Shown: positions 1-64,000 of the stretch, piece after piece
Numbering within the stretch: the first letter of the stretch is position 1
How the letters are laid out: each line of letters opens with the position of its first letter
From: a virus
IMG/VR virus record: IMGVR_UViG_3300026382_000175
Location: 1-64,000 of that record
Reading direction: 5' to 3' (one strand)
Length of the DNA: 64,000 bases
Translations under genes and position numbers: made by a program
The notes under the pieces: model-generated
Seen by the model: the letters and a program-made list of their open reading frames with translations, nothing else
What the model was told of the DNA's origin: nothing
Databases searched by the model: none

Positions 1-3000
1 TGGTATCTTGATTTAATAACATCTTGGTCTGATAAGTAGGTTCTATATTGTAGAGTTTGAGGTTCTGTTCTTTGAGGAATGATAACTGAGGTTATTGTTG
101 AAGATTGTTCTGGAACTTCTACATAGTTTAATATGCTTTCAAATAGTGTCTCATACGTAAGTTCTGTATTTACAGATGATATTGATGTAAGATCTGATAA
201 TGGATTAGATACATTAGTCGGTTCAATTGTTGGAGAATTTACAGTTGTAACGTTATAATCAAGAATAGTAGGTGTAAAATGGTTAAGATTGGGATTAGTT
301 AATAATTTATCTAAAACAAGTACACCATCACGAGCTGATATTATAAGTTTACCACTTATTAATTCAATTTTATTTAAACCATAATCTTCATCTAGTAAAC
401 AAAAATCAAAATCATTCCTCGGATCATTCACATTAATTCTTGCTATACCACTCTTATGAACACTTCCATCTGAAAATCCAAATGTAATATAAACATTTGT
501 ACCATCAAAAGCAGAATATCCTGTAGGCACTAATGCATTATATGAATATCTTACGGAAGCTTTACCTACAAAAGTGAGATGTATATTTTTTGTGTTATCA
601 TATGCCAGATATCCTATCGCGAATGATCCATAATTTATTCTAAAATTATCATTCACACCAGTATCGTATTTCTTTACAAGACGTAATCGCCTATTATTAA
701 AATCAATATAACCAATAACACCATTACTTCCACTATCGCCCCTACCAGCAAGAAACAATTTATTTGATTCAAATACGAGATCCCCAGGCACAATTCCAAA
801 ATCCGCAAATCCGCTCACGCTTGTCAAGTCAAATTTTAAAGAATCAGCAATTGAATTTGATGTTGTATCATATTTCCAAACATACAATTTATTTGACTCA
901 ATACTAACTAAGTAAAGATATTTATCATATTTTGCGCTAGCATTAATATTGTAGCTGCTACTTAAACTTTGTTTAAATACACTTCCTGTTTCAGTACTGT
1001 AAACCAATAATCCATACGGGAAAATAAGGTAAATTTTCCCATTTGATTCATGAATATTTCTTAGATATGCACCCAAACCAAGATATGACTTAGAAATCTT
1101 TCTTGACCCTAATAGATTAAGTTTCTTGTCAAACGTGGAAATATACAAGTTATAATCCGAGTCAAAAGAAAATAGATAGTATTTATCATTTACTAGAATA
1201 GCTTTTGAGGATTCTTTAAAACTTCCTTTAACAAACTTTTCAACCTTCAACTGAAAATCTGTGATTGTAGTTTGTTTTTTGTTTACTATTAACTCATCAC
1301 CCACTTCTAGTATATTACTTAAATCGTCAGTTAACTCAAAACTATTAGTTGTAGCTTTCTGTATCTTATCGCTTATATCTTCATCAAAATATAGACATCT
1401 ATCTGGATTGGATTCCATAGCAATGTAGACTTTTGTAGGTTCTTTCCACGCTTTTTGTGGAGGATTGGTAAGGTTGAAGGAGGAGATATCTGCTTGGTGA
1501 TAGGAATATACAGAATTCGGAAAATTATATTGATAAATTTTCCTACTACTACCACTTCTAGATACAAATAATCTAGTTCCTGTTAAGTTGAAAAAAAGAC
1601 TGCTAGGGCTATAACTTAAAGAAAAACCATCCGAATAACTTGCTGTTGAGATGTCCCAAGGAGTAGATAAATTGTATTGACTAATTTGATAATTTGTATC
1701 AATAGTTTCAGCGATAAACATTCTTGTTCCATCAGGAGAGAAAAATAAACCATAAGTTGATCTGTTACTTAAATAACTAATATTACTATAACTTGCTGTT
1801 GTTATATCCCAAGGTGTAGATAAATTGTATTGATAAACTTTACGCTCTATGGATGTTGTAACAAACATTTTAAGACCATCAGGAGAAAAGAAAAGTCCAT
1901 ATAATCTGTTCGGATTAGAAACTTGTGCACCTAAAGAAACTTCACCTGAATAACTTGCTGTTGTTATATCCCAAGGTGTAGATAAATTGTATTGATAAAT
2001 AGCCGCATGGTCAGATCCAACAATAAACATTCTTGTTCCATCAGGTTTAAAGAAAATCTCTCCTGGAAAAGAATCTTGACTGCTAACAGAAAAGCTACTT
2101 GAATAACTTGCTGTTGAGATGTCCCAAGGAGTAGATAAATTGTAGCTAGTAACATTATTATCCGAATCACCTACAACATACATAACACTTCCATCTGGCT
2201 TAAAAAATAAACCAGTAGGATAACTTGCAATTGTAGGTAGTTCAAAACTTGTATCATATTGTGCACTACTAATATTGTCGTTATTCAATATAACACTCCC
2301 AATCTCTCCTTCCTTAACTCCATCTACATTATTATACAGTACAACCTTTTCACCAGTCACAACTTCATCTACCGTTTTTAGTGTAGTACTATCAGAACCT
2401 GATAATACTTTAATCTCTTTAAGTTTTTCAGTAACAGTTACTTGATATTGATACCAGTCATTATCAGTTTCTTCTTGTTCAAAAGGAATGGAAACCCAAA
2501 CAGCAGGAAAATATTGTTTAAATGCTTTAGTAGGAGTAGTGGATAAGGAGAAGGAGGAAATATCAATAGAATTAACAACATTATATAACAATGTTAATTT
2601 TATCGGGTCAATAAAATAGATAGACTTACCATCAACTGATGAAATACTGTAATAGTTTGTCTCTATTATTGAAGAGATACCTTTTTCAATATCAGGAGTT
2701 GAATTAATAGTGGTTAAATCAAAAGGAGTCCCTAACGAGAATTCTTGTAAAACTTTATTCTGCGTTTGTATTGTTATTAGCTTGCTCCCATCACCAGAAA
2801 ACAATAATCCTGAATGATATGAGGTACTATTACCCTCTGGAAAGGTATAAACTTGAGCAGGAGATGTAATTGAACCTATATCATATGGATTTGATAAGAC
2901 ATATTTTCTAATAGTATTATCTATACCAAGTAAAAACAATGTTAATCCATCTTTACTGAAATAGAGATGATGGGGATAACCTTCAACATCTAAACTTGCT

Positions 3001-3503
3001 TCATAAGTTCTTGAACTTAAATCAAAAGGATTCGTCAAAGTATATTTGTATATCCTTCCATTCGTAAGCAATATTAAAATATAACCATCATCTGAAAGCC
3101 AAATATTAGATAAATATTCTGATGGCTCAGTAAAAGTAAATCTTCCTATTAGTCTTTTTATCTTTGCTGAATTTTTGAAATCAACATCAAAAACATAAAC
3201 AGGATAATCCGATTCAGAAGTTGTGACAAATAATTTCTGATAATTATCAGATACAAATATACCCACAACCTCATCAGTTGTAATATTAATATCTAACGAT
3301 AAACTATCACCAATAAATAAGTCACTTATATCCCAAGGAGTTCCCTGTTGAGTAACACTCCCAACATTATTCCTTATGTAGTTGGTACCATCAAACAATA
3401 CTAATTCTTCATTCTCCTTTATCTCAACTGGAGTTAGTAGTGTGTTACTATCAGAACCAGATAAAATAGGTATTTCTTTCCAGCCACCTTTTAGTGCCTT
3501 CAT
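1..3503 (-). CDS. Long tail fibre / receptor-binding protein, partial (>1160 aa, runs off the window)
   Basis: Absent from the ORF track because it has no stop in the window. ATG at 3503 follows GGAGG and reads MKALKGGWKEIPILSGSDSN... The same frame is open at the window edge (..QTLQYRTYLSDQDVIKSRY). Contains YNLSTPWDI(S/T)TASY beta-propeller-type repeats and lies after the tail fibre genes. Confidence 0.85.
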   Translation of the reverse strand, partial: MKALKGGWKEIPILSGSDSNTLLTPVEIKENEELVLFDGTNYIRNNVGSVTQQGTPWDISDLFIGDSLSLDINITTDEVVGIFVSDNYQKLFVTTSESDYPVYVFDVDFKNSAKIKRLIGRFTFTEPSEYLSNIWLSDDGYILILLTNGRIYKYTLTNPFDLSSRTYEASLDVEGYPHHLYFSKDGLTLFLLGIDNTIRKYVLSNPYDIGSITSPAQVYTFPEGNSTSYHSGLLFSGDGSKLITIQTQNKVLQEFSLGTPFDLTTINSTPDIEKGISSIIETNYYSISSVDGKSIYFIDPIKLTLLYNVVNSIDISSFSLSTTPTKAFKQYFPAVWVSIPFEQEETDNDWYQYQVTVTEKLKEIKVLSGSDSTTLKTVDEVVTGEKVVLYNNVDGVKEGEIGSVILNNDNISSAQYDTSFELPTIASYPTGLFFKPDGSVMYVVGDSDNNVTSYNLSTPWDISTASYSSSFSVSSQDSFPGEIFFKPDGTRMFIVGSDHAAIYQYNLSTPWDITTASYSGEVSLGAQVSNPNRLYGLFFSPDGLKMFVTTSIERKVYQYNLSTPWDITTASYSNISYLSNRSTYGLFFSPDGTRMFIAETIDTNYQISQYNLSTPWDISTASYSDGFSLSYSPSSLFFNLTGTRLFVSRSGSSRKIYQYNFPNSVYSYHQADISSFNLTNPPQKAWKEPTKVYIAMESNPDRCLYFDEDISDKIQKATTNSFELTDDLSNILEVGDELIVNKKQTTITDFQLKVEKFVKGSFKESSKAILVNDKYYLFSFDSDYNLYISTFDKKLNLLGSRKISKSYLGLGAYLRNIHESNGKIYLIFPYGLLVYSTETGSVFKQSLSSSYNINASAKYDKYLYLVSIESNKLYVWKYDTTSNSIADSLKFDLTSVSGFADFGIVPGDLVFESNKLFLAGRGDSGSNGVIGYIDFNNRRLRLVKKYDTGVNDNFRINYGSFAIGYLAYDNTKNIHLTFVGKASVRYSYNALVPTGYSAFDGTNVYITFGFSDGSVHKSGIARINVNDPRNDFDFCLLDEDYGLNKIELISGKLIISARDGVLVLDKLLTNPNLNHFTPTILDYNVTTVNSPTIEPTNVSNPLSDLTSISSVNTELTYETLFESILNYVEVPEQSSTITSVIIPQRTEPQTLQYRTYLSDQDVIKSRY
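1633..2144. repeat. Four intragenic repeats in A-B-B-A order
   Basis: 44 bp identical at 1633-1676 and 2101-2144; 50 bp identical at 1788-1837 and 1950-1999. They encode YNLSTPWDI(S/T)TASY. Confidence 0.95.
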
Positions 3504-3520
3504 ATATTAAACCTCCATTA

Positions 3521-4702
3521 CTAAGCAGTTAAATCCCAACCATCGTTATACTCAGTGTTGTCTTCATTAAAATTAGATACGCTTACTGCTGTGTCTGATG
3601 TGAGTTGAATATCCTTAATAGTGAGTTGCTTAGAAACTCTTTCAGTTACATCGTTGCCATCTAAATTCCTAGTTACCCATAGAGTAATAGTAGCTGTTGT
3701 GTCTTGGTCTACTTCAGGTAGTTCCCAAGTAAAGTGCATTCCACTTATTGTTAAAATACCATGAGTAACAATTCCATTTAAGGTATACTTAGAGGTATCA
3801 AAAGTCTTACCTCCATCGTGAGTTACATCACCTTCTACAGTAGACTGCTCATTTTCTTGGGATGGAATTGTGTATTCAATTTGATACTTGGTAGTGTTAT
3901 ACTCTAGTACATTAGACCAGTTTGAGGAATGACCTGCATCTCCATTATACTTAGCTCTTACATAGTAAGTTGAATCTATATCAAGTATATCTTGGTCAAT
4001 TGTTAATGTATCTTGTTTTGATGGGTCAGTTTCAGTGTAGTTAAGAACTAAGTTGTTAAATTCAGGATCAGTAGCTATTTGCCAATCAGTACTTTGCCAA
4101 TTATCAGTATAACCATAAGCTTTGAATGGTGTAAGCTTAAATGTAGGATAAAGTGAACCTGTATCAGAGGTAGATACAGTAGGAGTTTCTATGTAAGCAC
4201 TAGCAGTAGTAAAGCTAACAGGATCAGACCAATCTGAAATGTGGTAGTCTGATTTATACCTTACCCTTACATAATAGAGGGTTTCAGGGTCTAAGTTTTG
4301 AGGTTGGTAAGAGGTTAGGTTAGCAGTATCGTTATATGAGGACTCAACTATGTTAGTAAACTCTGAATCAGTAGCTATTTCCCAATCTGAAGCATCGTGA
4401 GTGCCATAAAAGTGCTCTGATGGTTGAAATGGAGAGGACTCAATAGTTCCTGAAAAGTTAGTTTCTCCATCAGTAGGATTAGTAATAGTTGGTTTGGTTA
4501 TTACAGTAGCATCTATCCCTGAGATGTTCTCAACAGTTTCAGAAAGAGTTTCTAACTCTTGAACTAAGTACTGGTCGTTTTCCAGTAGTTGAGCTATTGG
4601 TCTATTAGCAACTCCTTGTGGAGTATCATCTGTAGTTCCATCAAATTTTTCATACTGTCTATACCAGTCTAAATTTTCGTGAGGGAGCTTTTTCTCAGCC
4701 AT
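3521..4702 (-). CDS. Tail fibre protein with two fibronectin-III-like repeats
   Basis: N-terminal 'ANRPIAQLLENDQYL' fibre-attachment motif; duplicated 'STDWQIATDPEF...YYVRAKY...SNWS' FN3-like units. Confidence 0.75.
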   Translation of the reverse strand: MAEKKLPHENLDWYRQYEKFDGTTDDTPQGVANRPIAQLLENDQYLVQELETLSETVENISGIDATVITKPTITNPTDGETNFSGTIESSPFQPSEHFYGTHDASDWEIATDSEFTNIVESSYNDTANLTSYQPQNLDPETLYYVRVRYKSDYHISDWSDPVSFTTASAYIETPTVSTSDTGSLYPTFKLTPFKAYGYTDNWQSTDWQIATDPEFNNLVLNYTETDPSKQDTLTIDQDILDIDSTYYVRAKYNGDAGHSSNWSNVLEYNTTKYQIEYTIPSQENEQSTVEGDVTHDGGKTFDTSKYTLNGIVTHGILTISGMHFTWELPEVDQDTTATITLWVTRNLDGNDVTERVSKQLTIKDIQLTSDTAVSVSNFNEDNTEYNDGWDLTA

Positions 4703-4718
4703 TATCTAATCCTCCTGA

Positions 4719-5258
4719 TTATTCTTGGCAAGTTAAATCTAAGATAATAGTCCAGTGCAGTGTGTAAGCTTTAGTGTTAGTTTTATAGAGAGGGTAGTCT
4801 GTAATTCTAGCAAATATGTTATTGTTAGCATCTGCTAAGGCAAACTCTGAGTACTTAACTGGAGTTCCTTCATCAGAGTTACCAGTATCTTTGTCTAGGT
4901 AAAAGTTGAATGTAATAGCTTTGTTTACTTGGTCAATTTGGTAGTCTAAAACAGGTAGTTCAAGCTTGGGTTCTACTAAACCTGTATCAGAACAGCTAGG
5001 AGGAATTGGATTGTCATCTGAGTCTGTTCCTCCAGTACCTAAGAGGAGTTTAGAGATACCTTTGTTAGGTTGGTTGCTCATCATAGCTAAGAGGAGGTTA
5101 ACTGCATTTTGAACTACTTTATTCCTCTTGTGGAGAACTACATTACCCTGCTCATCTTTGATAGTTAAAATACCTTTAGGAGATATAGTAAGTTGGTCTT
5201 GAAGGTGAGAGCCTACTCTAAGTTGACTAAAAGGGTTTACTTTAAACCTATCTTTCAT
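4719..5258 (-). CDS. Tail-collar/baseplate fibre attachment protein
   Basis: 'HKRNKVV...LGTGG...SEFAL...IFARIT...K...LHWTI' pattern typical of tail-collar fibre proteins; synteny. Confidence 0.65.
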   Translation of the reverse strand: MKDRFKVNPFSQLRVGSHLQDQLTISPKGILTIKDEQGNVVLHKRNKVVQNAVNLLLAMMSNQPNKGISKLLLGTGGTDSDDNPIPPSCSDTGLVEPKLELPVLDYQIDQVNKAITFNFYLDKDTGNSDEGTPVKYSEFALADANNNIFARITDYPLYKTNTKAYTLHWTIILDLTCQE

Positions 5259-5260
5259 AC

Positions 5261-6400
5261 TTAAACCTCCTGTATCGTTAGGACATCAGAAATACCTGAT
5301 TTATTAGAGCTAATGTAGGAACTCCCTACTGTAGTAGCTCCTACAAACATTCCATTTAGGTCTGAACTGAGAACATCTTCAGCAAAAGTTTCTTGGCTTG
5401 TAGTTAACTTGTCTTTAAGTGGATAAGTTTCAGTAGTTAACTCTCCTACTTTGAAGTTACCAATTCTGTTATTACAACCTACTAGGGAGTAATTACCCAA
5501 AAAGCTTTGACCTATTGACTCACAATAGGAATTGTCTGCAATAGTTTCTAACTTAGAATTAGCTTTAAACTCTAAATTGTCTTCAGGGTAAGCAATTAAG
5601 TTGGAGTAGTAAGCATCAGATATTGAGGAGGAGCTACCTGATACTGTTGCTTTACCTACATAGAAATATCCAATTACTGAAGGATTAAGGTCTGCTTTTA
5701 AGGTATCAGTAAAGTTGTTATCAGTTTCAGACCAGAACTCATCTTGAATAGGCCAGTAGTAACACTCCTCACCTATTAGGAACTTACCTACTTGAGTTAA
5801 ACCAATTCTTGGATTAGATTGGCAACAGTACTTACCTACTTCAAACTCTCCTACATTGGAAAGTCCTACTATTGCTCCTGGGTCTTCACACTTAGGATAG
5901 AAGTTGTTAAAGAATGAGTCAACAAAGGATTGGTCTGTTTCTACCCAAAACTCCTCATTAGCAGTTCCTGATATTATATCTTCATAGTTAAGGTTGTATA
6001 GGAGTAGATAACACTTTAAGCAAAGATGTTTTAAACTTTGCCAAGCTTGAGCTACAAATTCGTCTACTTCCTCTTCAGTTCTACCTGCTCTATCTACTTC
6101 TATAACTACACAGCATCTATCTACTAAGTTCTCTGGGTATTCATACCACTCCTTAACAGTAAAGGTGGGGTCTGTTAGGTTACCTAGTGCTAGGTAAAAA
6201 CCCTTACTACCAAAAGACTGTAAGTAATAGTTTTTAATTTGAGGAGTTTGGATTTTTAGTTTAGAACCGAATTCCTCATCCCACTCCCTTTCTCCTATTA
6301 CCTTTACAGTAGCATCTACAAAGTTCTCTAGTAGGTCTGAGGTAATTTTGATTATCTCTACATCTCTTAAGTTCTCTGGTATAAACCTTTTTATCTTCAT
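5261..6400 (-). CDS. Baseplate wedge protein (gp7/gpI-like position) with IG.F.VG repeats
   Basis: Directly follows the gp6-like gene; repeated (I/V)G.(F/T).VG motifs. Confidence 0.5.
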   Translation of the reverse strand: MKIKRFIPENLRDVEIIKITSDLLENFVDATVKVIGEREWDEEFGSKLKIQTPQIKNYYLQSFGSKGFYLALGNLTDPTFTVKEWYEYPENLVDRCCVVIEVDRAGRTEEEVDEFVAQAWQSLKHLCLKCYLLLYNLNYEDIISGTANEEFWVETDQSFVDSFFNNFYPKCEDPGAIVGLSNVGEFEVGKYCCQSNPRIGLTQVGKFLIGEECYYWPIQDEFWSETDNNFTDTLKADLNPSVIGYFYVGKATVSGSSSSISDAYYSNLIAYPEDNLEFKANSKLETIADNSYCESIGQSFLGNYSLVGCNNRIGNFKVGELTTETYPLKDKLTTSQETFAEDVLSSDLNGMFVGATTVGSSYISSNKSGISDVLTIQEV

Positions 6401-6402
6401 AG

Positions 6403-7686
6403 TTATACCTCAGTTAGAGAAGCTGTTACACTCTTAAAGAACCCAGTTCTGTTTATAGGAGTGGGGGAAATTAAATCTGTATTAACTGGAGTAAACACAG
6501 TTGGGTAAAACTTTTCTGAAAGTTCTAGTGCTACTATTGAAGGATCTATATACTCATCAGGAGTCATTAACCTTAGTGCTAAAGTTTTCTCTAGGTAATC
6601 GTTTACTAAATTCTCTAAGTTGGATTGGGATACATATCTAACCTTAAAGGAAAGGGTTAAGTCCTCCCCTTGCGTAGGTTGGTAAGGAATGTAGTTTATT
6701 TTTAAAGCTAATAGCTTTCTCTTTTCAGTTTCATTCTTTACATAATCTAGGATTGAGTTATCTAACAGGATAAACTCTAAATCTGCTTCACAACAGTAAG
6801 AGGTATCATCAGGAGAAATCTTAAAACATCTAGCTGAAGGTATTTGAGGAAATCTCCAAACTAACCAAGACTCAAAATCCTTTTCCCTTACTAACCTAGC
6901 GTCTAAAGGGACATACTTTAAAATATTTCTTATAACATCTAAGTTGTAGTAAGTCCAAGCTAAAGTATCTTCTACTACCTGTGCATCAGGTATAGTAAAC
7001 TGAGCTGAGTTAGAGTCTAAGGAGTTTACATCTGCATTGTAGGAAATCCTTTTGTAGGTTACAGTAGTGTTTCTGTAGTAGCCTAGCTTACCATCTCCAA
7101 AGAATAACCTAGATTGGTAAAACCCTGAACCTCTTAGAATAGATTGCTTAGGATTATCTATCTGCTCTACAATGTCGTTAGCTAAGTTGATTTTATTAAT
7201 TCCCTCAGTAAGGATATCATAGTCTGATAAGAATTTACCTTTGTTAATTACAGTTTGCCTTTGGTAAGGAGTAGTAAGAAGTATTGAAGTTTCTTCCAAA
7301 TATCCAACTTTACAAATAACTCCTTCCTCATAGTAATCTACTGGTATAATCTGATAGTCTCCTAAGGTTCCTATTGGAGAGTAGAGCTCTACTGAGTAGT
7401 CTGTTTTAACCTTTAATGTTCTACCTTTAAGAGGAGGAAGAACAAATCCATAGTTGTAAACTATCTCTATTAAGGAAGTTTCAGATTTAGCAGTTTCTAT
7501 GTAGGACTCTTGCCTAGCTATTGACTGAGCCATTTGGGAGTAGTTAACAGCAATAGCTATAAGTTGGAGGAGAATTCTAAAGTTCTCTGATTGAGCTAGT
7601 TCGTTATACCTATCCCCTAGAGAAGTCTTTAGGTAATCCTCTAAGTACTTAACAGTTGTAGTTATATCTCCTACACTGATTATCAT
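6403..7686 (-). CDS. Baseplate wedge subunit (T4 gp6/gpJ-like)
   Basis: 'ARQESYIETAKSETSL', 'LFFGDGKLG' and 'RLVREKDF' are gp6-like motifs. Confidence 0.8.
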   Translation of the reverse strand: MIISVGDITTTVKYLEDYLKTSLGDRYNELAQSENFRILLQLIAIAVNYSQMAQSIARQESYIETAKSETSLIEIVYNYGFVLPPLKGRTLKVKTDYSVELYSPIGTLGDYQIIPVDYYEEGVICKVGYLEETSILLTTPYQRQTVINKGKFLSDYDILTEGINKINLANDIVEQIDNPKQSILRGSGFYQSRLFFGDGKLGYYRNTTVTYKRISYNADVNSLDSNSAQFTIPDAQVVEDTLAWTYYNLDVIRNILKYVPLDARLVREKDFESWLVWRFPQIPSARCFKISPDDTSYCCEADLEFILLDNSILDYVKNETEKRKLLALKINYIPYQPTQGEDLTLSFKVRYVSQSNLENLVNDYLEKTLALRLMTPDEYIDPSIVALELSEKFYPTVFTPVNTDLISPTPINRTGFFKSVTASLTEV

Positions 7687-7687
7687 T

Positions 7688-7972
7688 TTATCCCTCTATC
7701 TTATTCTGAATAAGGAACTCTTCTAAAGAAGTTTTAGTAGCAGTTTTATAAACCAGGTCTACTGAACCTGATAGTAAGCAAGGTATCCAATAGAACCCTA
7801 CATTATCTAAAGTTTCGTAAGCTACTAAATCAGGTCTTTCACTAGGAGGAACTGATACTGGTTCTAGTAAGTAAGGTTTTGACTCAGGGTTGATTAAGTC
7901 TAATAATATTCCATCTATATCTTTAAAGTAATGGTCTGGAGAGTAGTAAGGAGTCTCAGTTTGGATAAACAT
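7688..7972 (-). CDS. Baseplate wedge protein (gp53/LysM-like)
   Basis: 'ERPDLVAYETLDNVGFYWI' matches the gp53 RPD..A.......YW motif. Confidence 0.75.
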   Translation of the reverse strand: MFIQTETPYYSPDHYFKDIDGILLDLINPESKPYLLEPVSVPPSERPDLVAYETLDNVGFYWIPCLLSGSVDLVYKTATKTSLEEFLIQNKIEG

Positions 7973-7974
7973 TG

Positions 7975-8328
7975 TTACTCCCTCATAAGGTTAAATGAGA
8001 CTGAGTCTGTTATGTTTAACTCTTTTATAGTATAGGTTAGGTAAACTTGGAATAAGTGCTTATCTGGTACAGGTATAACTTCTAAAGAGAGAACTTCTAT
8101 CCTTTCCTCTTGCTTTAAGCAGTCTAGGATAATAGCTCTTAACTGGTCTGCACTAGACTCATCACACAGTTCAAATAAGTAGTCCTCTATTTGGCAACCA
8201 AAGTCTGGGTCGTGTCCTAACTCTTTCTTCTTAGTTAGGAGGATATTCCTTATACCTATCCTTACTGAATGAGAAGGAGTAGAGATTAATCCTGTATCCT
8301 GTATATCGTTAAACCTTATGTTAGGCAT
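7975..8328 (-). CDS. Baseplate protein gp25/gpW-like
   Basis: 'IRNILLTKKKE...PDFGC.I..YLFE...EERI' gp25 signature. Confidence 0.9.
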   Translation of the reverse strand: MPNIRFNDIQDTGLISTPSHSVRIGIRNILLTKKKELGHDPDFGCQIEDYLFELCDESSADQLRAIILDCLKQEERIEVLSLEVIPVPDKHLFQVYLTYTIKELNITDSVSFNLMRE

Positions 8329-8340
8329 TTTGTCCTCTTG

Positions 8341-8886
8341 TTAAGGATTGATGTCAACTTTCTTAGATTGGATTAAGATGTGGTTGTTAGCTAGTAATCT
8401 TAGTTTATTATCAGCTTGTATCTCTATATCGTTAGGAGAGTGTAGTTTAACATCTCCATTAGGGTAAATGTGGATAAACATTCCTGAAGGATGCTCAAAG
8501 TGAACATCTCCAGTTTTCCTATCTATGTAGAACTTATTACCATAGCTATCTACCAATCCATAAGCATCAGGATAAGTAGCTAAGTGGAATGAGGTTTGGG
8601 AGGAGTCTAAACTAAAGTAAAAAGGGTGGTAAATATCTTTCAGGTAAACTGCTATAACTTTATCTCCTATGTTGGGTACATAGAAAGCAGTATTGTTAGT
8701 ATTAGAGTTAAAAGCTGAGGTTAACCTAGTAGCCCAAGGTAGTTTATCTTTAGGTATCCCTTGATACAGAGGATTGGTAAGTTTTATTCTGTGTAGCTTT
8801 TTAGGGTCGTTGTTATCTACTACCTCTGATAGAATGAACTTACCTTTTAAGTTGAACTTGTCTACTGTATCTATTAAACTTAGCAT
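8341..8886 (-). CDS. Baseplate spike (gp5 N-terminal/gpV-like)
   Basis: 'VVDNNDPKKLHRIK...LPWA...VPNIGDKV' OB-fold followed by a beta-helix with 'HPSG'. Confidence 0.85.
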   Translation of the reverse strand: MLSLIDTVDKFNLKGKFILSEVVDNNDPKKLHRIKLTNPLYQGIPKDKLPWATRLTSAFNSNTNNTAFYVPNIGDKVIAVYLKDIYHPFYFSLDSSQTSFHLATYPDAYGLVDSYGNKFYIDRKTGDVHFEHPSGMFIHIYPNGDVKLHSPNDIEIQADNKLRLLANNHILIQSKKVDINP

Positions 8887-9884
8887 AAAGCATCTCTCCA
8901 GAGAGTTAACTTAGTATTTACTCTTGAACCATCTACTAAAACCTCTTTCCCTACTAGGTAGTAAAGTCCATCTAAGGAAATGTTAAATCCTGTTAACTTT
9001 ACTCCTGTTAGTAGGTTTATCTCTGGTACGAAGAAGTTAGTCTGGAAGGTTAGCTGAATACCAGAGGATAAATATTGAATGTTGTCTAGGTAAGCTTGGT
9101 TGTAGTTAGGATGAACATTATCAGTATCTATGTAGGAAAAATCTATTCCATACTGGTTTCTTATAGGTTGGGTAATTCCATACTTAGTTTCAGGTTGAGA
9201 GGTTAGGAAGTTGGTTTGCCAATTGGGATAGTCTAGTTGGTAGGTATTCCCTTTAGCTAGCAGTAAACCTTGTGTCTTTAGTTCTACTATTGGGTCTGAA
9301 CCTACTATGTAGAGAGGTAGGCTGGTTCTCTCCTTTTTAGTAGATAAGTGAATTTCAGGTTTAATAGAACTCCTACCATAAAGCTTATCGTCTAGAGCTA
9401 ATACTAAGTATCCATTGGATAGTTTAGAGTGCAACCAAATGTTCTCTAAAGTATACTTAAGGGAAATCGTCTTTATCCAAACTTGGTTATCTACTCCATT
9501 AGCTTTAACATCAGGACTTAAAGAACTAGCAAATTTAGTTATAGCTTGAACTGAAGTACCATCACAGTAGTCTACTGAACTATCTAATAGCTCTTTTAGG
9601 TAAGCTACGCACTCTACTGAGTAAAGCTCCCTGTTAGGTATAAAGTTAAGGTTGGCTGGATAGAACTTGTAGGTAATTAAGTTTTCCTTATTGAGGAATA
9701 GTAAGGTGAACTGAGTATCTAAGTTTATCAGCTCTTGTATATCTAACTCAAACTTCTTCCTTATGTAGAACTTAGCTATTGGTAAGTTTAAACCTGCTTT
9801 AAGGATTAGAGAGAATCCTTGTAAGAATGGAGTTAAATCTAAATCACCTTTCTTTAGCTGAACCTCATAGTTAACTATTTTCAT
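8880..9884 (-). CDS. Baseplate hub protein (gp27/gpD-like)
   Basis: Position before the spike; C-terminal 'LDGLYYLVG...TKLTLWRD'. Confidence 0.6.
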   Translation of the reverse strand: MKIVNYEVQLKKGDLDLTPFLQGFSLILKAGLNLPIAKFYIRKKFELDIQELINLDTQFTLLFLNKENLITYKFYPANLNFIPNRELYSVECVAYLKELLDSSVDYCDGTSVQAITKFASSLSPDVKANGVDNQVWIKTISLKYTLENIWLHSKLSNGYLVLALDDKLYGRSSIKPEIHLSTKKERTSLPLYIVGSDPIVELKTQGLLLAKGNTYQLDYPNWQTNFLTSQPETKYGITQPIRNQYGIDFSYIDTDNVHPNYNQAYLDNIQYLSSGIQLTFQTNFFVPEINLLTGVKLTGFNISLDGLYYLVGKEVLVDGSRVNTKLTLWRDALC

Positions 9885-10495
9885 ACCAGCATACTCTTTA
9901 TCTCAGATTTGGAAAGCAACCTGTAAGGTTTTAGAGTGATCTGAACCTCAGCATAAGCTGGATAGTCGTTCTCATAAATCTTGTCACTCCAGTTTATTGT
10001 ATAGCTCTCTAATACAAAGTAAAAGCCTGAGTTTATATAAGTACTATACCTTAACCTGAGCAACCCTGTAGATTTGTTTAAGTCCTTTAAGTCTGGAGAG
10101 TAGTTATGAGGAGCTTTAATTTCTAGAGAGCTTTCATTTACTTCTGGATTAGCCCACTCCATAAAACTCTTGATAGCTTTATCTACAGGTTTGCTAGCTA
10201 AGTTAGGTATAAATAAGCTTATGCTAAGAGGAGATAAAGTTCCTCCAGTCCAGAGTTGAATAGTTTGGTTAAGGCTTACGAACAAACTCTGAGTAGCTCC
10301 AGCTAAAGTCTTAAACTTGTTAACCCACTTACTTAAATCAGACTGCTTATTTAACTCAAACATTCCTTCCCATTGATAACTAGAGCTAATGCTAAGAGGA
10401 GAAACTATTAACCCTCTTAAAGGTTCAGGATAGCTTTGAGGTTGTATCTCTGCTGTTAGCTCTCTACTCTCATAAAGCTTTTCCAGTATATACAT
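9881..10495 (-). CDS. Tail tube initiator/baseplate protein (gp48-like)
   Basis: 'VLESYTINWS...YPAYAEVQITLK' tube-fold motif; follows the tape measure gene. Confidence 0.55.
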   Translation of the reverse strand: MYILEKLYESRELTAEIQPQSYPEPLRGLIVSPLSISSSYQWEGMFELNKQSDLSKWVNKFKTLAGATQSLFVSLNQTIQLWTGGTLSPLSISLFIPNLASKPVDKAIKSFMEWANPEVNESSLEIKAPHNYSPDLKDLNKSTGLLRLRYSTYINSGFYFVLESYTINWSDKIYENDYPAYAEVQITLKPYRLLSKSEIKSMLV

Positions 10496-10497
10496 TG

Positions 10498-12432
10498 TTA
10501 GTATCCTAAGAGTAGTTTACTGAGTATTATAGTTTCTTCACTAGGTTTATCTTGAATGTAAGGTTGATTAGTATTATTCATAACTACTACTTGTTGAGGT
10601 TGGTTAGTATTATTACTAGCTAGATTAGTATTAATATCCTTATTTACTACTCCCCTATTTTCAGTAGGTTTTACTTGTATATCAAGGTTTAAACCTAACT
10701 GTTTAGCTTTAGGTAATAGAGTAGATAGTTGGTTAGAGTTATTAGCAATAGAGAGTACTCTAGCTATGTAGGATTTAGTTTCTCTAGGTAGTTCAGTAAA
10801 AGCTTTAGTAAAGTCTCCTCCATATTTAGTGTAAAGCTTCTTTACTTTACCTATACCATAGTTATAACTAGCTAATGCCCATCTAACATCTCCATTGAAC
10901 TGGGAAAGTAAGTAGGACATATATGCTTTCTGTGCCTCTAGCTGAGCTTTAGGGTTAGTTATATCAGGTATGTTTTCATACTTCAGTAAGTTAGGATTAT
11001 ACTTAGCATAGAACTCTTTCTTAGTCCAAACTTCTTTCCAAGTAGCAGGCATAAACTGAGCTAAACCAGTAGCTCCTACCCTAGATACTGCTTTAGGATT
11101 GAAGTTGGACTCTACCTTAATTTGAGCTAAGAGTAGCTTATCTAGGTTAGACTGGTTAGAAAATACCTCCTGAGATTTATCTATTTGGCCATTATGGGAA
11201 GTTCTACCCTTACTAAAGGGTTTAGTATTTAGAAGGTTAAATAAAGCTCCAAATGGCGTATATTTTAAGATTTTGTTATTCAGCCAATCTAAACCTTTAG
11301 CAACTTTCTCTTGAGATACTAAACCAAAGGTAAAGTCTGATACTACCTTAGCTCCTGCTGATTCTAATTTCTGTGCTAGTGTAGCATCCTTACCAAATAT
11401 CTTCTCAGCACTCTTAAATCCCTTATAAGCTGAGTAAGCTCCTAAAGCTAATGTTAAAGGTAAAGCTACCTTACCTAGTAACCCCTTACCTATATTAAGA
11501 ACTGTTCCTAACTTACTTACATTAGTAGCTGTTGAAACTATACCTCCAGTAGTAATAGGAGCTTTTAATCCAACTTTAGTTAAAACTTGAACTGCTTTAC
11601 TACCTAAACCTGTTTTGGATAGTACCCTACCTAATAACCTTCCTCCCTTACCTAATACCCTACCTCCTAATCCAAATATCTTATCTCCAAATAACTCTAA
11701 AGCAAAACCTAACTCAGGAGATATTCCCCAAACCTTTTGTTCTAAGTAGGTTTTAGCATACTCTTTAAAACCTCCTCCTGTTAAACCTTTGTAGAAGTTT
11801 TCTAGTTTAGAGAACAGCTGTTCTGGAGATAAAGGAGAAGTGGCTAGCTCAGATTTAGGATTAGCTATTACTTGGAACTTACTTTCTAAGTTGTAGAGGT
11901 TATCAGTAATCTTGTCTAAATCCTTTTCCCTTATTTTCTGTATTAGGGAAATAATTCTTTGTTTATCCTCATCAGAGCTGTTTAGCAAGTTAACTTCTTT
12001 CTCTAAGGTAGATTGAATCTCTTGTAGTAGCTCTTTATTAGATTGCTGAAGTTCTTTGTTTTGCTCTATGTAAGTTTTAATGGTTTCTAAGTAGGTTTTA
12101 AAGTCCTGTTGAAATACTTGCTTAATTGGTTCAGTTAAAACTTTACTATTCCAGTTCTGTAATACCTTAAGGAAAGGTTCAGCATTTAGCGTTACCTTAA
12201 CATCTTCAGGAATAGGTTTAGAGAGCTCTTTGATTAAGGTTTGAGTTTCCTCTTTAGTTAAAGACTTGGAGGATAGAAACCTAGTTAAAAGCTCTGATGG
12301 TAAAATAGGAGAGTAAGATAAAACTTTAGCAGTAGTTTGGGTTTGAATCTTGTTAAATGGAGATAGGACTACACTTTGTACTGGTTTTAGTAGTTTAGAT
12401 GAAACTGATTTGAGTTTATCTAGAGGGATCAT
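10498..12432 (-). CDS. Tape measure protein with lytic transglycosylase (SLT) domain
   Basis: Coiled-coil and Gly-rich regions, then 'VESNFNPKAVSRVGATGLAQFMPATW...ALASYNYG...ETKSYI'. Confidence 0.9.
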   Translation of the reverse strand: MIPLDKLKSVSSKLLKPVQSVVLSPFNKIQTQTTAKVLSYSPILPSELLTRFLSSKSLTKEETQTLIKELSKPIPEDVKVTLNAEPFLKVLQNWNSKVLTEPIKQVFQQDFKTYLETIKTYIEQNKELQQSNKELLQEIQSTLEKEVNLLNSSDEDKQRIISLIQKIREKDLDKITDNLYNLESKFQVIANPKSELATSPLSPEQLFSKLENFYKGLTGGGFKEYAKTYLEQKVWGISPELGFALELFGDKIFGLGGRVLGKGGRLLGRVLSKTGLGSKAVQVLTKVGLKAPITTGGIVSTATNVSKLGTVLNIGKGLLGKVALPLTLALGAYSAYKGFKSAEKIFGKDATLAQKLESAGAKVVSDFTFGLVSQEKVAKGLDWLNNKILKYTPFGALFNLLNTKPFSKGRTSHNGQIDKSQEVFSNQSNLDKLLLAQIKVESNFNPKAVSRVGATGLAQFMPATWKEVWTKKEFYAKYNPNLLKYENIPDITNPKAQLEAQKAYMSYLLSQFNGDVRWALASYNYGIGKVKKLYTKYGGDFTKAFTELPRETKSYIARVLSIANNSNQLSTLLPKAKQLGLNLDIQVKPTENRGVVNKDINTNLASNNTNQPQQVVVMNNTNQPYIQDKPSEETIILSKLLLGY

Positions 12433-12572
12433 TTATCAGTCTCCTTAATAACAGCTAAGAGCAAGTTGAAATCTGGTAAAGTAAAGTTAGTTAGCTCAGT
12501 CCAGTTAAACCCTCTCTTTACTAGTAGGTAGAGGGATTTGAGTAGCTCTTTATACTTCTCTTTACCTACAAA
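12429..12572 (-). CDS. -1 frameshift extension of the tail assembly chaperone (GT-like product)
   Basis: 47-codon frame without its own start (FVGKEKYKELLKSLYLLVKRGFNWTEL...ETDK*), entered at slippery C CCU UUG (12569-12575). Its stop overlaps the tape measure ATG. Confidence 0.75.
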   Translation of the reverse strand, partial: FVGKEKYKELLKSLYLLVKRGFNWTELTNFTLPDFNLLLAVIKETDK

Positions 12573-13267
12573 GGGAGGAGTAACACCTCTGGTAAGAACT
12601 GGAATTCTTTAGAGCAGGACTTACAGGTTATAGTTTTAGGTTGTACTCCTACTTCACTAACCTTATCAGCAAAGGTTTCTATTAGTTGAAAGTCTTTTAG
12701 GGAAATTTCTTGTAGTAGCTTTATTACCTCTTGGATAGGTAAGGAAGAGGTTTCATATAGAGCAATAGTACCTAATAGCAGTTCAGTTTCATCAAAGTTA
12801 GGAGATAGTGAGGTAAACTCCTTTAACCTTCTTAGAGTAGGCAAACCAAAAGTAAAGTTCCCTACTCTTATAGGGTAGTCAAAATCAGGTTCTTTAAGAG
12901 CTATGTCCTCTGCTGTTAGTGTTACTGAGTTAGCATTATTACAGAATGGACACTCTACTGAGTACTTAAATATTGGGTTGTCTACTGATAAGGAATACCT
13001 AATTAAGGCTAAAGACTGAGCATCTATAAGAGTTAGTTCATTTAGGTCAAATATAGGTTGAGTAGTAATACCAGCTAAAACTACATCATACTTTTGCAGG
13101 TTGTCTAGAGTTGAAGAGGATAGGGTTAGGACATCTTTAACCTTGTAAGGTTGAACCTGTAAGGAAAACTGATAAGGGTACTGCTTACCTTTACTAGGTA
13201 GCTCAGTAGAGTTAAGGGTAACAAAACCTGTTTCAGGTTGAGTAGGTTGATTAAATTCAATCTTCAT
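12566..13267 (-). CDS. Tail assembly chaperone / baseplate hub assembly protein (T4 gp26-like)
   Basis: 'ELPSKG..Y', CPFC and CKSC zinc motifs; lies before the tape measure gene. Confidence 0.75.
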   Translation of the reverse strand: MKIEFNQPTQPETGFVTLNSTELPSKGKQYPYQFSLQVQPYKVKDVLTLSSSTLDNLQKYDVVLAGITTQPIFDLNELTLIDAQSLALIRYSLSVDNPIFKYSVECPFCNNANSVTLTAEDIALKEPDFDYPIRVGNFTFGLPTLRRLKEFTSLSPNFDETELLLGTIALYETSSLPIQEVIKLLQEISLKDFQLIETFADKVSEVGVQPKTITCKSCSKEFQFLPEVLLLPL

Positions 13268-13736
13268 TTAAGTCCTCTACAACTACTAAGTTTAGTATGT
13301 TTTGCTCTAACTGAGGTTCAGACTTACCTTCAAAGTATAAAGAAGAGTTAGGTAGCACTTTGAAGTTTTTCTCACTTAACTTAGTTAGTTCCTTACCTAC
13401 ATTAGAGTACTTGATTATCTTTAGTGGGAGAGCTCCTTTCTCAGGGAATAAGAACTTAAATCCTTTCTTTAGCCTCTTAGACCACTCTTCTAAGAATTTT
13501 TCAACCTCTCTTTTGTGAGTTTCGTAATAGGTAATTTGAATTTCCTTTACTAGGTAGTTGGATGGGATAGGATAGTTAAACCCTCCAACTTGTCTTATCT
13601 CTAGGTTGTAGGAAAAGATTAGCTCTCTCACCTCACTAACAATCCAAGGAGAGTAAGGGAAGCCTTGTAGATGGACTTCCCACTTAACAGAAGTAGATAT
13701 GTGAGGTAAATTATTCTTAAGCTCTTGAATGTTCAT
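13257..13736 (-). CDS. Tail tube-like protein (gp54-like)
   Basis: Paralogous N-terminus and 'IQITYYE' motif shared with the neighbouring tube gene. Confidence 0.55.
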   Translation of the reverse strand: MNIQELKNNLPHISTSVKWEVHLQGFPYSPWIVSEVRELIFSYNLEIRQVGGFNYPIPSNYLVKEIQITYYETHKREVEKFLEEWSKRLKKGFKFLFPEKGALPLKIIKYSNVGKELTKLSEKNFKVLPNSSLYFEGKSEPQLEQNILNLVVVEDLNED

Positions 13737-13740
13737 TTAA

Positions 13741-14286
13741 CTATCCCTTGTAATTTCTGAGATGGTAGTCATAGTCAATAGTAATAGTAAGCTGTGCAGG
13801 GTCTGCTTGCTGATCTCCTGTAAGTTGGCCTGAATCCATATCAGTAACCAGAGCTCCTATTACTGTAATCTCCCTAACTTCTTTAAGTTCATTAGAAGGG
13901 TCTAGTGAAATAAGCTTAAAGTCAAACTTAAGGTCTTCCCTGTTAGTAGTAGTTCCTTTTTCAGGATCTTCACTAGCATTAAATAGTCCCCAGAAGAACT
14001 GCTCAATCTTAAAGTCAACTCCTTGCCAAAATGTAATAGTAAGTTGACCTGAATAATCTACACTAGTTTGTTGCTTAATTTTGAAACCATGGACTTGGAT
14101 TTCTGAGTTGGTAGCAGTAGGTTTAGGAATGTCGTGAGTGTAGCATCTTAAGTCATAATCATTCCAGTCAATAGCAGGAAGTTCAACATTAGTAGCTTTA
14201 GGTTCTTTAACAATCTGAAATCTCCACTTGTTGGGAGTATATAAGTGAGGTAACTTCTGTTTAACATCAGCCATTGTCCAAGGCAT
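13741..14286 (-). CDS. Tail tube protein (gp19-like)
   Basis: Follows the sheath; 'PNKWRF...LTITF...LTITIDYDY'. Confidence 0.85.
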   Translation of the reverse strand: MPWTMADVKQKLPHLYTPNKWRFQIVKEPKATNVELPAIDWNDYDLRCYTHDIPKPTATNSEIQVHGFKIKQQTSVDYSGQLTITFWQGVDFKIEQFFWGLFNASEDPEKGTTTNREDLKFDFKLISLDPSNELKEVREITVIGALVTDMDSGQLTGDQQADPAQLTITIDYDYHLRNYKG

Positions 14287-14302
14287 AATCTATCCTCCTC
14301 TA

Positions 14303-15931
14303 TTAAACTTGAGCAAGTATGTTAAGGTCTCCTCCAGTAGCAATAATACCAATAGTAAAGTCAATCCACTCTACAGACTTAACAGGTTTTACTGCTACTG
14401 GAACTCTCATAATGTAGTTGTCTATGTCTAGTGAAGTAGTAGCATCTCCAGGATAGAATACTTTGTAGTCGTAGAATGCTCCCCTTGCTTTGAGGTCTCT
14501 AAAGAGAGCATCCATACCTGAGTAAGCTAAATCCCAAGTTGTTTTATCATTAAGGTCAAAGATAAAGGACTCTAAGTACTCCTTACCTACTAGCTCAACA
14601 TAATTGAGGAGAAGTCTAACATTGATCCTATCTAGTGCTGAAAGGAATGGGTAAAGGGTCTTTTGTCCAAAGATTGCTAAACCTTTTCCTGGAGCAAACC
14701 TAATTGGGTTAATACCTTTGTCGTAGAGGAGACCCATTTCATTAACAGACATCCTTCTCCTTACATCTAAAGCAGTAAGGTAACCTCTCTTAAATCCAGC
14801 AGGAGGATACCAAGGATTGTAGTTAGCCCAAGTGTGAGCTATTACCTTACCAGCAAAGCAAGAAGGAGAGAGGTAAAGTGTATCATCTATGTCTGGGTTG
14901 TAAACCTTTAACCAGTTTCCATAAAGTCCAGCAAAGCTAGATAAGTCTCCTGATAGGGAAATTTGATTTTCCCTGTAATCAATAATTTGGGTTACATAGT
15001 TAGAGCTAGCTACATCTTCATAAGGAACTGATAGGGTAGCAAAGCTCCTTTTCTCCTGAGCTATTTCAGTTAGCTTTAGTGCATAAGCAGGATCTGCAAT
15101 ACCAAAGTCATTTATAACCTGATACTTATAAGTATCTCCTTTTAACCTCTCAATAGCCTTAATGTAATCTCCTGTGGTTACTGCTGAACCATCATCTCCT
15201 GCTCCTAAGCTAACAGGAGTAGAACCAGTGGATTGAAGCTTTTTACCAAAGTTCAGAGGGTTAACAAATCCTCTTATGTAAGCTGATTGCTTTAGTACTT
15301 GAGGGAGAAAGAGAGGTTTACCATTAAACTTAGCATTAGGGTCTGTACTTACATAAAACTCCTCTACTTTCTCTCCATTAACAAAAACTTCTATTAAGTC
15401 TGAGTTAGGTACCTTACCAGTAGCATCTAAGTTGGTAATCCTAATAGAAATTGAGTTACCCCAATGTCCAGGAGATTCAGCTATTATGTAAGCTACTATG
15501 TTGGAATCAGAGAACTCAGGTTGGTCTTCATCAGGATTAAAAGGTTCTCCTAAAGAGTCATAACCCAATATCTTGCTAACAGTCCAAGGAGAAGGTTGAA
15601 CAGGATTGCCATCTGTATCAGTAGTACCTTGAACAGGTATATCCATACCTGCAAATGTAATGTCATCGTGAGCTACCCTTACTAACCAAAGAGCAGACTT
15701 CTCTAATACTACTTCAGCTTCTAAGATAGTAGTAGAAAGACCTCTTTTATATCTTTTATCAGTAGGGAAGTATCTAGCTCTAAAGTAGTTAGTGTTAGGT
15801 ACAAATTGAGGGAGTAGAGAACCTCTAGGAGACTCTACTGCTCCAGCTTCAATAAATGTTTGAGTAATCTTAGGTTGGATAGATAAGTCTATTTCTCTAA
15901 GGTTTACTCCTGGTAGTCCTCCTAGTGCCAT
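14303..15931 (-). CDS. Tail sheath protein (gp18-like)
   Basis: 'PGVNLREIDLS', 'PWYPPAGFKRG', 'INPI', 'GQKTL', 'RINVRLL', 'KPVKSVEWI'. Confidence 0.95.
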   Translation of the reverse strand: MALGGLPGVNLREIDLSIQPKITQTFIEAGAVESPRGSLLPQFVPNTNYFRARYFPTDKRYKRGLSTTILEAEVVLEKSALWLVRVAHDDITFAGMDIPVQGTTDTDGNPVQPSPWTVSKILGYDSLGEPFNPDEDQPEFSDSNIVAYIIAESPGHWGNSISIRITNLDATGKVPNSDLIEVFVNGEKVEEFYVSTDPNAKFNGKPLFLPQVLKQSAYIRGFVNPLNFGKKLQSTGSTPVSLGAGDDGSAVTTGDYIKAIERLKGDTYKYQVINDFGIADPAYALKLTEIAQEKRSFATLSVPYEDVASSNYVTQIIDYRENQISLSGDLSSFAGLYGNWLKVYNPDIDDTLYLSPSCFAGKVIAHTWANYNPWYPPAGFKRGYLTALDVRRRMSVNEMGLLYDKGINPIRFAPGKGLAIFGQKTLYPFLSALDRINVRLLLNYVELVGKEYLESFIFDLNDKTTWDLAYSGMDALFRDLKARGAFYDYKVFYPGDATTSLDIDNYIMRVPVAVKPVKSVEWIDFTIGIIATGGDLNILAQV

Positions 15932-15952
15932 AACTTAACCTCCAAATTGAAA

Positions 15953-16162
15953 TTACTTAGATTTCTTACCAGTCTTAGAAGACTTTTTAGTAGACTTAGC
16001 AGGTTTCCTGATAGGGTCTTCTTGAAGCTTCATAACTCCTTTAGGAATAGCTCCTAACAGTTCAGGCTTTTTAACCTTCACTGAACCATATGGAGGAATA
16101 ATTATTACTGTATCTCCATAAGGAACTCTTACAGGATGGTTTAGCGAAGAGTAGAGTACCAT
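15953..16162 (-). CDS. Small basic hypothetical virion protein
   Basis: ORF with RBS in the structural operon; Lys-rich tail. Confidence 0.6.
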   Translation of the reverse strand: MVLYSSLNHPVRVPYGDTVIIIPPYGSVKVKKPELLGAIPKGVMKLQEDPIRKPAKSTKKSSKTGKKSK

Positions 16163-16163
16163 T

Positions 16164-16736
16164 TTAAATTACCTCCTTTATTAAGAGAGGGATTTGAATT
16201 AACTTACCTTCTTGTATCTTGGTTAATAAGAGTGAGTCAACTTTGAACTCATAATCAAAACTAGGTAAAGCTGAATTCTTATAAGAGTGAATAGCACTGG
16301 TAGTAGAAATTCTGTAGTTAAAAGGTAGTTCTACTTGTTTATCCTCTACTAGGATAGGTACAGCTTCATGATAAGAAGCATCGTGATAGAGGTAAATAGT
16401 TTCGTAAAGTTTTACTATACTAACAGGAGAATTAGATAAGAATGAACCTGTTATTACTAAGGTAATAGGTATAGTCTTATACTGGACTCCTACTAACTGG
16501 TCTATGTAAGGTTGCCTGATTATAGAAGACTTAGCTGGATATTCTTGAATTTCTAAATTCCAAGTGGCAAACCACTTACCATCAGACTTATTCCTAAGAA
16601 AGGAGTTAAAGTCTGAAATCAAGTCCTCATTGTCTAGAACGAATACCTCTCCTAGTGTATTAGATACAGGTTCTACTACTGGTTGCAGGAAATCCTTTAA
16701 CCAACCTAGTGAGTGAAAGAGTATAAAATCTAACAT
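16164..16736 (-). CDS. Putative tail terminator/completion protein
   Basis: Synteny and size only. Confidence 0.45.
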   Translation of the reverse strand: MLDFILFHSLGWLKDFLQPVVEPVSNTLGEVFVLDNEDLISDFNSFLRNKSDGKWFATWNLEIQEYPAKSSIIRQPYIDQLVGVQYKTIPITLVITGSFLSNSPVSIVKLYETIYLYHDASYHEAVPILVEDKQVELPFNYRISTTSAIHSYKNSALPSFDYEFKVDSLLLTKIQEGKLIQIPLLIKEVI

Positions 16737-16741
16737 TACCT

Positions 16742-17152
16742 TTAACCCTTACAGTATAATTTGAGTAGTTGAACTGCATCTGGAACTACTGGAATTATAG
16801 TTTCAACAGCTACTACTTTAACATCGTAGTCTTTACCTAAGTACTTAAACTTTAATTTATCCCCCTCCCTTACTTCTAAGTAGTCTGTATAGATTTCCAT
16901 ATCGTAGTAGTCATCACCAAAATTAGAGTAGTGTTGTGAATAGTCTGGTACTGGTATTATTGAGATGTTGGATTGCTTTAAGGAGTAAAGTTCATTAGTT
17001 TCAGAGTGGAAAGATTTAGCTAAAAATCCTTCAGGAGTGTTTTGGTTGGGAGAGTAAACATCAGCTTGAGTTCCATATATCCTTACTAAGACATTAAATA
17101 CCTTTACAGAAATCTTACTGAGTATTAGTGAAAGGTTGTCTAGAATAGCCAT
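16742..17152 (-). CDS. Putative head closure/neck protein
   Basis: 'EVREGDKLKF...YDVKVVAVE' beta-barrel pattern of head-closure proteins; synteny. Confidence 0.5.
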   Translation of the reverse strand: MAILDNLSLILSKISVKVFNVLVRIYGTQADVYSPNQNTPEGFLAKSFHSETNELYSLKQSNISIIPVPDYSQHYSNFGDDYYDMEIYTDYLEVREGDKLKFKYLGKDYDVKVVAVETIIPVVPDAVQLLKLYCKG

Positions 17153-17340
17153 TACTGTTCTTCCTTATTAGTTGCTGTAAGGAGCTTCAAGGCTCTACTG
17201 TAAAGTAAGGTAGATAAAGTCCTATCTTCTTCATAAAGGAGTAAAGCAGTATTTAATAATTGGATAGCCTCTATAATGTAGAGAGTAGGTTCTTTACTGC
17301 TTAACCTAACTATTAATCTTACTATGGCTTGCTTGTCCAT
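17152..17340 (-). CDS. Hypothetical protein (62 aa)
   Basis: ORF abuts the next gene; weak RBS. Confidence 0.45.
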   Translation of the reverse strand: MDKQAIVRLIVRLSSKEPTLYIIEAIQLLNTALLLYEEDRTLSTLLYSRALKLLTATNKEEQ

Positions 17341-17372
17341 TTGAACTCTCTAGTATTACGATTAGTTAGATT

Positions 17373-17442
17373 AGTATTACTAAGTATTACGAATTCTTAT
17401 TGACCCTAGGGAATTTTGAATAGCAGTAATACTAAGTAATAC
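17373..17442. repeat. 70-bp GTAWTAC element, copy 1
   Basis: 57/70 ungapped identity to 44636-44705; pairs of GTAWTAC heptamers flank a conserved core. Confidence 0.9.
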
Positions 17443-17461
17443 GAATTGGCTAAAAATATTA

Positions 17462-18217
17462 CTAACCCAGTACAGCCTCTATGTAACCTGCATTCTTAAC
17501 CCAATCTACTAACTGCTGATCAGTCATTCCATTCTTACCTTTAACTCTCTTATCCCTTACAAACTGAAGGAAAGAGGCTTCATCAGAAAAGCTTTCTACA
17601 CTACCACTAGGGTAAACTACATCAAAAGTATCTCCATCGTAAGTAATGACTACCTTAGTAGCCTCTTCCTCAGTTTTCTTAAAAATCTTCCTTAAGAGTT
17701 GAAGAACTTTAGTCCTCTTCCTACAAATCTCATCTCCTTTCCTATCTCCTGAACAACCATACCTATTGTAGAAGAAGTTTACTCTAGCAACAGCTTGCTT
17801 ATAATCCTTAGAAGCCTTAGCTACTGTTTTAGCTATTGTCTCAGGGTCTTTAGTAAATAAACCTTCAGGAGGATGCCACTTAGGTTTAACTTTACTTACC
17901 CAGTTAGCCTCATCTATCTCTAAGAGTAGGCTGTTAAGTCTTTCTATTAACCTCATTTCATTAACTCCACAAACCTTTTTAAGTTTCTGTATTAGTGAAA
18001 GCGTTTTAGAGCTGAATTTTCTTTCCTTAGCTAGCTTTATTACTCTACAAACAAAGATTCTCTGGTAGTTAGATTTACAACCAAACTTAAGTATCTCCTC
18101 CAACCTTCTCTGAAGAGAGTCCTCTGGAAGTAAGTGAAGATGATTAATTAGGAAAAGGAAGGAGGCTTGGTCTATGAAGAACTTAGGGAGTTGTTCTTTA
18201 ACCTTCCTCTCCTCCAC
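17462..18217 (-). CDS. Putative head protein with DUF3175-like domain; internal start at 17956
   Basis: GTG at 18217 follows AAGGAG; internal GGAG-N8-ATG gives MRLIERLNSLLLE; 'PPEGLFTKDPETIA...RVNFFYNRYG' resembles DUF3175. Confidence 0.55.
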   Translation of the reverse strand: MEERKVKEQLPKFFIDQASFLFLINHLHLLPEDSLQRRLEEILKFGCKSNYQRIFVCRVIKLAKERKFSSKTLSLIQKLKKVCGVNEMRLIERLNSLLLEIDEANWVSKVKPKWHPPEGLFTKDPETIAKTVAKASKDYKQAVARVNFFYNRYGCSGDRKGDEICRKRTKVLQLLRKIFKKTEEEATKVVITYDGDTFDVVYPSGSVESFSDEASFLQFVRDKRVKGKNGMTDQQLVDWVKNAGYIEAVLG

Positions 18218-18536
18218 TTTGAAGCTCCTTAGCCTTATTCTCAATAAACTCTACCATAGCTTTAAGTCCACCTTCATCTACCTCATAAGAATCAAAGACA
18301 ATGTTACCATTTTCATCTAGCTTAGTATTTACTTGGAGGATTTCTTTACCTGCTACATTAATAGCTACCATATAAGTACCTTGCTCTTCATCAATAGGGT
18401 CAAAGTCAAAATAAGAAGATTCTCTAAGGATAATCCCCATTTTATCGTAGAGGTCTTGAGTAAGAGCTTCTTTAACCTTTTTCTTCCTAGACTTACACCT
18501 CTCTACTAAAGCTAAAAGTCTTTTAGCGTTAGCCAT
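18198..18536 (-). CDS. Hypothetical (putative internal head) protein
   Basis: Strong GGAGG RBS; N-terminal RLLALVE leader. Confidence 0.65.
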   Translation of the reverse strand: MANAKRLLALVERCKSRKKKVKEALTQDLYDKMGIILRESSYFDFDPIDEEQGTYMVAINVAGKEILQVNTKLDENGNIVFDSYEVDEGGLKAMVEFIENKAKELQSGGEEG

Positions 18537-18549
18537 AACTTAACCTCCT

Positions 18550-18741
18550 CTACATAACTGAATCTTTCCAATCTATTGCTAGTGTAGGGCAATTTTGGAT
18601 ACATAACCCACAATTTAAACAAGAGGATTCACTTGAACTAGAAAAGTGAGGGTAATCGTTAAGAATTTGAAAACAACCCATAGGACATTCATCTACACAG
18701 ATATAGCATTGAATACACAACTCGTAATCTATTTTTACCAT
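18550..18741 (-). CDS. 2[4Fe-4S] dicluster ferredoxin
   Basis: Two CxxCxxCxxxCP motifs: CIQCYICVDECP and CLNCGLCIQNCP. Confidence 0.92.
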   Translation of the reverse strand: MVKIDYELCIQCYICVDECPMGCFQILNDYPHFSSSSESSCLNCGLCIQNCPTLAIDWKDSVM

Positions 18742-18743
18742 TC

Positions 18744-19178
18744 CTATCCCTCTACCTCAACTTCTACTTCGCACTCTCCATCTTCCATAGCACAAAGAAC
18801 TGCATCTTCAGCAGTAGGATTGGACTTAAGTTGGAGTAGCTTAGCTATTGCATCTACTTTGTTAAGAGCTGAAAAGATAGGATTACCTTGCTCATCTACT
18901 AAATCAAAAGTAGGAGCATCTGAACCATTAAAAATAAGTTTAGCTTTTATAACTTTAGCTTCATTAGATTGTTCAGGCTCTTCTGTAGGTTGTTCTGGTT
19001 CTTGGTCATCTACCTTCCTAGTCATAGGAGTACCACACTTAGGACAATCATAATTAGAGCAAGGTATTCCCATAGGAGCTTCCATCTCATAACCACAGTT
19101 AGGACATACGCAAGTTTTAGTGGGGATTTCTATATCTAACTCCTCTAGTAGAGAAATTATTTCATGTATCTTTGCCAT
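18744..19178 (-). CDS. Zinc-ribbon protein (putative head protein)
   Basis: 'CVCPNCG...PC...CPKCGTPM'; N-terminal IISLLEE leader. Confidence 0.7.
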   Translation of the reverse strand: MAKIHEIISLLEELDIEIPTKTCVCPNCGYEMEAPMGIPCSNYDCPKCGTPMTRKVDDQEPEQPTEEPEQSNEAKVIKAKLIFNGSDAPTFDLVDEQGNPIFSALNKVDAIAKLLQLKSNPTAEDAVLCAMEDGECEVEVEVEG

Positions 19179-19205
19179 ACCTTAACCTCCTTTATTACTG
19201 AAAAT

Positions 19206-19229
19206 GGGAGAGGGTTGGTACCCTCTCCC
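19206..19229 (-). terminator. Intrinsic terminator after the major capsid gene
   Basis: Perfect 10-bp stem GGGAGAGGGT/ACCCTCTCCC followed by ATTTT on the minus strand. Confidence 0.75.
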
Positions 19230-19237
19230 TATATCAA

Positions 19238-20620
19238 TTAAGCATTCTTAACTTCAAGCTTACCTACGAACTGAGGAACAATAACTTCTACTCCAGCCCA
19301 TACAGCAACAGCCCTCTGGTTTGTTAGTGGGTTAGGAGAAAGTGGAATGAGGTCTGTTGTAGTAAGAGGCATATAAGGAGCATAAACTGCTGCACCTTCA
19401 AATGGGTTATCAGGATTGTAAACTCCTAGTGCTACATTAGCAGGGAGTGCATTAGCATCGTTAACCCTGATAACAGTTACTCCATCAAGAGTACCGAATA
19501 CATGAGCACCCATTGCCTTACCATCAGCAATCTTCTCAAATCCAGGGAGAGTTGAAAGAATGGATGCTACCTTAGCACCTGCTATGATAACATTAATAAC
19601 TCCTCTACCTGCATTCTGAACAATAGAACCTTCAAGATCTGCTAATGCATCCTTAGCTGTTTGCTTATGTTCAAAGTAGCTTACTCCATCTGGAGGAGTT
19701 TTATCCCAATTAATAACTCCACCAGCAGGATTAGCATTCATCTTCCTGATAAGGTCGCCACCAATTTCATTATTAATAGCTACAACCAGGTCTTTAGCTA
19801 GTTCATCTTCAGCTACAATTCCAAACCTTTGCCTGAGAGCATAGGATTGGAGAAGTCCTACTACTCCTTTAAGAGCATAAATCCTAGCTGTAACAGGTAC
19901 AGATTCAAATACAGAACCAATGCTAGGTAGATCTGCTTGAGCTTCTACATCAAGCTGATATCCAACTACAATAGAAGTTCCACTAGCAGGAGCATCAGCA
20001 AAGTGGAGTTCTACTGTACCAGTTTTGTAGTCAATAGAACCCCAAACTCCTACTCCAAGGATTACTCCATTACCATCATCCTTACCATAAACATTTCCAG
20101 CTTTAACTTGGAAAGTTTCAGGTCTTACAGGAACAGGTTCAATTGTTACTGTGAAGTCTTTAGTAGTACCATCTCCAGTAGCTACTTCTTTATCTGAGAT
20201 TACATTAGAAGCAAGTCCACTAGGAAGAACTGCTCCAGTTCTAGGGTCAATAATAGTATCTCCTGTGTCTTGCCTCTTGATTACTTTGAAGTAAACATTT
20301 CCACGCTCTTCTTCAATGTTCTGTACACTAGCTATGAAAGGAATAACAGAGTTACCATAAGCTACTGTGATAACATCAAAAGCTACTTTGGGAAGAGCTC
20401 CTAGTGAGCTAAGTCCATCTTCCCTAACAGTAGCTTCAAGCATTTCCCACTTTTCAAGTTCTTTACCAAGCTGAACTACATCCCAAGCTTGAACTCCTTT
20501 AAGCTTACCAAGGATAGTATGGGATTCAAGGGTTTCTACCTGCTCACGATACCTTTTAAAGTAGCTCTCTGCTTGTGCTTCTACTTCCCTAAGCTTCTTT
20601 TCAATAATGAGTTCGCTCAT
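19238..20620 (-). CDS. Major capsid protein (T4 gp23-like) with Ig-like insertion
   Basis: 'IASVQNI..ERG.VYF', 'V.ARIYALK', 'AVYAPYMPL' gp23 motifs; strong RBS. Confidence 0.93.
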   Translation of the reverse strand: MSELIIEKKLREVEAQAESYFKRYREQVETLESHTILGKLKGVQAWDVVQLGKELEKWEMLEATVREDGLSSLGALPKVAFDVITVAYGNSVIPFIASVQNIEEERGNVYFKVIKRQDTGDTIIDPRTGAVLPSGLASNVISDKEVATGDGTTKDFTVTIEPVPVRPETFQVKAGNVYGKDDGNGVILGVGVWGSIDYKTGTVELHFADAPASGTSIVVGYQLDVEAQADLPSIGSVFESVPVTARIYALKGVVGLLQSYALRQRFGIVAEDELAKDLVVAINNEIGGDLIRKMNANPAGGVINWDKTPPDGVSYFEHKQTAKDALADLEGSIVQNAGRGVINVIIAGAKVASILSTLPGFEKIADGKAMGAHVFGTLDGVTVIRVNDANALPANVALGVYNPDNPFEGAAVYAPYMPLTTTDLIPLSPNPLTNQRAVAVWAGVEVIVPQFVGKLEVKNA

Positions 20621-20662
20621 ATTAATCCTCCTTTGCTTGTTTAATTTGGATTGAATTGGATT

Positions 20663-20690
20663 TAACTAACCTGATAGTGCAGGTTAGTTA
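20663..20690 (-). promoter_or_regulatory. Stem-loop between scaffold and capsid genes
   Basis: Perfect 11-bp inverted repeat TAACTAACCTG/CAGGTTAGTTA. No U-tract on the coding strand, so possibly an mRNA stabiliser or processing site. Confidence 0.55.
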
Positions 20691-22073
20691 CTTGAGGAAT
20701 GATTCAGCTATCCTTACTGTTCTGGGTTTAAGGAACTTGGGAGTATCTTCTTTGGTTTCGTCTACCTTAGATGAGGAAACTTTATACTTATTAACATACT
20801 TAGCTGATTCAGTCATCCTAGAGAGAACTTCTTTAGCTTCCTCTACTCCTAACTTAGAAACTAACCTTTCTACAACTTCCTTGTCTGCTTTAAACTCTTT
20901 AGCTAGTTCCTCTACTTGCTTATTGAGTTTTTCCTCCTTGAGCTTAAGGAGAACCTGCTCTATACCTTTAAGGAATTCTTCAACCTCTTCTAATGAACCT
21001 ACCCTAGACTGGAAGTCTGCTAGTTTTTCTAGTGTGGATTTAGCTTTTTCTAAGGTTTCCTTAATTTCTTCAGGAGTACCTAACTCAAGGTACTTTTCAA
21101 GAGTTTCTTTAGACTTGAGGAGAGACTCTTCAACTTCTTCAGGAGAACCTATTTTGAGGTAAGCTTTGAGGATTTCCTCAGACTCTTTTAGAGCCTCTTT
21201 AATCTCCTCAGGAGTACCTAGTACCTCATACTTAACAAGAGTTTCTTTGAGGGATTTGAGCTCCTCTTCTACCTTAGTGAGGCTCTCCTTTACAGATTTA
21301 GCTTCCTCTTGGTTCTTTTGGAGCCCTTCAAGTTGTCTTTTGAGTTCCTCATTTTCCTTAAGAACTTTGTCTAGCTCTTTTTCTAGTTCTACTTTCTCTT
21401 TAGTAAGTTGTTCAAGGACTTGTTCCATAGCCATGCTCTTATCCTCCTTAACCTGAATTTGATTAAAGTTAGTTTGGTTGTCTGATATACTACATATACC
21501 TCCTAAACATTCCTTTAAGTCTTGCTTTATGGATTCAACTAGTTCAGGGTTAGCTTGTAAGAATCCTGGGTCATAAACGAAATCAAAACCTATCAGTTCA
21601 TACTTATCAGGATTTAAAGCTGGGACTTTACCAGTAGGGTCTTTACCTTCATATTCTCCAAATGCTCTAGAGGATACATAGAGTTTAGCTCCTGCTCTTA
21701 ATAAAGTATTAAGAACCCTACCAGCAGGAGTGTTAAGAATTAGAGCTTCTCCTATACCTCTACCTTGCTCATCTATGTAGAGGTTAGTTACTATGTGAGA
21801 AATCTTACCTTCTGCTATTGTGTTGTCGTTTATAGGAGTATCATGACCAATAGTTCCAAACATTCGTCTTTCTTTAAGCTTCTTTTGGATATCTGGATTG
21901 GATATTACCTTTTCCCAAAGCTTACGAGGGTAGAAGCGATTGTTTCTAGAGTAACCATCTGGTACAAAGAATTGGCCTTTTACCTTACCTAAGATGTGAA
22001 TACCATCTACTTCGTTAGACTCTTGCAGTGTGAACTGAATTTGTGGTTCTATGAGGTCAACTAACCTTTCCAT
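20688..22073 (-). CDS. Prohead protease (gp21-like) fused to coiled-coil scaffold; nested scaffold start at 21434
   Basis: 'SRNNRFYP', 'FGTIGH', 'ISHIVT', 'ILNTPAG', 'VSSRAFG', 'FDFVYDPG'; internal GGAGG-N8-ATG; 23-aa GTPEEI repeats. Confidence 0.92.
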   Translation of the reverse strand: MERLVDLIEPQIQFTLQESNEVDGIHILGKVKGQFFVPDGYSRNNRFYPRKLWEKVISNPDIQKKLKERRMFGTIGHDTPINDNTIAEGKISHIVTNLYIDEQGRGIGEALILNTPAGRVLNTLLRAGAKLYVSSRAFGEYEGKDPTGKVPALNPDKYELIGFDFVYDPGFLQANPELVESIKQDLKECLGGICSISDNQTNFNQIQVKEDKSMAMEQVLEQLTKEKVELEKELDKVLKENEELKRQLEGLQKNQEEAKSVKESLTKVEEELKSLKETLVKYEVLGTPEEIKEALKESEEILKAYLKIGSPEEVEESLLKSKETLEKYLELGTPEEIKETLEKAKSTLEKLADFQSRVGSLEEVEEFLKGIEQVLLKLKEEKLNKQVEELAKEFKADKEVVERLVSKLGVEEAKEVLSRMTESAKYVNKYKVSSSKVDETKEDTPKFLKPRTVRIAESFLK

Positions 22074-22998
22074 CGTATTTCCTCACTAATTCAAGAAATA
22101 GTGAAACTGGGATTGTTTTTATAATTTGGCACTGAGAACCTTTTATGTTAGAGTAGCTGATACTAGGGTAGTTGTAAGCAACTCTACTCTTCTCTAATGG
22201 ATCAAATAGTATCTTAGACTTATCTCCTGATATTATCAATGCATGGTTTACTTTAGGTTCACCTTGCTGTGATAAGGTTATAGAAGGGTTATTACCACAA
22301 GACACTAAAGCTATTGAGTGAGAGTGATACTTATCAGGGTTGTCATAAACCTGCTTTGCTACCTGAGCATAGCAGGAAGAGTTAGCAGGATTGTTAGAGA
22401 GGGCGAAAAGTAGCATTTTCTTTAACACATCTTTTACTGTAAACAAGTCCTCTCCTATTATGTCTAGGAGGAATTCTACATCCTCTTTATCAAGTCTATT
22501 CTCTATAAGAACCTTCTTCTCTATTTCCTCTATTAGAGGTAATACTTCTTCAGTAAAGAGCTCGTACTCAACTTCTTCTAAGAGTGGTTTGTAGTAAGCT
22601 CCTTCTATATACCAATGGGTTTTAAGGCTGGAGAGTAGCTTGAGGAATTCGTATCTTTCTGATGGGGGTAAATAAGATTCACTCCTGAATAACCTAGTAG
22701 CTAAGAATCTACCTAGTGCTCTGTGAAACCTTTTACCAGATATAGATTTGTGCCACTTTCTTAGAGCTAAGAGGTATTTAGTTCTGTACTTTTTCCAGTT
22801 CTGCTTTTGGATTAAAGAACGCTTCCTATCTTTTAACCTTTTCTTTAGAGGTTTACGACGCTTAATAATACCTTGCCAGATTTCTTCAATGGCTTCTTGT
22901 GAGAGGTTTTCTACATCATTAAGGGTTTCATATTGGTTTAGTAAACCTGCTTCAGAAAGAAGTAATATTTTGTCGTTTGGGTCTCTAAACTTTATCAT
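22057..22998 (-). CDS. Hypothetical prohead core-like protein
   Basis: Highly basic segment; position upstream of the protease, like T4 core genes. Confidence 0.5.
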   Translation of the reverse strand: MIKFRDPNDKILLLSEAGLLNQYETLNDVENLSQEAIEEIWQGIIKRRKPLKKRLKDRKRSLIQKQNWKKYRTKYLLALRKWHKSISGKRFHRALGRFLATRLFRSESYLPPSERYEFLKLLSSLKTHWYIEGAYYKPLLEEVEYELFTEEVLPLIEEIEKKVLIENRLDKEDVEFLLDIIGEDLFTVKDVLKKMLLFALSNNPANSSCYAQVAKQVYDNPDKYHSHSIALVSCGNNPSITLSQQGEPKVNHALIISGDKSKILFDPLEKSRVAYNYPSISYSNIKGSQCQIIKTIPVSLFLELVRKYDGKVS

Positions 22999-23723
22999 TG
23001 GGTTGCCCTTTTGAACTGTTCTAAGTAATCTAGAGCCTTCTTAACTATCCTGCGAGTTAACCTAGAAGTACAAGGAAACTCATCAAAATAAGTCCAATAA
23101 GTATTTCCATACTTTACGAGGGAATTCCTTATCTTTCTACACTGTTCTAGGGTAGAATTAGATAAGTAGTTCCTAAACTGCTTTTCTATAATTGGGTAAA
23201 CAAAGGCTAAAGTTGCATAAGTAACAGCAAAAGCTTCAACTTCTATTGGATTAAGATGGTAAACAGGAGACTTCTTTAAAGCATTACCTTTGTGCTGGAA
23301 GTAATGAACCAGTTCATGGAGTAAAGTGCTTAGGAAGGAAGCTAATAACTTTCTCTCTGGAAATTTTACTACCTCATCTTTTAAAAGGTAGATGTGGATA
23401 GACTTAGGTTGAGGTTTATATCTACCAGCTACGCTTTTACTCTCTACAATCCAAAAGTTAACTGAAACGGACTCTCCTTTAGGCAAGGAGAGAGTAAAAG
23501 CAAGCCAAACATAACTATCAGTATATTCCCAAAACTTAACTCCTAAGTTTGAGTGATGGATGTAGTCTCCTAAACAATAATAGAAGTTTTGAGACCTTTT
23601 ACAGTACTTTACTCCCTGCTTTAACTCCTTAACAAACCTACTAGAAAAGTCCAGTAAAGAAGATAAGTCTATTTTGTTAATAAACCTCTCCAATAAGCTT
23701 AACACTTGTCTTGAAAGAGTCAT
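22995..23723 (-). CDS. Zincin-like metallopeptidase
   Basis: 'LLHELVHYFQH...Y...P.EVEAFA' HExxH motif plus downstream Glu. Confidence 0.75.
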   Translation of the reverse strand: MTLSRQVLSLLERFINKIDLSSLLDFSSRFVKELKQGVKYCKRSQNFYYCLGDYIHHSNLGVKFWEYTDSYVWLAFTLSLPKGESVSVNFWIVESKSVAGRYKPQPKSIHIYLLKDEVVKFPERKLLASFLSTLLHELVHYFQHKGNALKKSPVYHLNPIEVEAFAVTYATLAFVYPIIEKQFRNYLSNSTLEQCRKIRNSLVKYGNTYWTYFDEFPCTSRLTRRIVKKALDYLEQFKRATQ

Positions 23724-24295
23724 CTTTTCTTACCACCATACCTGTACTGTTCTGGGTACCAAAGGATTTGACCTTTTACCATACCTGTTTTGAAGAGCTT
23801 ATTACACACTAATACCAGATGTTTACAAAGTGCAGGCACTTTAAAAGGGTTCCTCACCTTATTAGGTACTTTGTTCCAAGGAGATGTTATCCTTGCTAAG
23901 CTTGCTCTAATGTAGAGTGGATAGGCTAAAAAGTATCTAAAGGCTTCACATTGACACCACACTTCACAAGGTAAGTCCCAGTTCCATTCTATATCTTCAT
24001 TCTTCCTGTGTAACTGAATAATACAGTTGAAAAACTTTCCTGGTCTGGTAGCTGATTTAACTCTAGCCCATATGTCTAAAGAAAGTAGGTCTTCAGATAG
24101 TTTAAACCTGATTATCTTTACTGGTTGAGGAGGAATAGGGTCATACTTGAAAACTTCATAAGGAAAGTTTACATATAGCTGATGTAAGGTTACTTTAGAC
24201 TTCCTACGCTTCCATCTAGGTAACTCTACTATCTGAGATGGATCAGGTTTATTAGACTTTTCTAGCAATCTTAAAACCTCTTGGGATAGGTTCAT
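23720..24295 (-). CDS. SWIM zinc-finger-like protein
   Basis: 'VWCQCEAF...P.KVRNP....LCKHL'. Confidence 0.7.
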   Translation of the reverse strand: MNLSQEVLRLLEKSNKPDPSQIVELPRWKRRKSKVTLHQLYVNFPYEVFKYDPIPPQPVKIIRFKLSEDLLSLDIWARVKSATRPGKFFNCIIQLHRKNEDIEWNWDLPCEVWCQCEAFRYFLAYPLYIRASLARITSPWNKVPNKVRNPFKVPALCKHLVLVCNKLFKTGMVKGQILWYPEQYRYGGKKR

Positions 24296-24297
24296 TA

Positions 24298-24801
24298 CTA
24301 CTTACCTTTAGAAAGCTTTTTGAGTTCTGTAAAGAGGGTTATAAAGGCTTCTCTCATACCCTTTAATACTGAGTCCTGTTCAAACCTCTTTACTGAGGAT
24401 AAAGTGTCTTGGGAAAGCTCTTCTTTAGATATCACTAGTTTAGTTTGTAATCTTTGAGGTAGTCCTGGAACATATTCTCTAGCTTTGGAAAAGCCTGCTG
24501 AAACTTGAAGAACCACTCTATCAGAAAGCTCATTAGCTAAAACCTGAAGAGAGGCTACTGAGTATCTAGCATCAGGCTTCTTAGAAAAGTCTAACCAGAT
24601 TCCATCTTTCTTGGTAAACTTTACTTTTACTATTGCCTCATAAGTAAATGTTCTTCCAGGGAAGATAGCATCTTGAGGGTCAGTAGGCCACTCTGGTATT
24701 AGGTACATTAAAAGTTCTCTTATAAACCATCTTAAGTTTAGGTCTTGCTTATCAGTTAGCTCTTCTAACAAGAGGTTGAGGTTATCTATTAACCTACCCA
24801 T
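24298..24801 (-). CDS. Hypothetical (putative internal head) protein
   Basis: RBS present; N-terminal LNLLLEE leader. Confidence 0.65.
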   Translation of the reverse strand: MGRLIDNLNLLLEELTDKQDLNLRWFIRELLMYLIPEWPTDPQDAIFPGRTFTYEAIVKVKFTKKDGIWLDFSKKPDARYSVASLQVLANELSDRVVLQVSAGFSKAREYVPGLPQRLQTKLVISKEELSQDTLSSVKRFEQDSVLKGMREAFITLFTELKKLSKGK

Positions 24802-24813
24802 TTACTACTCCTC

Positions 24814-24888
24814 TTAGATTAATATTGAAGATTGTTGAAGTTTCTCTATTGTGTCTTCGTATAAATCCTTACCTTCTGATGCTAGGAT
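24814..24888 (-). pseudogene. Stranded duplicate 3' end of the neck gene
   Basis: Encodes ILASEGKDLYEDTIEKLQQSSILI*, versus ILASEGQKLYEDTIETLRQTSILL* at 26014-26088. Confidence 0.9.
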
Positions 24889-24893
24889 TAAAA

Positions 24894-26004
24894 TCAGCTT
24901 AAATTCCACTTATAACCATAGTCTTGTTTAATTGGTTCTGGACAAGAACCAATGTAGTTAAGAAACTTAATAGTCTCATCTGGGTTTAATCTGATAACTG
25001 GATATTTCTCTTTTGAAATATGATACTTAACTTTAATACCTACTTCACTAAACTTCTCAATTAAGAACCCTACATCTTCAAGTAAAAAAAGAATTCGTAT
25101 AAAGGTGAATATAAGGTCTTCTTTTCTTATTGTATCTCTTTATCAGACTCCCATCTCCAATATACCAATGTAAACAAACTATTGGAGTTAACTCCAAATC
25201 TTTTGGTACTATCTTTTTACCCTCTGGATACCATCTAAGATATTGCTCTGTTAGGCAAGGATAGGGTTTTGTTATAAAATGATAAGTAACACTGTTAAAT
25301 CGCTTATGTTCTTTCCTATAAATTCTTGAACACTCCAAACCTTCATCAATAAACTGTTGTCTTAGCCATTCTATATAATTCTTGTGTTTATCTCCATGTT
25401 GATAATAAGCATTTCCTTTTACTCTCTTATCTTTTGTTAAACAACCATCCCCTAAAAGAAGACCATCCAACATTTGTTTAAATTCTTCTGATAAAGTAAG
25501 ATTATAATTTTTAACAGTTGAACAGGCTTCTTTCTTCTCTCTCCTTTCTATATTGTGTCTTATCAACCAAATTCTTATAGTCTCATCGTCAACGCCTAAT
25601 TCCTTTGCAATCTGGCAAGAAGATTTCCTGTTTACTACATACTCCTGATATAACCGATCTTTATCCATATAAGGTTTAAATTCTTCTCTTGTCTTAAACC
25701 CAAACTTCTTAAAATAAAAGTCCAACGATGGAGGAATAATACCACATTCCCTAGCTATCTGAGATTTAGACTTCTTTAGAACATAATACTGATAATAAAG
25801 CCAATCCTTATCCTTGTAATACTCCTTCTTATTAAGATTTTTCTTTACATTAGGTTCTCTTCTTGGAATGTCAAACCTGATTAACCAATTTCTTATTGTA
25901 GCAGGGTCAACTTTTAACTCTTTTGCTATCTGTCTGGTAGACTTGCCTAATTCCCAATATTGGTGATAAAGCCAATCTTTATCCTTATAAGGTTTGTTTA
26001 CCAC
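24894..26004 (-). mobile_element. Free-standing LAGLIDADG homing endonuclease with three N-terminal HTH repeats; frameshifted at a T7 run
   Basis: 'GLLLGDGCL' and 'WYIGDGS' motifs; 3x 'YKDKDWLY..Y...K.S..QIA.E.G'. The C-terminus (LEDVGFLIEKF...KFLNYIG..P...YGYKW) continues in another frame to a stop at 24894. Confidence 0.9.
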
Positions 26005-26013
26005 TTATAACCT

Positions 26014-26610
26014 CTACAACAATATTGAGGTTTGTCTTAAGGTTTCAATTGTATCTTCATAAAGCTTTTGTCCTTCAGATGCAAGTATTTCGGAATCATT
26101 GGTAATTGGAAGATCATTCAATGAAAAGCTTCTCCTACTCCTAGCTAATCCCATTAAGAACTCTGCTGTTATTAAGTCTAGGTAAAGCTCATCCTCAAGT
26201 TCTATAAACTTTTTACCTGAATCATCAGTTTTGATTTCCCACTCAAACCAAGCTACAACTTCTGCTTTACCATTGAAGTTAGTGTAGAGAGTAGGTTTCC
26301 TATACTCCCACTCTATAAATGGGGTATTTCCAGATTGAGTAGCTATTTGTAGTAGTGGATTGAATACAGTAGAGTAGCAAGGATTTACATCTGATATGTA
26401 GTAAGGTATGTTTTCAGTAAAAGTGTATTGGTAGTTAGTTAGGGTTATAAAGAGCTTTTCCCTAATAGGTTTATACTTAGAGTAAGTTTTGAGAGTCTTT
26501 TTAACTAAAACCTCAAACTTATCGTAGTCTAGCTCTACATCATCTTTACCTATTAAGAACTGACCTGAACGGATAAGGATTAAGTTAAAGAGCTCTTCCA
26601 AGGTTAACAT
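26014..26610 (-). CDS. Neck / head-tail adaptor protein (gp13-like)
   Basis: 'LARSRRSF....LPI.ND...LASEG..L' resembles the gp13 C-terminus; synteny. Confidence 0.6.
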   Translation of the reverse strand: MLTLEELFNLILIRSGQFLIGKDDVELDYDKFEVLVKKTLKTYSKYKPIREKLFITLTNYQYTFTENIPYYISDVNPCYSTVFNPLLQIATQSGNTPFIEWEYRKPTLYTNFNGKAEVVAWFEWEIKTDDSGKKFIELEDELYLDLITAEFLMGLARSRRSFSLNDLPITNDSEILASEGQKLYEDTIETLRQTSILL

Positions 26611-26613
26611 TGA

Positions 26614-26862
26614 TTAATCCTCTTTCTTAGGTTTCCTACCTCTCTTAGGTTTAAAGTCTTGCTTTACCTCTTTAGGAGAATCTTCTTTAATAGATTGAGG
26701 TTTAGGTTCTTCAGTTACTACCTTTAGTACTCCTTTAGTGAGGAGTAGTTTTACTGGAGGTAAGTTAGCTAGGTCTTTAGAGTATTGAGTAGGGAATTCG
26801 TATCTTTTGCCTCTGTAGTTTACTATGACCTTACCTTTAGCAGTAGGTTTTATAGTTTTCAT
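26614..26862 (-). CDS. Small basic hypothetical protein
   Basis: GGAGG RBS; C-terminal 'PKRGRKPK'. Confidence 0.65.
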   Translation of the reverse strand: MKTIKPTAKGKVIVNYRGKRYEFPTQYSKDLANLPPVKLLLTKGVLKVVTEEPKPQSIKEDSPKEVKQDFKPKRGRKPKKED

Positions 26863-26874
26863 AATTAATCCTCC

Positions 26875-27480
26875 TTAACTTACCTTACACTTTTTAAGCT
26901 TAAACTTAGGTTTTAAAGATTGAGCTTTTACTCTTTTAAGATTAGCTTTAACTATCTCAGGTAATTTACCTTTCCTTACTAGAGGTAATCTTTCTCTACG
27001 ATTACCTCTTATAACATGGTAAGACTCAGGTATTAGCTTACCAGCTAAGAATAGAGCTGATACTACAGATTTCTTAAGCCAAGTTAGAGGTTCATCCCAA
27101 TCTATTCCTGCTGATATAGTGTAGTAAGCTAGTGGAACTTCTAAATTGGTTAGGTTTACTTCTATTGGTTCATCATCTGGACTAACTACTACTGCTAAGA
27201 CTTCGTTATCTACTACTGTAAAGAATACATCTACCTCTTCCTTAGTTTCAGGATTAGTAAACCTGATTAAGAGCTCTCCTGTGTTAGGGTCAAAGGAAAG
27301 GATTTTAGGTTCTATGTTAGAGTAGCCTAAGTAGTTGAGGTACTCTTTAAACCTGTTTTCCAACTCCTGTATGTCTAACTCTACTTCATCATAGGTTATT
27401 AAAGCTAGAGGGTTGCTAGGAATAACTCCTAGAGTAGATAAGTCTTCTAACATCTGGTTAAGTTGTTGGATTAGCTTCAT
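26875..27480 (-). CDS. Hypothetical prohead core-like protein
   Basis: Follows the portal; acidic N-terminus, basic C-terminus; LNQMLE leader. Confidence 0.6.
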   Translation of the reverse strand: MKLIQQLNQMLEDLSTLGVIPSNPLALITYDEVELDIQELENRFKEYLNYLGYSNIEPKILSFDPNTGELLIRFTNPETKEEVDVFFTVVDNEVLAVVVSPDDEPIEVNLTNLEVPLAYYTISAGIDWDEPLTWLKKSVVSALFLAGKLIPESYHVIRGNRRERLPLVRKGKLPEIVKANLKRVKAQSLKPKFKLKKCKVS

Positions 27481-28972
27481 AGTCTTGTTCCTCTCCAGGG
27501 AGTTGAATTAAGGAGTCTAAACCTATCTTACTGAGTTCGTTGTTAAGGTATTCAGCAAAACCTTCTGTGTTTACATATTGAGAAAGGTTTTCATCACTCT
27601 GTAAGTCATTAACAAACCTGTGGATGTCTGAAAGGTTTTGAGTTATGGTTACTGCGTACTCAATCTTATCTAAGTCGTCTATATTGATGATTGAGTTGGT
27701 AAACCTAATTGAAAAGTCTTCAGGAGTTACTGATATACCTTTGTTAATAAGGTGGATAAGGGTAAGCTCTCTTAATCCATCTACAATAGCTTTCTGTATG
27801 TACTTAAGCTTACGATAGTACCTAGAGTACCTCTTTAAGATTTCATTCTTAGTACTATCTCCTGAGTTGAAAACAAGCTCAGGAGGAATACCTACACTGG
27901 TTAATATAACTTGCCTTAAGTCCTGAATTGAATCTAACAGGTTGGAGGACTCTTCAGGTTTGTAGTCCAGTTTAGTAATTTGACCTTTCTCTGAGGTAAC
28001 AGGTATTACTTTTATCCTACCAGCTCCTTTTAGGATTTCCACTATTGAGAGCTGGTCTAGGTCTTTATCTACTGATACACCTAGAGAATTAAGCTTCCTC
28101 TCTAGTTGTTTAGCAAAGTCTGAAGCTTCCTCAGGAGACATAGTAGGAGATACATATACTCCTACTACATTACCTTTAGAGAGGAGTTGAATTTGAGAAG
28201 CAGGTACTAACTTTTCTAGTAAGTCAAGTTCTTTAATCTTCTTAATAACTCCTGATGTAAAGAGAGGAGTTCCTATCTTAAGGAAGGAGGGTAGCTTCTT
28301 CCTCTCTTCCTCACTAAAGTAAGATAAGAACCCTTTACCTAGCCTTAACCTGATTCTTCTAGCATTAACAAAGAATACTACGAAGTCTGTTGGATTATAG
28401 TAGAAGTTAGGTTTGCCTTTATCATCTAACTTGAGGTAGAACTCCAAATCAGTCCCTTTATAGAAAGGTATTACTTCATAAGGTAAATAATCATCTTTGA
28501 TTTCTACTATACCTTGACCTTCCTCTATTATTGGCTTAAGAGTGTAAGAACCGAAAGCTATTAGGTCTGGAGTTATGTCCTGTACTAACCTATCTATATC
28601 AAACCTAAGTTGAAAGTCTTCTAGAGCTTTAGCTAATTCTGGATTATCAATATTAGGAGTTATCTCTATAATGTTGTCTGATGATACATCAGGAGTTAAT
28701 GTATCAAAGGTAAATTGGTCTAGGATTACTTCTGCTATATAGGTTTCTCTTACCCTCTCTATTTCCTTGTAAAACTTTTGATAATCCCTAGAAACCTCTA
28801 GGTACTTAGAAACTACCTCTGTTATTACTTTGTAGTCTTTTTGAGTAAACTGAATTGGAGAGTTAGTTGAATTGGTTTGAGTTGGTTTGTAGTTTTCAGG
28901 TAAGTTTAGCTCTAACCCTAAACCTGAGAGTATTTTAGATAGCAATCCCATTTTAGTTTCCTTGTCATTCAA
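27458..28972 (-). CDS. Portal protein (gp20-like)
   Basis: Size, position after the terminase, and 'IQDLRQVILTSVGIPPELV...RYSRYYRKLKYIQ'. Confidence 0.8.
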   Translation of the reverse strand: MNDKETKMGLLSKILSGLGLELNLPENYKPTQTNSTNSPIQFTQKDYKVITEVVSKYLEVSRDYQKFYKEIERVRETYIAEVILDQFTFDTLTPDVSSDNIIEITPNIDNPELAKALEDFQLRFDIDRLVQDITPDLIAFGSYTLKPIIEEGQGIVEIKDDYLPYEVIPFYKGTDLEFYLKLDDKGKPNFYYNPTDFVVFFVNARRIRLRLGKGFLSYFSEEERKKLPSFLKIGTPLFTSGVIKKIKELDLLEKLVPASQIQLLSKGNVVGVYVSPTMSPEEASDFAKQLERKLNSLGVSVDKDLDQLSIVEILKGAGRIKVIPVTSEKGQITKLDYKPEESSNLLDSIQDLRQVILTSVGIPPELVFNSGDSTKNEILKRYSRYYRKLKYIQKAIVDGLRELTLIHLINKGISVTPEDFSIRFTNSIINIDDLDKIEYAVTITQNLSDIHRFVNDLQSDENLSQYVNTEGFAEYLNNELSKIGLDSLIQLPGEEQDYEANPTT

Positions 28973-29738
28973 AGGTTAAGTGTTCTATCTTTAGGTTAAA
29001 ACTTCTTTTAGTAGCATTAGGTATGTTAGGTAGTTCTATCTTTACAGTACCATTCACACTGGGAGGATAGGCCTGAGCTGAACCATATCCTCCATACTCC
29101 ATAGAGAAGGAAGGAACATTTATGTAGTAGGTTTTGTGGAATCTAATCCTAGAATGTTTTCTATCTATTATGTACTTTTGGTCTGCTGTTATTATGAAGT
29201 CGTGAGTGTGGCCTGTTAGGATTATATCTGCATTAGGGAAGATATTACCAAACCTGTGCAAATTGTTTATCTTACCTCCCTTTAACCTGCCTCCTCCTAT
29301 TCCATGATGCAACACTAAGTACCAAGCTGTTTTAGGTAGAGAAACTTTTAAGACTAGAAAGTCTGGAGAATAGAATCTTTCTAAGTTTAGCTTTCTCATT
29401 AAGAGGGATAGGATATCTAATCCTACTGATTTGGATATACGGTTCTCGTGGTTTCCACTTACTACTCCTATTATCCTATCTCTAATAGGTTTTAAGACTG
29501 AAACTGCTAACCTTATCTCTTCATCTATTGACTTAGCCTTGTAAGGATTACCTTTACTACCTATGATAGCTGATTCTAACAAGTCTCCTAATAATACTAC
29601 CCTAACATTAGGGTTAGATGTTATATAGTTAAGAACTGAGTGGATTTTGCGTAGGTTACAGGTTTCTGAACCTAAATGTAAGTCTGATAGAGGTAGGAGT
29701 TCTATTGAGTCTTGTTCTTTTATTGTTATGAACTTCAC
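28965..29738 (-). CDS. Calcineurin-like metallophosphoesterase
   Basis: DLHLG, GDLLE, GNHE, HHG and GHTH motifs. Confidence 0.9.
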   Translation of the reverse strand: MKFITIKEQDSIELLPLSDLHLGSETCNLRKIHSVLNYITSNPNVRVVLLGDLLESAIIGSKGNPYKAKSIDEEIRLAVSVLKPIRDRIIGVVSGNHENRISKSVGLDILSLLMRKLNLERFYSPDFLVLKVSLPKTAWYLVLHHGIGGGRLKGGKINNLHRFGNIFPNADIILTGHTHDFIITADQKYIIDRKHSRIRFHKTYYINVPSFSMEYGGYGSAQAYPPSVNGTVKIELPNIPNATKRSFNLKIEHLTFE

Positions 29739-29754
29739 ATTCAGAACCTCTTAA

Positions 29755-31620
29755 TCAATCAAAATAGCTACCCCAAAACAGTTGAGTTAGAGTTTGGTTT
29801 TGTTGAGAGGTATTACTTACTTCTGCTTTATGAATCCTTTGGAAAGCTAACTGTTTGATTAAATCTTTATTAGTTACTAAATTCCAATAAACTCCTACTA
29901 CTGCATCAGCACCATCTTTACTACCTTTAGTTCCATCAGGGAACTCTTGAGGGTGATCTATTTTCTTACCTATATCCTCTACATGTAATAACTCTTTAAT
30001 CAGTAAGTCGTGTTTAGGTATCCAAACTCTTTCCTCATATATAGCGTCTCTGAAGGAGAGGTAAGGGTCTTTAGTTCTATCTACTGATAAGAGAGCTGTT
30101 TTATAACCCATCTGGGTTAACTGTTGCCTCATATCCTCAGACTGAAACCCATCAATAGTTACCATTGCTATTGGGTAACCTAATCTAGAAAGGTCTACTA
30201 TGAATTGTCTTATCTTGTAAAATGGAATTCTCTCCCCTGGTAGAGGTTCTAAATAAGCTACGAAATCTATAACTACTTCTGGTTCAGAAAAAGAGTGTTT
30301 TTCTAAAGTTAGTGGGTCAACTCTTTCTATTGTTTTGTAGCCTTTTATGTAACCTGAAGCTATACCTGTCCTATCTCCTGTTATGGAAAGGTCTATATGA
30401 ATAACTCTAGGGCACTCTTTAAAGAGTGGGTTCTTTAGGTAGTTTATGTTGAAGTAGTTAATTAAGACATCTGATTTGTCGTTAAAGGATAATCTAATTA
30501 TCTGTTGGTTAACAGGGTTAGTAACTGAAGCTTGTTTTATGAGTATGTTTTTAGTTTTGAATATCCTATGGGTTGAACCTACTGAATAACCAGCTAAGTC
30601 TCTTATGGCATTGTGTAAGTCTAACTCAAATTTATCCTTTAGCTCTATTGGAACTTCTATTACCTTAGTTTCATCTATGTATTGCAGTTGGGACTCATCT
30701 TCTATTATGAATGGATCAGTAGTTTCATCTCCTATGAAAACCTTAAAGGTTTCACCTGAATAAATACCTAGATGTTTCTTAACTTCCCATATAGGGTATT
30801 GGAAGATTATTACTCCTTGCTTACCTCTTACCTTTTCTGCATGCTGGGAAACGAAATCAGTAGGAGATTTCTCAGAAGACACTAAGCAAAGATGTCCTGG
30901 AAGTTTGCCACCAGCTTGAGCAAACCTAGATTCCATTCTTCTAAGGAGTGCATTGTAAGACTCTTGAGCTTGGTTAGATATTACATCAAAGTTAGCTTCA
31001 TCAAGTATTCCTCCAAATACAGCCATACCAAGAGTGTGGGTAAACCTAGAACCTGCTACTATACCTATGTTATTAACAAATCTGATTTCAGATGTTTTCC
31101 TATTCTCAGCATCTAAATGTTCTTGGAAGAACTCTGAGTTAGCTATTAGGTTCTTAAATGGTTCATATAAAACCTGATCAGCCAATCCTAGTGTAGCGTT
31201 GAAGAGAGCTATTACTATCCTATCAGTAGGAATTAAGTTAAACTTTTTATGAGGATTTTCCAATAGGAGAAGTTTATAAAGATCATAAAGTGTTATAACC
31301 CTTGCTATTGAACTCTTGCCAACCCCTATCGCACCTCGCAAGATGCACTCATAATAAGGAGAGTAGAATGGGTTAGGAAAGATTGTTTTTAGAGCTTCTT
31401 TCCATAATGGGTATATCTTACCTCCTAAAGAAAGGCCTAAATACTTAGGATGTTCTATAAAGGTTATTATGTCTACTGGAACTTCTTTATAGCCCTCTAA
31501 TTCAGCATATAGTTGGAATAAAGATTGAGGGTCATTTTGGAACTTCTCTATTAGCTTCTTTAGTATAGACCTCTCTTTAGGAGGTAAGGTTTTTAGTTTA
31601 TTGATTAGTTGGTTTAGCAT
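29755..31620 (-). CDS. terL: Terminase large subunit
   Basis: Walker A GAIGVGKS, Walker B ILDE, nuclease HIDLS...D, 'DGFQS', 'KIDHP...SKDGADA'. Confidence 0.92.
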   Translation of the reverse strand: MLNQLINKLKTLPPKERSILKKLIEKFQNDPQSLFQLYAELEGYKEVPVDIITFIEHPKYLGLSLGGKIYPLWKEALKTIFPNPFYSPYYECILRGAIGVGKSSIARVITLYDLYKLLLLENPHKKFNLIPTDRIVIALFNATLGLADQVLYEPFKNLIANSEFFQEHLDAENRKTSEIRFVNNIGIVAGSRFTHTLGMAVFGGILDEANFDVISNQAQESYNALLRRMESRFAQAGGKLPGHLCLVSSEKSPTDFVSQHAEKVRGKQGVIIFQYPIWEVKKHLGIYSGETFKVFIGDETTDPFIIEDESQLQYIDETKVIEVPIELKDKFELDLHNAIRDLAGYSVGSTHRIFKTKNILIKQASVTNPVNQQIIRLSFNDKSDVLINYFNINYLKNPLFKECPRVIHIDLSITGDRTGIASGYIKGYKTIERVDPLTLEKHSFSEPEVVIDFVAYLEPLPGERIPFYKIRQFIVDLSRLGYPIAMVTIDGFQSEDMRQQLTQMGYKTALLSVDRTKDPYLSFRDAIYEERVWIPKHDLLIKELLHVEDIGKKIDHPQEFPDGTKGSKDGADAVVGVYWNLVTNKDLIKQLAFQRIHKAEVSNTSQQNQTLTQLFWGSYFD

Positions 31621-31650
31621 TATTGAACTCTTTTAGAGTGTTATGGATTT

Positions 31651-31726
31651 GCAAGGTAGGAGAAGGGAGGACTGGGACTCCCTTTACCTGAGTGGCCAAC
31701 TCAGGCTCTCCTACCCTGCCCCAGTC
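31651..31726 (-). ncRNA. Structured element: three-way junction plus 7-bp pseudoknot
   Basis: Helices 31651-63/31707-19, 31664-69/31678-83 and 31687-93/31699-705; loop GACTGGG is complementary to 31720-26. Confidence 0.65.
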
Positions 31727-31769
31727 TGATATATGGGTTGTGAGGAATAATGTTTTGAGGTTGTATTAG

Positions 31770-32249
31770 CTATACTTCTAGATGTTCTACTACTGAACTT
31801 AGTATTTCCTTTAGGGTATTTCTGGTTTCTTGATTTATCTCTAGTTGCTCTAGTATAGAAGAGTCTTCTTCAGTTTCTACTACTCTTAACTCTACTGATT
31901 GAGATAACTTAGAAAGTTCTTTTAGGATTGGTACTAAGGACTTAAGGTTATTGAATACTGAGTTATAAGCTTGAACTAATCCATTATAGAACTCTACCTG
32001 TTCTATGAAGTTAGAGAAGTTAGCGTTAGAAAGTAATTCGTCTTCTAGGGTTTCAAGTTTCTCTCCTAGTTTTATCAGACGAGACATGTACTTTTTTATC
32101 ATTAACCTTGTAAAAGAAGCTACTTCTAACTTTAGGGAATCTAAGTCTGGGTCTAGTTTGAAATCCTTGGAATTACCTTCTAGGTAGTCTCTTAGAGAGG
32201 TTAGTTGTTTATCTAGTTCTGATTGAACCTTTATGTTAGGCTTTTTCAT
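31770..32249 (-). CDS. Putative terminase small subunit
   Basis: Helical 159-aa protein directly upstream of terL; position only. Confidence 0.45.
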   Translation of the reverse strand: MKKPNIKVQSELDKQLTSLRDYLEGNSKDFKLDPDLDSLKLEVASFTRLMIKKYMSRLIKLGEKLETLEDELLSNANFSNFIEQVEFYNGLVQAYNSVFNNLKSLVPILKELSKLSQSVELRVVETEEDSSILEQLEINQETRNTLKEILSSVVEHLEV

Positions 32250-32269
32250 TAGCTACCTCTTTAAGGTTA

Positions 32270-32400
32270 AAGAAAGGGTAGAGGGTTATTTCCTCTACCC
32301 TTTAACTCTCCTGGTCAGGGAGGAGAGATGAGGGGGAAGGAGGTCAGAATGGAATACAAAGTAAAGAGAATAGTTCAAGAAGGGAGAGTATTATTTAGCC
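32270..32400 (-). ncRNA. Putative trans-acting antisense sRNA with two mRNA targets
   Basis: 32311-32332 equals 61624-61645 (22/22). 32349-32379 vs 42378-42408 is 26/31 with all differences G:U-compatible. Ends in a terminator; 5' end uncertain. Confidence 0.7.
32273..32303 (-). terminator. Intrinsic terminator hairpin (3' end of the putative sRNA)
   Basis: 12-bp perfect stem AAAGGGTAGAGG/CCTCTACCCTTT followed by CTTT. Confidence 0.75.
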
Positions 32401-32449
32401 TTAGCTAACCTAGTTAAGGTAAGTTAACTCTATTATAATAACTTGATAA

Positions 32450-32884
32450 TTATAATGGTACTTGATTAGGTAGGTTAGAAATTAAAGTTTGGATTGGATT
32501 GTTTATGTAGGAATAGGATTTAACTATACTTTGGATTAGATTAGCTAATGAACAGTCTTGGTCAAACTGGTAGTTTATTTCGTACTTCTCATTAAACTTG
32601 GACTCATCTATTAATAAGGAAAACTTTAGGTCTTTAGCTTTTATGTGGGTTAGGATTAGTTCTAATAAAGTAAGCATAAGGCTTCTGCTTACTTTAAGTC
32701 TTAACTTTTTATCAAACTGATAATACTTAAGAGGAATGGTTAGCATTAGTCCAGAGTTAATATCATTGGCTGTAAAGTGGTATTTAGGATAGCGTAGTGT
32801 GGAAGAGTAGGTTAGGTTTAGCAAGTAGGTTTTCCTTTTGCCCTTCTTTAATCTCCTTATGAAGTCTCTTTCTATAATCAACAT
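32450..32884 (-). CDS. Hypothetical protein
   Basis: ORF with GGAG RBS. Confidence 0.6.
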   Translation of the reverse strand: MLIIERDFIRRLKKGKRKTYLLNLTYSSTLRYPKYHFTANDINSGLMLTIPLKYYQFDKKLRLKVSRSLMLTLLELILTHIKAKDLKFSLLIDESKFNEKYEINYQFDQDCSLANLIQSIVKSYSYINNPIQTLISNLPNQVPL

Positions 32885-32897
32885 GATTAGCTCTCCT

Positions 32898-33422
32898 TTA
32901 TACGTAAACTGGAGATAAACAGTAGTTAAGGAAGAAGTCTAACCAAGTTCCTATGTAATCATTATTAACGATGTAGAAAGGTAAAGATTCAGGTCTTTTA
33001 GGTAAGTAAAGGTTTAAAAGGTTGGAGAAGTCTGGTATTCTGTTTAAGTGATCAATGTTTACTATTGCTAAGGGTCGCATGTTATTGGTAGCAAATACTA
33101 TCATTGGGAATGGAAATACTCCAAAGTGTTCATAGTACTTATGAGAGGCTACTTCTAATTGGTTAACCCAATCCTTTAGTTCCGATGTAAAGGTTAGGAG
33201 TTGGTTGGCTGAAACTCTAGAACGCTTTTTACACTCTACTATTAAGTGAGGTCTTTTTATTGTGTCTGGAGAGAATACTATGTCTGAGTAGTCAACCTGG
33301 TAAGTACCTGAAGATAAGGCTCTGTGGCATTCATGTTTTTTAAGATTCCAACACTCTCTAAAGATTTTAGCTACCCTCTCTTCAAACTGCTTTCCCTTAT
33401 TCTTAGACCTATTTCTACCCAT
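32898..33422 (-). CDS. Holliday junction resolvase-like PD-(D/E)xK nuclease
   Basis: 'SKNKGKQFEERVA...SG....SDI....IVECK'. Confidence 0.8.
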   Translation of the reverse strand: MGRNRSKNKGKQFEERVAKIFRECWNLKKHECHRALSSGTYQVDYSDIVFSPDTIKRPHLIVECKKRSRVSANQLLTFTSELKDWVNQLEVASHKYYEHFGVFPFPMIVFATNNMRPLAIVNIDHLNRIPDFSNLLNLYLPKRPESLPFYIVNNDYIGTWLDFFLNYCLSPVYV

Positions 33423-33594
33423 ACTTACTTCTCCTTATTAACCTCTTTAGAATCTTTACCAGTTTGATTTTCTCTGAATCAGTTAATAATCTCCAACCTA
33501 ATCTATTGTCGTAAACTTGAACCTTAAAACAGTTTTGGCAAAATCTGTAATACTTTGACTTGACTTTAACCTCCTCCCACTGATGGTTGCACAC
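33415..33594 (-). CDS. Small Cys/His protein (59 aa), missed by the ORF track
   Basis: GGAG-N6-GTG; MCNHQWEEVKVKSKYYRFCQNCFKVQ...; fills the gap between nrdB and the resolvase. Confidence 0.65.
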   Translation of the reverse strand: MCNHQWEEVKVKSKYYRFCQNCFKVQVYDNRLGWRLLTDSEKIKLVKILKRLIRRSKYG

Positions 33595-33605
33595 AATTCA
33601 CTCCA

Positions 33606-34712
33606 CTAATCAAAGTTAATCTTGTCTATATCTTCTTCACTTACAGGTATGTGAGCATAATCAATAGCTCCAGTTTCAAAGAAAGAGGTTTTGTCTTGAG
33701 TTAAGAGTTTTTCTATATCCTCAAATGGATTTCTGTTAACATCAAATATCGGAGATATGCCTAATAAGGCTAACCTTTGGTTAGTTAAGGTTTGAATGTA
33801 GTCTTTAATGTTCTGTTCAGTCATTAATGGAACTTCTCCTGCTACTGAATTAGTATAAAATTCAATATCTGCTTCTGCACTCCTACCAAATATCTCTTTA
33901 ATTTCTTCTTCGTTGTAGTAATATCCTCTATCCCTCCACTCTTTTAGAATGTAAGTAAATAGAGGAATATGGAGAACTTCATCCTTTCTGATCTGGGTTA
34001 TCTGTTGATTAGAGCCTTGAAGAATGCCCAATTTATAAGCAAAAATATGGAAAGTATTAAATCCTGTAAAGAACACTACTCCTTCAATAGCTAAATCGTT
34101 TACCATAGCTCTAAAAACAGCTCTTTGGAGAGTTTCTTGTCTGTAAGAAAGTTGATTTAGATTATTCTCATCTACTATTCCTCTGTTAACTAAATCATTA
34201 AGAGCTTGAAAATCCCTAGTTATAGCGTAATTCCTCTTAAGAAGAGGTTCAAAATGCTTGAACTTGTAGTAAACCTCATTAATCTTCTTGTCATCTTCCC
34301 CAAACACTGATTTAAGTATATACTGGTAAGACTCTCTGTGAAGGGATTCAATAGCTGTATGCCAATAGAGAGCTGTTTTTATTTCCTCATCAGCCATTAC
34401 TCTTAACAGTGTTGAAGTATTATTAGGAACTATTGAGTCTAGGAGAATTAGAAAGGATATAACATACTCAAAGGTATCCTTTATACCTTTAGGTAAGTCA
34501 TCAAACTGCTTTTTGTCCTCAGACATAGATATTTCCTCTGGTCTCCAAAGAATAGACATAGCTTGCTTAATCCACTCTATTGCATAAGAGTGTTTGTTCA
34601 GGTTGAGGTTGGCTAGTCCTGTAGACTTTTCTACTACTTCATCAGTCCAGATTAATTCACTGAAGTTGTCATTACCATTTGGATTAAACACTTGAGGAAA
34701 CCTACTTACCAT
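33606..34712 (-). CDS. nrdB: Ribonucleotide reductase class I beta subunit
   Basis: 'W.PEEI.MSED', 'ESLHRESY', 'EGVVFFTGF', 'KDEVLH', 'FFE...DY'. Confidence 0.93.
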   Translation of the reverse strand: MVSRFPQVFNPNGNDNFSELIWTDEVVEKSTGLANLNLNKHSYAIEWIKQAMSILWRPEEISMSEDKKQFDDLPKGIKDTFEYVISFLILLDSIVPNNTSTLLRVMADEEIKTALYWHTAIESLHRESYQYILKSVFGEDDKKINEVYYKFKHFEPLLKRNYAITRDFQALNDLVNRGIVDENNLNQLSYRQETLQRAVFRAMVNDLAIEGVVFFTGFNTFHIFAYKLGILQGSNQQITQIRKDEVLHIPLFTYILKEWRDRGYYYNEEEIKEIFGRSAEADIEFYTNSVAGEVPLMTEQNIKDYIQTLTNQRLALLGISPIFDVNRNPFEDIEKLLTQDKTSFFETGAIDYAHIPVSEEDIDKINFD

Positions 34713-34742
34713 CTTTTCTAACCTCCTTAGTAGAGTAGTATA

Positions 34743-37181
34743 TTAATTAGCACAGCTTACACACTCTTCTTTAGCTTGTTCTCCTTCTGCTTTAGCTACT
34801 ATCCTAGCATAGTAAAGAGCTTTTATTCCACTCTTCCAAGCCTTATAGATAAACTGACCTAGTATCCTACCCACTTCTTCTTTTGGAATGAAACCATCTC
34901 TTATGTTAACTGGATAATCAAAAGAAATTCCTGAGTCTATATACTTTTGTATAAACGAAACTATCTCTATTACATCGTATAAGTCCTGCTCAGTAAACTT
35001 TGAATACTCATCATAATAAAACCAACCTTCTGTAATATATCTAGGAAATACTACATAAACTCCAGTAGACTGCTTTTCAGTCTGAATAAGGTTAAACGGA
35101 GGAAAAATACTTGCAGTAGTTCCTGCGTAAATAGATGTAGAAGTATTAGGAGGAGCATTTAACAGCATTGTATTCCTGATTCCATATTTCTGAATATCTT
35201 CTATCAACTCATCAACTTCACCCCTATCTACATCAAATTCAACAACAGGAGAAACTTCAAAACCTTCTCCATAAGGGATTTGGCCTAAGAGTACTTCGTT
35301 CCACTTAGTTTCACTATACTTATTTGTTCTACCTTTCTCTTTAGCTAAATCTACACTAGCTCTTATAGAGTAAAATGCTATCCTACCAAATATCTGCTTA
35401 AGCAAGTTAAACAACTCATCTTTGTTAACATTTCTACTAGTTAACCTGTAAGCGTATAATTTATTGTCGTCTATTGACTTCCTAATGAGTAAGTCTGCTA
35501 GTCCTACAAACCCTATTCCTAAAGTTCTGTAGTCCTGATTGTGCTTTTTAATCTCATAGATAGGATGACCTGCTATGTCAAGAATGTTGTCCATATACCT
35601 AACTACTAACCTCATCAAAGAACTTAATTTCTGATTATCCTGTAAATAACCTAGCTCATACAAAACTGGTAAGTTGAGGGAAAGAAGGTTGCAAGAGTGT
35701 ACATAACCTAAATCTTCTATCTTTTCATCAGGTTTCTTACCTTCAGGGTTTGAGTTAGAAAAAGGAGAGTAAGACTCTACACAAAGGTTCCCACACTTAA
35801 TTTGCTCCTTGAAGGGAGAATACTGATTTACTGTGTCTACAAAGAAGATATAAGGCATTCCTGATGCCAATATGTTCTTTATTAATTGTCTATAAATTTC
35901 CCTAACCTTATAAACTTTACCTCTTATCTTTCCTTGCTTAACTAACTCCTCTGCTTTCGTATAATTTTCCTCAAACTCTTTCCCCCAACAGTTTACCAAG
36001 TCAATACCACACTTCATTTTCAACTCATAGTGGTCTATGAGTGTCCAATCTTTATTCTCTTTAACCCTCTCCATAAACAAGTCTGGTACTACTACTTGAG
36101 GGTAGAGGGAGAACATTTTCATTCTTATTTCCCCAATAGGATTACGCATAGCCATAAAGTCCAATATATCCATATGCCATATAGGGAGAGCTACTGTACC
36201 AGCTCCTTTGCGTTTTCCAAGCTGATCTATCGTATCTAACATATCGTCAAGTATCTTACACCACTTTAACACTGATACTGATTTACCTTTATTCCCTTGT
36301 ATATAACTTCCATTAGGTCTTACTTCTCCAAGATAAATACCTAACCCTCCTCCTCTTTTACTAATCTCTGCAACTTGCCAAAATGAATACATAATACTTT
36401 CAAGGTTATCGTGAATATCAAGGATATTACAAGATGATAAATTACCTTTAGCTCTTCTAAGGTTAGAAAGTTGAGGAGTAGCTGGAATTATTACCCTATC
36501 AAGTAATAGTTTATAAAACTTTTTAACATTATTCATGAATAATTCTTTATTTTGCTTATAATCTGGAAGAAAACCAAGAATAGAAATTAAGAGGAGAGCT
36601 TCGGCAAAAGTTTCAACAGGTTTATTATTATAAGTCAATATATATGATTTTGAGAATTTTACTACCTGATAGTAAAAGTCATTCCACATAAAATAAGGAA
36701 AGTTATAATTATAATCTAACTGAACCTTTTTAGCATACTCATAGAGTTCTTCAAGAATGTCATTAGAGATTTTAAGTATTCTCTCATCATAAATACCTAA
36801 TTCTATATACTTTTTTAAGTGAAAAATCCAATCGTTAGCATCTTGAAAAAACCCGTAATCATCAGTAAAAGTGTCATACTCCCTTTCTCTATGTAATCTT
36901 ATGTCTTTTATCCAATCTAATAAATAAAACCTACCTGCTAGAATAGAATAGTCTTTAATTCTACCTTTATCTGATATTGAAAGCTTATTAGCAGTAGCTA
37001 TTAAATTTTGTTGGATTTCTTTAGTAGTAATACCAGACTTAAGAGTAAAGCGAAATTCTTTCCAAAATTGCTCATCATCTATATTTAGACCTTGCCTGCA
37101 AAAGTTATACATCTTAATAATCTTATCCATACTGAAAGGTTCTTTATGACCGTCTCTCTTTACAACTTCAATTCCTATCAT
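34743..37181 (-). CDS. nrdA: Ribonucleotide reductase class I alpha subunit with ATP cone
   Basis: 'VVKRDG', 'PATP', 'LSSC', 'GGG.G', 'GNLCVE', 'APPNTS', 'KALYY' and C-terminal CVSC. Confidence 0.96.
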   Translation of the reverse strand: MIGIEVVKRDGHKEPFSMDKIIKMYNFCRQGLNIDDEQFWKEFRFTLKSGITTKEIQQNLIATANKLSISDKGRIKDYSILAGRFYLLDWIKDIRLHREREYDTFTDDYGFFQDANDWIFHLKKYIELGIYDERILKISNDILEELYEYAKKVQLDYNYNFPYFMWNDFYYQVVKFSKSYILTYNNKPVETFAEALLLISILGFLPDYKQNKELFMNNVKKFYKLLLDRVIIPATPQLSNLRRAKGNLSSCNILDIHDNLESIMYSFWQVAEISKRGGGLGIYLGEVRPNGSYIQGNKGKSVSVLKWCKILDDMLDTIDQLGKRKGAGTVALPIWHMDILDFMAMRNPIGEIRMKMFSLYPQVVVPDLFMERVKENKDWTLIDHYELKMKCGIDLVNCWGKEFEENYTKAEELVKQGKIRGKVYKVREIYRQLIKNILASGMPYIFFVDTVNQYSPFKEQIKCGNLCVESYSPFSNSNPEGKKPDEKIEDLGYVHSCNLLSLNLPVLYELGYLQDNQKLSSLMRLVVRYMDNILDIAGHPIYEIKKHNQDYRTLGIGFVGLADLLIRKSIDDNKLYAYRLTSRNVNKDELFNLLKQIFGRIAFYSIRASVDLAKEKGRTNKYSETKWNEVLLGQIPYGEGFEVSPVVEFDVDRGEVDELIEDIQKYGIRNTMLLNAPPNTSTSIYAGTTASIFPPFNLIQTEKQSTGVYVVFPRYITEGWFYYDEYSKFTEQDLYDVIEIVSFIQKYIDSGISFDYPVNIRDGFIPKEEVGRILGQFIYKAWKSGIKALYYARIVAKAEGEQAKEECVSCAN

Positions 37182-38266
37182 CTATTAACCTCCTCCTTAA
37201 GAATTTTCTCATCAAATAATCCAATTTCTAAATTAAATCTTGCATAATAATCTTTATCTCCATACTCTACATAAACATATTTAACATCTTTATTCCAATC
37301 ATTACTTTGCATTTGTTTATATTTATCTTGAATATCTAAAATCCTAATAGTAAATCCTCCCTTATCATACAAACCTAACTTATCATCTCCTATAACTTTA
37401 ATATATTGACCTAAAAATTCAGGTTGATATTTGTATAAAAGCTCAAGTTCTGCTTTAGCTACTTCTCTTATTTGTTCTTGAGCTTGTTTTGAATATCTTT
37501 CTACATAAAAATTCCTTGCACATTTGTAATCTTTCATTACCCAAAATACAGTATAAAGAGATTGAGGTAATACAGAACGGGCTACTTCAGGTTTATAGCC
37601 TATTTTAAGCAAAATCTTATACATACTTTCAAGTTCTTGATAAAAATAACTAAGCTCTTGGAATGTTAAACCTGTTGCTTCATTAAGCAACCCATCTGGA
37701 TACCAAAACTCAAATTCTACTTTATCAGGTTTTACATATCTACGAGAAAGTTCTAAATATGAGCAACACCTATGACGATGATATTGACTTCTTACAAAGA
37801 GAGGAACTTTAACTTTAAAAGTAGCTATTGTTTGTTTGTGCCATTTTATAAAATTTTCTAAATCCTTTTCAGACGCAGAATCACTATCAAGTCTACTTGA
37901 AATTTGAGATAATACAAAATGCTTAAAATTCCTTTGATGTAACTCCTCTTCAAACGTAAAAATTCTTTTATTTCTCAGAGAATGCTCAATACCAATATAA
38001 AAATACGAATCATCTTTTCTCATAGGAAATCTAATAAATTCAAATGGACTTTTATGCCCTTTTTTAATAAGAAAATCCCAAAGTTTTTTAGGATTTTTAG
38101 CCATTTCATTACCATAGCTGATTGATGCTACTACTGATACAGCTTCCTCTCTTGATTCTTGATTAAGATTGGATAAAGAAAAATCCCATAGTTCCACAAA
38201 TCCTTTTACAGGAGAGTAATCATAAATCTCCTTTTTAGCTATTTTCTTTAAATACTTCAGTCTCAT
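37178..38266 (-). CDS. thyX: Flavin-dependent thymidylate synthase
   Basis: 'GHKSPFE', 'QYHRHRCCSYLELSRRY', 'PEVARSVLPQ', 'AQEQIR'. Confidence 0.92.
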   Translation of the reverse strand: MRLKYLKKIAKKEIYDYSPVKGFVELWDFSLSNLNQESREEAVSVVASISYGNEMAKNPKKLWDFLIKKGHKSPFEFIRFPMRKDDSYFYIGIEHSLRNKRIFTFEEELHQRNFKHFVLSQISSRLDSDSASEKDLENFIKWHKQTIATFKVKVPLFVRSQYHRHRCCSYLELSRRYVKPDKVEFEFWYPDGLLNEATGLTFQELSYFYQELESMYKILLKIGYKPEVARSVLPQSLYTVFWVMKDYKCARNFYVERYSKQAQEQIREVAKAELELLYKYQPEFLGQYIKVIGDDKLGLYDKGGFTIRILDIQDKYKQMQSNDWNKDVKYVYVEYGDKDYYARFNLEIGLFDEKILKEEVNR

Positions 38267-38284
38267 CTTTTAGCCTCCTTCCAT

Positions 38285-38734
38285 CTAAACTTCTACAGGT
38301 TCAATTACAAAACTAACTTCATTCCCTTCTTTAGTTAAAGTCCAAAATACTGGATAAGACTTACCAAACCTGATAGCATATAAGCGTGAAATCAAGTCTT
38401 CCAAAATCTTTACCAGTTCAGCATTCCTAATAGAGGTTTTAACCTCTGTAGGTGAAACCAAATGATTAATTGCTGATACTATTACTTTGTAGTAATGATA
38501 GAAATTCACAACATCATCTTCTAACAAGGAAATAAGTTCCATATAATCAGAATTGTCCATTATGTTGTCCATAAAGCTAATAAACTTAGAAGGAGTTAGA
38601 ACCAAATTCAAATCTGCATTCTCATAAAGAATAGAGACCCTAAACTTCCCTATCTTCTCATCAAAGGTAATTTGAATTTCTTGTATATCTCCTGTAAAAA
38701 ATTCTAGCAGTCTCATTACTCCACCTCCATACAT
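38285..38734 (-). CDS. Hypothetical protein
   Basis: ORF in operon; the likely start is the second Met, after GGAGG. Confidence 0.6.
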   Translation of the reverse strand: MYGGGVMRLLEFFTGDIQEIQITFDEKIGKFRVSILYENADLNLVLTPSKFISFMDNIMDNSDYMELISLLEDDVVNFYHYYKVIVSAINHLVSPTEVKTSIRNAELVKILEDLISRLYAIRFGKSYPVFWTLTKEGNEVSFVIEPVEV

Positions 38735-38738
38735 TTAG

Positions 38739-38963
38739 TTAAATTGATCTTGTATTGTCAATACAAATCAAATTATCCTTTTTAACTAACTCCTTTGCAC
38801 ATTTCTCACATAAATATTTAAGAAGAGTTCCAAAACCTTTCTTAAGACTAGAAAAGCTTTTACCCTCTTTAAGAGAGTAACAATACCTTGTCATAATAAA
38901 ACCACACTTATTACACCTTAATGCAGTTCCTTCATAAAGTTTATATTTACACAATGCTTTCAT
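38739..38963 (-). CDS. Small zinc-finger protein
   Basis: CNKC...CEKC. Confidence 0.6.
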   Translation of the reverse strand: MKALCKYKLYEGTALRCNKCGFIMTRYCYSLKEGKSFSSLKKGFGTLLKYLCEKCAKELVKKDNLICIDNTRSI

Positions 38964-39385
38964 CTCACTTCCTCCTCTTCCTCAATTGAAAGAACATTCC
39001 TCAAGTTTATAAAAGCTGGGACATCCTTAGCCTGTTCAAACTCTAGCATTAGTCCAGCATCCTTAAACTTCTCCCAAAATCTGTTCATGTATTGAACTCC
39101 AACTATTGGAATATTCAGGACTAGTCCATCAAAAGTTTCTACTTTTAGTCTTAACTTAAAGTCGTATAGCTGGGTCTCCTCTACATAAACTGATTCAGCT
39201 CCACTCAGACTTATCCAATTCCTCTTACCTTTACTTTCGTAATAAAAGCTGTCCTTACAGTTCAGAACTGCTGTAAACAACCTTCTGTAATCCTTCCAAG
39301 ATTCCAGCTCAACAGTTTTAACTAAATTGCTGTAAACTACCTTAGCTTTAATGTAAGTTTTAGCCATCTTTAACCTCCTTATCAT
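38960..39385 (-). CDS. Hypothetical protein
   Basis: ORF with GGAGG before MAKTY; two weakly similar halves. Confidence 0.6.
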   Translation of the reverse strand: MIRRLKMAKTYIKAKVVYSNLVKTVELESWKDYRRLFTAVLNCKDSFYYESKGKRNWISLSGAESVYVEETQLYDFKLRLKVETFDGLVLNIPIVGVQYMNRFWEKFKDAGLMLEFEQAKDVPAFINLRNVLSIEEEEEVR

Positions 39386-39560
39386 CTAGAATATTAATCT
39401 CTTTAACAGCCTTCACCTTGATTGTATAACCATAATCCAAAATAATCCAATCCTCCTCATCTTCTTTTTCAATTCCTTCAATCATCCCCACAAAGCTACT
39501 ATCCTTCAAGATGATTTCACAAAGCTTTCCAATGTATTTCTCGTACTTTTTCTTAACCAT
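39360..39560 (-). CDS. Small Sm/LSm-like-fold hypothetical protein
   Basis: 'YIGKLCEIILKD..FVGMIEGI....WIILD....IKV.AV.EI' pattern. Confidence 0.5.
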   Translation of the reverse strand: MVKKKYEKYIGKLCEIILKDSSFVGMIEGIEKEDEEDWIILDYGYTIKVKAVKEINILDDKEVKDG

Positions 39561-39584
39561 ATCAACCCTCCCTACTCTTCAATT

Positions 39585-40037
39585 TTATTGATTTGTAGTA
39601 TATTTCGTAAATTTCTTCAACATTGCTTCTGCAAATTCTTCTAGATCTAGCAATTGCCTTACTACATCTTTAGCATCTTCATATATTTCTCTCGTAGTCC
39701 ACTTCTTGCATATCTTAGCCAACTCATTATTTTCATCATAATACCCTTTCCAATCAAAAGGATGTGCATAATCCCAACCATACCACCAATACCCTTTTGG
39801 TAAGTAAACTCCATCACCTTTACTTGAAAAGGTAAAACCTCCATGAACACTAATAATACTTAAATCACCATAATCAAAACCAGCTAATATGTGATTCTCA
39901 GGAAGCCCTACATAAGCTACTGGGTGAGTTCCTAAAGACATTCCTATAATCCTAAAACCAAGACACTCTTCATCAAAGAGTGTTTCAGGTTTGTCTAACA
40001 TCTCTTTCTGGTAAATCATTTCCTTAAACTTCTTCAT
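39585..40037 (-). CDS. Conserved phage hypothetical protein
   Basis: 'AYVGLP..H...VHGGFTF...WWYGWDYAH' motif common in phage early proteins. Confidence 0.7.
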   Translation of the reverse strand: MKKFKEMIYQKEMLDKPETLFDEECLGFRIIGMSLGTHPVAYVGLPENHILAGFDYGDLSIISVHGGFTFSSKGDGVYLPKGYWWYGWDYAHPFDWKGYYDENNELAKICKKWTTREIYEDAKDVVRQLLDLEEFAEAMLKKFTKYTTNQ

Positions 40038-40066
40038 CTCAACTCCCCTCTCAAACCTGTTTACTA

Positions 40067-40215
40067 AACTAAACTCAAATCAGGGAGAATTTCAGGCTGG
40101 TTAATCTAAACTTTCTACTCACTATTAACTAAACCAATCTACCCTAGAATTTCAGGTTAAACCTATCCAACTATCCCTATCTTAAAATTAAACTCTCTTA
40201 CTATCAAATTTCAGG
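40067..40215 (-). promoter_or_regulatory. Three tandem leftward phage promoters
   Basis: CCTGAAATT-N13-GTTTA(G/A)TT starting at 40096, 40156 and 40215 on the minus strand, ~60-bp period. Confidence 0.8.
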
Positions 40216-40225
40216 TTGGTAGTAA

Positions 40226-40255
40226 CCTGAAATTCTAATCCAATCCAGTTTAGTT
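40226..40255 (+). promoter_or_regulatory. Rightward phage promoter, back-to-back with the leftward set
   Basis: CCTGAAATTC-N12-GTTTAGTT; forms the inverted repeat AATTTCAGGTT-N6-AACCTGAAATT at the strand switch. Confidence 0.8.
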
Positions 40256-40284
40256 TTATAGATACCAATCAGAAGGAGGTTAGT

Positions 40285-40494
40285 ATGAGTAAGAAAACTT
40301 ACCAGTCCTTACAAGAGTGGTTATCCACTACTAATCCTATGAACAAGCACTACCTAGCTCAGATTATTTCCCTAATAACTATGTTAGAAGTAGGAGATGA
40401 GATTAGTTTAGGATTAGTTAAGATTAAGAAGGAGTCTCATACTGATAATGGTTATACTTTCTCAGTTAGTATAGATAGTTCTCTATTAGAGTAA
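40285..40494 (+). CDS. Hypothetical protein
   Basis: GGAGG RBS; first gene after the promoter. Confidence 0.65.
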   Translation: MSKKTYQSLQEWLSTTNPMNKHYLAQIISLITMLEVGDEISLGLVKIKKESHTDNGYTFSVSIDSSLLE

Positions 40495-40565
40495 TCCCCT
40501 ATTTTTCAGTAGGTTTCTTAAGTATTACAACAACTTTCCCAATCTAGTAAGCTAGAGGAGGAGTT

Positions 40566-41639
40566 ATGATTAGGTTTGAGGAGTATGAAGAGGTATTAGT
40601 AAAGTTACAGGATAATTTAGATGATGAAAATAGTACTCTAACTTTCCTAGATGTATTAACTAAGTTAATAAGGGATTTATTAGGTACTCATTACAGTAAG
40701 TACAGCTGGGTAAGAGGACTTAACTTTGATGAGATAGCTCCTCAGATAGCTTTAGACTACTACCTTAAGGTAAAATCTGGTTTAAGGATTAACAAGTGGG
40801 GAATTTACTTGAGAAAGAGCTTAGCTAGTGATTTGGTAAAGTTTGCTCATCCTAAAGATGTGAGCTTTGATGACTTGCTTAAAACTCCTTACACTAAAGA
40901 TGAGGAAGATGACAAGGATTACCTAGTAGAAATCCAAGAACTGTGGAAAACCCTTTTCCCTCACTTAACTAAATCTGAAATCTTAATCTTAATAGAGCTC
41001 TCTACTGAGTATAAACTCTCTCCTTATGACAAGGTAAGAGGATTAGCTAAGTACTCTTACAGGAAAAGAATAGAACTAGCTAAAGTCTTAATGAAGTTAA
41101 CTTACTACTACAGAACTAAGGAGGTAAGCATGAACAGGGTAACATCTAACTCACTAGTAAGAACTTTAGCTGGAATTATGATTTCTCCTCTATTCCTAGT
41201 TCTAGACCTAGAAGACATGGCTAAGGTAATAGCTACTCTAGGAGGACAAACTGTACGCATTCCTACCTACACAGAACTACAAAAGTTAATCCCACTCATC
41301 ATCCTCTTCTATGAACACAAAATCAACAACAAATCCCTCTCAGAACTCTCTAAAAAGTTCAACCTAGACCGTAAAGACCTTTCCCTAATCCTAAACATCC
41401 TAAACCAAGTAAAGCTCTCAGATTACGAAAAGAAGAACCTAATCATTACCCTTTCCAAGCTTACCCAATTGGTAAATGCTCAAGACTCCTTCATATCTCA
41501 AAGACTACAGGAGATAGAAGATAAGCTCAGAAAGAACTCCAAAACAGCTCTAGAACTCTACAAATCCCTCTCTAAGGAAGAAGCTAAAGGATTAGAAGAC
41601 CTAATCAAGCTAACTACTGAGATAGTTAAATTACTCTAA
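40566..41639 (+). CDS. Putative transcription regulator: sigma-like N-terminus plus Mor-family HTH C-terminus; nested start at 41130
   Basis: 'VIATLGGQTVRIP...NKSLSELSKKFNL' Mor-like signature; internal GGAGGT-N4-ATG in frame. Confidence 0.55.
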   Translation: MIRFEEYEEVLVKLQDNLDDENSTLTFLDVLTKLIRDLLGTHYSKYSWVRGLNFDEIAPQIALDYYLKVKSGLRINKWGIYLRKSLASDLVKFAHPKDVSFDDLLKTPYTKDEEDDKDYLVEIQELWKTLFPHLTKSEILILIELSTEYKLSPYDKVRGLAKYSYRKRIELAKVLMKLTYYYRTKEVSMNRVTSNSLVRTLAGIMISPLFLVLDLEDMAKVIATLGGQTVRIPTYTELQKLIPLIILFYEHKINNKSLSELSKKFNLDRKDLSLILNILNQVKLSDYEKKNLIITLSKLTQLVNAQDSFISQRLQEIEDKLRKNSKTALELYKSLSKEEAKGLEDLIKLTTEIVKLL

Positions 41640-42250
41640 CCTACTCTACACTATCCTACTTACTTATCTTATACTCTCAACACTGCTATACTACTAATCT
41701 TACTAACCTAGTTACTCTACTTAACCCTGTTATCCAATCCTATTAGTTAGCTTACTATTCCAGTACTTTAGTTTTGAGTTAGATAGTTAGTTATATCGCT
41801 ATATACCCTTCTGATATTGATATAGTTATACTGATATCCCCCTTTTTCAGTAGGTATTACTTGATTTACAATAGCTTTCTAGTATTACTTATTCAGTTAG
41901 ATAATTTTTGATTAGTAGTATAGTTAGTATATAGATAATCCCCCCATTTTCAGTAGGTTTTCCTTGTATTCCATAGGTTATCTCATTATTCGTAGAATAC
42001 TAATCTGATAGAGATATACTGGTAATGGTATAGGTAACAGGTATAGAGTTAGGTAAGTAGGTTAGATAGTACTCTTATACTACTATAAGTATAGATAATC
42101 CCCCCCATTTTCAGTAGGTTTCTTAAGTATAGCAATATCTATCTCAGAATTAGTAATAGAAAACTTATGAATTACTATAACTAAGAGAAATAGAGATATG
42201 GGAAAACTAAGTAATTCAAGGAGTTATACATATTAGGGAAAATTATCTAA
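41640..42250. other. Large non-coding region; candidate replication origin with iteron-like repeats
   Basis: C-rich to G-rich skew switch near 41765; three CCCCC(A/T)TTTTCAGTAGG copies; adjacent to the primase/Rep gene. Confidence 0.5.
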
Positions 42251-42258
42251 CTAACCTA

Positions 42259-42346
42259 CCTGAAACTCTAACTCAGACTAGTTTAGTTATATAGAGTGGG
42301 AAAGTTATATACCCAACCTGAAATTCTAATCCAATTCTGTTTAGTT
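42259..42346 (+). promoter_or_regulatory. Two tandem phage promoters
   Basis: CCTGAAA(C/T)TC-N12-GTTTAGTT at 42259 and 42317. Confidence 0.8.
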
Positions 42347-42377
42347 TAGTAGAATAGGTTAACAGGAGGTTGTAAGT

Positions 42378-44612
42378 ATGGAATATAGAGTAGAGAGGAT
42401 AGTTCAGGTTAGTAGATATAAGAAGTTGGGAGAAGAGGTAGATAGGACTACTGGTATAGTTTTTGTTAAGTATTACGATAGGCATAAGAAAACTGAGTTT
42501 TCAGCCTTCAAAAGTAAAGAAGATGCTAGGAAGTACTGGGAATATTGGATTGGACACGACCCAGAGGCTTTAAAGTTCTACATAAGCAGTGCTACGATAG
42601 AGGGAGAGTTTTCAGACTTTACCAGAGATGTAATAGAGTTTGAAACTCCTAATGGTAATAGATATCTCTCCTACTACAAAACAGATTTCTCCTTTGGTAA
42701 GGATTCTAACTTTACCTTTGGAGTTCATGTTCCTAAAGGTACTACTCCTTACTATCCTACTGGTTGGTGGAATCTAAATGTACCTATGAAACCAGAAGAC
42801 AAATTGATAATAGGAGTAGGTTCTCAGGTTAATATGGGTAAAGCTTTCACTAAAGAGCTAACCATAGATGAGTTCATAAAACTTATGGAAGCTAAAGGTA
42901 AGTTCTACACTCCCTTTGTCTTTGAGAATAACAAGAGGAATAAAGCTAACGCTTACAGACCTGAAAATTCATTAACAATGATCTGCATTGACGTAGACGA
43001 TGATTTGAATTTGATAGATATTCTGAAAGAAAAAGATAAAAATGGGTTTGTTAATTCCTTTCTTAATAGAGTTACCTACTACCTAGAGCAAGTTAGTAAG
43101 AGTGGAGAAGGTTATCACTTCTTTGTACCTGTAAAGGTAAAAGACACTCAGCAACTCTTAAAAATTCTCAACTACCTTCAGCTAGAGTACAAAGGAATAG
43201 CAGATATTTCAGTATTTGAACCAGCTAGGCTAATCTTCTCCTCTCCTTACAGGATAAAAGAGGTTTCTAGGATAGCAGTTACTAGGAACTTTTATGCTGA
43301 TGTAGAGCTTACCCAATTAGAACCAGCTTCAGAGAGGTTAGAAAGAATCAAATCTCATCAGCTAACTATTGAGGGTCATAAGAACTATGTGAGGAATGAT
43401 GGAGCTCTCTACATAAGAACCTATGTAGATGGAGATAGGTTAGTTAAGTGGTTTGAGGAAAAGCATGGAAAACTAACTAGTAAAAAGCTTTTCTCAGTTC
43501 AAGTTACTTCTAATCGCCAATCTATTTCCTCTATAAGCAACGAAAATAGTAAGGTAAGTACTAAACCCTTAGGTAGGGGTAAAAAGTCCGATAATGGCCA
43601 AATAGATAAACGAGGAGGCAAATTTTGGGATGAGTTAAAAGCTAGTACCATAGCAACTGTGAAAGGAGATTTAAATCCAGTTTCAGATAAGAGTAAGGTA
43701 AGGGAATACCAGAGTGGGTTAATAGGATTGATTAAAGAGCTTTCCAAGTTAGCAGGATTTAAGTTCTATGAGTTCAACAGGTATGACAAAGATGGAAATG
43801 TAGTAGGTAATTATTACCAAATTTCAGTATCTCCTGATGAGAAATCTCCTATGGATATATTTCTGTATGATAACAACCCTGAGTTTTTCTACTTTCAATC
43901 TAAAAACGCTTTAAGACACTTCCCTAAGATATTTGAGGAGATAGTTAGCTATACTACTGATGGAAGACCTTGCTTACACATATCTTGGCTAATTAAACTG
44001 TTAAGCTTTATTTCCAAGAACTTCAAACCAGACTTCAACACAGCTAAGATTAAGGACTTGATTAAGAAGTATGGAATACATGAGAAGTATCTCTATTCTC
44101 ACTTTGAGGAAGTAGAAGGATATGTAGTAGAGCTAATCAAAGCTCTTATCAAGAAGAAAGGTAAACCTGTAAGAGTATCTAAATACATTCCTAAAGAAAT
44201 TATTAGCAAATCTAGAGTGTGGAGAAGTTTTAGGAAAGAGTTGGAAAGCTTAGGCTTTGTGTTTGAAAGGAAAAGAGGAGGGTTAGTAGTATATTGGGAC
44301 GAAGAGAAAAAGAAAGACATTGATTACCTGAAGTATAACTCTAAAGGGCTTTCTCCTAAACTGAGGAAAACCTTTAAGAAGTTCTTTGCAGTGGTAAGTC
44401 AGGAAACTTGGTTTGAAGAGATAGTAGTAATACTAGAAGAAAACTGGGTTAAGCATATGGTTTATTGGGTTAGGAAGATGGTAGGAGAGGAGTTGAGAAA
44501 GTGGGAAATGATGTTTAAACGAAAACTGCGAAGTGGAGAAATGTTGTGGTATGAGGATAAACAAAAGCCTATTAGTGCTTTGTCCTATGTGATTACTAGG
44601 ATGGTAGCTTGA
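42378..44612 (+). CDS. AEP-superfamily primase-polymerase-like / replication initiator protein
   Basis: 'ICIDVD', 'SKSGEGYHFFV' and 'DISVFEPARLIF' match AEP (VirE_N/BT4734-like) motifs. Confidence 0.65.
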   Translation: MEYRVERIVQVSRYKKLGEEVDRTTGIVFVKYYDRHKKTEFSAFKSKEDARKYWEYWIGHDPEALKFYISSATIEGEFSDFTRDVIEFETPNGNRYLSYYKTDFSFGKDSNFTFGVHVPKGTTPYYPTGWWNLNVPMKPEDKLIIGVGSQVNMGKAFTKELTIDEFIKLMEAKGKFYTPFVFENNKRNKANAYRPENSLTMICIDVDDDLNLIDILKEKDKNGFVNSFLNRVTYYLEQVSKSGEGYHFFVPVKVKDTQQLLKILNYLQLEYKGIADISVFEPARLIFSSPYRIKEVSRIAVTRNFYADVELTQLEPASERLERIKSHQLTIEGHKNYVRNDGALYIRTYVDGDRLVKWFEEKHGKLTSKKLFSVQVTSNRQSISSISNENSKVSTKPLGRGKKSDNGQIDKRGGKFWDELKASTIATVKGDLNPVSDKSKVREYQSGLIGLIKELSKLAGFKFYEFNRYDKDGNVVGNYYQISVSPDEKSPMDIFLYDNNPEFFYFQSKNALRHFPKIFEEIVSYTTDGRPCLHISWLIKLLSFISKNFKPDFNTAKIKDLIKKYGIHEKYLYSHFEEVEGYVVELIKALIKKKGKPVRVSKYIPKEIISKSRVWRSFRKELESLGFVFERKRGGLVVYWDEEKKKDIDYLKYNSKGLSPKLRKTFKKFFAVVSQETWFEEIVVILEENWVKHMVYWVRKMVGEELRKWEMMFKRKLRSGEMLWYEDKQKPISALSYVITRMVA

Positions 44613-44635
44613 CCAGTATTATGTATTACTCAAAA

Positions 44636-44705
44636 AGTATTACTTAGTAATATTAAGTTTTGTTGATCCTAGCAAATTTTGAATACCAGTAATACTTAGT
44701 ATTAC
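44636..44705. repeat. 70-bp GTAWTAC element, copy 2
   Basis: 57/70 identity to 17373-17442; extra GTAWTAC heptamers at 44623 and 44720. Confidence 0.9.
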
Positions 44706-44738
44706 TGATTTCACAAATCGTAATACTGCTAAAGTTAG

Positions 44739-44768
44739 CCTGAAATTCTAAGGTTAGTTGGTTTAGTT
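44739..44768 (+). promoter_or_regulatory. Phage promoter
   Basis: CCTGAAATTC-N12-GTTTAGTT upstream of an RBS. Confidence 0.8.
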
Positions 44769-44793
44769 TAGTAAACAATTTTAGGAGGTTGTT

Positions 44794-45000
44794 ATGACTA
44801 GAGTACTAAACATCTCAGGAGAGTGGGATGGGAAGGAAATAGTAGGTCATCTAAACTTTAGTGCAGGAGAGTTTTGGTTAGACATTAGTCAAAATGGGAG
44901 AATGGTAGAAATCAATGAAGGGGAATTTGCACTAGCCAAGTTCTTACAGCTTCTCCTAGATGAATTGGGAGAGGAATTTCTAACTGAACTTAAGAAGTAA
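44794..45000 (+). CDS. Hypothetical protein
   Basis: GGAGG RBS. Confidence 0.65.
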   Translation: MTRVLNISGEWDGKEIVGHLNFSAGEFWLDISQNGRMVEINEGEFALAKFLQLLLDELGEEFLTELKK

Positions 45001-45039
45001 ATTGAATTGGAATTCATAAAACTTAACAGGAGGATAGTT

Positions 45040-45975
45040 ATGGGATTCAAGAAACCAGACCTAAATGCTATTAGGCAAATGCAAGAGCAGTTCCAATCTT
45101 CAAAATCTAACCAAACTGATTACAGGTGGGCTAGCTTACCTGAGAAAGGAGAAACTATCAAAGTAAGATTCCTACCTCCAGTAGGAGAAATGAACTTACC
45201 TTTCTTCAAGCTTTATAAACACTACCAAGTACCTAATCCAGAAGGAGAAGGTACTCTTAATTTCACTTGTCTTAGGACTTGGAATATGGAGTGTCCTATA
45301 TGCTCTAAAATTGAGCACTTAAAGAGGAAGTTTGGAGATGATTTCGTTAATCAGTGGTATGCTAGTATGAGAGGCTTCTTTAATGTGCTAATCAAAGATG
45401 ATCCTAACTATGTATCAGGACTACCTTACATTTTAGGTATGCCTAAGTCAGGTTTAATTTGGTTTTTAGGAATAATGGGAGATGAGGACTATGGAGACAT
45501 AACTGATCCTTATACAGGCTTTTGGGTTAAGATTAGCAGAATGGATAACAACCAGCTTAGGTTTGACATAGTTCCTAAACCTAGTCCAATAGCCTCTACT
45601 GATGAGGAAATTAACCAAATAGCAGAGCAGTGTTTTGACCTTACTAAGATTTGGAGAAACCCTGATGATGAGTACATTATAACAGCTAACAAGATAGCTG
45701 ATAGGATTGAAGCAATAGTTAAAGAGAAAGCAGGATTACTAGAAACAGGTAAAAGCGTAGTAGAAACTCCCAACCAAGTTAATCCTAATCCTGTTAACAT
45801 TACTAAACCTACTCCAGTTCCTCAACCAACTCAACCTAAAGTTGAACCTAATCAATCTTCTGTTCAGAAGCCTCCAGGAGCTCCAGATTGCTTTGGTAAC
45901 TTCAATGAAAGTGACACTAGATGTCTAATTTGTATCCACGAAATAGAATGTAGGCAAGCTACTCAAGGAGGGTAA
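45040..45975 (+). CDS. Single-stranded DNA-binding protein (gp32-like)
   Basis: 'VRFLPP...H...C....CPIC', 'DITDP.TG'; ATG 45040 follows GGAGG; extra C-terminal Cys-rich motif. Confidence 0.8.
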   Translation: MGFKKPDLNAIRQMQEQFQSSKSNQTDYRWASLPEKGETIKVRFLPPVGEMNLPFFKLYKHYQVPNPEGEGTLNFTCLRTWNMECPICSKIEHLKRKFGDDFVNQWYASMRGFFNVLIKDDPNYVSGLPYILGMPKSGLIWFLGIMGDEDYGDITDPYTGFWVKISRMDNNQLRFDIVPKPSPIASTDEEINQIAEQCFDLTKIWRNPDDEYIITANKIADRIEAIVKEKAGLLETGKSVVETPNQVNPNPVNITKPTPVPQPTQPKVEPNQSSVQKPPGAPDCFGNFNESDTRCLICIHEIECRQATQGG

Positions 45976-45976
45976 A

Positions 45977-46261
45977 ATGTTTAAAATACTTTACATCAAT
46001 TCTGAACTAGAACCTAGTATTCAAGCTTCAATTAGGAGAAGATATCAGGACTATTTAACAGATAACCCATTACTAGCGATAGTAGAAGTTTCTAATGTAG
46101 AAGCTCCTAAGATTGTTAATGAAACGACTGAGGGGGAGAGGTTGGTTATCCCTCCCTCTCTTTTGGATTCAGTTATGGAAGAAGTTTTATATGCTTTAGA
46201 GAATCAAGATGGTAAATATTTGATTTCTTTTATGGAAGGTTTAGTTAAGCAAAACAATTAG
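45977..46261 (+). CDS. Hypothetical protein
   Basis: GGAGG RBS, within the operon. Confidence 0.6.
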   Translation: MFKILYINSELEPSIQASIRRRYQDYLTDNPLLAIVEVSNVEAPKIVNETTEGERLVIPPSLLDSVMEEVLYALENQDGKYLISFMEGLVKQNN

Positions 46262-46273
46262 GAGAGGTTAAGC

Positions 46274-47410
46274 ATGGCTAAAAAGGATGTTGATATTTTT
46301 GAAACTGGTTCTGCTTTAGATAAGATTAAAGAGTTAGCTAGTACTTCTTCTCTTACCTACGAGACTGGTATATATCCTCTAGATGCTTTGTTATCAGGAG
46401 GGATTCATTCAGGTAAGATTTATGAGGTATTTGGTAAGGAAAGCTCTGGTAAATCTACTTTAGCTCTGCACTTAGCTAAAGCATATTTAGACTTTTGGAA
46501 AGATGAAGGTAATGTACTTTGGATAGAGAGTGAGAGTGCTTTTGATGTTCAAAGGGCTGTTGCATTTGGAATAGATTTGTCTAAAGTATTAGTTCAAGAA
46601 GTAGAGATAGTTGAAGATGGATTTGAGTTAATAGAGAAGGTTCTAAAGAAGGCTGAGCAAGTAGGTAGGAAAGTGTTTATAGTGTGGGACACTATTGCCT
46701 CTTGTTCAACTAAGAAGGAAAAGGATGATGGTCAATTTGGAGGAGGTATTTCTGAGAAAGCTAGGATGATAAGAAGCCTCTTGAGGAGAATTACCATTCC
46801 TCTAGGTAAAACTGATTCAGTGTTACTTTTTGTTAACCAAGTGTACGATGTTATAGGTAGCTATACCAATGAGGTGGAAAGTCCTGGAGGTAGAGGTATT
46901 AAGTTCCACGCTTCTACCAGAATTCTAATAGAACAGAAAGCTCAGATTAAGAAAGTAGTTAACAATGTAGAAATTCCAGTAGGAATTAAGTCCAAGCTTA
47001 CTCTTAAGAAGAACAAGTTAGGACTTCCAGGACTTTCAACTATGTTAGTTATATTTGGAGAGAAAGGAATAGATAAGTGGGCTACTATAACAGATTTCCT
47101 TAAGCAACTACCTGAGGTTAAGAAGAGTGGAGCTTGGTTTACATTAGAGTTACCTGATGGAAATTCTATTAAGTTTCAGAATGAAAAACTCTTAAAACAA
47201 AAGGTAGAGGAAAATCCTGAACTAGAGGAATTCATTAAGTACCTCATCTATAAGTACTATGCTGAACTTTCTATGTTTATGAAAATCAAGTTTTATGATT
47301 GGTTAATAGAGGTAGAAACTAAGTGGTATGGTAAACCTATTACCCAACTAAATGAAGAGGAAGAGAAGCTTTACCAAACTTTTAAAGAGGTAAAGGATGA
47401 AATTGGTTGA
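46274..47410 (+). CDS. uvsX: RecA/UvsX recombinase
   Basis: 'GKIYEVFGKESSGKST', 'IVWDTIA', 'FVNQ', 'PGGRGIKF.AS.RI', 'KNK', 'SGAWF'. Confidence 0.93.
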   Translation: MAKKDVDIFETGSALDKIKELASTSSLTYETGIYPLDALLSGGIHSGKIYEVFGKESSGKSTLALHLAKAYLDFWKDEGNVLWIESESAFDVQRAVAFGIDLSKVLVQEVEIVEDGFELIEKVLKKAEQVGRKVFIVWDTIASCSTKKEKDDGQFGGGISEKARMIRSLLRRITIPLGKTDSVLLFVNQVYDVIGSYTNEVESPGGRGIKFHASTRILIEQKAQIKKVVNNVEIPVGIKSKLTLKKNKLGLPGLSTMLVIFGEKGIDKWATITDFLKQLPEVKKSGAWFTLELPDGNSIKFQNEKLLKQKVEENPELEEFIKYLIYKYYAELSMFMKIKFYDWLIEVETKWYGKPITQLNEEEEKLYQTFKEVKDEIG

Positions 47411-47870
47411 AGAGCTTAAATCTTTATTGGACTTGCTTTATGAAAAAGCAAGGAAGGTTTCTGATGTAGAGAATAAAGTTACAGGTTTGTGGTATCAAGT
47501 AATTAAGCACTTGATTAAACTATACCAGTATCAAGACCCTTACGATAGAGATAAACATATAAGAGATTTAGCAACCTATGTGTATGATATACTGGAGTAT
47601 TTAGACTCTTCCAAATCTCCAGTTTCAGAAAGAAAGCTAAGAAAGTGGTTCAATTGGGATAACATAGATAGGAGTATAAAGATTAAAATCAGGCAAGTAC
47701 ATAACAGGTACACAGCTATTAGACCTAAGTTGTCTGATGAAGAAACTATTAAGATAGTTAAAGACAAACTAGCCCAACTTTTACCTTGCTTGTCTAACAT
47801 AGACATTGATTGTGTAGAGAGTTGGATTAATCAGATTAGAGCTGAGGTTCAAAATGAGGATAATTCTTAA
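47397..47870 (+). CDS. DUF29-like helical protein, paralog 1
   Basis: 'QVIKHLIKLYQY' core; aligns with the 55766 and 63312 ORFs. Confidence 0.6.
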   Translation: MKLVEELKSLLDLLYEKARKVSDVENKVTGLWYQVIKHLIKLYQYQDPYDRDKHIRDLATYVYDILEYLDSSKSPVSERKLRKWFNWDNIDRSIKIKIRQVHNRYTAIRPKLSDEETIKIVKDKLAQLLPCLSNIDIDCVESWINQIRAEVQNEDNS

Positions 47871-49371
47871 AGATAAATTTTGCTACATTGAAGGCTCTCC
47901 TTGGGAAATAAGGAGAGCCAAATCTATCTTAACTTGGAGAGATAAGAATACAGGATTTTCTTATTATCTGTTTAGAGAGTTAGAGAAGAATAAACTACTG
48001 GAAACTTATTGGGGAATTTACTTTTACTTAAAAGATTGGGTTAAACACGAGTTAGTTTTAGAGACTGATTACTACCCAATCTTGCTTAGATTAGGTAAAG
48101 TTCAACCTAAGTTAGTTAAGGAAATTGATTCTAACCTTCTTCCAGGAATTACTCTATTTCCTCATCAGTTAGTAGGAGTTAGAAAAGCTTTACTCTATAA
48201 AACTGGAGTAATAGAAGTTGCTACTGGTGGTGGAAAAACTGAAATGTTTATAGCTACAATAAAGTGGATTTTGGAGAACGAAAATTCTGATGCTAGGTTC
48301 CTTGTAGTAGTTCCTTCAGAGTTCTTACTGAACCAAACTTATGAAAGGTTCTTGAAAAGAGGATTTTCTAAATCTCAGTTAGGTAAGTATTATGGTAAGC
48401 AAAAGAAGTTAGGTCAAATAACAATAAGATTGATAAACTCTGTTAACAAAGCTTTTGATGAAAACAATCCAGATTTAGGTTTTCTCAATTGGCATAAAGA
48501 ACTGTATGGATTAGTAATTGATGAGGCTCATCACATTAGAGGAGAAACTTATAAAAGACTTCTCCTTAACTCTATGCATGCTGAGTACATTCTAGGTTAT
48601 TCAGGTTCACCTTATAAGGAAACTGTGGAAACCAACTTTGGAGACGCTATTATCCAAGCTATTACAGGAGGAGTTATTTACAGAGTACCTATGTCTTACT
48701 TGGTAAAGGAAGGATTGTTAGCTCAAATGTATGTTTACTTTGAGAAATTAGGAGGACAGTTTGCTCAGTTTCCTACTTTATGGAATGAAGTTTATACTAA
48801 GTATATAGTTGAGAACAAAGAGCGTAATGAGAAAATTATTGAGTGGATTAGGTTCTTCCAAGAGTGGAAAGTTCCAACTTTAGTATTAGTTCAAAGATTA
48901 GCTCATGGTAAAAAGCTACTTAACATGCTTAATGATGATAAATCAGTTTGTATATTTGGAGGAGGAGAGTGTTATATCTGTGAACATGGAGGATTGGTTA
49001 ACATAGGAGAGATAGATTACTCAGAGCTTAAGAGGAAAGTAGAGAATGGAGAAATCCTAACGATTATAGCTTCCCAAGTTATGGATGAAGGAGTTGATTT
49101 ACCTGAAGTAGGAGCAGTTATAATGGCTGGAGCAGGTAAGTCTTCTATTAAGCTAAAGCAAAGGATAGGTAGAGGAGCTAGGAAAGGTTCTACAGGAGTT
49201 AGTTTTTTGGTTGACTTCAAAGATATTGGTCATGTTTACCTTTATGCTCAGTATAAGAAAAGGAAGGAACTTTATCAAGAACAAGCTATTGAAGAGATAG
49301 ATAATTCAGTTGAATTTAAGAAGAAGGTAATAGAAGTTTATGGAAAGGAGGTAGAAAATGAAAAGATTTGA
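47854..49371 (+). CDS. uvsW: Superfamily 2 helicase (UvsW-like)
   Basis: ATGGGKT, DEAH, SGSP, EGVD.P and QRIGRGAR motifs. Confidence 0.88.
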   Translation: MRIILKDKFCYIEGSPWEIRRAKSILTWRDKNTGFSYYLFRELEKNKLLETYWGIYFYLKDWVKHELVLETDYYPILLRLGKVQPKLVKEIDSNLLPGITLFPHQLVGVRKALLYKTGVIEVATGGGKTEMFIATIKWILENENSDARFLVVVPSEFLLNQTYERFLKRGFSKSQLGKYYGKQKKLGQITIRLINSVNKAFDENNPDLGFLNWHKELYGLVIDEAHHIRGETYKRLLLNSMHAEYILGYSGSPYKETVETNFGDAIIQAITGGVIYRVPMSYLVKEGLLAQMYVYFEKLGGQFAQFPTLWNEVYTKYIVENKERNEKIIEWIRFFQEWKVPTLVLVQRLAHGKKLLNMLNDDKSVCIFGGGECYICEHGGLVNIGEIDYSELKRKVENGEILTIIASQVMDEGVDLPEVGAVIMAGAGKSSIKLKQRIGRGARKGSTGVSFLVDFKDIGHVYLYAQYKKRKELYQEQAIEEIDNSVEFKKKVIEVYGKEVENEKI

Positions 49372-49708
49372 AGTTAAACACATTTATGGTAAGTATGAAG
49401 GTGATAGAGGAGAACTCCTTTATCGCCACACTACTTGTGATGAAGAAGGAAGAGAATACAATGTAGAGATTAGAAAGATTGATGAAGAAACTTGTTTGGT
49501 AGAAGTTACTTCTATGGATGAATCACAACCAGAAGGTTGTGAAGTTTTAGTTAAAGCAGTTGGAGCAGATAATGTATTTATTGAAGCTTATGAACCTCGT
49601 GAACATTGGCAAGTTGTATTTGAACTTGAAGAAAATAATGAGGAGAAAGAAATAAAAATTGGATTGGGATTATTGCATCTATTAGATTTGCAAATTAAAC
49701 CTCTCTAA
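49358..49708 (+). CDS. Hypothetical acidic protein
   Basis: GGAGG RBS. Confidence 0.6.
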   Translation: MKRFEVKHIYGKYEGDRGELLYRHTTCDEEGREYNVEIRKIDEETCLVEVTSMDESQPEGCEVLVKAVGADNVFIEAYEPREHWQVVFELEENNEEKEIKIGLGLLHLLDLQIKPL

Positions 49709-49776
49709 CTTGAGCTTAGTCTATTATAGAGACTAAGTAGTAAAAAGCTTGTGTTTAAGGTTGGTGGAGGAGTGGT

Positions 49777-50253
49777 ATGTTTAGTTTACTAGAGCTGATT
49801 CCTAAAAGTGTAGCTGAGAAGCTTAAAACTCTTCAGGTTAAAGAACTTAACAGGTATGTTCAATACTTAAAGGAAACTGTTAAGGAAAGGGTAATAACTC
49901 TTTTGCATTACAGAAACCACAACTTAGAAGCTCTATCTTCTATACCTGAATTTCCTTACCAAGTAGGTTTATTTTGGGTAGGACAGTTAGACTCTAGGAG
50001 GAGGCTAGAACAAGATAGAGATGACCCTTTAGTTATTCAAACCGTTTGGAATAAGGACATTTTCCTATTCCCTACTCTAGTGTTCCAATCTCAACAAGAT
50101 TTAGAAAATTGGTTAGATAACCAAATCTGGGATAATCAACCTTTTTTGTATAGGGAGGGTAAGGTTTACTACTATGAAAACTTCTTACCTTTAGGAGATA
50201 AGAGGTATTCTTCAATATCAATATTTTACAATAAGCTGTATCCTCTTTTGTGA
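49777..50253 (+). CDS. Hypothetical protein
   Basis: ORF with RBS. Confidence 0.6.
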   Translation: MFSLLELIPKSVAEKLKTLQVKELNRYVQYLKETVKERVITLLHYRNHNLEALSSIPEFPYQVGLFWVGQLDSRRRLEQDRDDPLVIQTVWNKDIFLFPTLVFQSQQDLENWLDNQIWDNQPFLYREGKVYYYENFLPLGDKRYSSISIFYNKLYPLL

Positions 50254-50261
50254 GGTGAATT

Positions 50262-50447
50262 ATGCCATGTATCCCTTACTGGGAACTGATAAGAGGAAAG
50301 TGGGTGTTCAAAATCTTAATAGTAAGTGATAGGGATAAGGTTATTTACGATGGAGAATTCAACAAGAAGGATCAAAAGCTACTTAAACTGATTGAAGAGT
50401 ACTCAGATGATTTTGAAAGGTTTAAACAAAGGTATTTGGAGGGCTAG
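50262..50447 (+). CDS. Hypothetical protein
   Basis: GAGGT RBS. Confidence 0.55.
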   Translation: MPCIPYWELIRGKWVFKILIVSDRDKVIYDGEFNKKDQKLLKLIEEYSDDFERFKQRYLEG

Positions 50448-50449
50448 GT

Positions 50450-50896
50450 ATGTTGGATAAAGTACTATTTTATTCAGAGAAAGTGCTTGAAAGTATAGGT
50501 ATAAAGAGAGAGTGGCAATATAGAAGCCTTAATGTAGTTAGTTTAATAGGATTATTAATTGGGATAATAGTTTCATTAACTTATCCTTTCAAATATTCAG
50601 CTAATGATTACCTTTTACTATGGATTCTCAGAGGAGTTGGAATAGTTATTGTTGGGTTTGTTTTCCACATATTCTACTTTTTGTTAGGAGCTTGTTTAGA
50701 TGAAATAAATGATGAAGATATTAATTTTGCTGAGTTGATTGGGCTTATAATATTTCTTATAACACTTTTTGTAGTTTCAGTTGTATTAGGTAGTTGTGTT
50801 GGTATTGTAGGGATACTAATAACCTTTCTGTTCCAGAAATTAACTAAAGTTAAAGTTAGAAATATTTTCCTTTTTCTTAAGGGAGGTACAAAATGA
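50450..50896 (+). CDS. Membrane protein (about 3 TM segments)
   Basis: Three long hydrophobic stretches. Confidence 0.65.
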   Translation: MLDKVLFYSEKVLESIGIKREWQYRSLNVVSLIGLLIGIIVSLTYPFKYSANDYLLLWILRGVGIVIVGFVFHIFYFLLGACLDEINDEDINFAELIGLIIFLITLFVVSVVLGSCVGIVGILITFLFQKLTKVKVRNIFLFLKGGTK

Positions 50897-51207
50897 AATA
50901 TAAGTGGTGGGATAAATTAGATAATGCTACTAAAGAGTTTCTTGAAGACAATGGGTGTTTTCCTTTTGGGGTTGAATTGAATTTTGTTTATAAAGCAGAT
51001 AGAAAGCGTTTTGATATTGAGAGGTGGCTAAATACTGAATTAAATATTTGTCATCCTGTTAAGAACGCATTGGAAAAGTTACCAAATGTAGTTAAGGTAA
51101 CTAAATGTGAATTAGATGAGAATGGTGTTTTACATATAGAACTAGAACTTCTTAGAAAAGCTTCTGGTATTAGCTCTAGAAATGAAGCTAAAGATAATGG
51201 AAGTTAG
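50893..51207 (+). CDS. Hypothetical protein
   Basis: GGAGG RBS; start overlaps the previous stop. Confidence 0.6.
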   Translation: MKYKWWDKLDNATKEFLEDNGCFPFGVELNFVYKADRKRFDIERWLNTELNICHPVKNALEKLPNVVKVTKCELDENGVLHIELELLRKASGISSRNEAKDNGS

Positions 51208-51255
51208 AAGCAAAGAAATTTACTATTTCCAAAATATCCAAAAGGAGGGTTAGCT

Positions 51256-51843
51256 ATGCTAGTTCCAGTACTTACTACCAACATGGTTTATATCCCTGAT
51301 TTTTGTCCTCAGTGTGGTAATTCTTTATCAGTTAAGTTTTCATTTGAAAATGGTATGCCTTTCATAGCTTGTGATAACTGTGACTACAAGAGAGAGTTCA
51401 TTCTCTTTAAAGAATGTCCTAAGTGTGGAGGTAAAATGAAGTACATTCATAAACACAACAAGTTTAAATGTGATGGTTGTAATACTTGGTATGAAGTAGA
51501 GTTGAAAGAGTCTGATTCTTCTAGAAGAAGAAATTTCCAAATATTGGAAACTCTTTTAAATAAGGAAAATTTTAAGGGGATTGATTTAGCAGAATTCTCA
51601 AAAGATTTAATTGTCCCTTTTCCAGATTCTAATAGTGAGGTAGAAATTCAGAATATTTGGAAAGAAATATTTAGTGAGTCTCTACAAAAGGAAATAATTG
51701 ATCACATTCTGAATTCAGAACAATTTGAGAAAGGAATAGAGAAAAAGATAGCAGAATATGTTACTGAGAAATTGAAAGAACAAATTAGCATACAAGTAAT
51801 TGATGATATAGTTAGTGCTCTTGAGACTTATAAAAGAATTTAA
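51256..51843 (+). CDS. Double zinc-ribbon protein
   Basis: CPQC..CDNC and CPKC..CDGC. Confidence 0.7.
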   Translation: MLVPVLTTNMVYIPDFCPQCGNSLSVKFSFENGMPFIACDNCDYKREFILFKECPKCGGKMKYIHKHNKFKCDGCNTWYEVELKESDSSRRRNFQILETLLNKENFKGIDLAEFSKDLIVPFPDSNSEVEIQNIWKEIFSESLQKEIIDHILNSEQFEKGIEKKIAEYVTEKLKEQISIQVIDDIVSALETYKRI

Positions 51844-51853
51844 GAGGGATTGA

Positions 51854-52051
51854 ATGATAATGAGGATTAAAGCTTGGATAGGGAAAGAATGTCACTGTAA
51901 CTATTGTGGAAGTTCTGTAATATTTACTAATGATAGTTCTAAAGGTAGAGATTATTTTCTTTATTGTTGTAACAAGGATTGTCCTTATCATAAAGGGCAA
52001 CCTGTTTACGATGATGAATTTCCTGAGTGGCTTTACTTAAAAGATGATTAG
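51854..52051 (+). CDS. Small zinc-finger protein
   Basis: CNYC...CCNKDC..H. Confidence 0.6.
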   Translation: MIMRIKAWIGKECHCNYCGSSVIFTNDSSKGRDYFLYCCNKDCPYHKGQPVYDDEFPEWLYLKDD

Positions 52052-52060
52052 AGGCCTAAA

Positions 52061-53056
52061 ATGGTTCTTAAAAACTTTCCCTTTGACTATAAGGTTAAGC
52101 CTTCAGACCCTAACGAAATTCAAATTTGTTGTCCTTTCTGTGAGAAGTTAGGTAAGACTCCTGATACTAAATACCACTTATACATTCACTTAAAGAAAAA
52201 GGTATTTCACTGTTTTAGGTGTGGTAAGTCTGGTAAGTTCAGAACCTTAAACCAACTTATAAGAATTCTAACAGGTAAAAGTCCTAATCTGCTTGAGAGC
52301 GATTGGGATGAAATTATTAAGGAAGCTTTAAGCTACTTTGACAAATCTTTCTATTTACCTGAAACTTCCCAAGCTCAAGAAGTTTTAGACCTGAATATTA
52401 TTTCCTACCCAGTTAGTAAAACTCTTACTCCAATAGCTTACAACTACCTTAAGAGTAGGAATCTAAGCGATTCTGAGATAGAGGAATATCAGATAAGGGT
52501 TGGTAAGTCTTACCAAGTTGATAACAAAACTATAAGGAAGTGGAAAGGTAGGGTTTTATTCCCATTCTTTGAGAATGGTCAAGTTATTTACTTAGTAGGT
52601 AGGACTTATACCAACCAAGAGCCTAAATACCTCAACTCTAAAGGTAATCGTAGAGATAAGCTATTCCCTAGCAGAACTTTCAAAACTTCTGAAATCATAG
52701 TTTGTGAAGGTATATTTGATGTAATCAATGCTAAAAGGACTACTGGAATATACAGCGTAGCTACATTAGGTAAAGAGATAACAGAAGAGCAGGTTAACAT
52801 TATGGTAGAGAATGGAGTTAGAACAGTTTACCTAGCATTAGACCCAGACTTAACTATTAAAGAATGGCAAAAGAACATCTGGAAATTCCTAGTTAAAGGT
52901 TGTAAGGTTTATCCAGTATTACTCCCACAAGGTTATGATGTAGACTCTATTGGAAGTAGGTTTCCTTATTACCTAGAGTTAGCTTTGAAGAAAAATTTTC
53001 TATCAACCCTCTTATTTCAGCCTGAAATTCTAGTTCAAACCTGTTTAGTTTATTAA
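52061..53056 (+). CDS. DNA primase (zinc finger + TOPRIM)
   Basis: 'CPFC...H...FHCFRCG', 'YLKSR', 'GR...PKYLN', 'CEGIFD', 'LALDPD'. Confidence 0.9.
   Translation: MVLKNFPFDYKVKPSDPNEIQICCPFCEKLGKTPDTKYHLYIHLKKKVFHCFRCGKSGKFRTLNQLIRILTGKSPNLLESDWDEIIKEALSYFDKSFYLPETSQAQEVLDLNIISYPVSKTLTPIAYNYLKSRNLSDSEIEEYQIRVGKSYQVDNKTIRKWKGRVLFPFFENGQVIYLVGRTYTNQEPKYLNSKGNRRDKLFPSRTFKTSEIIVCEGIFDVINAKRTTGIYSVATLGKEITEEQVNIMVENGVRTVYLALDPDLTIKEWQKNIWKFLVKGCKVYPVLLPQGYDVDSIGSRFPYYLELALKKNFLSTLLFQPEILVQTCLVY
53021..53050 (+). promoter_or_regulatory. Phage promoter in the 3' end of the primase gene
   Basis: CCTGAAATTC-N12-GTTTAGTT. Confidence 0.75.
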
Positions 53057-53078
53057 ACAGGTTGATAGGAGGGTTGAT

Positions 53079-53387
53079 ATGTATGGGGTATATCCTTTCC
53101 CTTTAAGGAACAAAGAAGTAGCTAATGTTCTAAAGTTTTTCTTAGAAGCTTATAAGAAAGGTTCTACCTACTGTCCTATCTGTGGAGGGTATGGGTTTAT
53201 AGTTCATGGGTTTGACTCAGTTGGTAATCCTCTTAACGAAACTAAGTGTAACTACTGTAATGGTAGTGGAAGAGTAATTCTTGATAAGTTTGTTGAGGTT
53301 TTAGAGAAGGATTTAGAGTTAGCTAAGGAATTAAATCAAGAAGACAATCCAAGAGAAGAAGATGAAATAGATGATATTGAATTCTAA
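53079..53387 (+). CDS. DnaJ-type zinc-finger protein
   Basis: CPICGGYG and CNYCNGSG (CxxCxGxG). Confidence 0.7.
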   Translation: MYGVYPFPLRNKEVANVLKFFLEAYKKGSTYCPICGGYGFIVHGFDSVGNPLNETKCNYCNGSGRVILDKFVEVLEKDLELAKELNQEDNPREEDEIDDIEF

Positions 53388-53406
53388 TCAAATCAGGAGG
53401 ATAACG

Positions 53407-53484
53407 ATGAGCATTATGGATAAGTTTTACCTTCATGCATTAGTATCAAAGCTGTTAAAACCCTTCCTCAGGAGGTCAATATGA
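53407..53484 (+). CDS. 25-aa peptide
   Basis: GGAGG-N6-ATG; MSIMDKFYLHALVSKLLKPFLRRSI*; stop overlaps the next ATG (ATGA). Confidence 0.55.
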   Translation: MSIMDKFYLHALVSKLLKPFLRRSI

Positions 53485-53666
53485 GTACTAGGAAAAAGGT
53501 TTTAGTAAAAACTAGTCAACCTTTGTTAGACTTAGGGAAGATCAAGAAAAATGTTTACCAAGTATTAGAGAGTACTCCTAATGGAATTATAGTAGAGGCT
53601 TCCCAATTTCAAATTGAAATGCTAAAAGCAGAAGGATTTGAAGTTTTAGAGGAAGTAAACGAATAA
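53481..53666 (+). CDS. Hypothetical protein
   Basis: GGAGG RBS. Confidence 0.6.
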   Translation: MSTRKKVLVKTSQPLLDLGKIKKNVYQVLESTPNGIIVEASQFQIEMLKAEGFEVLEEVNE

Positions 53667-53679
53667 AGGAGGGTTAGGT

Positions 53680-54051
53680 ATGAATTGGAAGTACTTTGCT
53701 ATGGTAGGAGTAGAGAAAGAGTTTGATTCACTTGATAACCAAGTTGTTTATCATGTTTATGTTAGCGATGATTTTGAGAAGAGTTCTGAAGTAGTTGGAG
53801 TAGGAGATGGTTATGATGTTATTAACGAAGTTTCTTTTGTTCCAAGATCAGTAGGAAAGATTAAAGGTAAAGAATTTATTGTTACTGATACTGCTTACCT
53901 AGATTCTGATCCATTTATTGCTCAGATTCTAATTCCTGTTTTAAAGAACTTCCAAGTTGAAAAGATCAAGATGACATCGTGGATATCTGATCAAGTTAGA
54001 GATCTTCTTACTTCTGCTGGATTCAAGGTTGAAGGAGGTAAGCAATGGTAG
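53680..54051 (+). CDS. Hypothetical protein
   Basis: GGAGG RBS. Confidence 0.6.
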   Translation: MNWKYFAMVGVEKEFDSLDNQVVYHVYVSDDFEKSSEVVGVGDGYDVINEVSFVPRSVGKIKGKEFIVTDTAYLDSDPFIAQILIPVLKNFQVEKIKMTSWISDQVRDLLTSAGFKVEGGKQW

Positions 54052-54743
54052 AGTTATTCAAGGAAGTAATAGAATTACAAGATAAACTAAATTCCAATAT
54101 TGACCCTAACTGGAAGACTAACAGGGTTTTAGAAGATTGGGTAATAGCTACTAATCAAGAATTTGCTGAGCTTATGGATAGCCTTCCTTGGGCTTGGTGG
54201 AAAAAGCAATCTGAAATAGGCATAAACAATGTTAGGTTGGAGTTAGTTGATATTTTCCACTTTCTCCTTTCCTTTGCTATACAAGGAGCATATTTAGTAG
54301 GAGTGGATAAGGAAGATTTAGCTCATTACATCCACTTCCAAGCCATCAAAGAACCCTCTACCCATTCTCTTAATCCCAGAACTTTAATGAAGCTTTACAG
54401 GGAGATGTTGTTTGAGATAGGACTCTTTACAACTCATAAAGACAAAGTTTACTTAGACTTGTATTTTGGAACTTTCTTTGAGATGGTAAAAACTGCTGGC
54501 ATGTCTATTGAAAAGTTGTTAAAACTCTACTTAGGTAAGAATGCTTTAAATCAACTCAGGAAAGATTTTGGTTATAAGGAAGGTAAATACATTAAAGATT
54601 GGAATGGTAGAGAAGATAATGAAGTTATGATGGAATTGTTAGATAACTTAGAACCTTCTTTTGAAGTTATTTACAGAACTCTAAAAGAATACTATGAAAC
54701 CAATGTTTTGAGAGAGGTTGCAAATGAAGTTCGTAAAGGTTAA
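54045..54743 (+). CDS. Dimeric all-alpha dUTPase
   Basis: 'LQDKLN', 'EFAELMDS.PWAWWK', 'ELVDIFHF', 'KN.LN..R...GYKEG.Y.K.W.GREDN'. Confidence 0.9.
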   Translation: MVELFKEVIELQDKLNSNIDPNWKTNRVLEDWVIATNQEFAELMDSLPWAWWKKQSEIGINNVRLELVDIFHFLLSFAIQGAYLVGVDKEDLAHYIHFQAIKEPSTHSLNPRTLMKLYREMLFEIGLFTTHKDKVYLDLYFGTFFEMVKTAGMSIEKLLKLYLGKNALNQLRKDFGYKEGKYIKDWNGREDNEVMMELLDNLEPSFEVIYRTLKEYYETNVLREVANEVRKG

Positions 54744-54912
54744 AGAAGGAGTTTATGTTAACTTAGCTAATGTTACTGATATCAGGATAGAAGGAAGGGA
54801 GAATAATTATGTTGTGGTATTTTACAACAAGGAAGATATAATCACTAAAAGTGAAGGGTTTACTTCATTTGAGGAAGCTGAAGCTTTCGTAAGGAGGGTT
54901 ATCAATGAATAA
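54725..54912 (+). CDS. Small hypothetical protein
   Basis: MKFVKV...VNLANV..I pattern; GAGG RBS; start approximate. Confidence 0.55.
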
Positions 54913-55765
54913 CCATTACCACTTTATAGATGGTAATTACCTTATGCATCGTTCTATCCATAAAGGTCAAGGATTAACTCACAATAATATTTTTACAGGA
55001 GGAGCTTACATCTTCCTTAGAACCCTTTTTTCTATTGGAAGCTTATCCAATATGATAGTAGTTTTTGATGGAGGTCACTCTAAAAGGAGGAAGCAATTAT
55101 TAGAAACCTACAAAGTTAAGGAAAAGCATGACGATGAGTTTAGACAACAGTTCTCTACTACTCAGAAAATTCTAAAAGAGATTTTGCCTGCTTTAGGTAT
55201 AGCTGTGGTTCAAATTTCAGAGCAAGAGGCTGATGATATTATCTATTGGCTTACTACTAGGTTTTATCAAGGTAAGTCAACAGTCCATACTGATGATGAG
55301 GATTACCTACAATTATTACAATGGAATGTTAAAGTTCACAGGCCTATGAAAGGAGAGTACTACGAATCTGAACAAGATTTTATAGACAAATATGGTTACC
55401 ATTCTAAATACCTAGCTTTAAAGAAAGCTCTAATGGGAGACTCTTCAGACAACATTCCTGGAGTTAGAGGGATAGGAGACAAGAGAGCTACCCAGATTGT
55501 TAAGGAGATGTTTAAGCTAAACCTAGAACCTGAAATTCCTAACTTGGAGAGTTTAGTTAAACAGAGGAAGGAAACTTGGGCTAGGAAGGTATTAGATAAT
55601 CTAGATATAGTAGAAAGAAATCTAAAGCTGATTGACTTTAGGTATGTTGACTTAGCTGATGTTAACATTCAGTTAGACTTCACTAAGAAAGATTTAATGT
55701 TAGCTACTAGGTTATTTGGTAAGTATGGGTTTAAGAGTTTGTTATCCAAGTTAGTGGAGGTATAG
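54905..55765 (+). CDS. 5'-3' exonuclease / flap endonuclease (T4 RNase H-like)
   Basis: 'IDGN', 'VVFDGG', 'YK', 'EADD', 'D.D.LQL', 'GDSSDNIPGVRGIG.K.A'. Confidence 0.93.
   Translation: MNNHYHFIDGNYLMHRSIHKGQGLTHNNIFTGGAYIFLRTLFSIGSLSNMIVVFDGGHSKRRKQLLETYKVKEKHDDEFRQQFSTTQKILKEILPALGIAVVQISEQEADDIIYWLTTRFYQGKSTVHTDDEDYLQLLQWNVKVHRPMKGEYYESEQDFIDKYGYHSKYLALKKALMGDSSDNIPGVRGIGDKRATQIVKEMFKLNLEPEIPNLESLVKQRKETWARKVLDNLDIVERNLKLIDFRYVDLADVNIQLDFTKKDLMLATRLFGKYGFKSLLSKLVEV
55529..55558 (+). promoter_or_regulatory. Intragenic phage promoter
   Basis: CCTGAAATTC-N12-GTTTAGTT inside the exonuclease gene. Confidence 0.6.
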
Positions 55766-56215
55766 ATGGAACTAATAAGAGAGTTGTTAGATTTATTAGA
55801 CCAGTTAGAAGAAGCTAATCAGATTAAAAAGCAAACTCAAGGTTTATGGGATCAGATACTAAGCCATATGGTTAAGTTATACCTCTTTGAGAAAGATGAC
55901 GATAAGAGAAAACACATCAAGGATATTACAGTTTGGGCTAAAGACATTTTGAGAAAACTTAAGAGGAGTAGCTCTAACATTTCTTATGGTAAACTGTACG
56001 ATTGGTATGATTTAGATAGAATTGAAGAAAACATTAGAGATGAAATTCTCTACTGGAAGTCTGAGTATCTTTCTGAACCAGTTAGAAGTGATGAAGAGGT
56101 TATTGACATTGTTAAGACTAAAATGATGAAGTTGTTAAGATGCCTAAGCGATAAAAGTTTAAACTGTGTTCTTGATTGGAGAGACCAGATAAAAGATGAT
56201 TTGAAAGTTTGGTAA
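55766..56215 (+). CDS. DUF29-like helical protein, paralog 2
   Basis: 'GLWDQILSHMVKLYLF...KHIKD...SDEE...CLS...CV..W' aligns with the 47397 ORF. Confidence 0.6.
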   Translation: MELIRELLDLLDQLEEANQIKKQTQGLWDQILSHMVKLYLFEKDDDKRKHIKDITVWAKDILRKLKRSSSNISYGKLYDWYDLDRIEENIRDEILYWKSEYLSEPVRSDEEVIDIVKTKMMKLLRCLSDKSLNCVLDWRDQIKDDLKVW

Positions 56216-56240
56216 ATAACAATTAACAAAGAGGTTCAGG

Positions 56241-57533
56241 ATGAGTGAGAAACCCAAGCTTTATTCAAAGGAATTCCAATTTCAGGTTCTTTGTGCTTTA
56301 GTACAAGACCCTCTCTTTAGGTTAGACTTTTTAATGCTCTTAAGTCAAGAGATGTTTGAACCTCCTTACAACTTGTTCTTCCAAGTCCTTCAGAGTTTAT
56401 CTCCTGGTGAGAACTTTCAACCTAAGCAATATCTGTTAGAGATAACCAATTACTTAGTTCAGGTTGGATTAGATGATGAAAAGCAGAGAGAAATCATTTT
56501 AGAAGCTAAAAGGCTTTTTAAAGAGTCTGTAGATGTTTCCTATGTAAAGGAAAGAGTAATCTACTTCCTTAAAGAGGTAGAAGTAAAGAGCTTTCTATCC
56601 GAGATTCCAAGATTGGTTATGGAGGGTAAAGTAGGTTTTGTATTAGAAAAATTTGAATATATAAGTAGTATAGGAGCCTCTACTAGTAATGCTGTTAGCT
56701 TAGGAGACTTGGATTTAGTTAGAGAGGAGCTAATAAAAAGGTACTCTCCTAGTGTATTAGTTTCAACAGGATTCCCTACCTTAGATAACATTTTCTATGG
56801 AGGATTTGCTCCAGGAGAAATACATGTAGTTCAAGCTCCTCCTAAAGCTGGTAAATCTGCTTTAGGAGTTAATGTAGGAGCTATTAATGTTTTGTTAGGA
56901 AAGAAAGTTTTGCATGTTACTTTAGAGTTAACTCACTATGAAGTACTTATGAGGTATGTTCAAAGAATAGCTAGTATTAGCTATACAGATATACTTAAAA
57001 TGGAAGAAGATGAATGGAACTTACTAAAAGAAAGGATTTATAATCAAGTTTTGAAAGATTATCTCTTTGTGCTCTACTATCCTGAGAAGTCTGCTTCAGC
57101 TATGGAAATTCACAGTTGGTTAACTAGGCAAAAGGTAGTAAGGGAATGGAAACCTGATTTCATAATTATAGACTACGACGATTGTTTACTACCTTCAACT
57201 GGTAGTAAAGATAGCTTATATGAAGACTCAGGAGATATTTACTCAGACTTAATCAAATTAGCTGTAAAGTGGGATGTTCCCATCCTAACTTTTTCTCAAC
57301 CAGTAAGAGATGCTTGGAGTAAACCTGATAAAGGAGAACCAATAGAACCTAACGACCTTGCACATTCAGCAAGGAAGGCTCACAGAAGTTGGAGTATTAG
57401 TTCACTGAACTTTAAAACAGGTTCTGAAGAAGGTTTCTTCTATCTTGGGTTTAACAGGAGAGGTAAGAGTGGAGTAAGAATTCCACTAAAAAGGAAGCTA
57501 GAAATTATGTATATGGGGGAGATACAATCGTAA
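56241..57533 (+). CDS. Replicative helicase (DnaB/gp41-like)
   Basis: 'STGFPTLD...GGF.PGE', APPKAGKS, 'TLEL', 'IIIDY', 'SQ'. Confidence 0.9.
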   Translation: MSEKPKLYSKEFQFQVLCALVQDPLFRLDFLMLLSQEMFEPPYNLFFQVLQSLSPGENFQPKQYLLEITNYLVQVGLDDEKQREIILEAKRLFKESVDVSYVKERVIYFLKEVEVKSFLSEIPRLVMEGKVGFVLEKFEYISSIGASTSNAVSLGDLDLVREELIKRYSPSVLVSTGFPTLDNIFYGGFAPGEIHVVQAPPKAGKSALGVNVGAINVLLGKKVLHVTLELTHYEVLMRYVQRIASISYTDILKMEEDEWNLLKERIYNQVLKDYLFVLYYPEKSASAMEIHSWLTRQKVVREWKPDFIIIDYDDCLLPSTGSKDSLYEDSGDIYSDLIKLAVKWDVPILTFSQPVRDAWSKPDKGEPIEPNDLAHSARKAHRSWSISSLNFKTGSEEGFFYLGFNRRGKSGVRIPLKRKLEIMYMGEIQS

Positions 57534-57548
57534 AGAAGGAGGATAATA

Positions 57549-57812
57549 ATGGTTAAGTATATTCAAGTAATTCCTACTGAAAAACTACTTTCAGCTATTA
57601 TGCAAGGATACAGAACTATTACTGGAAATCCTCTAGTAATAGCTAAGTATTTCTCTAACATTGAAGTTTGGATTACTAATTCCTTGAAGGAAGGGTTGAA
57701 AGAGGTTGAAATTAATTTACCTCTTAATGAGAAGTGGAAGTTTGGTATGTATAATGACAAAAAGTTTTATGTTAAGAATGATGAAAAGAACTATTTAGTT
57801 GAACTTAAGTAG
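57549..57812 (+). CDS. Hypothetical protein
   Basis: GGAGG RBS. Confidence 0.55.
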   Translation: MVKYIQVIPTEKLLSAIMQGYRTITGNPLVIAKYFSNIEVWITNSLKEGLKEVEINLPLNEKWKFGMYNDKKFYVKNDEKNYLVELK

Positions 57813-57826
57813 AGTGAGGGGGCGAA

Positions 57827-60800
57827 ATGAACTCCAGATGTGAAATCTGTAAACTTTATAAGCAATGCAAGACTCACTTTGTTAAGCCCAGAGGTAATTT
57901 AGAAAATCCTAATATTATAATAGTAGGAGAAGCCCCTGGGTGTGTTTCTGGAGACACATTAATAGAAGTTGCTTTTAGGGATGTATCCAAATATCCAAAA
58001 GGAATACCTATAAGAGAGTTAGTGGGGAAGAAGGACTTTTATGTCTATTCTTATGATATTGAAAAAGATAGACTGGTTCTTGGGAAAGTTAAGAAGGTAT
58101 GGAAGACTGGAACGAAAATGACTTACAAGGTTACTTATAAGTGGAAAGCTGCTACTCAAGACGGTGAGGTGAAATGGTTTGAAGATTCTATTATTGTAAC
58201 TTCTAATCATAAGTTCTTACTTAAAAAAGCTAAACCAAAAGATCCGTTTAAAGGTATTAATACAAATGTGGAATATGAATACCTTTCTATTGATGAAGGG
58301 TTAACCGTAGGACATAGTATAATGCCATTCTACAGACGCTTTTATAGTGAAAGAGATAAGCGATACACTTTTATAGGTGTATCACATGACACTATGCAAC
58401 CAGAACATAAGTTCTTAATGGAGTTTTTAACTGGAAAAGATTTAGGAGGAAGAAAGTATAATGTCCATCATAAAGATGGAAATGGTTTGAATAATACTTT
58501 GGAAAATCTTGAAGTTCTTACTGTAGCTGAACATGCAAGGATTCACAAGTTAGAATCTAACCCTATGCACGACCCTGTTGTAAGAGAAAAACATAGGCAA
58601 GTTCTTTCTTCCAAAGAGTATAGGGAAAATATGAGTAGAATTATGAAAGAAAAGTTGAGGTCAGATAAAGAATTATATGAAAGAAGAGTAAAGCAACTTT
58701 TAGAAGCAGGTAAGAAAACAAGATTTAAGAAAGGTGAACTTGATCCTGTTAATTACTATAAAAGACTTCTTTCTTATGTGAGAAAAGGTAAGAGAACTCT
58801 AGAATGGGTAGAAGAGAGATTCAAATCTAAGTTTCCAGATTTACCATTTCCACCCATAGATAACCATATTATTGTTTCTATTGAACCTTATGGAGTGATA
58901 GATGTTTACGATATGGAAGTAGAAAAGTATCATAATTTTGTAGCTAATGGAATTATTATTCATAATTCCACTGAAGATAAGCAAGGGAAACCTTTTGTAG
59001 GTAAATCAGGTAAATTATTAGAAGAAGTATTTAGGCTCTTCAATAAGAAATTTGAAGAAGTTTGCTACATAACTAATGTAGTTAAGTGTTGTCCTTATGC
59101 AGACCTTTTTAATCCTAGTAAAGGAGTTAGGCCTCCTACTGATAAGGAAATAGAATGTTGCCTTCCTTTTCTGTTAGAAGAACTAGAAAAGTTTAAGGGT
59201 AAAGATGTCGTTATAATGCCTTTAGGTAATACTGCTTTGAAAGGATTAGGTATAAAAGGTAAGATTTCTGAGTTAGCTGGTAAAGAACTAAAGTGGAATG
59301 GGTTTAAGGTTATTCCTAACTTTCATCCTGCTTCTATTTTAAGGAACCCTAAGTGGAAGCAAAAGTTTATATCAGTATTTGGTAAAGTACTAGACAATAG
59401 GCAAGTGGAGTGGGAGAATTTAATTAAACCTTTACAACCTAAAGAAGCTATCAACTTTTTACAGAAGAAACTTGAGGAGAAACCTGAATGGTTTTGTTTT
59501 GATATAGAAACAGATGGACTTAATCCATTTAAAAATAGAATAATTATGCTTACTTTTTCATTTCCAAATGACCCTTATGGTTATGTAGTTCCTTTATATC
59601 AAAAAGACCCTTTACCAGGAGATAATTATGATGTTTTTAATGTTGTAGTAGATAATATTTCTAAGCAAAAGGTATTACAACTTACAAAACAGTTATTAGA
59701 AACTATTCCTGTTATTGGGCATAACATTAAATTTGATTTAAAATTTATGGTAACTAAAACAGGTTTGGATTTATCCAAAGTTAAAGTAAAAGACGACACA
59801 TTATTTTTAGCTCATTTTGTATTTAACAAGGTTCAACTTGGAGAGACTTTACAACTTAAAGACATAGCTGTTAAGGTATTAGGTTTAGATGGTAGATGGG
59901 ATGAAGAAGTTAAGGAATATTTAAAGTCAAGGTATCGTCTAAGGAAAGATAGACATTATGGAAATATTCCAACTTCTTTACTAATTAAGTATGCTGGATT
60001 TGATATTCTCTTTACTAAAGAGATTTATTTAGTGCTTTCTGAGAGAGTTAAAGTATTTAACTGTGACGAGATTAGGGAAGCTCTTAATAAGGCTACAATT
60101 ATGATAGCTGAATCTGAAATAAAAGGAGTTAAGGTAGATAAACAAGTTAGAGATTTTCTTGACTATAAATATCAGTCTGAAATAGAAAGAGCTGAAAAAG
60201 AGTTACAGGAATTACCTAAAATTAAGAAATGGAAAGAACTAAGAAAAGTATCTTGGTTTAATCCTTCTTCTCAAAAACATCAAAAGGAGGTAGCATTTAA
60301 AGTCTACCAATTACCTGTAGTAGAAACAACTCAAAAAGGACAGCCTTCTTTAGGTAAGAATGCTATTAACATATATTTCTCCTCTCTTCCAGAAGGTTCA
60401 GAAGAAAAACGATTTATAGAATTGTTTTACAGAATAAAACTTTTCAAAAAATTAAAGTCAACCTACATAGATGGATTTATAAGTAGTATAGACGACCTAG
60501 GGATGTATCATCCTGAATTCAACATAGCAGGAACAATAACAGGTAGATGGTCATCAGGATGGCATACTGTTGCATCAAAGTCCGACATTAAGAGAATGTT
60601 TGTTAGTAGGTGGAAAGATAAAGGAGGACTTATAGTTAGCTTTGATTATTCTCAGTTAGAGGTTAGAATTGCCTCAAGTCTTTCCAATGAAACTAAACTC
60701 ATAGAAGCTTATAAGCAAGGGATAGATGTTCATAAAAGAACTGCTTCTATGATATTTAATAAGCCTATGGAAGAGATTACTAAGCAAGAGAGGAAGATTG

Positions 60801-61540
60801 CTAAAACTGTTGTGTTTGGAATTCTTTATGGTAAAACAGCTAAGTCCTTAGCTGAGGATTTTAACATTAGCTTAGAGGAAGCTCAGCAATGGATGGATAA
60901 TCTATTTGGAGGTTACTCCAATCTTAGAAAGTGGATAGAGAATCAGCACAGGTTTGTTTTACAAAATGGTTTTGTTGTAACAGCATTCAATAGAATTATT
61001 CCAGTTCCAATGGCTTTTGAATCTGATAAGTGGAAGAAAGAGGAAGCTAAGCGTAAAGCTGTTAACTATCCTGTTCAATCCTCAGCTTCTGATTTAACTA
61101 CTACAAGTGCAGTTAGACTTTGGGAGAATATGAAAAAATTAAATCTGAAGTCTGTTCTTATAGGAACTGTTCACGATGCTATTGTTATAGATGTTTACCT
61201 TGGAGAGTTAATTACAGTTTTTAACCTTGTGATTAAAAATGCTGAAATAATACCTATGAAAAAATATGAGTGGTTAACTTGTCCTATTAGGATAGATGCT
61301 ACTATGGGAGATGGAAGCTGGTTTGGAGGAATAGAATGGGAAAGAAAAGTAGTTACTCCAGATTACCTTGAATTAGAAGGAACAGGATTTGTAAGAGATT
61401 TACTGATGTTTAAACAGTTAATGGAAATGAGTTATAATTTTGAATATGAAAAGATAGGTGAAGAAGAATTTAATGAACCCAGTCTTGATCAGTTTATTTA
61501 CTCCCCTAAGAAAGAAGTATGGAGGGTTAAAATTTGGTAG
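57827..61540 (+). CDS. Family A DNA polymerase with N-terminal family-4 UDG-like domain and an intein
   Basis: GEAPG...PFVGKSG...HPA (UDG); FDIET, GHNIKFD, YAGFD (3'-5' exonuclease); TGRWSS, DYSQLE.R, R..AK...FG.LYG, NYPVQS, VHD (PolA). Confidence 0.95.
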   Translation: MNSRCEICKLYKQCKTHFVKPRGNLENPNIIIVGEAPGCVSGDTLIEVAFRDVSKYPKGIPIRELVGKKDFYVYSYDIEKDRLVLGKVKKVWKTGTKMTYKVTYKWKAATQDGEVKWFEDSIIVTSNHKFLLKKAKPKDPFKGINTNVEYEYLSIDEGLTVGHSIMPFYRRFYSERDKRYTFIGVSHDTMQPEHKFLMEFLTGKDLGGRKYNVHHKDGNGLNNTLENLEVLTVAEHARIHKLESNPMHDPVVREKHRQVLSSKEYRENMSRIMKEKLRSDKELYERRVKQLLEAGKKTRFKKGELDPVNYYKRLLSYVRKGKRTLEWVEERFKSKFPDLPFPPIDNHIIVSIEPYGVIDVYDMEVEKYHNFVANGIIIHNSTEDKQGKPFVGKSGKLLEEVFRLFNKKFEEVCYITNVVKCCPYADLFNPSKGVRPPTDKEIECCLPFLLEELEKFKGKDVVIMPLGNTALKGLGIKGKISELAGKELKWNGFKVIPNFHPASILRNPKWKQKFISVFGKVLDNRQVEWENLIKPLQPKEAINFLQKKLEEKPEWFCFDIETDGLNPFKNRIIMLTFSFPNDPYGYVVPLYQKDPLPGDNYDVFNVVVDNISKQKVLQLTKQLLETIPVIGHNIKFDLKFMVTKTGLDLSKVKVKDDTLFLAHFVFNKVQLGETLQLKDIAVKVLGLDGRWDEEVKEYLKSRYRLRKDRHYGNIPTSLLIKYAGFDILFTKEIYLVLSERVKVFNCDEIREALNKATIMIAESEIKGVKVDKQVRDFLDYKYQSEIERAEKELQELPKIKKWKELRKVSWFNPSSQKHQKEVAFKVYQLPVVETTQKGQPSLGKNAINIYFSSLPEGSEEKRFIELFYRIKLFKKLKSTYIDGFISSIDDLGMYHPEFNIAGTITGRWSSGWHTVASKSDIKRMFVSRWKDKGGLIVSFDYSQLEVRIASSLSNETKLIEAYKQGIDVHKRTASMIFNKPMEEITKQERKIAKTVVFGILYGKTAKSLAEDFNISLEEAQQWMDNLFGGYSNLRKWIENQHRFVLQNGFVVTAFNRIIPVPMAFESDKWKKEEAKRKAVNYPVQSSASDLTTTSAVRLWENMKKLNLKSVLIGTVHDAIVIDVYLGELITVFNLVIKNAEIIPMKKYEWLTCPIRIDATMGDGSWFGGIEWERKVVTPDYLELEGTGFVRDLLMFKQLMEMSYNFEYEKIGEEEFNEPSLDQFIYSPKKEVWRVKIW
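57941..58966 (+). mobile_element. Intein (342 aa) with HNH homing endonuclease
   Basis: Splice junctions G|CVSGDT and HNFVANGIIIHN|S; block B 'VTSNHKF'; HNH 'VHHKDGNGLNN..ENL......H...H'. Confidence 0.95.
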
Positions 61541-61563
61541 TAGGTAGGAAATTTACCTACTTT
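61539..61563 (+). terminator. Terminator after the DNA polymerase gene
   Basis: AGTAGGTA/TACCTACT stem followed by a short T run. Confidence 0.55.
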
Positions 61564-61576
61564 GTAAGAAAACCAC

Positions 61577-61604
61577 TTGCCTTCTCTTGAAAAAGGCCTA
61601 TAAT
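61577..61604 (+). promoter_or_regulatory. Host sigma70-type promoter
   Basis: TTGCCT-N16-TATAAT, 36 nt upstream of ATG 61641. Confidence 0.6.
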
Positions 61605-61640
61605 TATAGATAAGGAAACAAAACTGGTCAGGGAGGAGAG

Positions 61641-62291
61641 ATGAGAAAGGTAGAAAGGTTTGAAAACTCAGAGTTAAACTCACTCCAAGCAATTATCTAC
61701 AAATTCTTACAGAGGAAACCTGAAAACTTAGACTTTGATGAACTTTATCAGGAACTTTTCCTTAAAGGGTTAGAGTTATTAAAAGACCCAAAAGTTCAAA
61801 CTCTTAATGAGACTGAGAAGTGGAAGTATATCAAAACTGCTTTACATAACCACATAAAAGACCTTTTAAATGCTCAACCTAAAGAAGTACCTCTTTCAGA
61901 AGTAGTAGAACCTGAAAGTCAACTTTCCTTTATAGAACAAGTATTATCGCCCTATACTAATGTTAGCAAGTCTCCAATTCCAGTGGTTAAATTTATTAAT
62001 CCAGAAACCTATGCTATTGGTAAGGAATTGATTGATAAAATAATGGCTTGGGCTGAAACTCAAGATGAAGGGACAAGAATTTTCTTTGAAGAGTATTTTA
62101 ATCCAAGTCCTGAAGTGTTAGAGTATATGGAAAAACAAACTAATAAGGGAACTTGGAAAAATAGGAAGTTTGAACCTCTATTCTTAGCAAAGGTGTTAAC
62201 TGAAATAGGTAAGTGGAAGTATAAAGATGGTAGAGATAAGTGGTTGAAAATAAAAAGAAAAATGATTAGGGATTTAGGGTTGGCTTTTTAG
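61641..62291 (+). CDS. Phage sigma-factor-like protein
   Basis: 'DFDELYQELFLKGLE...KYIKTALHNHIKDLL' resembles sigma70 region 2; monocistronic. Confidence 0.65.
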   Translation: MRKVERFENSELNSLQAIIYKFLQRKPENLDFDELYQELFLKGLELLKDPKVQTLNETEKWKYIKTALHNHIKDLLNAQPKEVPLSEVVEPESQLSFIEQVLSPYTNVSKSPIPVVKFINPETYAIGKELIDKIMAWAETQDEGTRIFFEEYFNPSPEVLEYMEKQTNKGTWKNRKFEPLFLAKVLTEIGKWKYKDGRDKWLKIKRKMIRDLGLAF

Positions 62292-62307
62292 CCAACCCTA
62301 AATTTTT
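62273..62307 (+). terminator. Terminator after the sigma-like gene
   Basis: 13-bp stem TTTAGGGTTGGCT/AGCCAACCCTAAA followed by TTTTT. Confidence 0.8.
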
Positions 62308-62341
62308 CAGTATTTCTTATTTTTCTAGAAGGAGGTTTAAA

Positions 62342-63301
62342 ATGAAAATTCTTTATTACTCTGATATTCATTTTAGGGAAAAAGGGTCATTTATTCCTTG
62401 GAACAGGCAAGAGAATCGCTTCACAAAGGAGTTAAATCGTATCTTAAATTCAATGTACTGGTTATCAGAGATTGTAGAGGTTGAAAAACCTGATTTATTA
62501 CTTTGCTTAGGAGATATATTCAACAATTTGGTAATCCAATCATCCTCTACACTTGATGCTTCTGGTTTAGCGTTTTCTCAGCTAAAGAAAACTTGTAAAA
62601 GGTTAGGTATAGAGCATTGGCTTATTCCAGGAAATCACGACTATTACGGTAGGTATAACAATGCTATCTACTCTATCAGAGTGTTAGAAGGATTCTTTGA
62701 TAGGGTTTTTTATGAACCTGTTTATGAGGATAATACTTTATACTTACCTTACTTTACAGATGAAACTAAAGCCTACGAGGAAATCTTATTAAGAGAACCT
62801 AAGAAAGTTATAACTCACTTAACTTTTAATGGAGCTGATGTAGGTAAGGTTAGAATACAAGGGTTAGCTTTGCCTAAAGGAGTTAAAGCTATTTCTGGTC
62901 ATGTCCACATTCCTCAAGAAACGCCTGAATTTCTCTATATAGGAAGTTTAGTTCAATTGAGTTGGGTAGAAGGTACTAAGCATGGTGTTTATGTAGAGGA
63001 GAAAGGGAAGTTTAGATTTATCCAAAATCCAGTTGGTAAGCAAATTGTTAAGATTAGCAAGTTGGAAGAAATAGATAAGTATGATAAGGATAATACTGGA
63101 TTTATCTTAGAGGCTACTCAACTCCCAGACAAGTTGCCTAGTGGAGTAGATATTCAGGTTAAGATAGTAAAGCAGGCTAATAAGGAAGTACCAGTTGAAT
63201 ATGAGTTAGATAGTTTCCAATCTCCTATTGAGCTGTTAGAACAAGAAGTGAAGGGAGTTTATCCTGATAAGGTTAAGCTATTGAAGGAACTGCTTAAGTG
63301 A
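62342..63301 (+). CDS. sbcD: SbcD/Mre11/gp47-like nuclease
   Basis: SDIH, LGDIF, GNHD, SGHVH and YIGS..Q motifs; upstream of an SMC-type ATPase. Confidence 0.88.
   Translation: MKILYYSDIHFREKGSFIPWNRQENRFTKELNRILNSMYWLSEIVEVEKPDLLLCLGDIFNNLVIQSSSTLDASGLAFSQLKKTCKRLGIEHWLIPGNHDYYGRYNNAIYSIRVLEGFFDRVFYEPVYEDNTLYLPYFTDETKAYEEILLREPKKVITHLTFNGADVGKVRIQGLALPKGVKAISGHVHIPQETPEFLYIGSLVQLSWVEGTKHGVYVEEKGKFRFIQNPVGKQIVKISKLEEIDKYDKDNTGFILEATQLPDKLPSGVDIQVKIVKQANKEVPVEYELDSFQSPIELLEQEVKGVYPDKVKLLKELLK
62924..62953 (+). promoter_or_regulatory. Intragenic phage promoter variant
   Basis: CCTGAATTTC-N12-GTTTAGTT inside sbcD. Confidence 0.5.
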
Positions 63302-63311
63302 GAGGTAAGTT

Positions 63312-63794
63312 ATGAAGAGACTAGTAGAGGAATTAATGGAGTTAATTCAAGAGTTAGCTTATAGGGATAAGAAAGAAGTTGAAACTAGATTAACTGACCA
63401 GTTTAGACCTTTAGTAGAACATCTAACCAAAATTTATCTTTACAGAGATAACTATAATCTTAATGGTTGGTTAAGAACTGTTAAGAACATCGTGGGTAGG
63501 ATGATTGATATAGTATTCCTATCCAATGTTAAGATTACTACCAACAGGTTAAAGAAGTGGTTCTATTTCAACAAAATAGATGAGTACTTAGATATTGTTT
63601 TGGATATAGTGAAGAGTGATGTTGATGAATTACCTCTTGCTAGCGATGATTATACTGTTAAGTGTTTTGTTAAAAGAAGGCTTGAAGAAGTGTTTGAAAT
63701 CTTGGAGAAAAGAGACATCAATAAGTTAGAGAAGCTGATTGAAACTATTAAGTCTGATGTTCGCAATTTTAACTACGATTGTTCTGAGAGGTAG
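63312..63794 (+). CDS. DUF29-like helical protein, paralog 3
   Basis: 'KEVETRL....LVEHLTKIYLY......GWLRTV' resembles DUF29. Confidence 0.6.
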   Translation: MKRLVEELMELIQELAYRDKKEVETRLTDQFRPLVEHLTKIYLYRDNYNLNGWLRTVKNIVGRMIDIVFLSNVKITTNRLKKWFYFNKIDEYLDIVLDIVKSDVDELPLASDDYTVKCFVKRRLEEVFEILEKRDINKLEKLIETIKSDVRNFNYDCSER

Positions 63795-63797
63795 ATA

Positions 63798-64000
63798 ATG
63801 ATTAGGTTTCAAAGTTACCACATAGAAAACTTCCAATCTATCAAGGAACTCTCTGTTAATCTTGATACCAACAAAGTTTACTGTGTAGTAGGTAAGAATG
63901 GTTCAGGCAAGTCTTCTATGTTTGAAGGCTTAATTTGGATTCTCTATGGTAAAGCTAGAACCAATAACTTTATTAGACAAGGTTCAGCTTACTGTTGTGG
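63798..64000 (+). CDS. sbcC: SbcC/Rad50/gp46-like ATPase, partial
   Basis: MIRFQSYHIENFQSI...VVGKNGSGKSSMFEGLIWILYGK; runs off the window. Confidence 0.9.
   Translation, partial: MIRFQSYHIENFQSIKELSVNLDTNKVYCVVGKNGSGKSSMFEGLIWILYGKARTNNFIRQGSAYCC

Follow-up and report, generated by a model that had tools for sequence, protein, structure and literature searches.

The locus analysed here raises a simple question: what is a short, GC-rich stretch in which nearly every base can pair doing directly before the large terminase gene of an uncultured hydrothermal-vent phage? The stretch lies in the IMG/VR record IMGVR_UViG_3300026382_000175 (80,914 bp, linear, estimated to be 91% complete), of which the first 64,000 nucleotides were analysed (hereafter the window). 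It is present in eight DNA runs from five studies, labelled as hydrothermal-vent metagenomes, and no RNA run is among the eight. The minus strand carries every gene between about 40 kb and 13.7 kb, and the element is placed one gene into a minus-strand late operon on a scale of roughly 18 kb, within a 149-nt gap (31621-31769) bordered by a 159-aa ORF upstream and by the large terminase gene terL downstream.

The terL gene (621 aa; 29755-31620, minus strand) was recognised by a match to phrog_9 (E 9.7e-07), which was its only family match, sequence searches of Pfam, NCBIfam and PDB having produced none. The 159-aa ORF (31770-32249, minus strand) has an all-helical product (AF2 pLDDT 65) and occupies the position of terS. 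It had no match in PHROGs, Pfam or NCBIfam, nor in Foldseek at E <= 0.001, and neither these searches nor the AF2 model supported its identification as terS. An earlier note on this DNA had placed the element between the terminase genes, which is supported for terL only. The 159-aa ORF has a homologue with 78% identity (P0004, 162 aa) on a 12,456-bp contig in JGI/ENA data; this homologue is absent from IMG/VR.

Folding of the minus strand of the element (31726-31651, 76 nt) with RNAfold gave the same three-way junction as both the MFE and the centroid structure. A 101-nt fragment folded at -47.2 kcal/mol (z = -4.9, with none of 200 dinucleotide shuffles as stable), the junction was retained in a 216-nt context, and the predicted fold was stable in silico up to 85 C. 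With the pseudoknot included, 66 of the 76 nucleotides are paired and 10 are unpaired. The GC content of the element (60.5%) exceeds that of the window (34.6%), and the spacers on its two sides are AU-rich (GC of 0.33 upstream and 0.27 downstream). When the gaps of at least 50 nt between minus-strand ORFs at 13.7-40 kb were ranked, the gap 31621-31769 was the most structured of the 11 (z = -7.1, mononucleotide shuffles).

In the order of the minus strand, the element begins with the pseudoknot 5' strand GACUGGG (31720-31726), which directly adjoins the closing helix P1 and is complementary to loop nucleotides 31676-31670. P1 comprises 13 nt on each side (5' strand, 31707-31719; 3' strand, 31651-31663), and its only non-Watson-Crick pair is a G:U on the minus strand. 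A single G separates the 5' strand of P1 from the first hairpin, HP1 (31687-31705), a 7-bp stem with the loop UGGCC and the palindrome UGGCCA. The junction strand UAA (31684-31686), polymorphic in length and present as UUAA in most relatives, leads to the second hairpin, HP2 (31664-31683), whose 6-bp stem is capped by an 8-nt loop, UCCCAGUC, the partner of the 5' flank. P1, HP1 and HP2 were all read from the MFE fold. P1 is followed by AAAUCCAUAAC without a U-run, and the terminator scan gave no site at the element, so an intrinsic terminator was rejected. The element ends 30 nt before the ATG of terL (at 31620). This conserved linker (31621-31650) contains the terL ribosome-binding region, with AAGAG 7 nt before the ATG, and in the 101-nt MFE fold the ribosome-binding site is unpaired and lies outside the structure. 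On the other side, an AU-rich spacer (31727-31769) that evolves at an approximately neutral rate and contains many indels follows the stop codon of the 159-aa ORF.

The description in the earlier note was thus accurate: the GC-rich island in an AT-rich genome, the near-complete pairing, the 13-bp closing helix with its two hairpins (to the exact sequence), the sole mismatch that is a G:U on the minus strand, and the 30-nt distance to an ATG with a weak SD were all recovered.

Several other structures were noticed around the element and in the same operon. In the 216-nt MFE fold, CAUUAUU in the upstream spacer (about 31741-31747) pairs with AAUAAUG at the terL start (31618-31624) and encloses the element; this pairing is AU-rich, the spacer part involved is deleted in the related genome L004 (see below), and it may be due to chance. 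The gap 32250-32449 ranked second (z = -5.7) and contains a 12-bp hairpin directly before the SD of the 159-aa ORF; the matching site of L004 has a different hairpin and a U-run. Its sense strand is complementary to the P1 5' strand at 15 of 16 positions (12/500 shuffles were as good), which may also be chance, and derivation of the element by duplication of this gap was rejected, the local alignments being unconvincing (37/500 and 12/500 shuffles). A strong terminator-like hairpin (19229-19206, minus strand; 10-bp stem, 7 GC pairs, U-run) is located inside the late operon, directly after a 460-aa ORF, in a 59-nt gap with z = -4.7. As for short words, GGCC occurs 15 times in the window, vs 57 expected from base composition (4-fold depletion, which suggests restriction avoidance), and the HP1 stem words CCTGAG and CTCAGG occur 18 and 17 times, vs 6 expected.

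IMG/VR searches based on terL identified four close and 76 distant relatives. The element is present in L001 (G001, 85.0 kb; terL 98% identical), in which a G to A change turns the G:U pair into A:U and the junction has one extra U, and in L004 (G002, 88.8 kb, with terminal repeats; terL 93%), in which the gap measures 135 nt. It is absent from L002 (G003, 58.8 kb, 66% complete; terL 85%), where the stop codon of a 157-aa homologue lies 3 nt from the GTG start of terL and a GAGG sequence is found within the upstream ORF. The fourth contig, L003 (terL 83%), is cut inside terL and is therefore uninformative. A feature specific to L004 (1271-4557) is that its terL is broken right after the Walker-A motif GVGK by an intein-like insert: the ORF for the N-terminal part ends in a sequence starting with C, a free-standing 324-aa ORF follows, and terL is taken up again, after ...SIHHN|T, in the ORF behind it. 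Such an arrangement resembles the 'fractured genes' of split inteins.

The three copies of the element were used to build a covariance model (R1), which recovered one sense-strand copy each in G000, G001 and G002, and no further copy across 82 sources (557,845 bases, including 80 terL loci). Applied to four whole records, it found one copy per genome in three of them and none in G003. The element was also present in contigs of four further vent-metagenome runs. No match was found by blastn among 50,697 phage records, and terL-alignment searches of metagenomes and of genome contigs yielded no relative. Pattern searches gave (i) one stretch, a known relative, for the HP1 19-mer in viral contigs, (ii) 11 stretches for a 16-mer pattern (two known relatives, nine chance matches to which R1 did not respond), (iii) no match in genome contigs for a pattern with 21 specified bases, (iv) 17 stretches in metagenome contigs for the loop/junction pattern (the source contigs of G001 and G002, and 15 without an R1 match) and (v) five stretches in viral contigs for the HP2/P1 pattern (two known, three judged to be chance and lacking an R1 match); inspection by eye of two matches to this last pattern, L121 and L123, revealed no complementary structure. 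At the loci of distant relatives (terL identity 27-41%), 52 of 80 could be parsed after matches beginning beyond query residue 50 were dropped. Most of these 52 have a gap of less than 60 nt before terL, and none of the 13 gaps of at least 65 nt folded like the element. Since the searches matched only these contigs, the element is confined to one small sub-lineage. It looks like a gain in that sub-lineage, the alternative being a loss in L002, and it is not essential to such phages because a relative with an 85% identical terL does without it.

Within the sub-lineage the element changes more slowly than its surroundings. At 4-fold synonymous sites of the two flanking genes the window diverges from L001 by 0.13-0.14 and from L004 by 0.21-0.31, vs 1 substitution in 77 positions of the element in the first comparison (binomial p = 1.8e-4) and 6 in 75 in the second (p = 2e-3 to 2e-4). 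The 43-nt upstream spacer shows 5 substitutions and 1 indel relative to L001 (~0.12) and can hardly be aligned with L004. Judged against the synonymous sites, the element and the 30-nt linker are therefore under purifying selection, whereas the spacer is not.

Most of the changes that did occur keep the pairing. All 13 pairs of P1 are maintained in the three genomes, and the pair 31716:31654 is G:U in the window, A:U in L001 and G:C in L004. The top pair of HP2 changes from G:C to U:G in L004, and L004 and contigs of the runs X3, X4, X5 and X6 have C.A in place of the loop-closing U:A of HP1; the HP1 loop is invariant across all variants seen. Eight differences separate the window from L004: one turns the G:U of P1 into G:C, two convert G:C to U:G in HP2, two more (A to G in the flank and a lost loop U) re-form a 6-bp pseudoknot, and the remainder open the loop-closing pair of HP1, open the outermost pseudoknot pair and lengthen the junction.

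Contigs of four of the eight DNA runs (X3, X4, X5 and X6) were compared as well. Among the differences listed for them, the same polymorphisms recur in new combinations: position 31654, which faces the G of the wobble pair, is U or C, position 31699, at the closure of the HP1 loop, is U or C, the extra junction U (after 31685) is present or absent (UUAA in L001, L004, X4 and X5), one X5 contig carries the full L004-type set, and the spacer at 31740-31771 has many deletions. One X6 contig of depth 3.8 has one G fewer at the pseudoknot/P1 border, possibly an error. None of the run contigs joins across the element. In the three sequences two pairs have changed on both sides, and 98% of the cells are paired, vs 37-55% for slid partners; this covariation is suggestive and, with three sequences, not statistically significant (104 of 500 column shuffles reached the observed value).

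The pseudoknot proposed in the earlier note agrees with these comparisons. All 7 nt of the 5' flank find a complement in the HP2 loop, where they leave one of the eight nucleotides free (duplex energy -11.3 kcal/mol); on the minus strand, complements of this length to a 7-mer of the loop occur at a frequency of 6e-5 per position. Such a complement abutting the helix is thus unlikely to be due to chance, even if some tens of candidate positions are allowed for. The core CUGGG/CCCAG is invariant in the three genomes, and L004, as read from its sequence, has the flank AGCUGGG and the loop CCCAGC, i.e. a re-paired pseudoknot of 6 bp.

The lengths of the junction strands (1, 3-4 and 0 nt) suggest how the parts might be arranged in space. 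The rule for three-way junctions of family C is attributed to Lescoute and Westhof (reference 37 of PMC5760640). In a family-C arrangement HP1 would stack on P1 and HP2 would fold back along P1. The 6 bp of HP2 and the 7 bp of the pseudoknot would then match the 13 bp of P1, the flank strand would finish, at its 3' end, beside the first nucleotide of P1, and a pseudoknot with a zero-length linker could close; with HP2 stacked on P1 instead, it would be impossible. We infer this geometry, including the match of 6 + 7 to 13, from helix and strand lengths rather than from a computed 3D model; in L004 the corresponding sum is 12, vs 13 in the window.

Both strands of the element fold about equally well (sense/antisense values of -41.7/-39.6, -42.2/-43.8 and -41.0/-40.9 kcal/mol). 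The strand was therefore assigned from the orientation of the genes and from two wobble pairs, the G:U of the window and the U:G of L004, which would be A.C mismatches on the plus strand; with modest confidence, the minus strand can be regarded as the functional one. A coding role was rejected: a 33-codon UUG ORF that runs through the element, like three small ORFs of the plus strand, either loses its frame through indels in relatives or lies in the indel-rich spacer, and the small ORFs that cross the element are broken by the junction indel and the loop deletion, so the element is not coding. The scan for promoters and terminators found no site at the element, and a promoter in the spacer was rejected, no box being conserved in the relatives. 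Of the 15 nt that directly precede the flank, 5 differ between the window and L004, and the remaining spacer is rich in indels, which makes a conserved promoter in the gap unlikely. The element is therefore probably internal to a polycistronic late transcript.

Comparison with known RNA families yielded no assignment. Rfam 15 was searched with 1401 nt (12 matches) and, with laxer filters, with 126 nt (8 matches), up to E = 10, and all of the matches were far below the gathering score; the best, to traJ-II RNA, reached 22.6 bits vs 40. Up to E = 10 there was no ribozyme, riboswitch, pRNA, xrRNA or epsC model among them, and none of the hammerhead, HDV-like, twister, twister-sister, pistol or hatchet models matched. 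ARAGORN detected no tRNA or tmRNA gene in the whole window, so that the earlier note, which could match the element to no hammerhead, HDV or tRNA pattern, agrees with both programs. A hammerhead was also rejected on structural grounds, junction strands of 1, 3-4 and 0 nt being too short for its core. That this is a new structured element, as the note supposed, is borne out in so far as it is not in Rfam, is under purifying selection, has changed in ways that preserve pairing and is located in the 5' untranslated gap of terL. Of the roles that the note offered, a cis-regulator of terminase expression, a nuclease-resistant RNA and a packaging-associated RNA, the last gained no support in a phi29-type form.

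The architecture is unusually tidy. The element is best regarded as a cis-acting structured RNA of a phage late-operon leader or intercistronic region, whose role, as judged from the sequence, is probably the control of processing, stability or translation of the terL mRNA. The specific reading that we favour, and hold tentatively, is that of a lineage-specific, sense-strand, cis-acting RNA in the polycistronic late (packaging/virion) mRNA, which would set the fate of the terL message and uncouple its translation. In L002, the sister lineage, a distance of 3 nt between the two genes would permit translational coupling. The module (P1 of 13 bp, HP1 of 6-7 bp and HP2 of 6 bp, locked by a 6-7-bp pseudoknot) would have arrived together with an AU-rich spacer and its own weak ribosome-binding site. 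It might act in cis on the message as a very stable barrier, or as a processing structure defining a protected end, which could belong to the terL message (5' end) or to the upstream cistron (3' end); translation of terL would be uncoupled from the upstream ORF and its dose thereby set. The evidence does not tell an effect on stability or processing apart from protein binding or antitermination.

Protein binding is the alternative that survives best, although we consider it rather unlikely. Autogenous translational control is known for gene 32 and regA of T4, and a phage protein (the 159-aa protein or the terminase) might similarly bind the element, perhaps via the UGGCC loop, and tune terL translation as an operator. 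This would fit the position of the element 30 nt before a weak ribosome-binding site and the invariance of the HP1 loop, which is maintained although GGCC is depleted in the window; candidate cis-regulatory structures upstream of gp32 and large-terminase genes are, moreover, described in the available text of PMC10690425. However, the upstream ORF matched no known RNA-binding family or fold, and the ribosome-binding site is left unpaired outside the structure in the 101-nt MFE fold.

A cis-acting antitermination RNA, modifying RNA polymerase for read-through of the late operon, is improbable. Such RNAs include put of HK022 and EAR (epsC) of Bacillus, the latter likewise intercistronic. The element lies one gene into a long minus-strand operon that contains the terminator-like hairpin 19229-19206, and another terminator-like hairpin is found just upstream of the 159-aa ORF. 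Against this, Rfam gave no match, epsC included, the length of the strand between HP1 and HP2 (J23) is variable, and a relative with an 85% identical terL lacks the element altogether.

We give equally little credence to the idea, drawn by analogy, that the element is a phage counterpart of the viral xrRNAs, i.e. a protein-free junction that would mechanically stop an RNase J-type 5'-3' exoribonuclease or another processive enzyme upstream of terL. If true, the late polycistronic RNA would give rise to a stable terL message that is translated on its own, and the element would be the first of this type from a phage.

It is distinctly improbable that the element acts as DNA, whether as a pac or cos site, an inverted repeat bound by protein or a signal for single-strand initiation, or that it is the functionless remnant of a mobile insertion with 13-bp terminal inverted repeats. 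Its 13-bp inverted repeats surround a 50-bp core, the two strands fold with similar stability, homing elements abound in these phages, and the presence/absence polymorphism relative to L002 resembles an insertion. Nested hairpins and a flank-loop complement would, however, make no sense in duplex DNA, the two wobble pairs fit one strand only, contig ends do not coincide with the element, and the terminal repeats of G002 are located elsewhere. As for an insertion, no target-site duplication is visible, each genome carries one copy, and the pattern searches of genome contigs (21 specified bases) and metagenome contigs found none elsewhere beyond the two source contigs; a neutral remnant would not be expected to show substitution so far below the synonymous rate.

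Phages do carry small ribozymes and riboswitches, and a phage-operon junction as compact as this one (~76 nt, pseudoknotted), matching no known family, could in principle represent a new class of either. We regard this as very improbable: only 10 of the 76 nucleotides are unpaired, the main junction strand varies between UAA and UUAA among near-identical variants, unlike a ligand pocket or catalytic core, the free ribosome-binding site and the missing terminator leave no expression platform, and no hammerhead, HDV, twister, pistol or hatchet match was obtained. Finally, a trans-acting or multimerising packaging RNA, loosely like the rings of phi29 pRNA, is the most improbable of the readings. 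The element adjoins terL, the 6-nt palindrome UGGCCA in the HP1 loop could form kissing dimers (duplex energy -9.1 kcal/mol), and the flank could equally well bind the HP2 loop in a second copy of the RNA. However, such a palindrome in a 7-nt loop is expected by chance in ~3% of cases, no pRNA match or sign of an own transcription unit (promoter or terminator) was found, the two loops are not mutually complementary, and the terL of an ordinary terminase family, the RusA gene and the size of 80-89 kb are unlike those of phi29-type phages.

The favoured reading, a cis-acting RNA that sets the fate of the terL mRNA, would bear on how late operons are controlled. The regulation of late operons in phages is generally ascribed to promoters, terminators and translational coupling. 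In one sub-lineage of these vent phages, a selected, pseudoknot-locked RNA module stands in place of a 3-nt junction, permissive for coupling, before the gene of the packaging ATPase, which offers a natural with/without comparison for terminase dosage at the RNA level. With its 76 nt, almost fully paired and predicted to be stable to ~85 C, the element would be a convenient object for assays and possibly a portable stabiliser for the genetics of thermophiles, within the reach set by its narrow distribution and the absence of a cultured host.

Known systems resemble the element in part. The best-scoring Rfam family, traJ-II RNA (RF01760), shares with it a purine-rich closing helix, two hairpins and the nature of a cis-regulatory 5' UTR motif; the element is not a member, its score being well short of gathering and 20 and 13 model positions being deleted in the two hairpins. 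The pRNA of phi29, which serves DNA packaging, likewise folds into a three-way junction, and its loops are able to pair. It is, however, a separate transcript from near the genome end, and its two loops are mutually complementary, which leads to a ring, whereas UGGCC and UCCCAGUC are not complementary and the element has neither its own promoter and terminator nor an Rfam match. The late mRNA of T7 contains RNase III processing sites, one of them between genes 18 and 19 (small and large terminase), which set mRNA ends and relative stability. These sites and the element are alike as stable intercistronic structures in a late polycistronic mRNA next to terminase genes. The T7 sites, however, do not branch: each is a hairpin that has an internal loop and lacks a pseudoknot. 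Only the coaxial stack of P1 and HP1 (~20 bp) would be expected to resemble an RNase III substrate.

According to the available text of PMC5760640, class 1 xrRNAs of flaviviruses are family-C three-way junctions locked by pseudoknots that involve nucleotides just 5' of P1, and they form a purely mechanical, protein-free block that also stops bacterial RNase J1. The element has in common with them the three-way junction, which in our case is predicted and is kept in three genomes. The same text describes the xrRNA 5' end as pairing with the junction and the P3 loop as pairing with a downstream strand, so that a ring is formed around the 5' end. In the element the 5' flank itself pairs with the P3-equivalent loop (that of HP2), nothing is threaded, and there is no downstream partner. 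The closest described systems are the candidate structured RNAs (csRNAs) of the 2023 IMG/VR survey (PMC10690425), which, according to its available text, have a mean length of 67 nt, include 14 models upstream of large-terminase genes and others upstream of gp32, and were proposed to be cis-regulatory from their context only. No pseudoknotted three-way junction is described in that text, and the element might be one of the 14 terminase-linked models. Both are short conserved structures in intergenic regions of uncultured phages, placed immediately upstream of the large terminase gene.

Follow-up and report, generated by a model that had tools for sequence, protein, structure and literature searches.

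A candidate antisense segment against two of the phage's own gene starts in the terminase-operon leader of a hydrothermal vent phage

Why should the spacer ahead of the packaging genes of a phage carry copies of the translation starts of two genes that lie far away on the other strand? The question is raised by the phage record IMGVR_UViG_3300026382_000175 (80.9 kb, referred to as G000), the first 64 kb of which form the window, i.e. the whole stretch of DNA analysed here. Eight runs from five studies, all of DNA type, hold all or part of this stretch, and the two with the largest shares (0.93 and 0.75) are both labelled hydrothermal vent metagenome. An earlier note on the window had interpreted the copies as the active part of a small antisense RNA. 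The complementarity between the spacer and the two gene starts is in statistical excess, has a defined position and orientation and recurs in phage-specific form in relatives. On balance we lean towards the view that RNA from the minus strand of the spacer is a base-pairing regulator of a Rep-like gene and of the first gene after polA.

The element lies within the 200-nt spacer 32250-32449, and both flanking genes are encoded on the minus strand, as the earlier note had described. The upstream operon (40037..32450, minus strand) codes for both RNR subunits, a PDDEXK/RusA-like nuclease and, as its last product, a 144-aa protein of unassigned function (32450..32884) that occurs only in G000 and its relative G001. 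The gene is absent from the relatives G002 and G003, where the nuclease gene abuts the leader (G003:35970-36287; G002:20368-20510). On the other side of the spacer follow, again on the minus strand, a 159-aa coiled-coil-like gene (31770..32249), TerL (31620..29755, matching phrog_9) and the structural genes. The spacer both closes the RNR operon at its 3' end and serves as 5' leader of the terminase operon; the mRNA of the RNR operon either ends at the element or reads through it. The 159-aa protein is rare (five clusters among 5.8 billion proteins); one homologue, P0004, is 78% identical and located on a contig of 12,456 nt, and another, P0002, is located on a contig of 965 nt.

Several features of the surrounding DNA were recorded in passing. 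The gap between the 159-aa gene and TerL (31621-31769, core ~31645-31726) is a GC-rich, highly self-complementary island, whose sole Rfam match is sub-threshold (traJ-II, 22.6 bits vs 40). Clusters of GTAATAC-type heptamers occupy the spacers 17341-17461 and 44626-44727, 27 kb apart. An apparent ORF gap at 1-3520 was considered as a case of recoding and dismissed, as a long minus-strand ORF runs off the contig end there.

Two segments of the spacer, which we refer to as seeds, repeat distant start regions. Seed 1 (32311..32332, minus strand) is complementary without mismatch, over 22 nt, to the leader, SD and ATG of gene 61641; on the plus strand, 32311-32332 and 61624-61645 are identical at 22 of 22 positions. 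Seed 2 (32338..32379, minus strand) is complementary to the SD (7 nt), the ATG and the next 28 nt of the Rep-like gene. Here AGGAGGT at 32338-44 equals 42364-70, and 32349-32379 matches 42378-42408 at 26 of 31 positions, the differences being one T>C and four G>A, all transitions. The SD-ATG spacer in seed 2 is 3 nt shorter than in the target, and the five non-identical positions form G·U pairs. All coordinates and identities that the earlier note had reported for the two copies were reproduced.

Downstream of the seeds the minus strand contains a terminator-like hairpin (32273..32303) with a 12-bp stem, made up of nine G/C-rich and three basal A-U pairs, and a 7-nt loop. A UUUCUUU-type tail comes next, and immediately after it lie the SD (AAAGAGGU) and spacer (32250..32272, minus strand) that precede the 159-aa gene, with 23 nt between hairpin end and gene. 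Since this gene starts 23 nt past the hairpin, none of its mRNAs can lack the hairpin or the seeds, and the gene layout implies that the stretch is transcribed on the minus strand. The hairpin is found in both the MFE and the centroid fold. The 12-bp hairpin that the earlier note had taken for a terminator is confirmed as a structure, but a strict terminator scan makes no call here, because its U-tract rule is unmet once the three basal A-U pairs count as stem.

A second hairpin of 7 bp (CUCUCCU/AGGAGAG, 32306..32327 on the minus strand, with arms at 32306-12 and 32321-27) is likewise part of the MFE fold and holds 8 nt of seed 1 in its loop. It had been compared with the loops of kissing-type antisense RNAs. 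The hairpin is, however, confined to G000: G001 folds differently and G002 has no such structure. The predicted RNA also has a 5' hairpin (32404..32428, minus strand) of 9 bp, two of them G·U, which is not conserved in G001. As a whole, the minus-strand fold of the element has a z-score of -3.0, and none of 200 shuffled sequences folds as well. The seeds are located in a mostly unpaired tract just 5' of the strong hairpin, which is the usual layout of sRNAs.

The earlier note had assumed a free-standing sRNA of ~130 nt. The sole promoter basis for such a transcript is a -10-like TATAAT box (32432..32437, minus strand) about 160 nt upstream of the end of the hairpin. It has no good -35 element and was missed by a consensus promoter scan. 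At this box, ATTATTATAAT is common to G000, G001 and G003; the equivalent place in G002 reads TTGAAA-17-TATATT. The box may, as a weak candidate, mark the start of a short leader transcript. A free-standing sRNA is hypothetical; the stretch also closes the RNR operon and forms the obligatory leader of the terminase genes.

Complementarity to the SD/start region of its targets, by which a trans-encoded antisense RNA is recognised, was found to be above chance. A search with the 22-mer at up to three mismatches returned two matches in the window and none in any of 100 shuffles, and a blastn-short comparison of the 200-nt spacer with the 80.9-kb genome gave an E-value of 8e-7 for the same 22-mer. 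We calculated duplex energies of the minus-strand RNA with 108 gene starts. The two targets named earlier came out best by far (-59.3 and -57.3 kcal/mol), followed by the next-best gene start at -39.0 kcal/mol, and random 60-mers averaged -16.8 (sd 6.9). Rep and the second target accordingly rank 1-2 of 108 gene starts in G000; they also rank 1-2 of 115 in G001, and Rep ranks first of 83 in G002. Pairing z-scores against shuffled targets range from -3.9 to -6.8. Genome-wide, this is the only spacer of G000 that carries a long sense copy of a gene start between genes of the opposite strand, and the same applies to G001 and G002. These comparisons make a trans-encoded antisense segment credible.

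A function in the plus sense would have to be weighed against this reading. The copies might serve as mimics of the two initiation regions, be it as a decoy or operator, as a GGA-rich protein sponge or as a translated mini-peptide. They do retain a usable SD and ATG, we count five to six GGA motifs on the plus strand by our own reading, and the 19-aa plus-strand ORF 32349-32408 that the earlier note had listed exists. The whole window gave no Rfam match at the gathering score; within 31500-32600, the best sub-threshold match (Termite-leu, 25.5 bits vs a gathering score of 51) also falls on the plus strand. A plus-strand promoter was not detected, however, the sole candidate being a 9/12 match 340 nt upstream, and the hairpin stands between upstream plus-strand transcripts and the seeds. 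The mini-peptide is not conserved either: the corresponding ORFs measure 19, 25 and 9 aa across the phages, with a frame change after codon 10. A protein-binding site, finally, would be conserved rather than swapped for the Rep sequence of each phage. We regard a plus-sense function as highly improbable.

Target 1 (42364..42408, plus strand), about 10 kb from the element, runs from the SD through the start codon to nt 31 of the 744-aa Rep-like gene. Its product gave six matches in 1.84 billion representatives, just one of them strong, and no match in Pfam, PHROG, NCBIfam or PDB. Atlas suggested RepB_primase and BT4734-like_N at 0.88, which we take as a lead only, the E-value for BT4734-like_N being 0.18. 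The AF2 model (pLDDT 46) was too poor for a structure search. Invariant residues include D205/D207 and S242-G243-x-G245-x-H247, which resemble AEP motifs I and II. The label AEP/Rep, and likewise the label sigma-like used for the second target, is backed by sub-threshold matches and by none at threshold; for the 744-aa protein it is to be taken as a lead.

Two copies of a promoter-like motif, CCTGAAAYTCTA-N10-GTTTAGTT, lie upstream of Rep (42259..42353, plus strand), and two copies head the operon 40037..32450 (40047..40160, minus strand). Since Rep and the RNR operon carry the same motif, the Rep mRNA and the mRNA bearing the antisense segment appear to be of one promoter class. More widely, sites of the form CCTGAAAYTCTA-N10-GTTTAGTT(TAGTA) are found at 40224-40262, 42257-42353, 44737-44775, 53019-53057 and 55527-55565 and, inverted, at 40047-40160. 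They precede Rep (twice), genes 40285, 44794 and 53079, and the minus-strand RNR operon (twice), which points to a single regulon under a factor encoded by the phage. Ahead of Rep, a gap of 738 nt is filled by iteron-like repeats and is a candidate origin; repeats of this type, CCCCC(A/T)TTTTCAGTAGGTTT..., occur at 40487-40541, 41838-41985 and 42092-42146 and also at 10652-10691.

Target 2 (61624..61645, plus strand), about 29 kb from the element, spans leader, SD and ATG of the gene that comes first after polA. In G000 this gene is a truncated sigma-like gene of 216 aa. A sigma-70-like promoter is predicted at 61577..61604 on the plus strand (TTGCCT, 16-nt spacer, TATAAT) and is identical in G001, and seed 1 spans the greater part of the predicted 5' UTR. 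The 216-aa protein has no Pfam or PHROG match. NCBIfam TIGR02937 (sigma-70/ECF) is hit at an E-value of 1.7e-4 with 21.3 bits vs a cut-off of 42.9, and a Foldseek search with the AF2 model (pLDDT 65) lists ECF and other sigma factors on top, all with E-values of at least 0.12. The preceding gene (57827-61540) codes for a DNA polymerase of 1237 aa composed of UDG-like, 3'-5' exonuclease and PolA domains, with an intein containing an HNH endonuclease near its N-terminus.

In G001 and G003, the promoter and leader of target 2 precede a different gene. There, a 236-aa gene comes first and the sigma-like gene (274/273 aa) follows. A comparison of G000 61641-62291 with G001 (L009:509-2112) and G003 (L010) revealed that about 1 kb was lost in G000. 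With it went the 236-aa gene and ~58 codons from the start of the sigma-like gene, so that the upstream leader and ATG are fused to the truncated sigma-like gene. Because the leader heads different first genes in G000 and in G001/G003, the conserved target is the operon leader and not the sigma-like gene. The earlier assignment of a sigma-like mRNA as target is correct for G000 but does not extend to these relatives.

Three relatives were available for comparison, and two of the three informative genomes, G000 included, are close kin. G001 is 91% identical to G000 at the nucleotide level (Rep protein 95%) and G003 80% (Rep protein 58%). G002, a partial genome, is 70.6% identical over the only 22 kb that could be aligned (Rep protein 54%). 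Beyond these, scans of viral sequences produced just a TerL fragment of 4.3 kb and a contig of 7.4 kb (L111) that bears Rep but does not include the leader; scans of metagenome and genome contigs for further relatives gave nothing new, and the phage GenBank collection gave no match. One contig of metagenome X3 spans 32116-32591 with 23 differences and three gaps, and one of metagenome X5 skips 32162-33226. The TerL match of G003 (L004/L026) begins only at residue 103.

All four phages share one layout, consisting of the -10-like box, a leader of ~100-160 nt, the hairpin, the SD and the 159-aa gene. The hairpins are in the same place in each of them and differ in sequence. G001 keeps both seeds; its Rep seed extends to +42 and is devoid of the SD part. 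Seed 1 and its own target read GGAGGAAGAGATG in G001 and GGAGGAGAGATG in G000, so that a 1-nt indel (an extra A) is shared between seed and target. In G002 the leader contains, at the same site, GGAGGGTAAGATGGACTAC, which is identical to the phage's own Rep start at 19 of 19 positions (E 4e-5). This 19-mer has sharp edges at -10 and +9 and, according to our own reading of the sequences, agrees with the Rep start of G000 at only 11 of 19 positions; flanking similarity able to support conversion is missing. The G002 leader further holds a seed-1-like GGAGGAGAGTGAG, the best match of which is 13/13 with the start of a 74-aa gene (E 0.14, not significant alone). The contig of G002 breaks inside polA, so the region after polA is off the contig. 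The remodelled leader of G003 displays no significant pairing (z -0.7 to -0.9), though this phage is closer to G000 than G002 is. In G003 the Rep gene and the 236-aa gene (L016/L020: 20692-22914, 1461-2171), the same two genes that are targeted by the seeds of G001, share a start-region 12-mer, GATTAGGAGGTG.

The energy matrix of leaders against targets is block-shaped: the leaders of G000 and G001 pair with the targets of G000 and G001, that of G002 with its own and that of G003 with none. The G002 leader reaches -40.2 with its own Rep and -20.7 to -23.7 with the Rep of the others. Across the four genomes, seeds and targets co-vary between the G002 and the G000/G001 lineages for Rep, and in the indel of seed 1. 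Such co-variation had been suggested as a check on the antisense proposal, and it is present at these two points but not for the Rep seed between G000 and G001, nor in G003, where the seeds are absent. The G001 leader even pairs better with the Rep start of G000 than with its own (-67.5 vs -56.9), so that fine-scale tracking between seed and target is absent.

The substitution pattern was the point on which the earlier note had relied most for selection on RNA pairing, arguing that all differences in G000 become G:U pairs. This argument fails. In G001, all four differences of the Rep seed combine a G in the copy with an A in the target and yield C·A mismatches. Taken over G000 and G001, 6 of 10 differences are wobble-compatible, close to the ~50% expected for random transitions. 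With G001 as sister, three of the five G000 differences turn out to be A>G changes in the Rep gene itself. Between the two phages the Rep seed agrees at 26 of 31 positions, the 5' part of the leader at 53 of 57 and the surrounding block at 93.7%, so that the seed evolves at about the neutral rate. Over this short distance, selection on individual base pairs leaves no signal.

These data bear on the most serious competing explanation, namely that the copies are non-functional recombination debris, with the 5' ends of genes pasted by illegitimate recombination or template switching, decaying since and topped up by gene conversion. The near-neutral divergence of the Rep seed (26/31) fits such an origin, as does the fact that all differences are simple transitions without a wobble bias once G001 is counted. 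The two phages have moreover lost opposite ends of a longer ancestral copy (the distal 12 nt in G000, the SD part in G001), in G003 the pieces disappeared without visible replacement, and the genome of G000 encodes a RecA-like protein. Debris should, however, be erased at the distance between G000 and G002, yet G002 holds a flawless 19-mer of its own Rep without flanking similarity. Furthermore, the pieces in all three phages cover exactly the SD and start, in the orientation that makes the obligatorily transcribed strand antisense, and no other spacer carries such pieces. We judge the debris explanation unlikely. A mini-CRISPR array was considered as well and dropped, as the two pieces lack flanking repeats and their targets belong to the phage itself. 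Among more distant phages we surveyed 79 loci around TerL genes of at most 41% identity, reaching about 10 kb to either side and with crude ORF calls. Matches of at least 13 nt between gene starts and spacers numbered 31 direct and 9 inverted, and just one in the set, at L025 (the G002 locus), is flanked on both sides by genes of the opposite strand.

Four points make up the case for function: the finding in G002, the indel common to seed 1 and its target, a site and orientation that do not vary, and copies centred precisely on start regions. Antisense pairing of the minus strand, as proposed earlier, is the best reading of the locus, and the same architecture occurs at the same site in two relatives. 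Because two related phages show the same arrangement, the element is probably a built-in RNA off-switch of the kind known from P1/P7.

Based on the comparisons described above we propose the following mode of action. The regulator RNA would extend on the minus strand from ~32440 down to 32266, ending at the hairpin, and could derive from the 3' end of the upstream operon mRNA, from a short attenuated leader transcript or from both. Its pyrimidine-rich, largely unpaired body would present two tandem anti-start seeds, followed by the stable hairpin. Each seed would bind the SD and start codon of one plus-strand mRNA, encoded ~10 kb away in one case and ~29 kb in the other. Pairing is expected to block 30S binding and probably offers duplexes of 19-31 bp to RNase III, so that both messages would be repressed. 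As to timing, the RNA might act as a damper alongside Rep or as a late shut-off. The further suggestion of the earlier note, a hold on lytic growth, found no support, and a search of the phage for a tyrosine integrase came back empty.

The position of the element ahead of the late genes also invites an explanation in cis. According to this alternative, the CU-rich tract and the hairpin form a leader that controls read-through into, or translation of, the terminase operon; early mRNAs may regulate this leader in trans, and Rep would be affected only secondarily. With 23 nt between the end of the hairpin and the first late gene, expression of the late genes depends on read-through, and the layout of box, leader, hairpin and SD is preserved in all four phages, including the seedless G003. 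Duplexes of 19-31 bp would moreover destroy both partners. On the other hand, the seeds stop 7 nt short of the hairpin and overlap neither of its arms; since they are clear of the arms, pairing would not obviously open the terminator. A purely cis-acting role also needs no copies of the Rep start and first codons. As the main function of the seeds we find a cis-acting leader decidedly unlikely. That the leader acts in cis on late-gene read-through in addition to the proposed antisense function is nevertheless likely, and regulation may run both ways.

In a more far-reaching scheme, the leader and the two early mRNAs could destroy each other, forming a switch in which the seeds would also act in strain-specific exclusion. 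Early on, abundant Rep and target-2 mRNAs would pair with the read-through terminase leader, bring about its cleavage and keep the late genes off. Later the leader would outrun these mRNAs and extinguish both the initiation of replication and the sigma-like operon. Such a mechanism would encode a sharp early-to-late flip purely in RNA-RNA pairing. As each seed is matched to the phage's own Rep, the switch could double as the means by which co-occurring vent phages exclude one another, a role that c4 has in P1/P7. We consider this extended scheme quite unlikely as it stands.

Returning to the antisense reading, the closest known counterpart is the c4 RNA from the immI region of P1/P7, which blocks the RBS of a phage mRNA in trans (PMC12197685). 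It uses two antisense segments, with short phage-specific complementary stretches and a specificity that differs between related phages (PMC12197685, PMC8198154). The element resembles c4 in that a phage RNA would pair in trans with the ribosome-binding region of phage mRNAs via phage-specific stretches (PMC12197685). In contrast, c4 is cut from the very operon transcript it regulates and maintains lysogeny by keeping an antirepressor blocked, whereas here both targets are encoded on the opposite strand, at distances of 10 and 29 kb, and comprise a replication-type gene and a transcription-type operon. As no Rfam match reached the gathering score, the element is not a member of the c4 family.

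A similar position is taken by StxS, a functional sRNA that arises from termination just after a phage late promoter (PMC7547250). StxS and the lambda 6S RNA (PR' to tR') are likewise short RNAs ended by a terminator just ahead of late genes, with trans base-pairing functions (PMC7547250). StxS differs in that it acts on stx1AB and host rpoS via short Hfq-type seeds, whereas the seeds here measure 19-42 nt and are directed against the phage's own early/middle genes. Like the PR'-tR' type, the element has a terminator-like hairpin directly ahead of the first late gene, a layout repeated in G001, G002 and G003. That type, however, uses a constitutive promoter and a Q-type antiterminator, and the promoter here is a -10-like box only.

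CopA of R1, an RNA of plasmid copy control, and the RNAs lambda OOP and P22 sar are cis-encoded antisense RNAs, transcribed opposite their targets and fully complementary by construction. As is proposed for the element, they cover the place where translation of a replication initiator or regulator begins; the complementarity of the element is, in contrast, trans-encoded and needs separate maintenance. In 3'-UTR-derived bacterial sRNAs the seeds lie just upstream of the operon terminator hairpin, and the sRNAs are cut out of the mRNA or co-terminate with it. Seed placement in the element is alike, but its pairing is much longer than typical seeds provide. A limited search of the phage sRNA literature, which turned up reviews and the cases c4, StxS, PreS, 24B_1 and DicF, returned no leader with tandem anti-start seeds against the phage's own replication gene.

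Since the pairing is long and gene-specific, the assignment of the targets is unambiguous and the prediction is directly testable. If the prediction is right, a trans-encoded antisense segment in the leader of the packaging operon allows the phage to time or restrain both its replication initiator and a transcription-factor operon. It is credible, then, to see in the element a variant of antisense control of the c4/StxS type, set apart by long gene-specific pairing that reaches into the coding region. Such a variant would bring this kind of control, known from temperate phages of enterobacteria, to a lineage of vent phages that is unrelated to them and apparently lacks an integrase.
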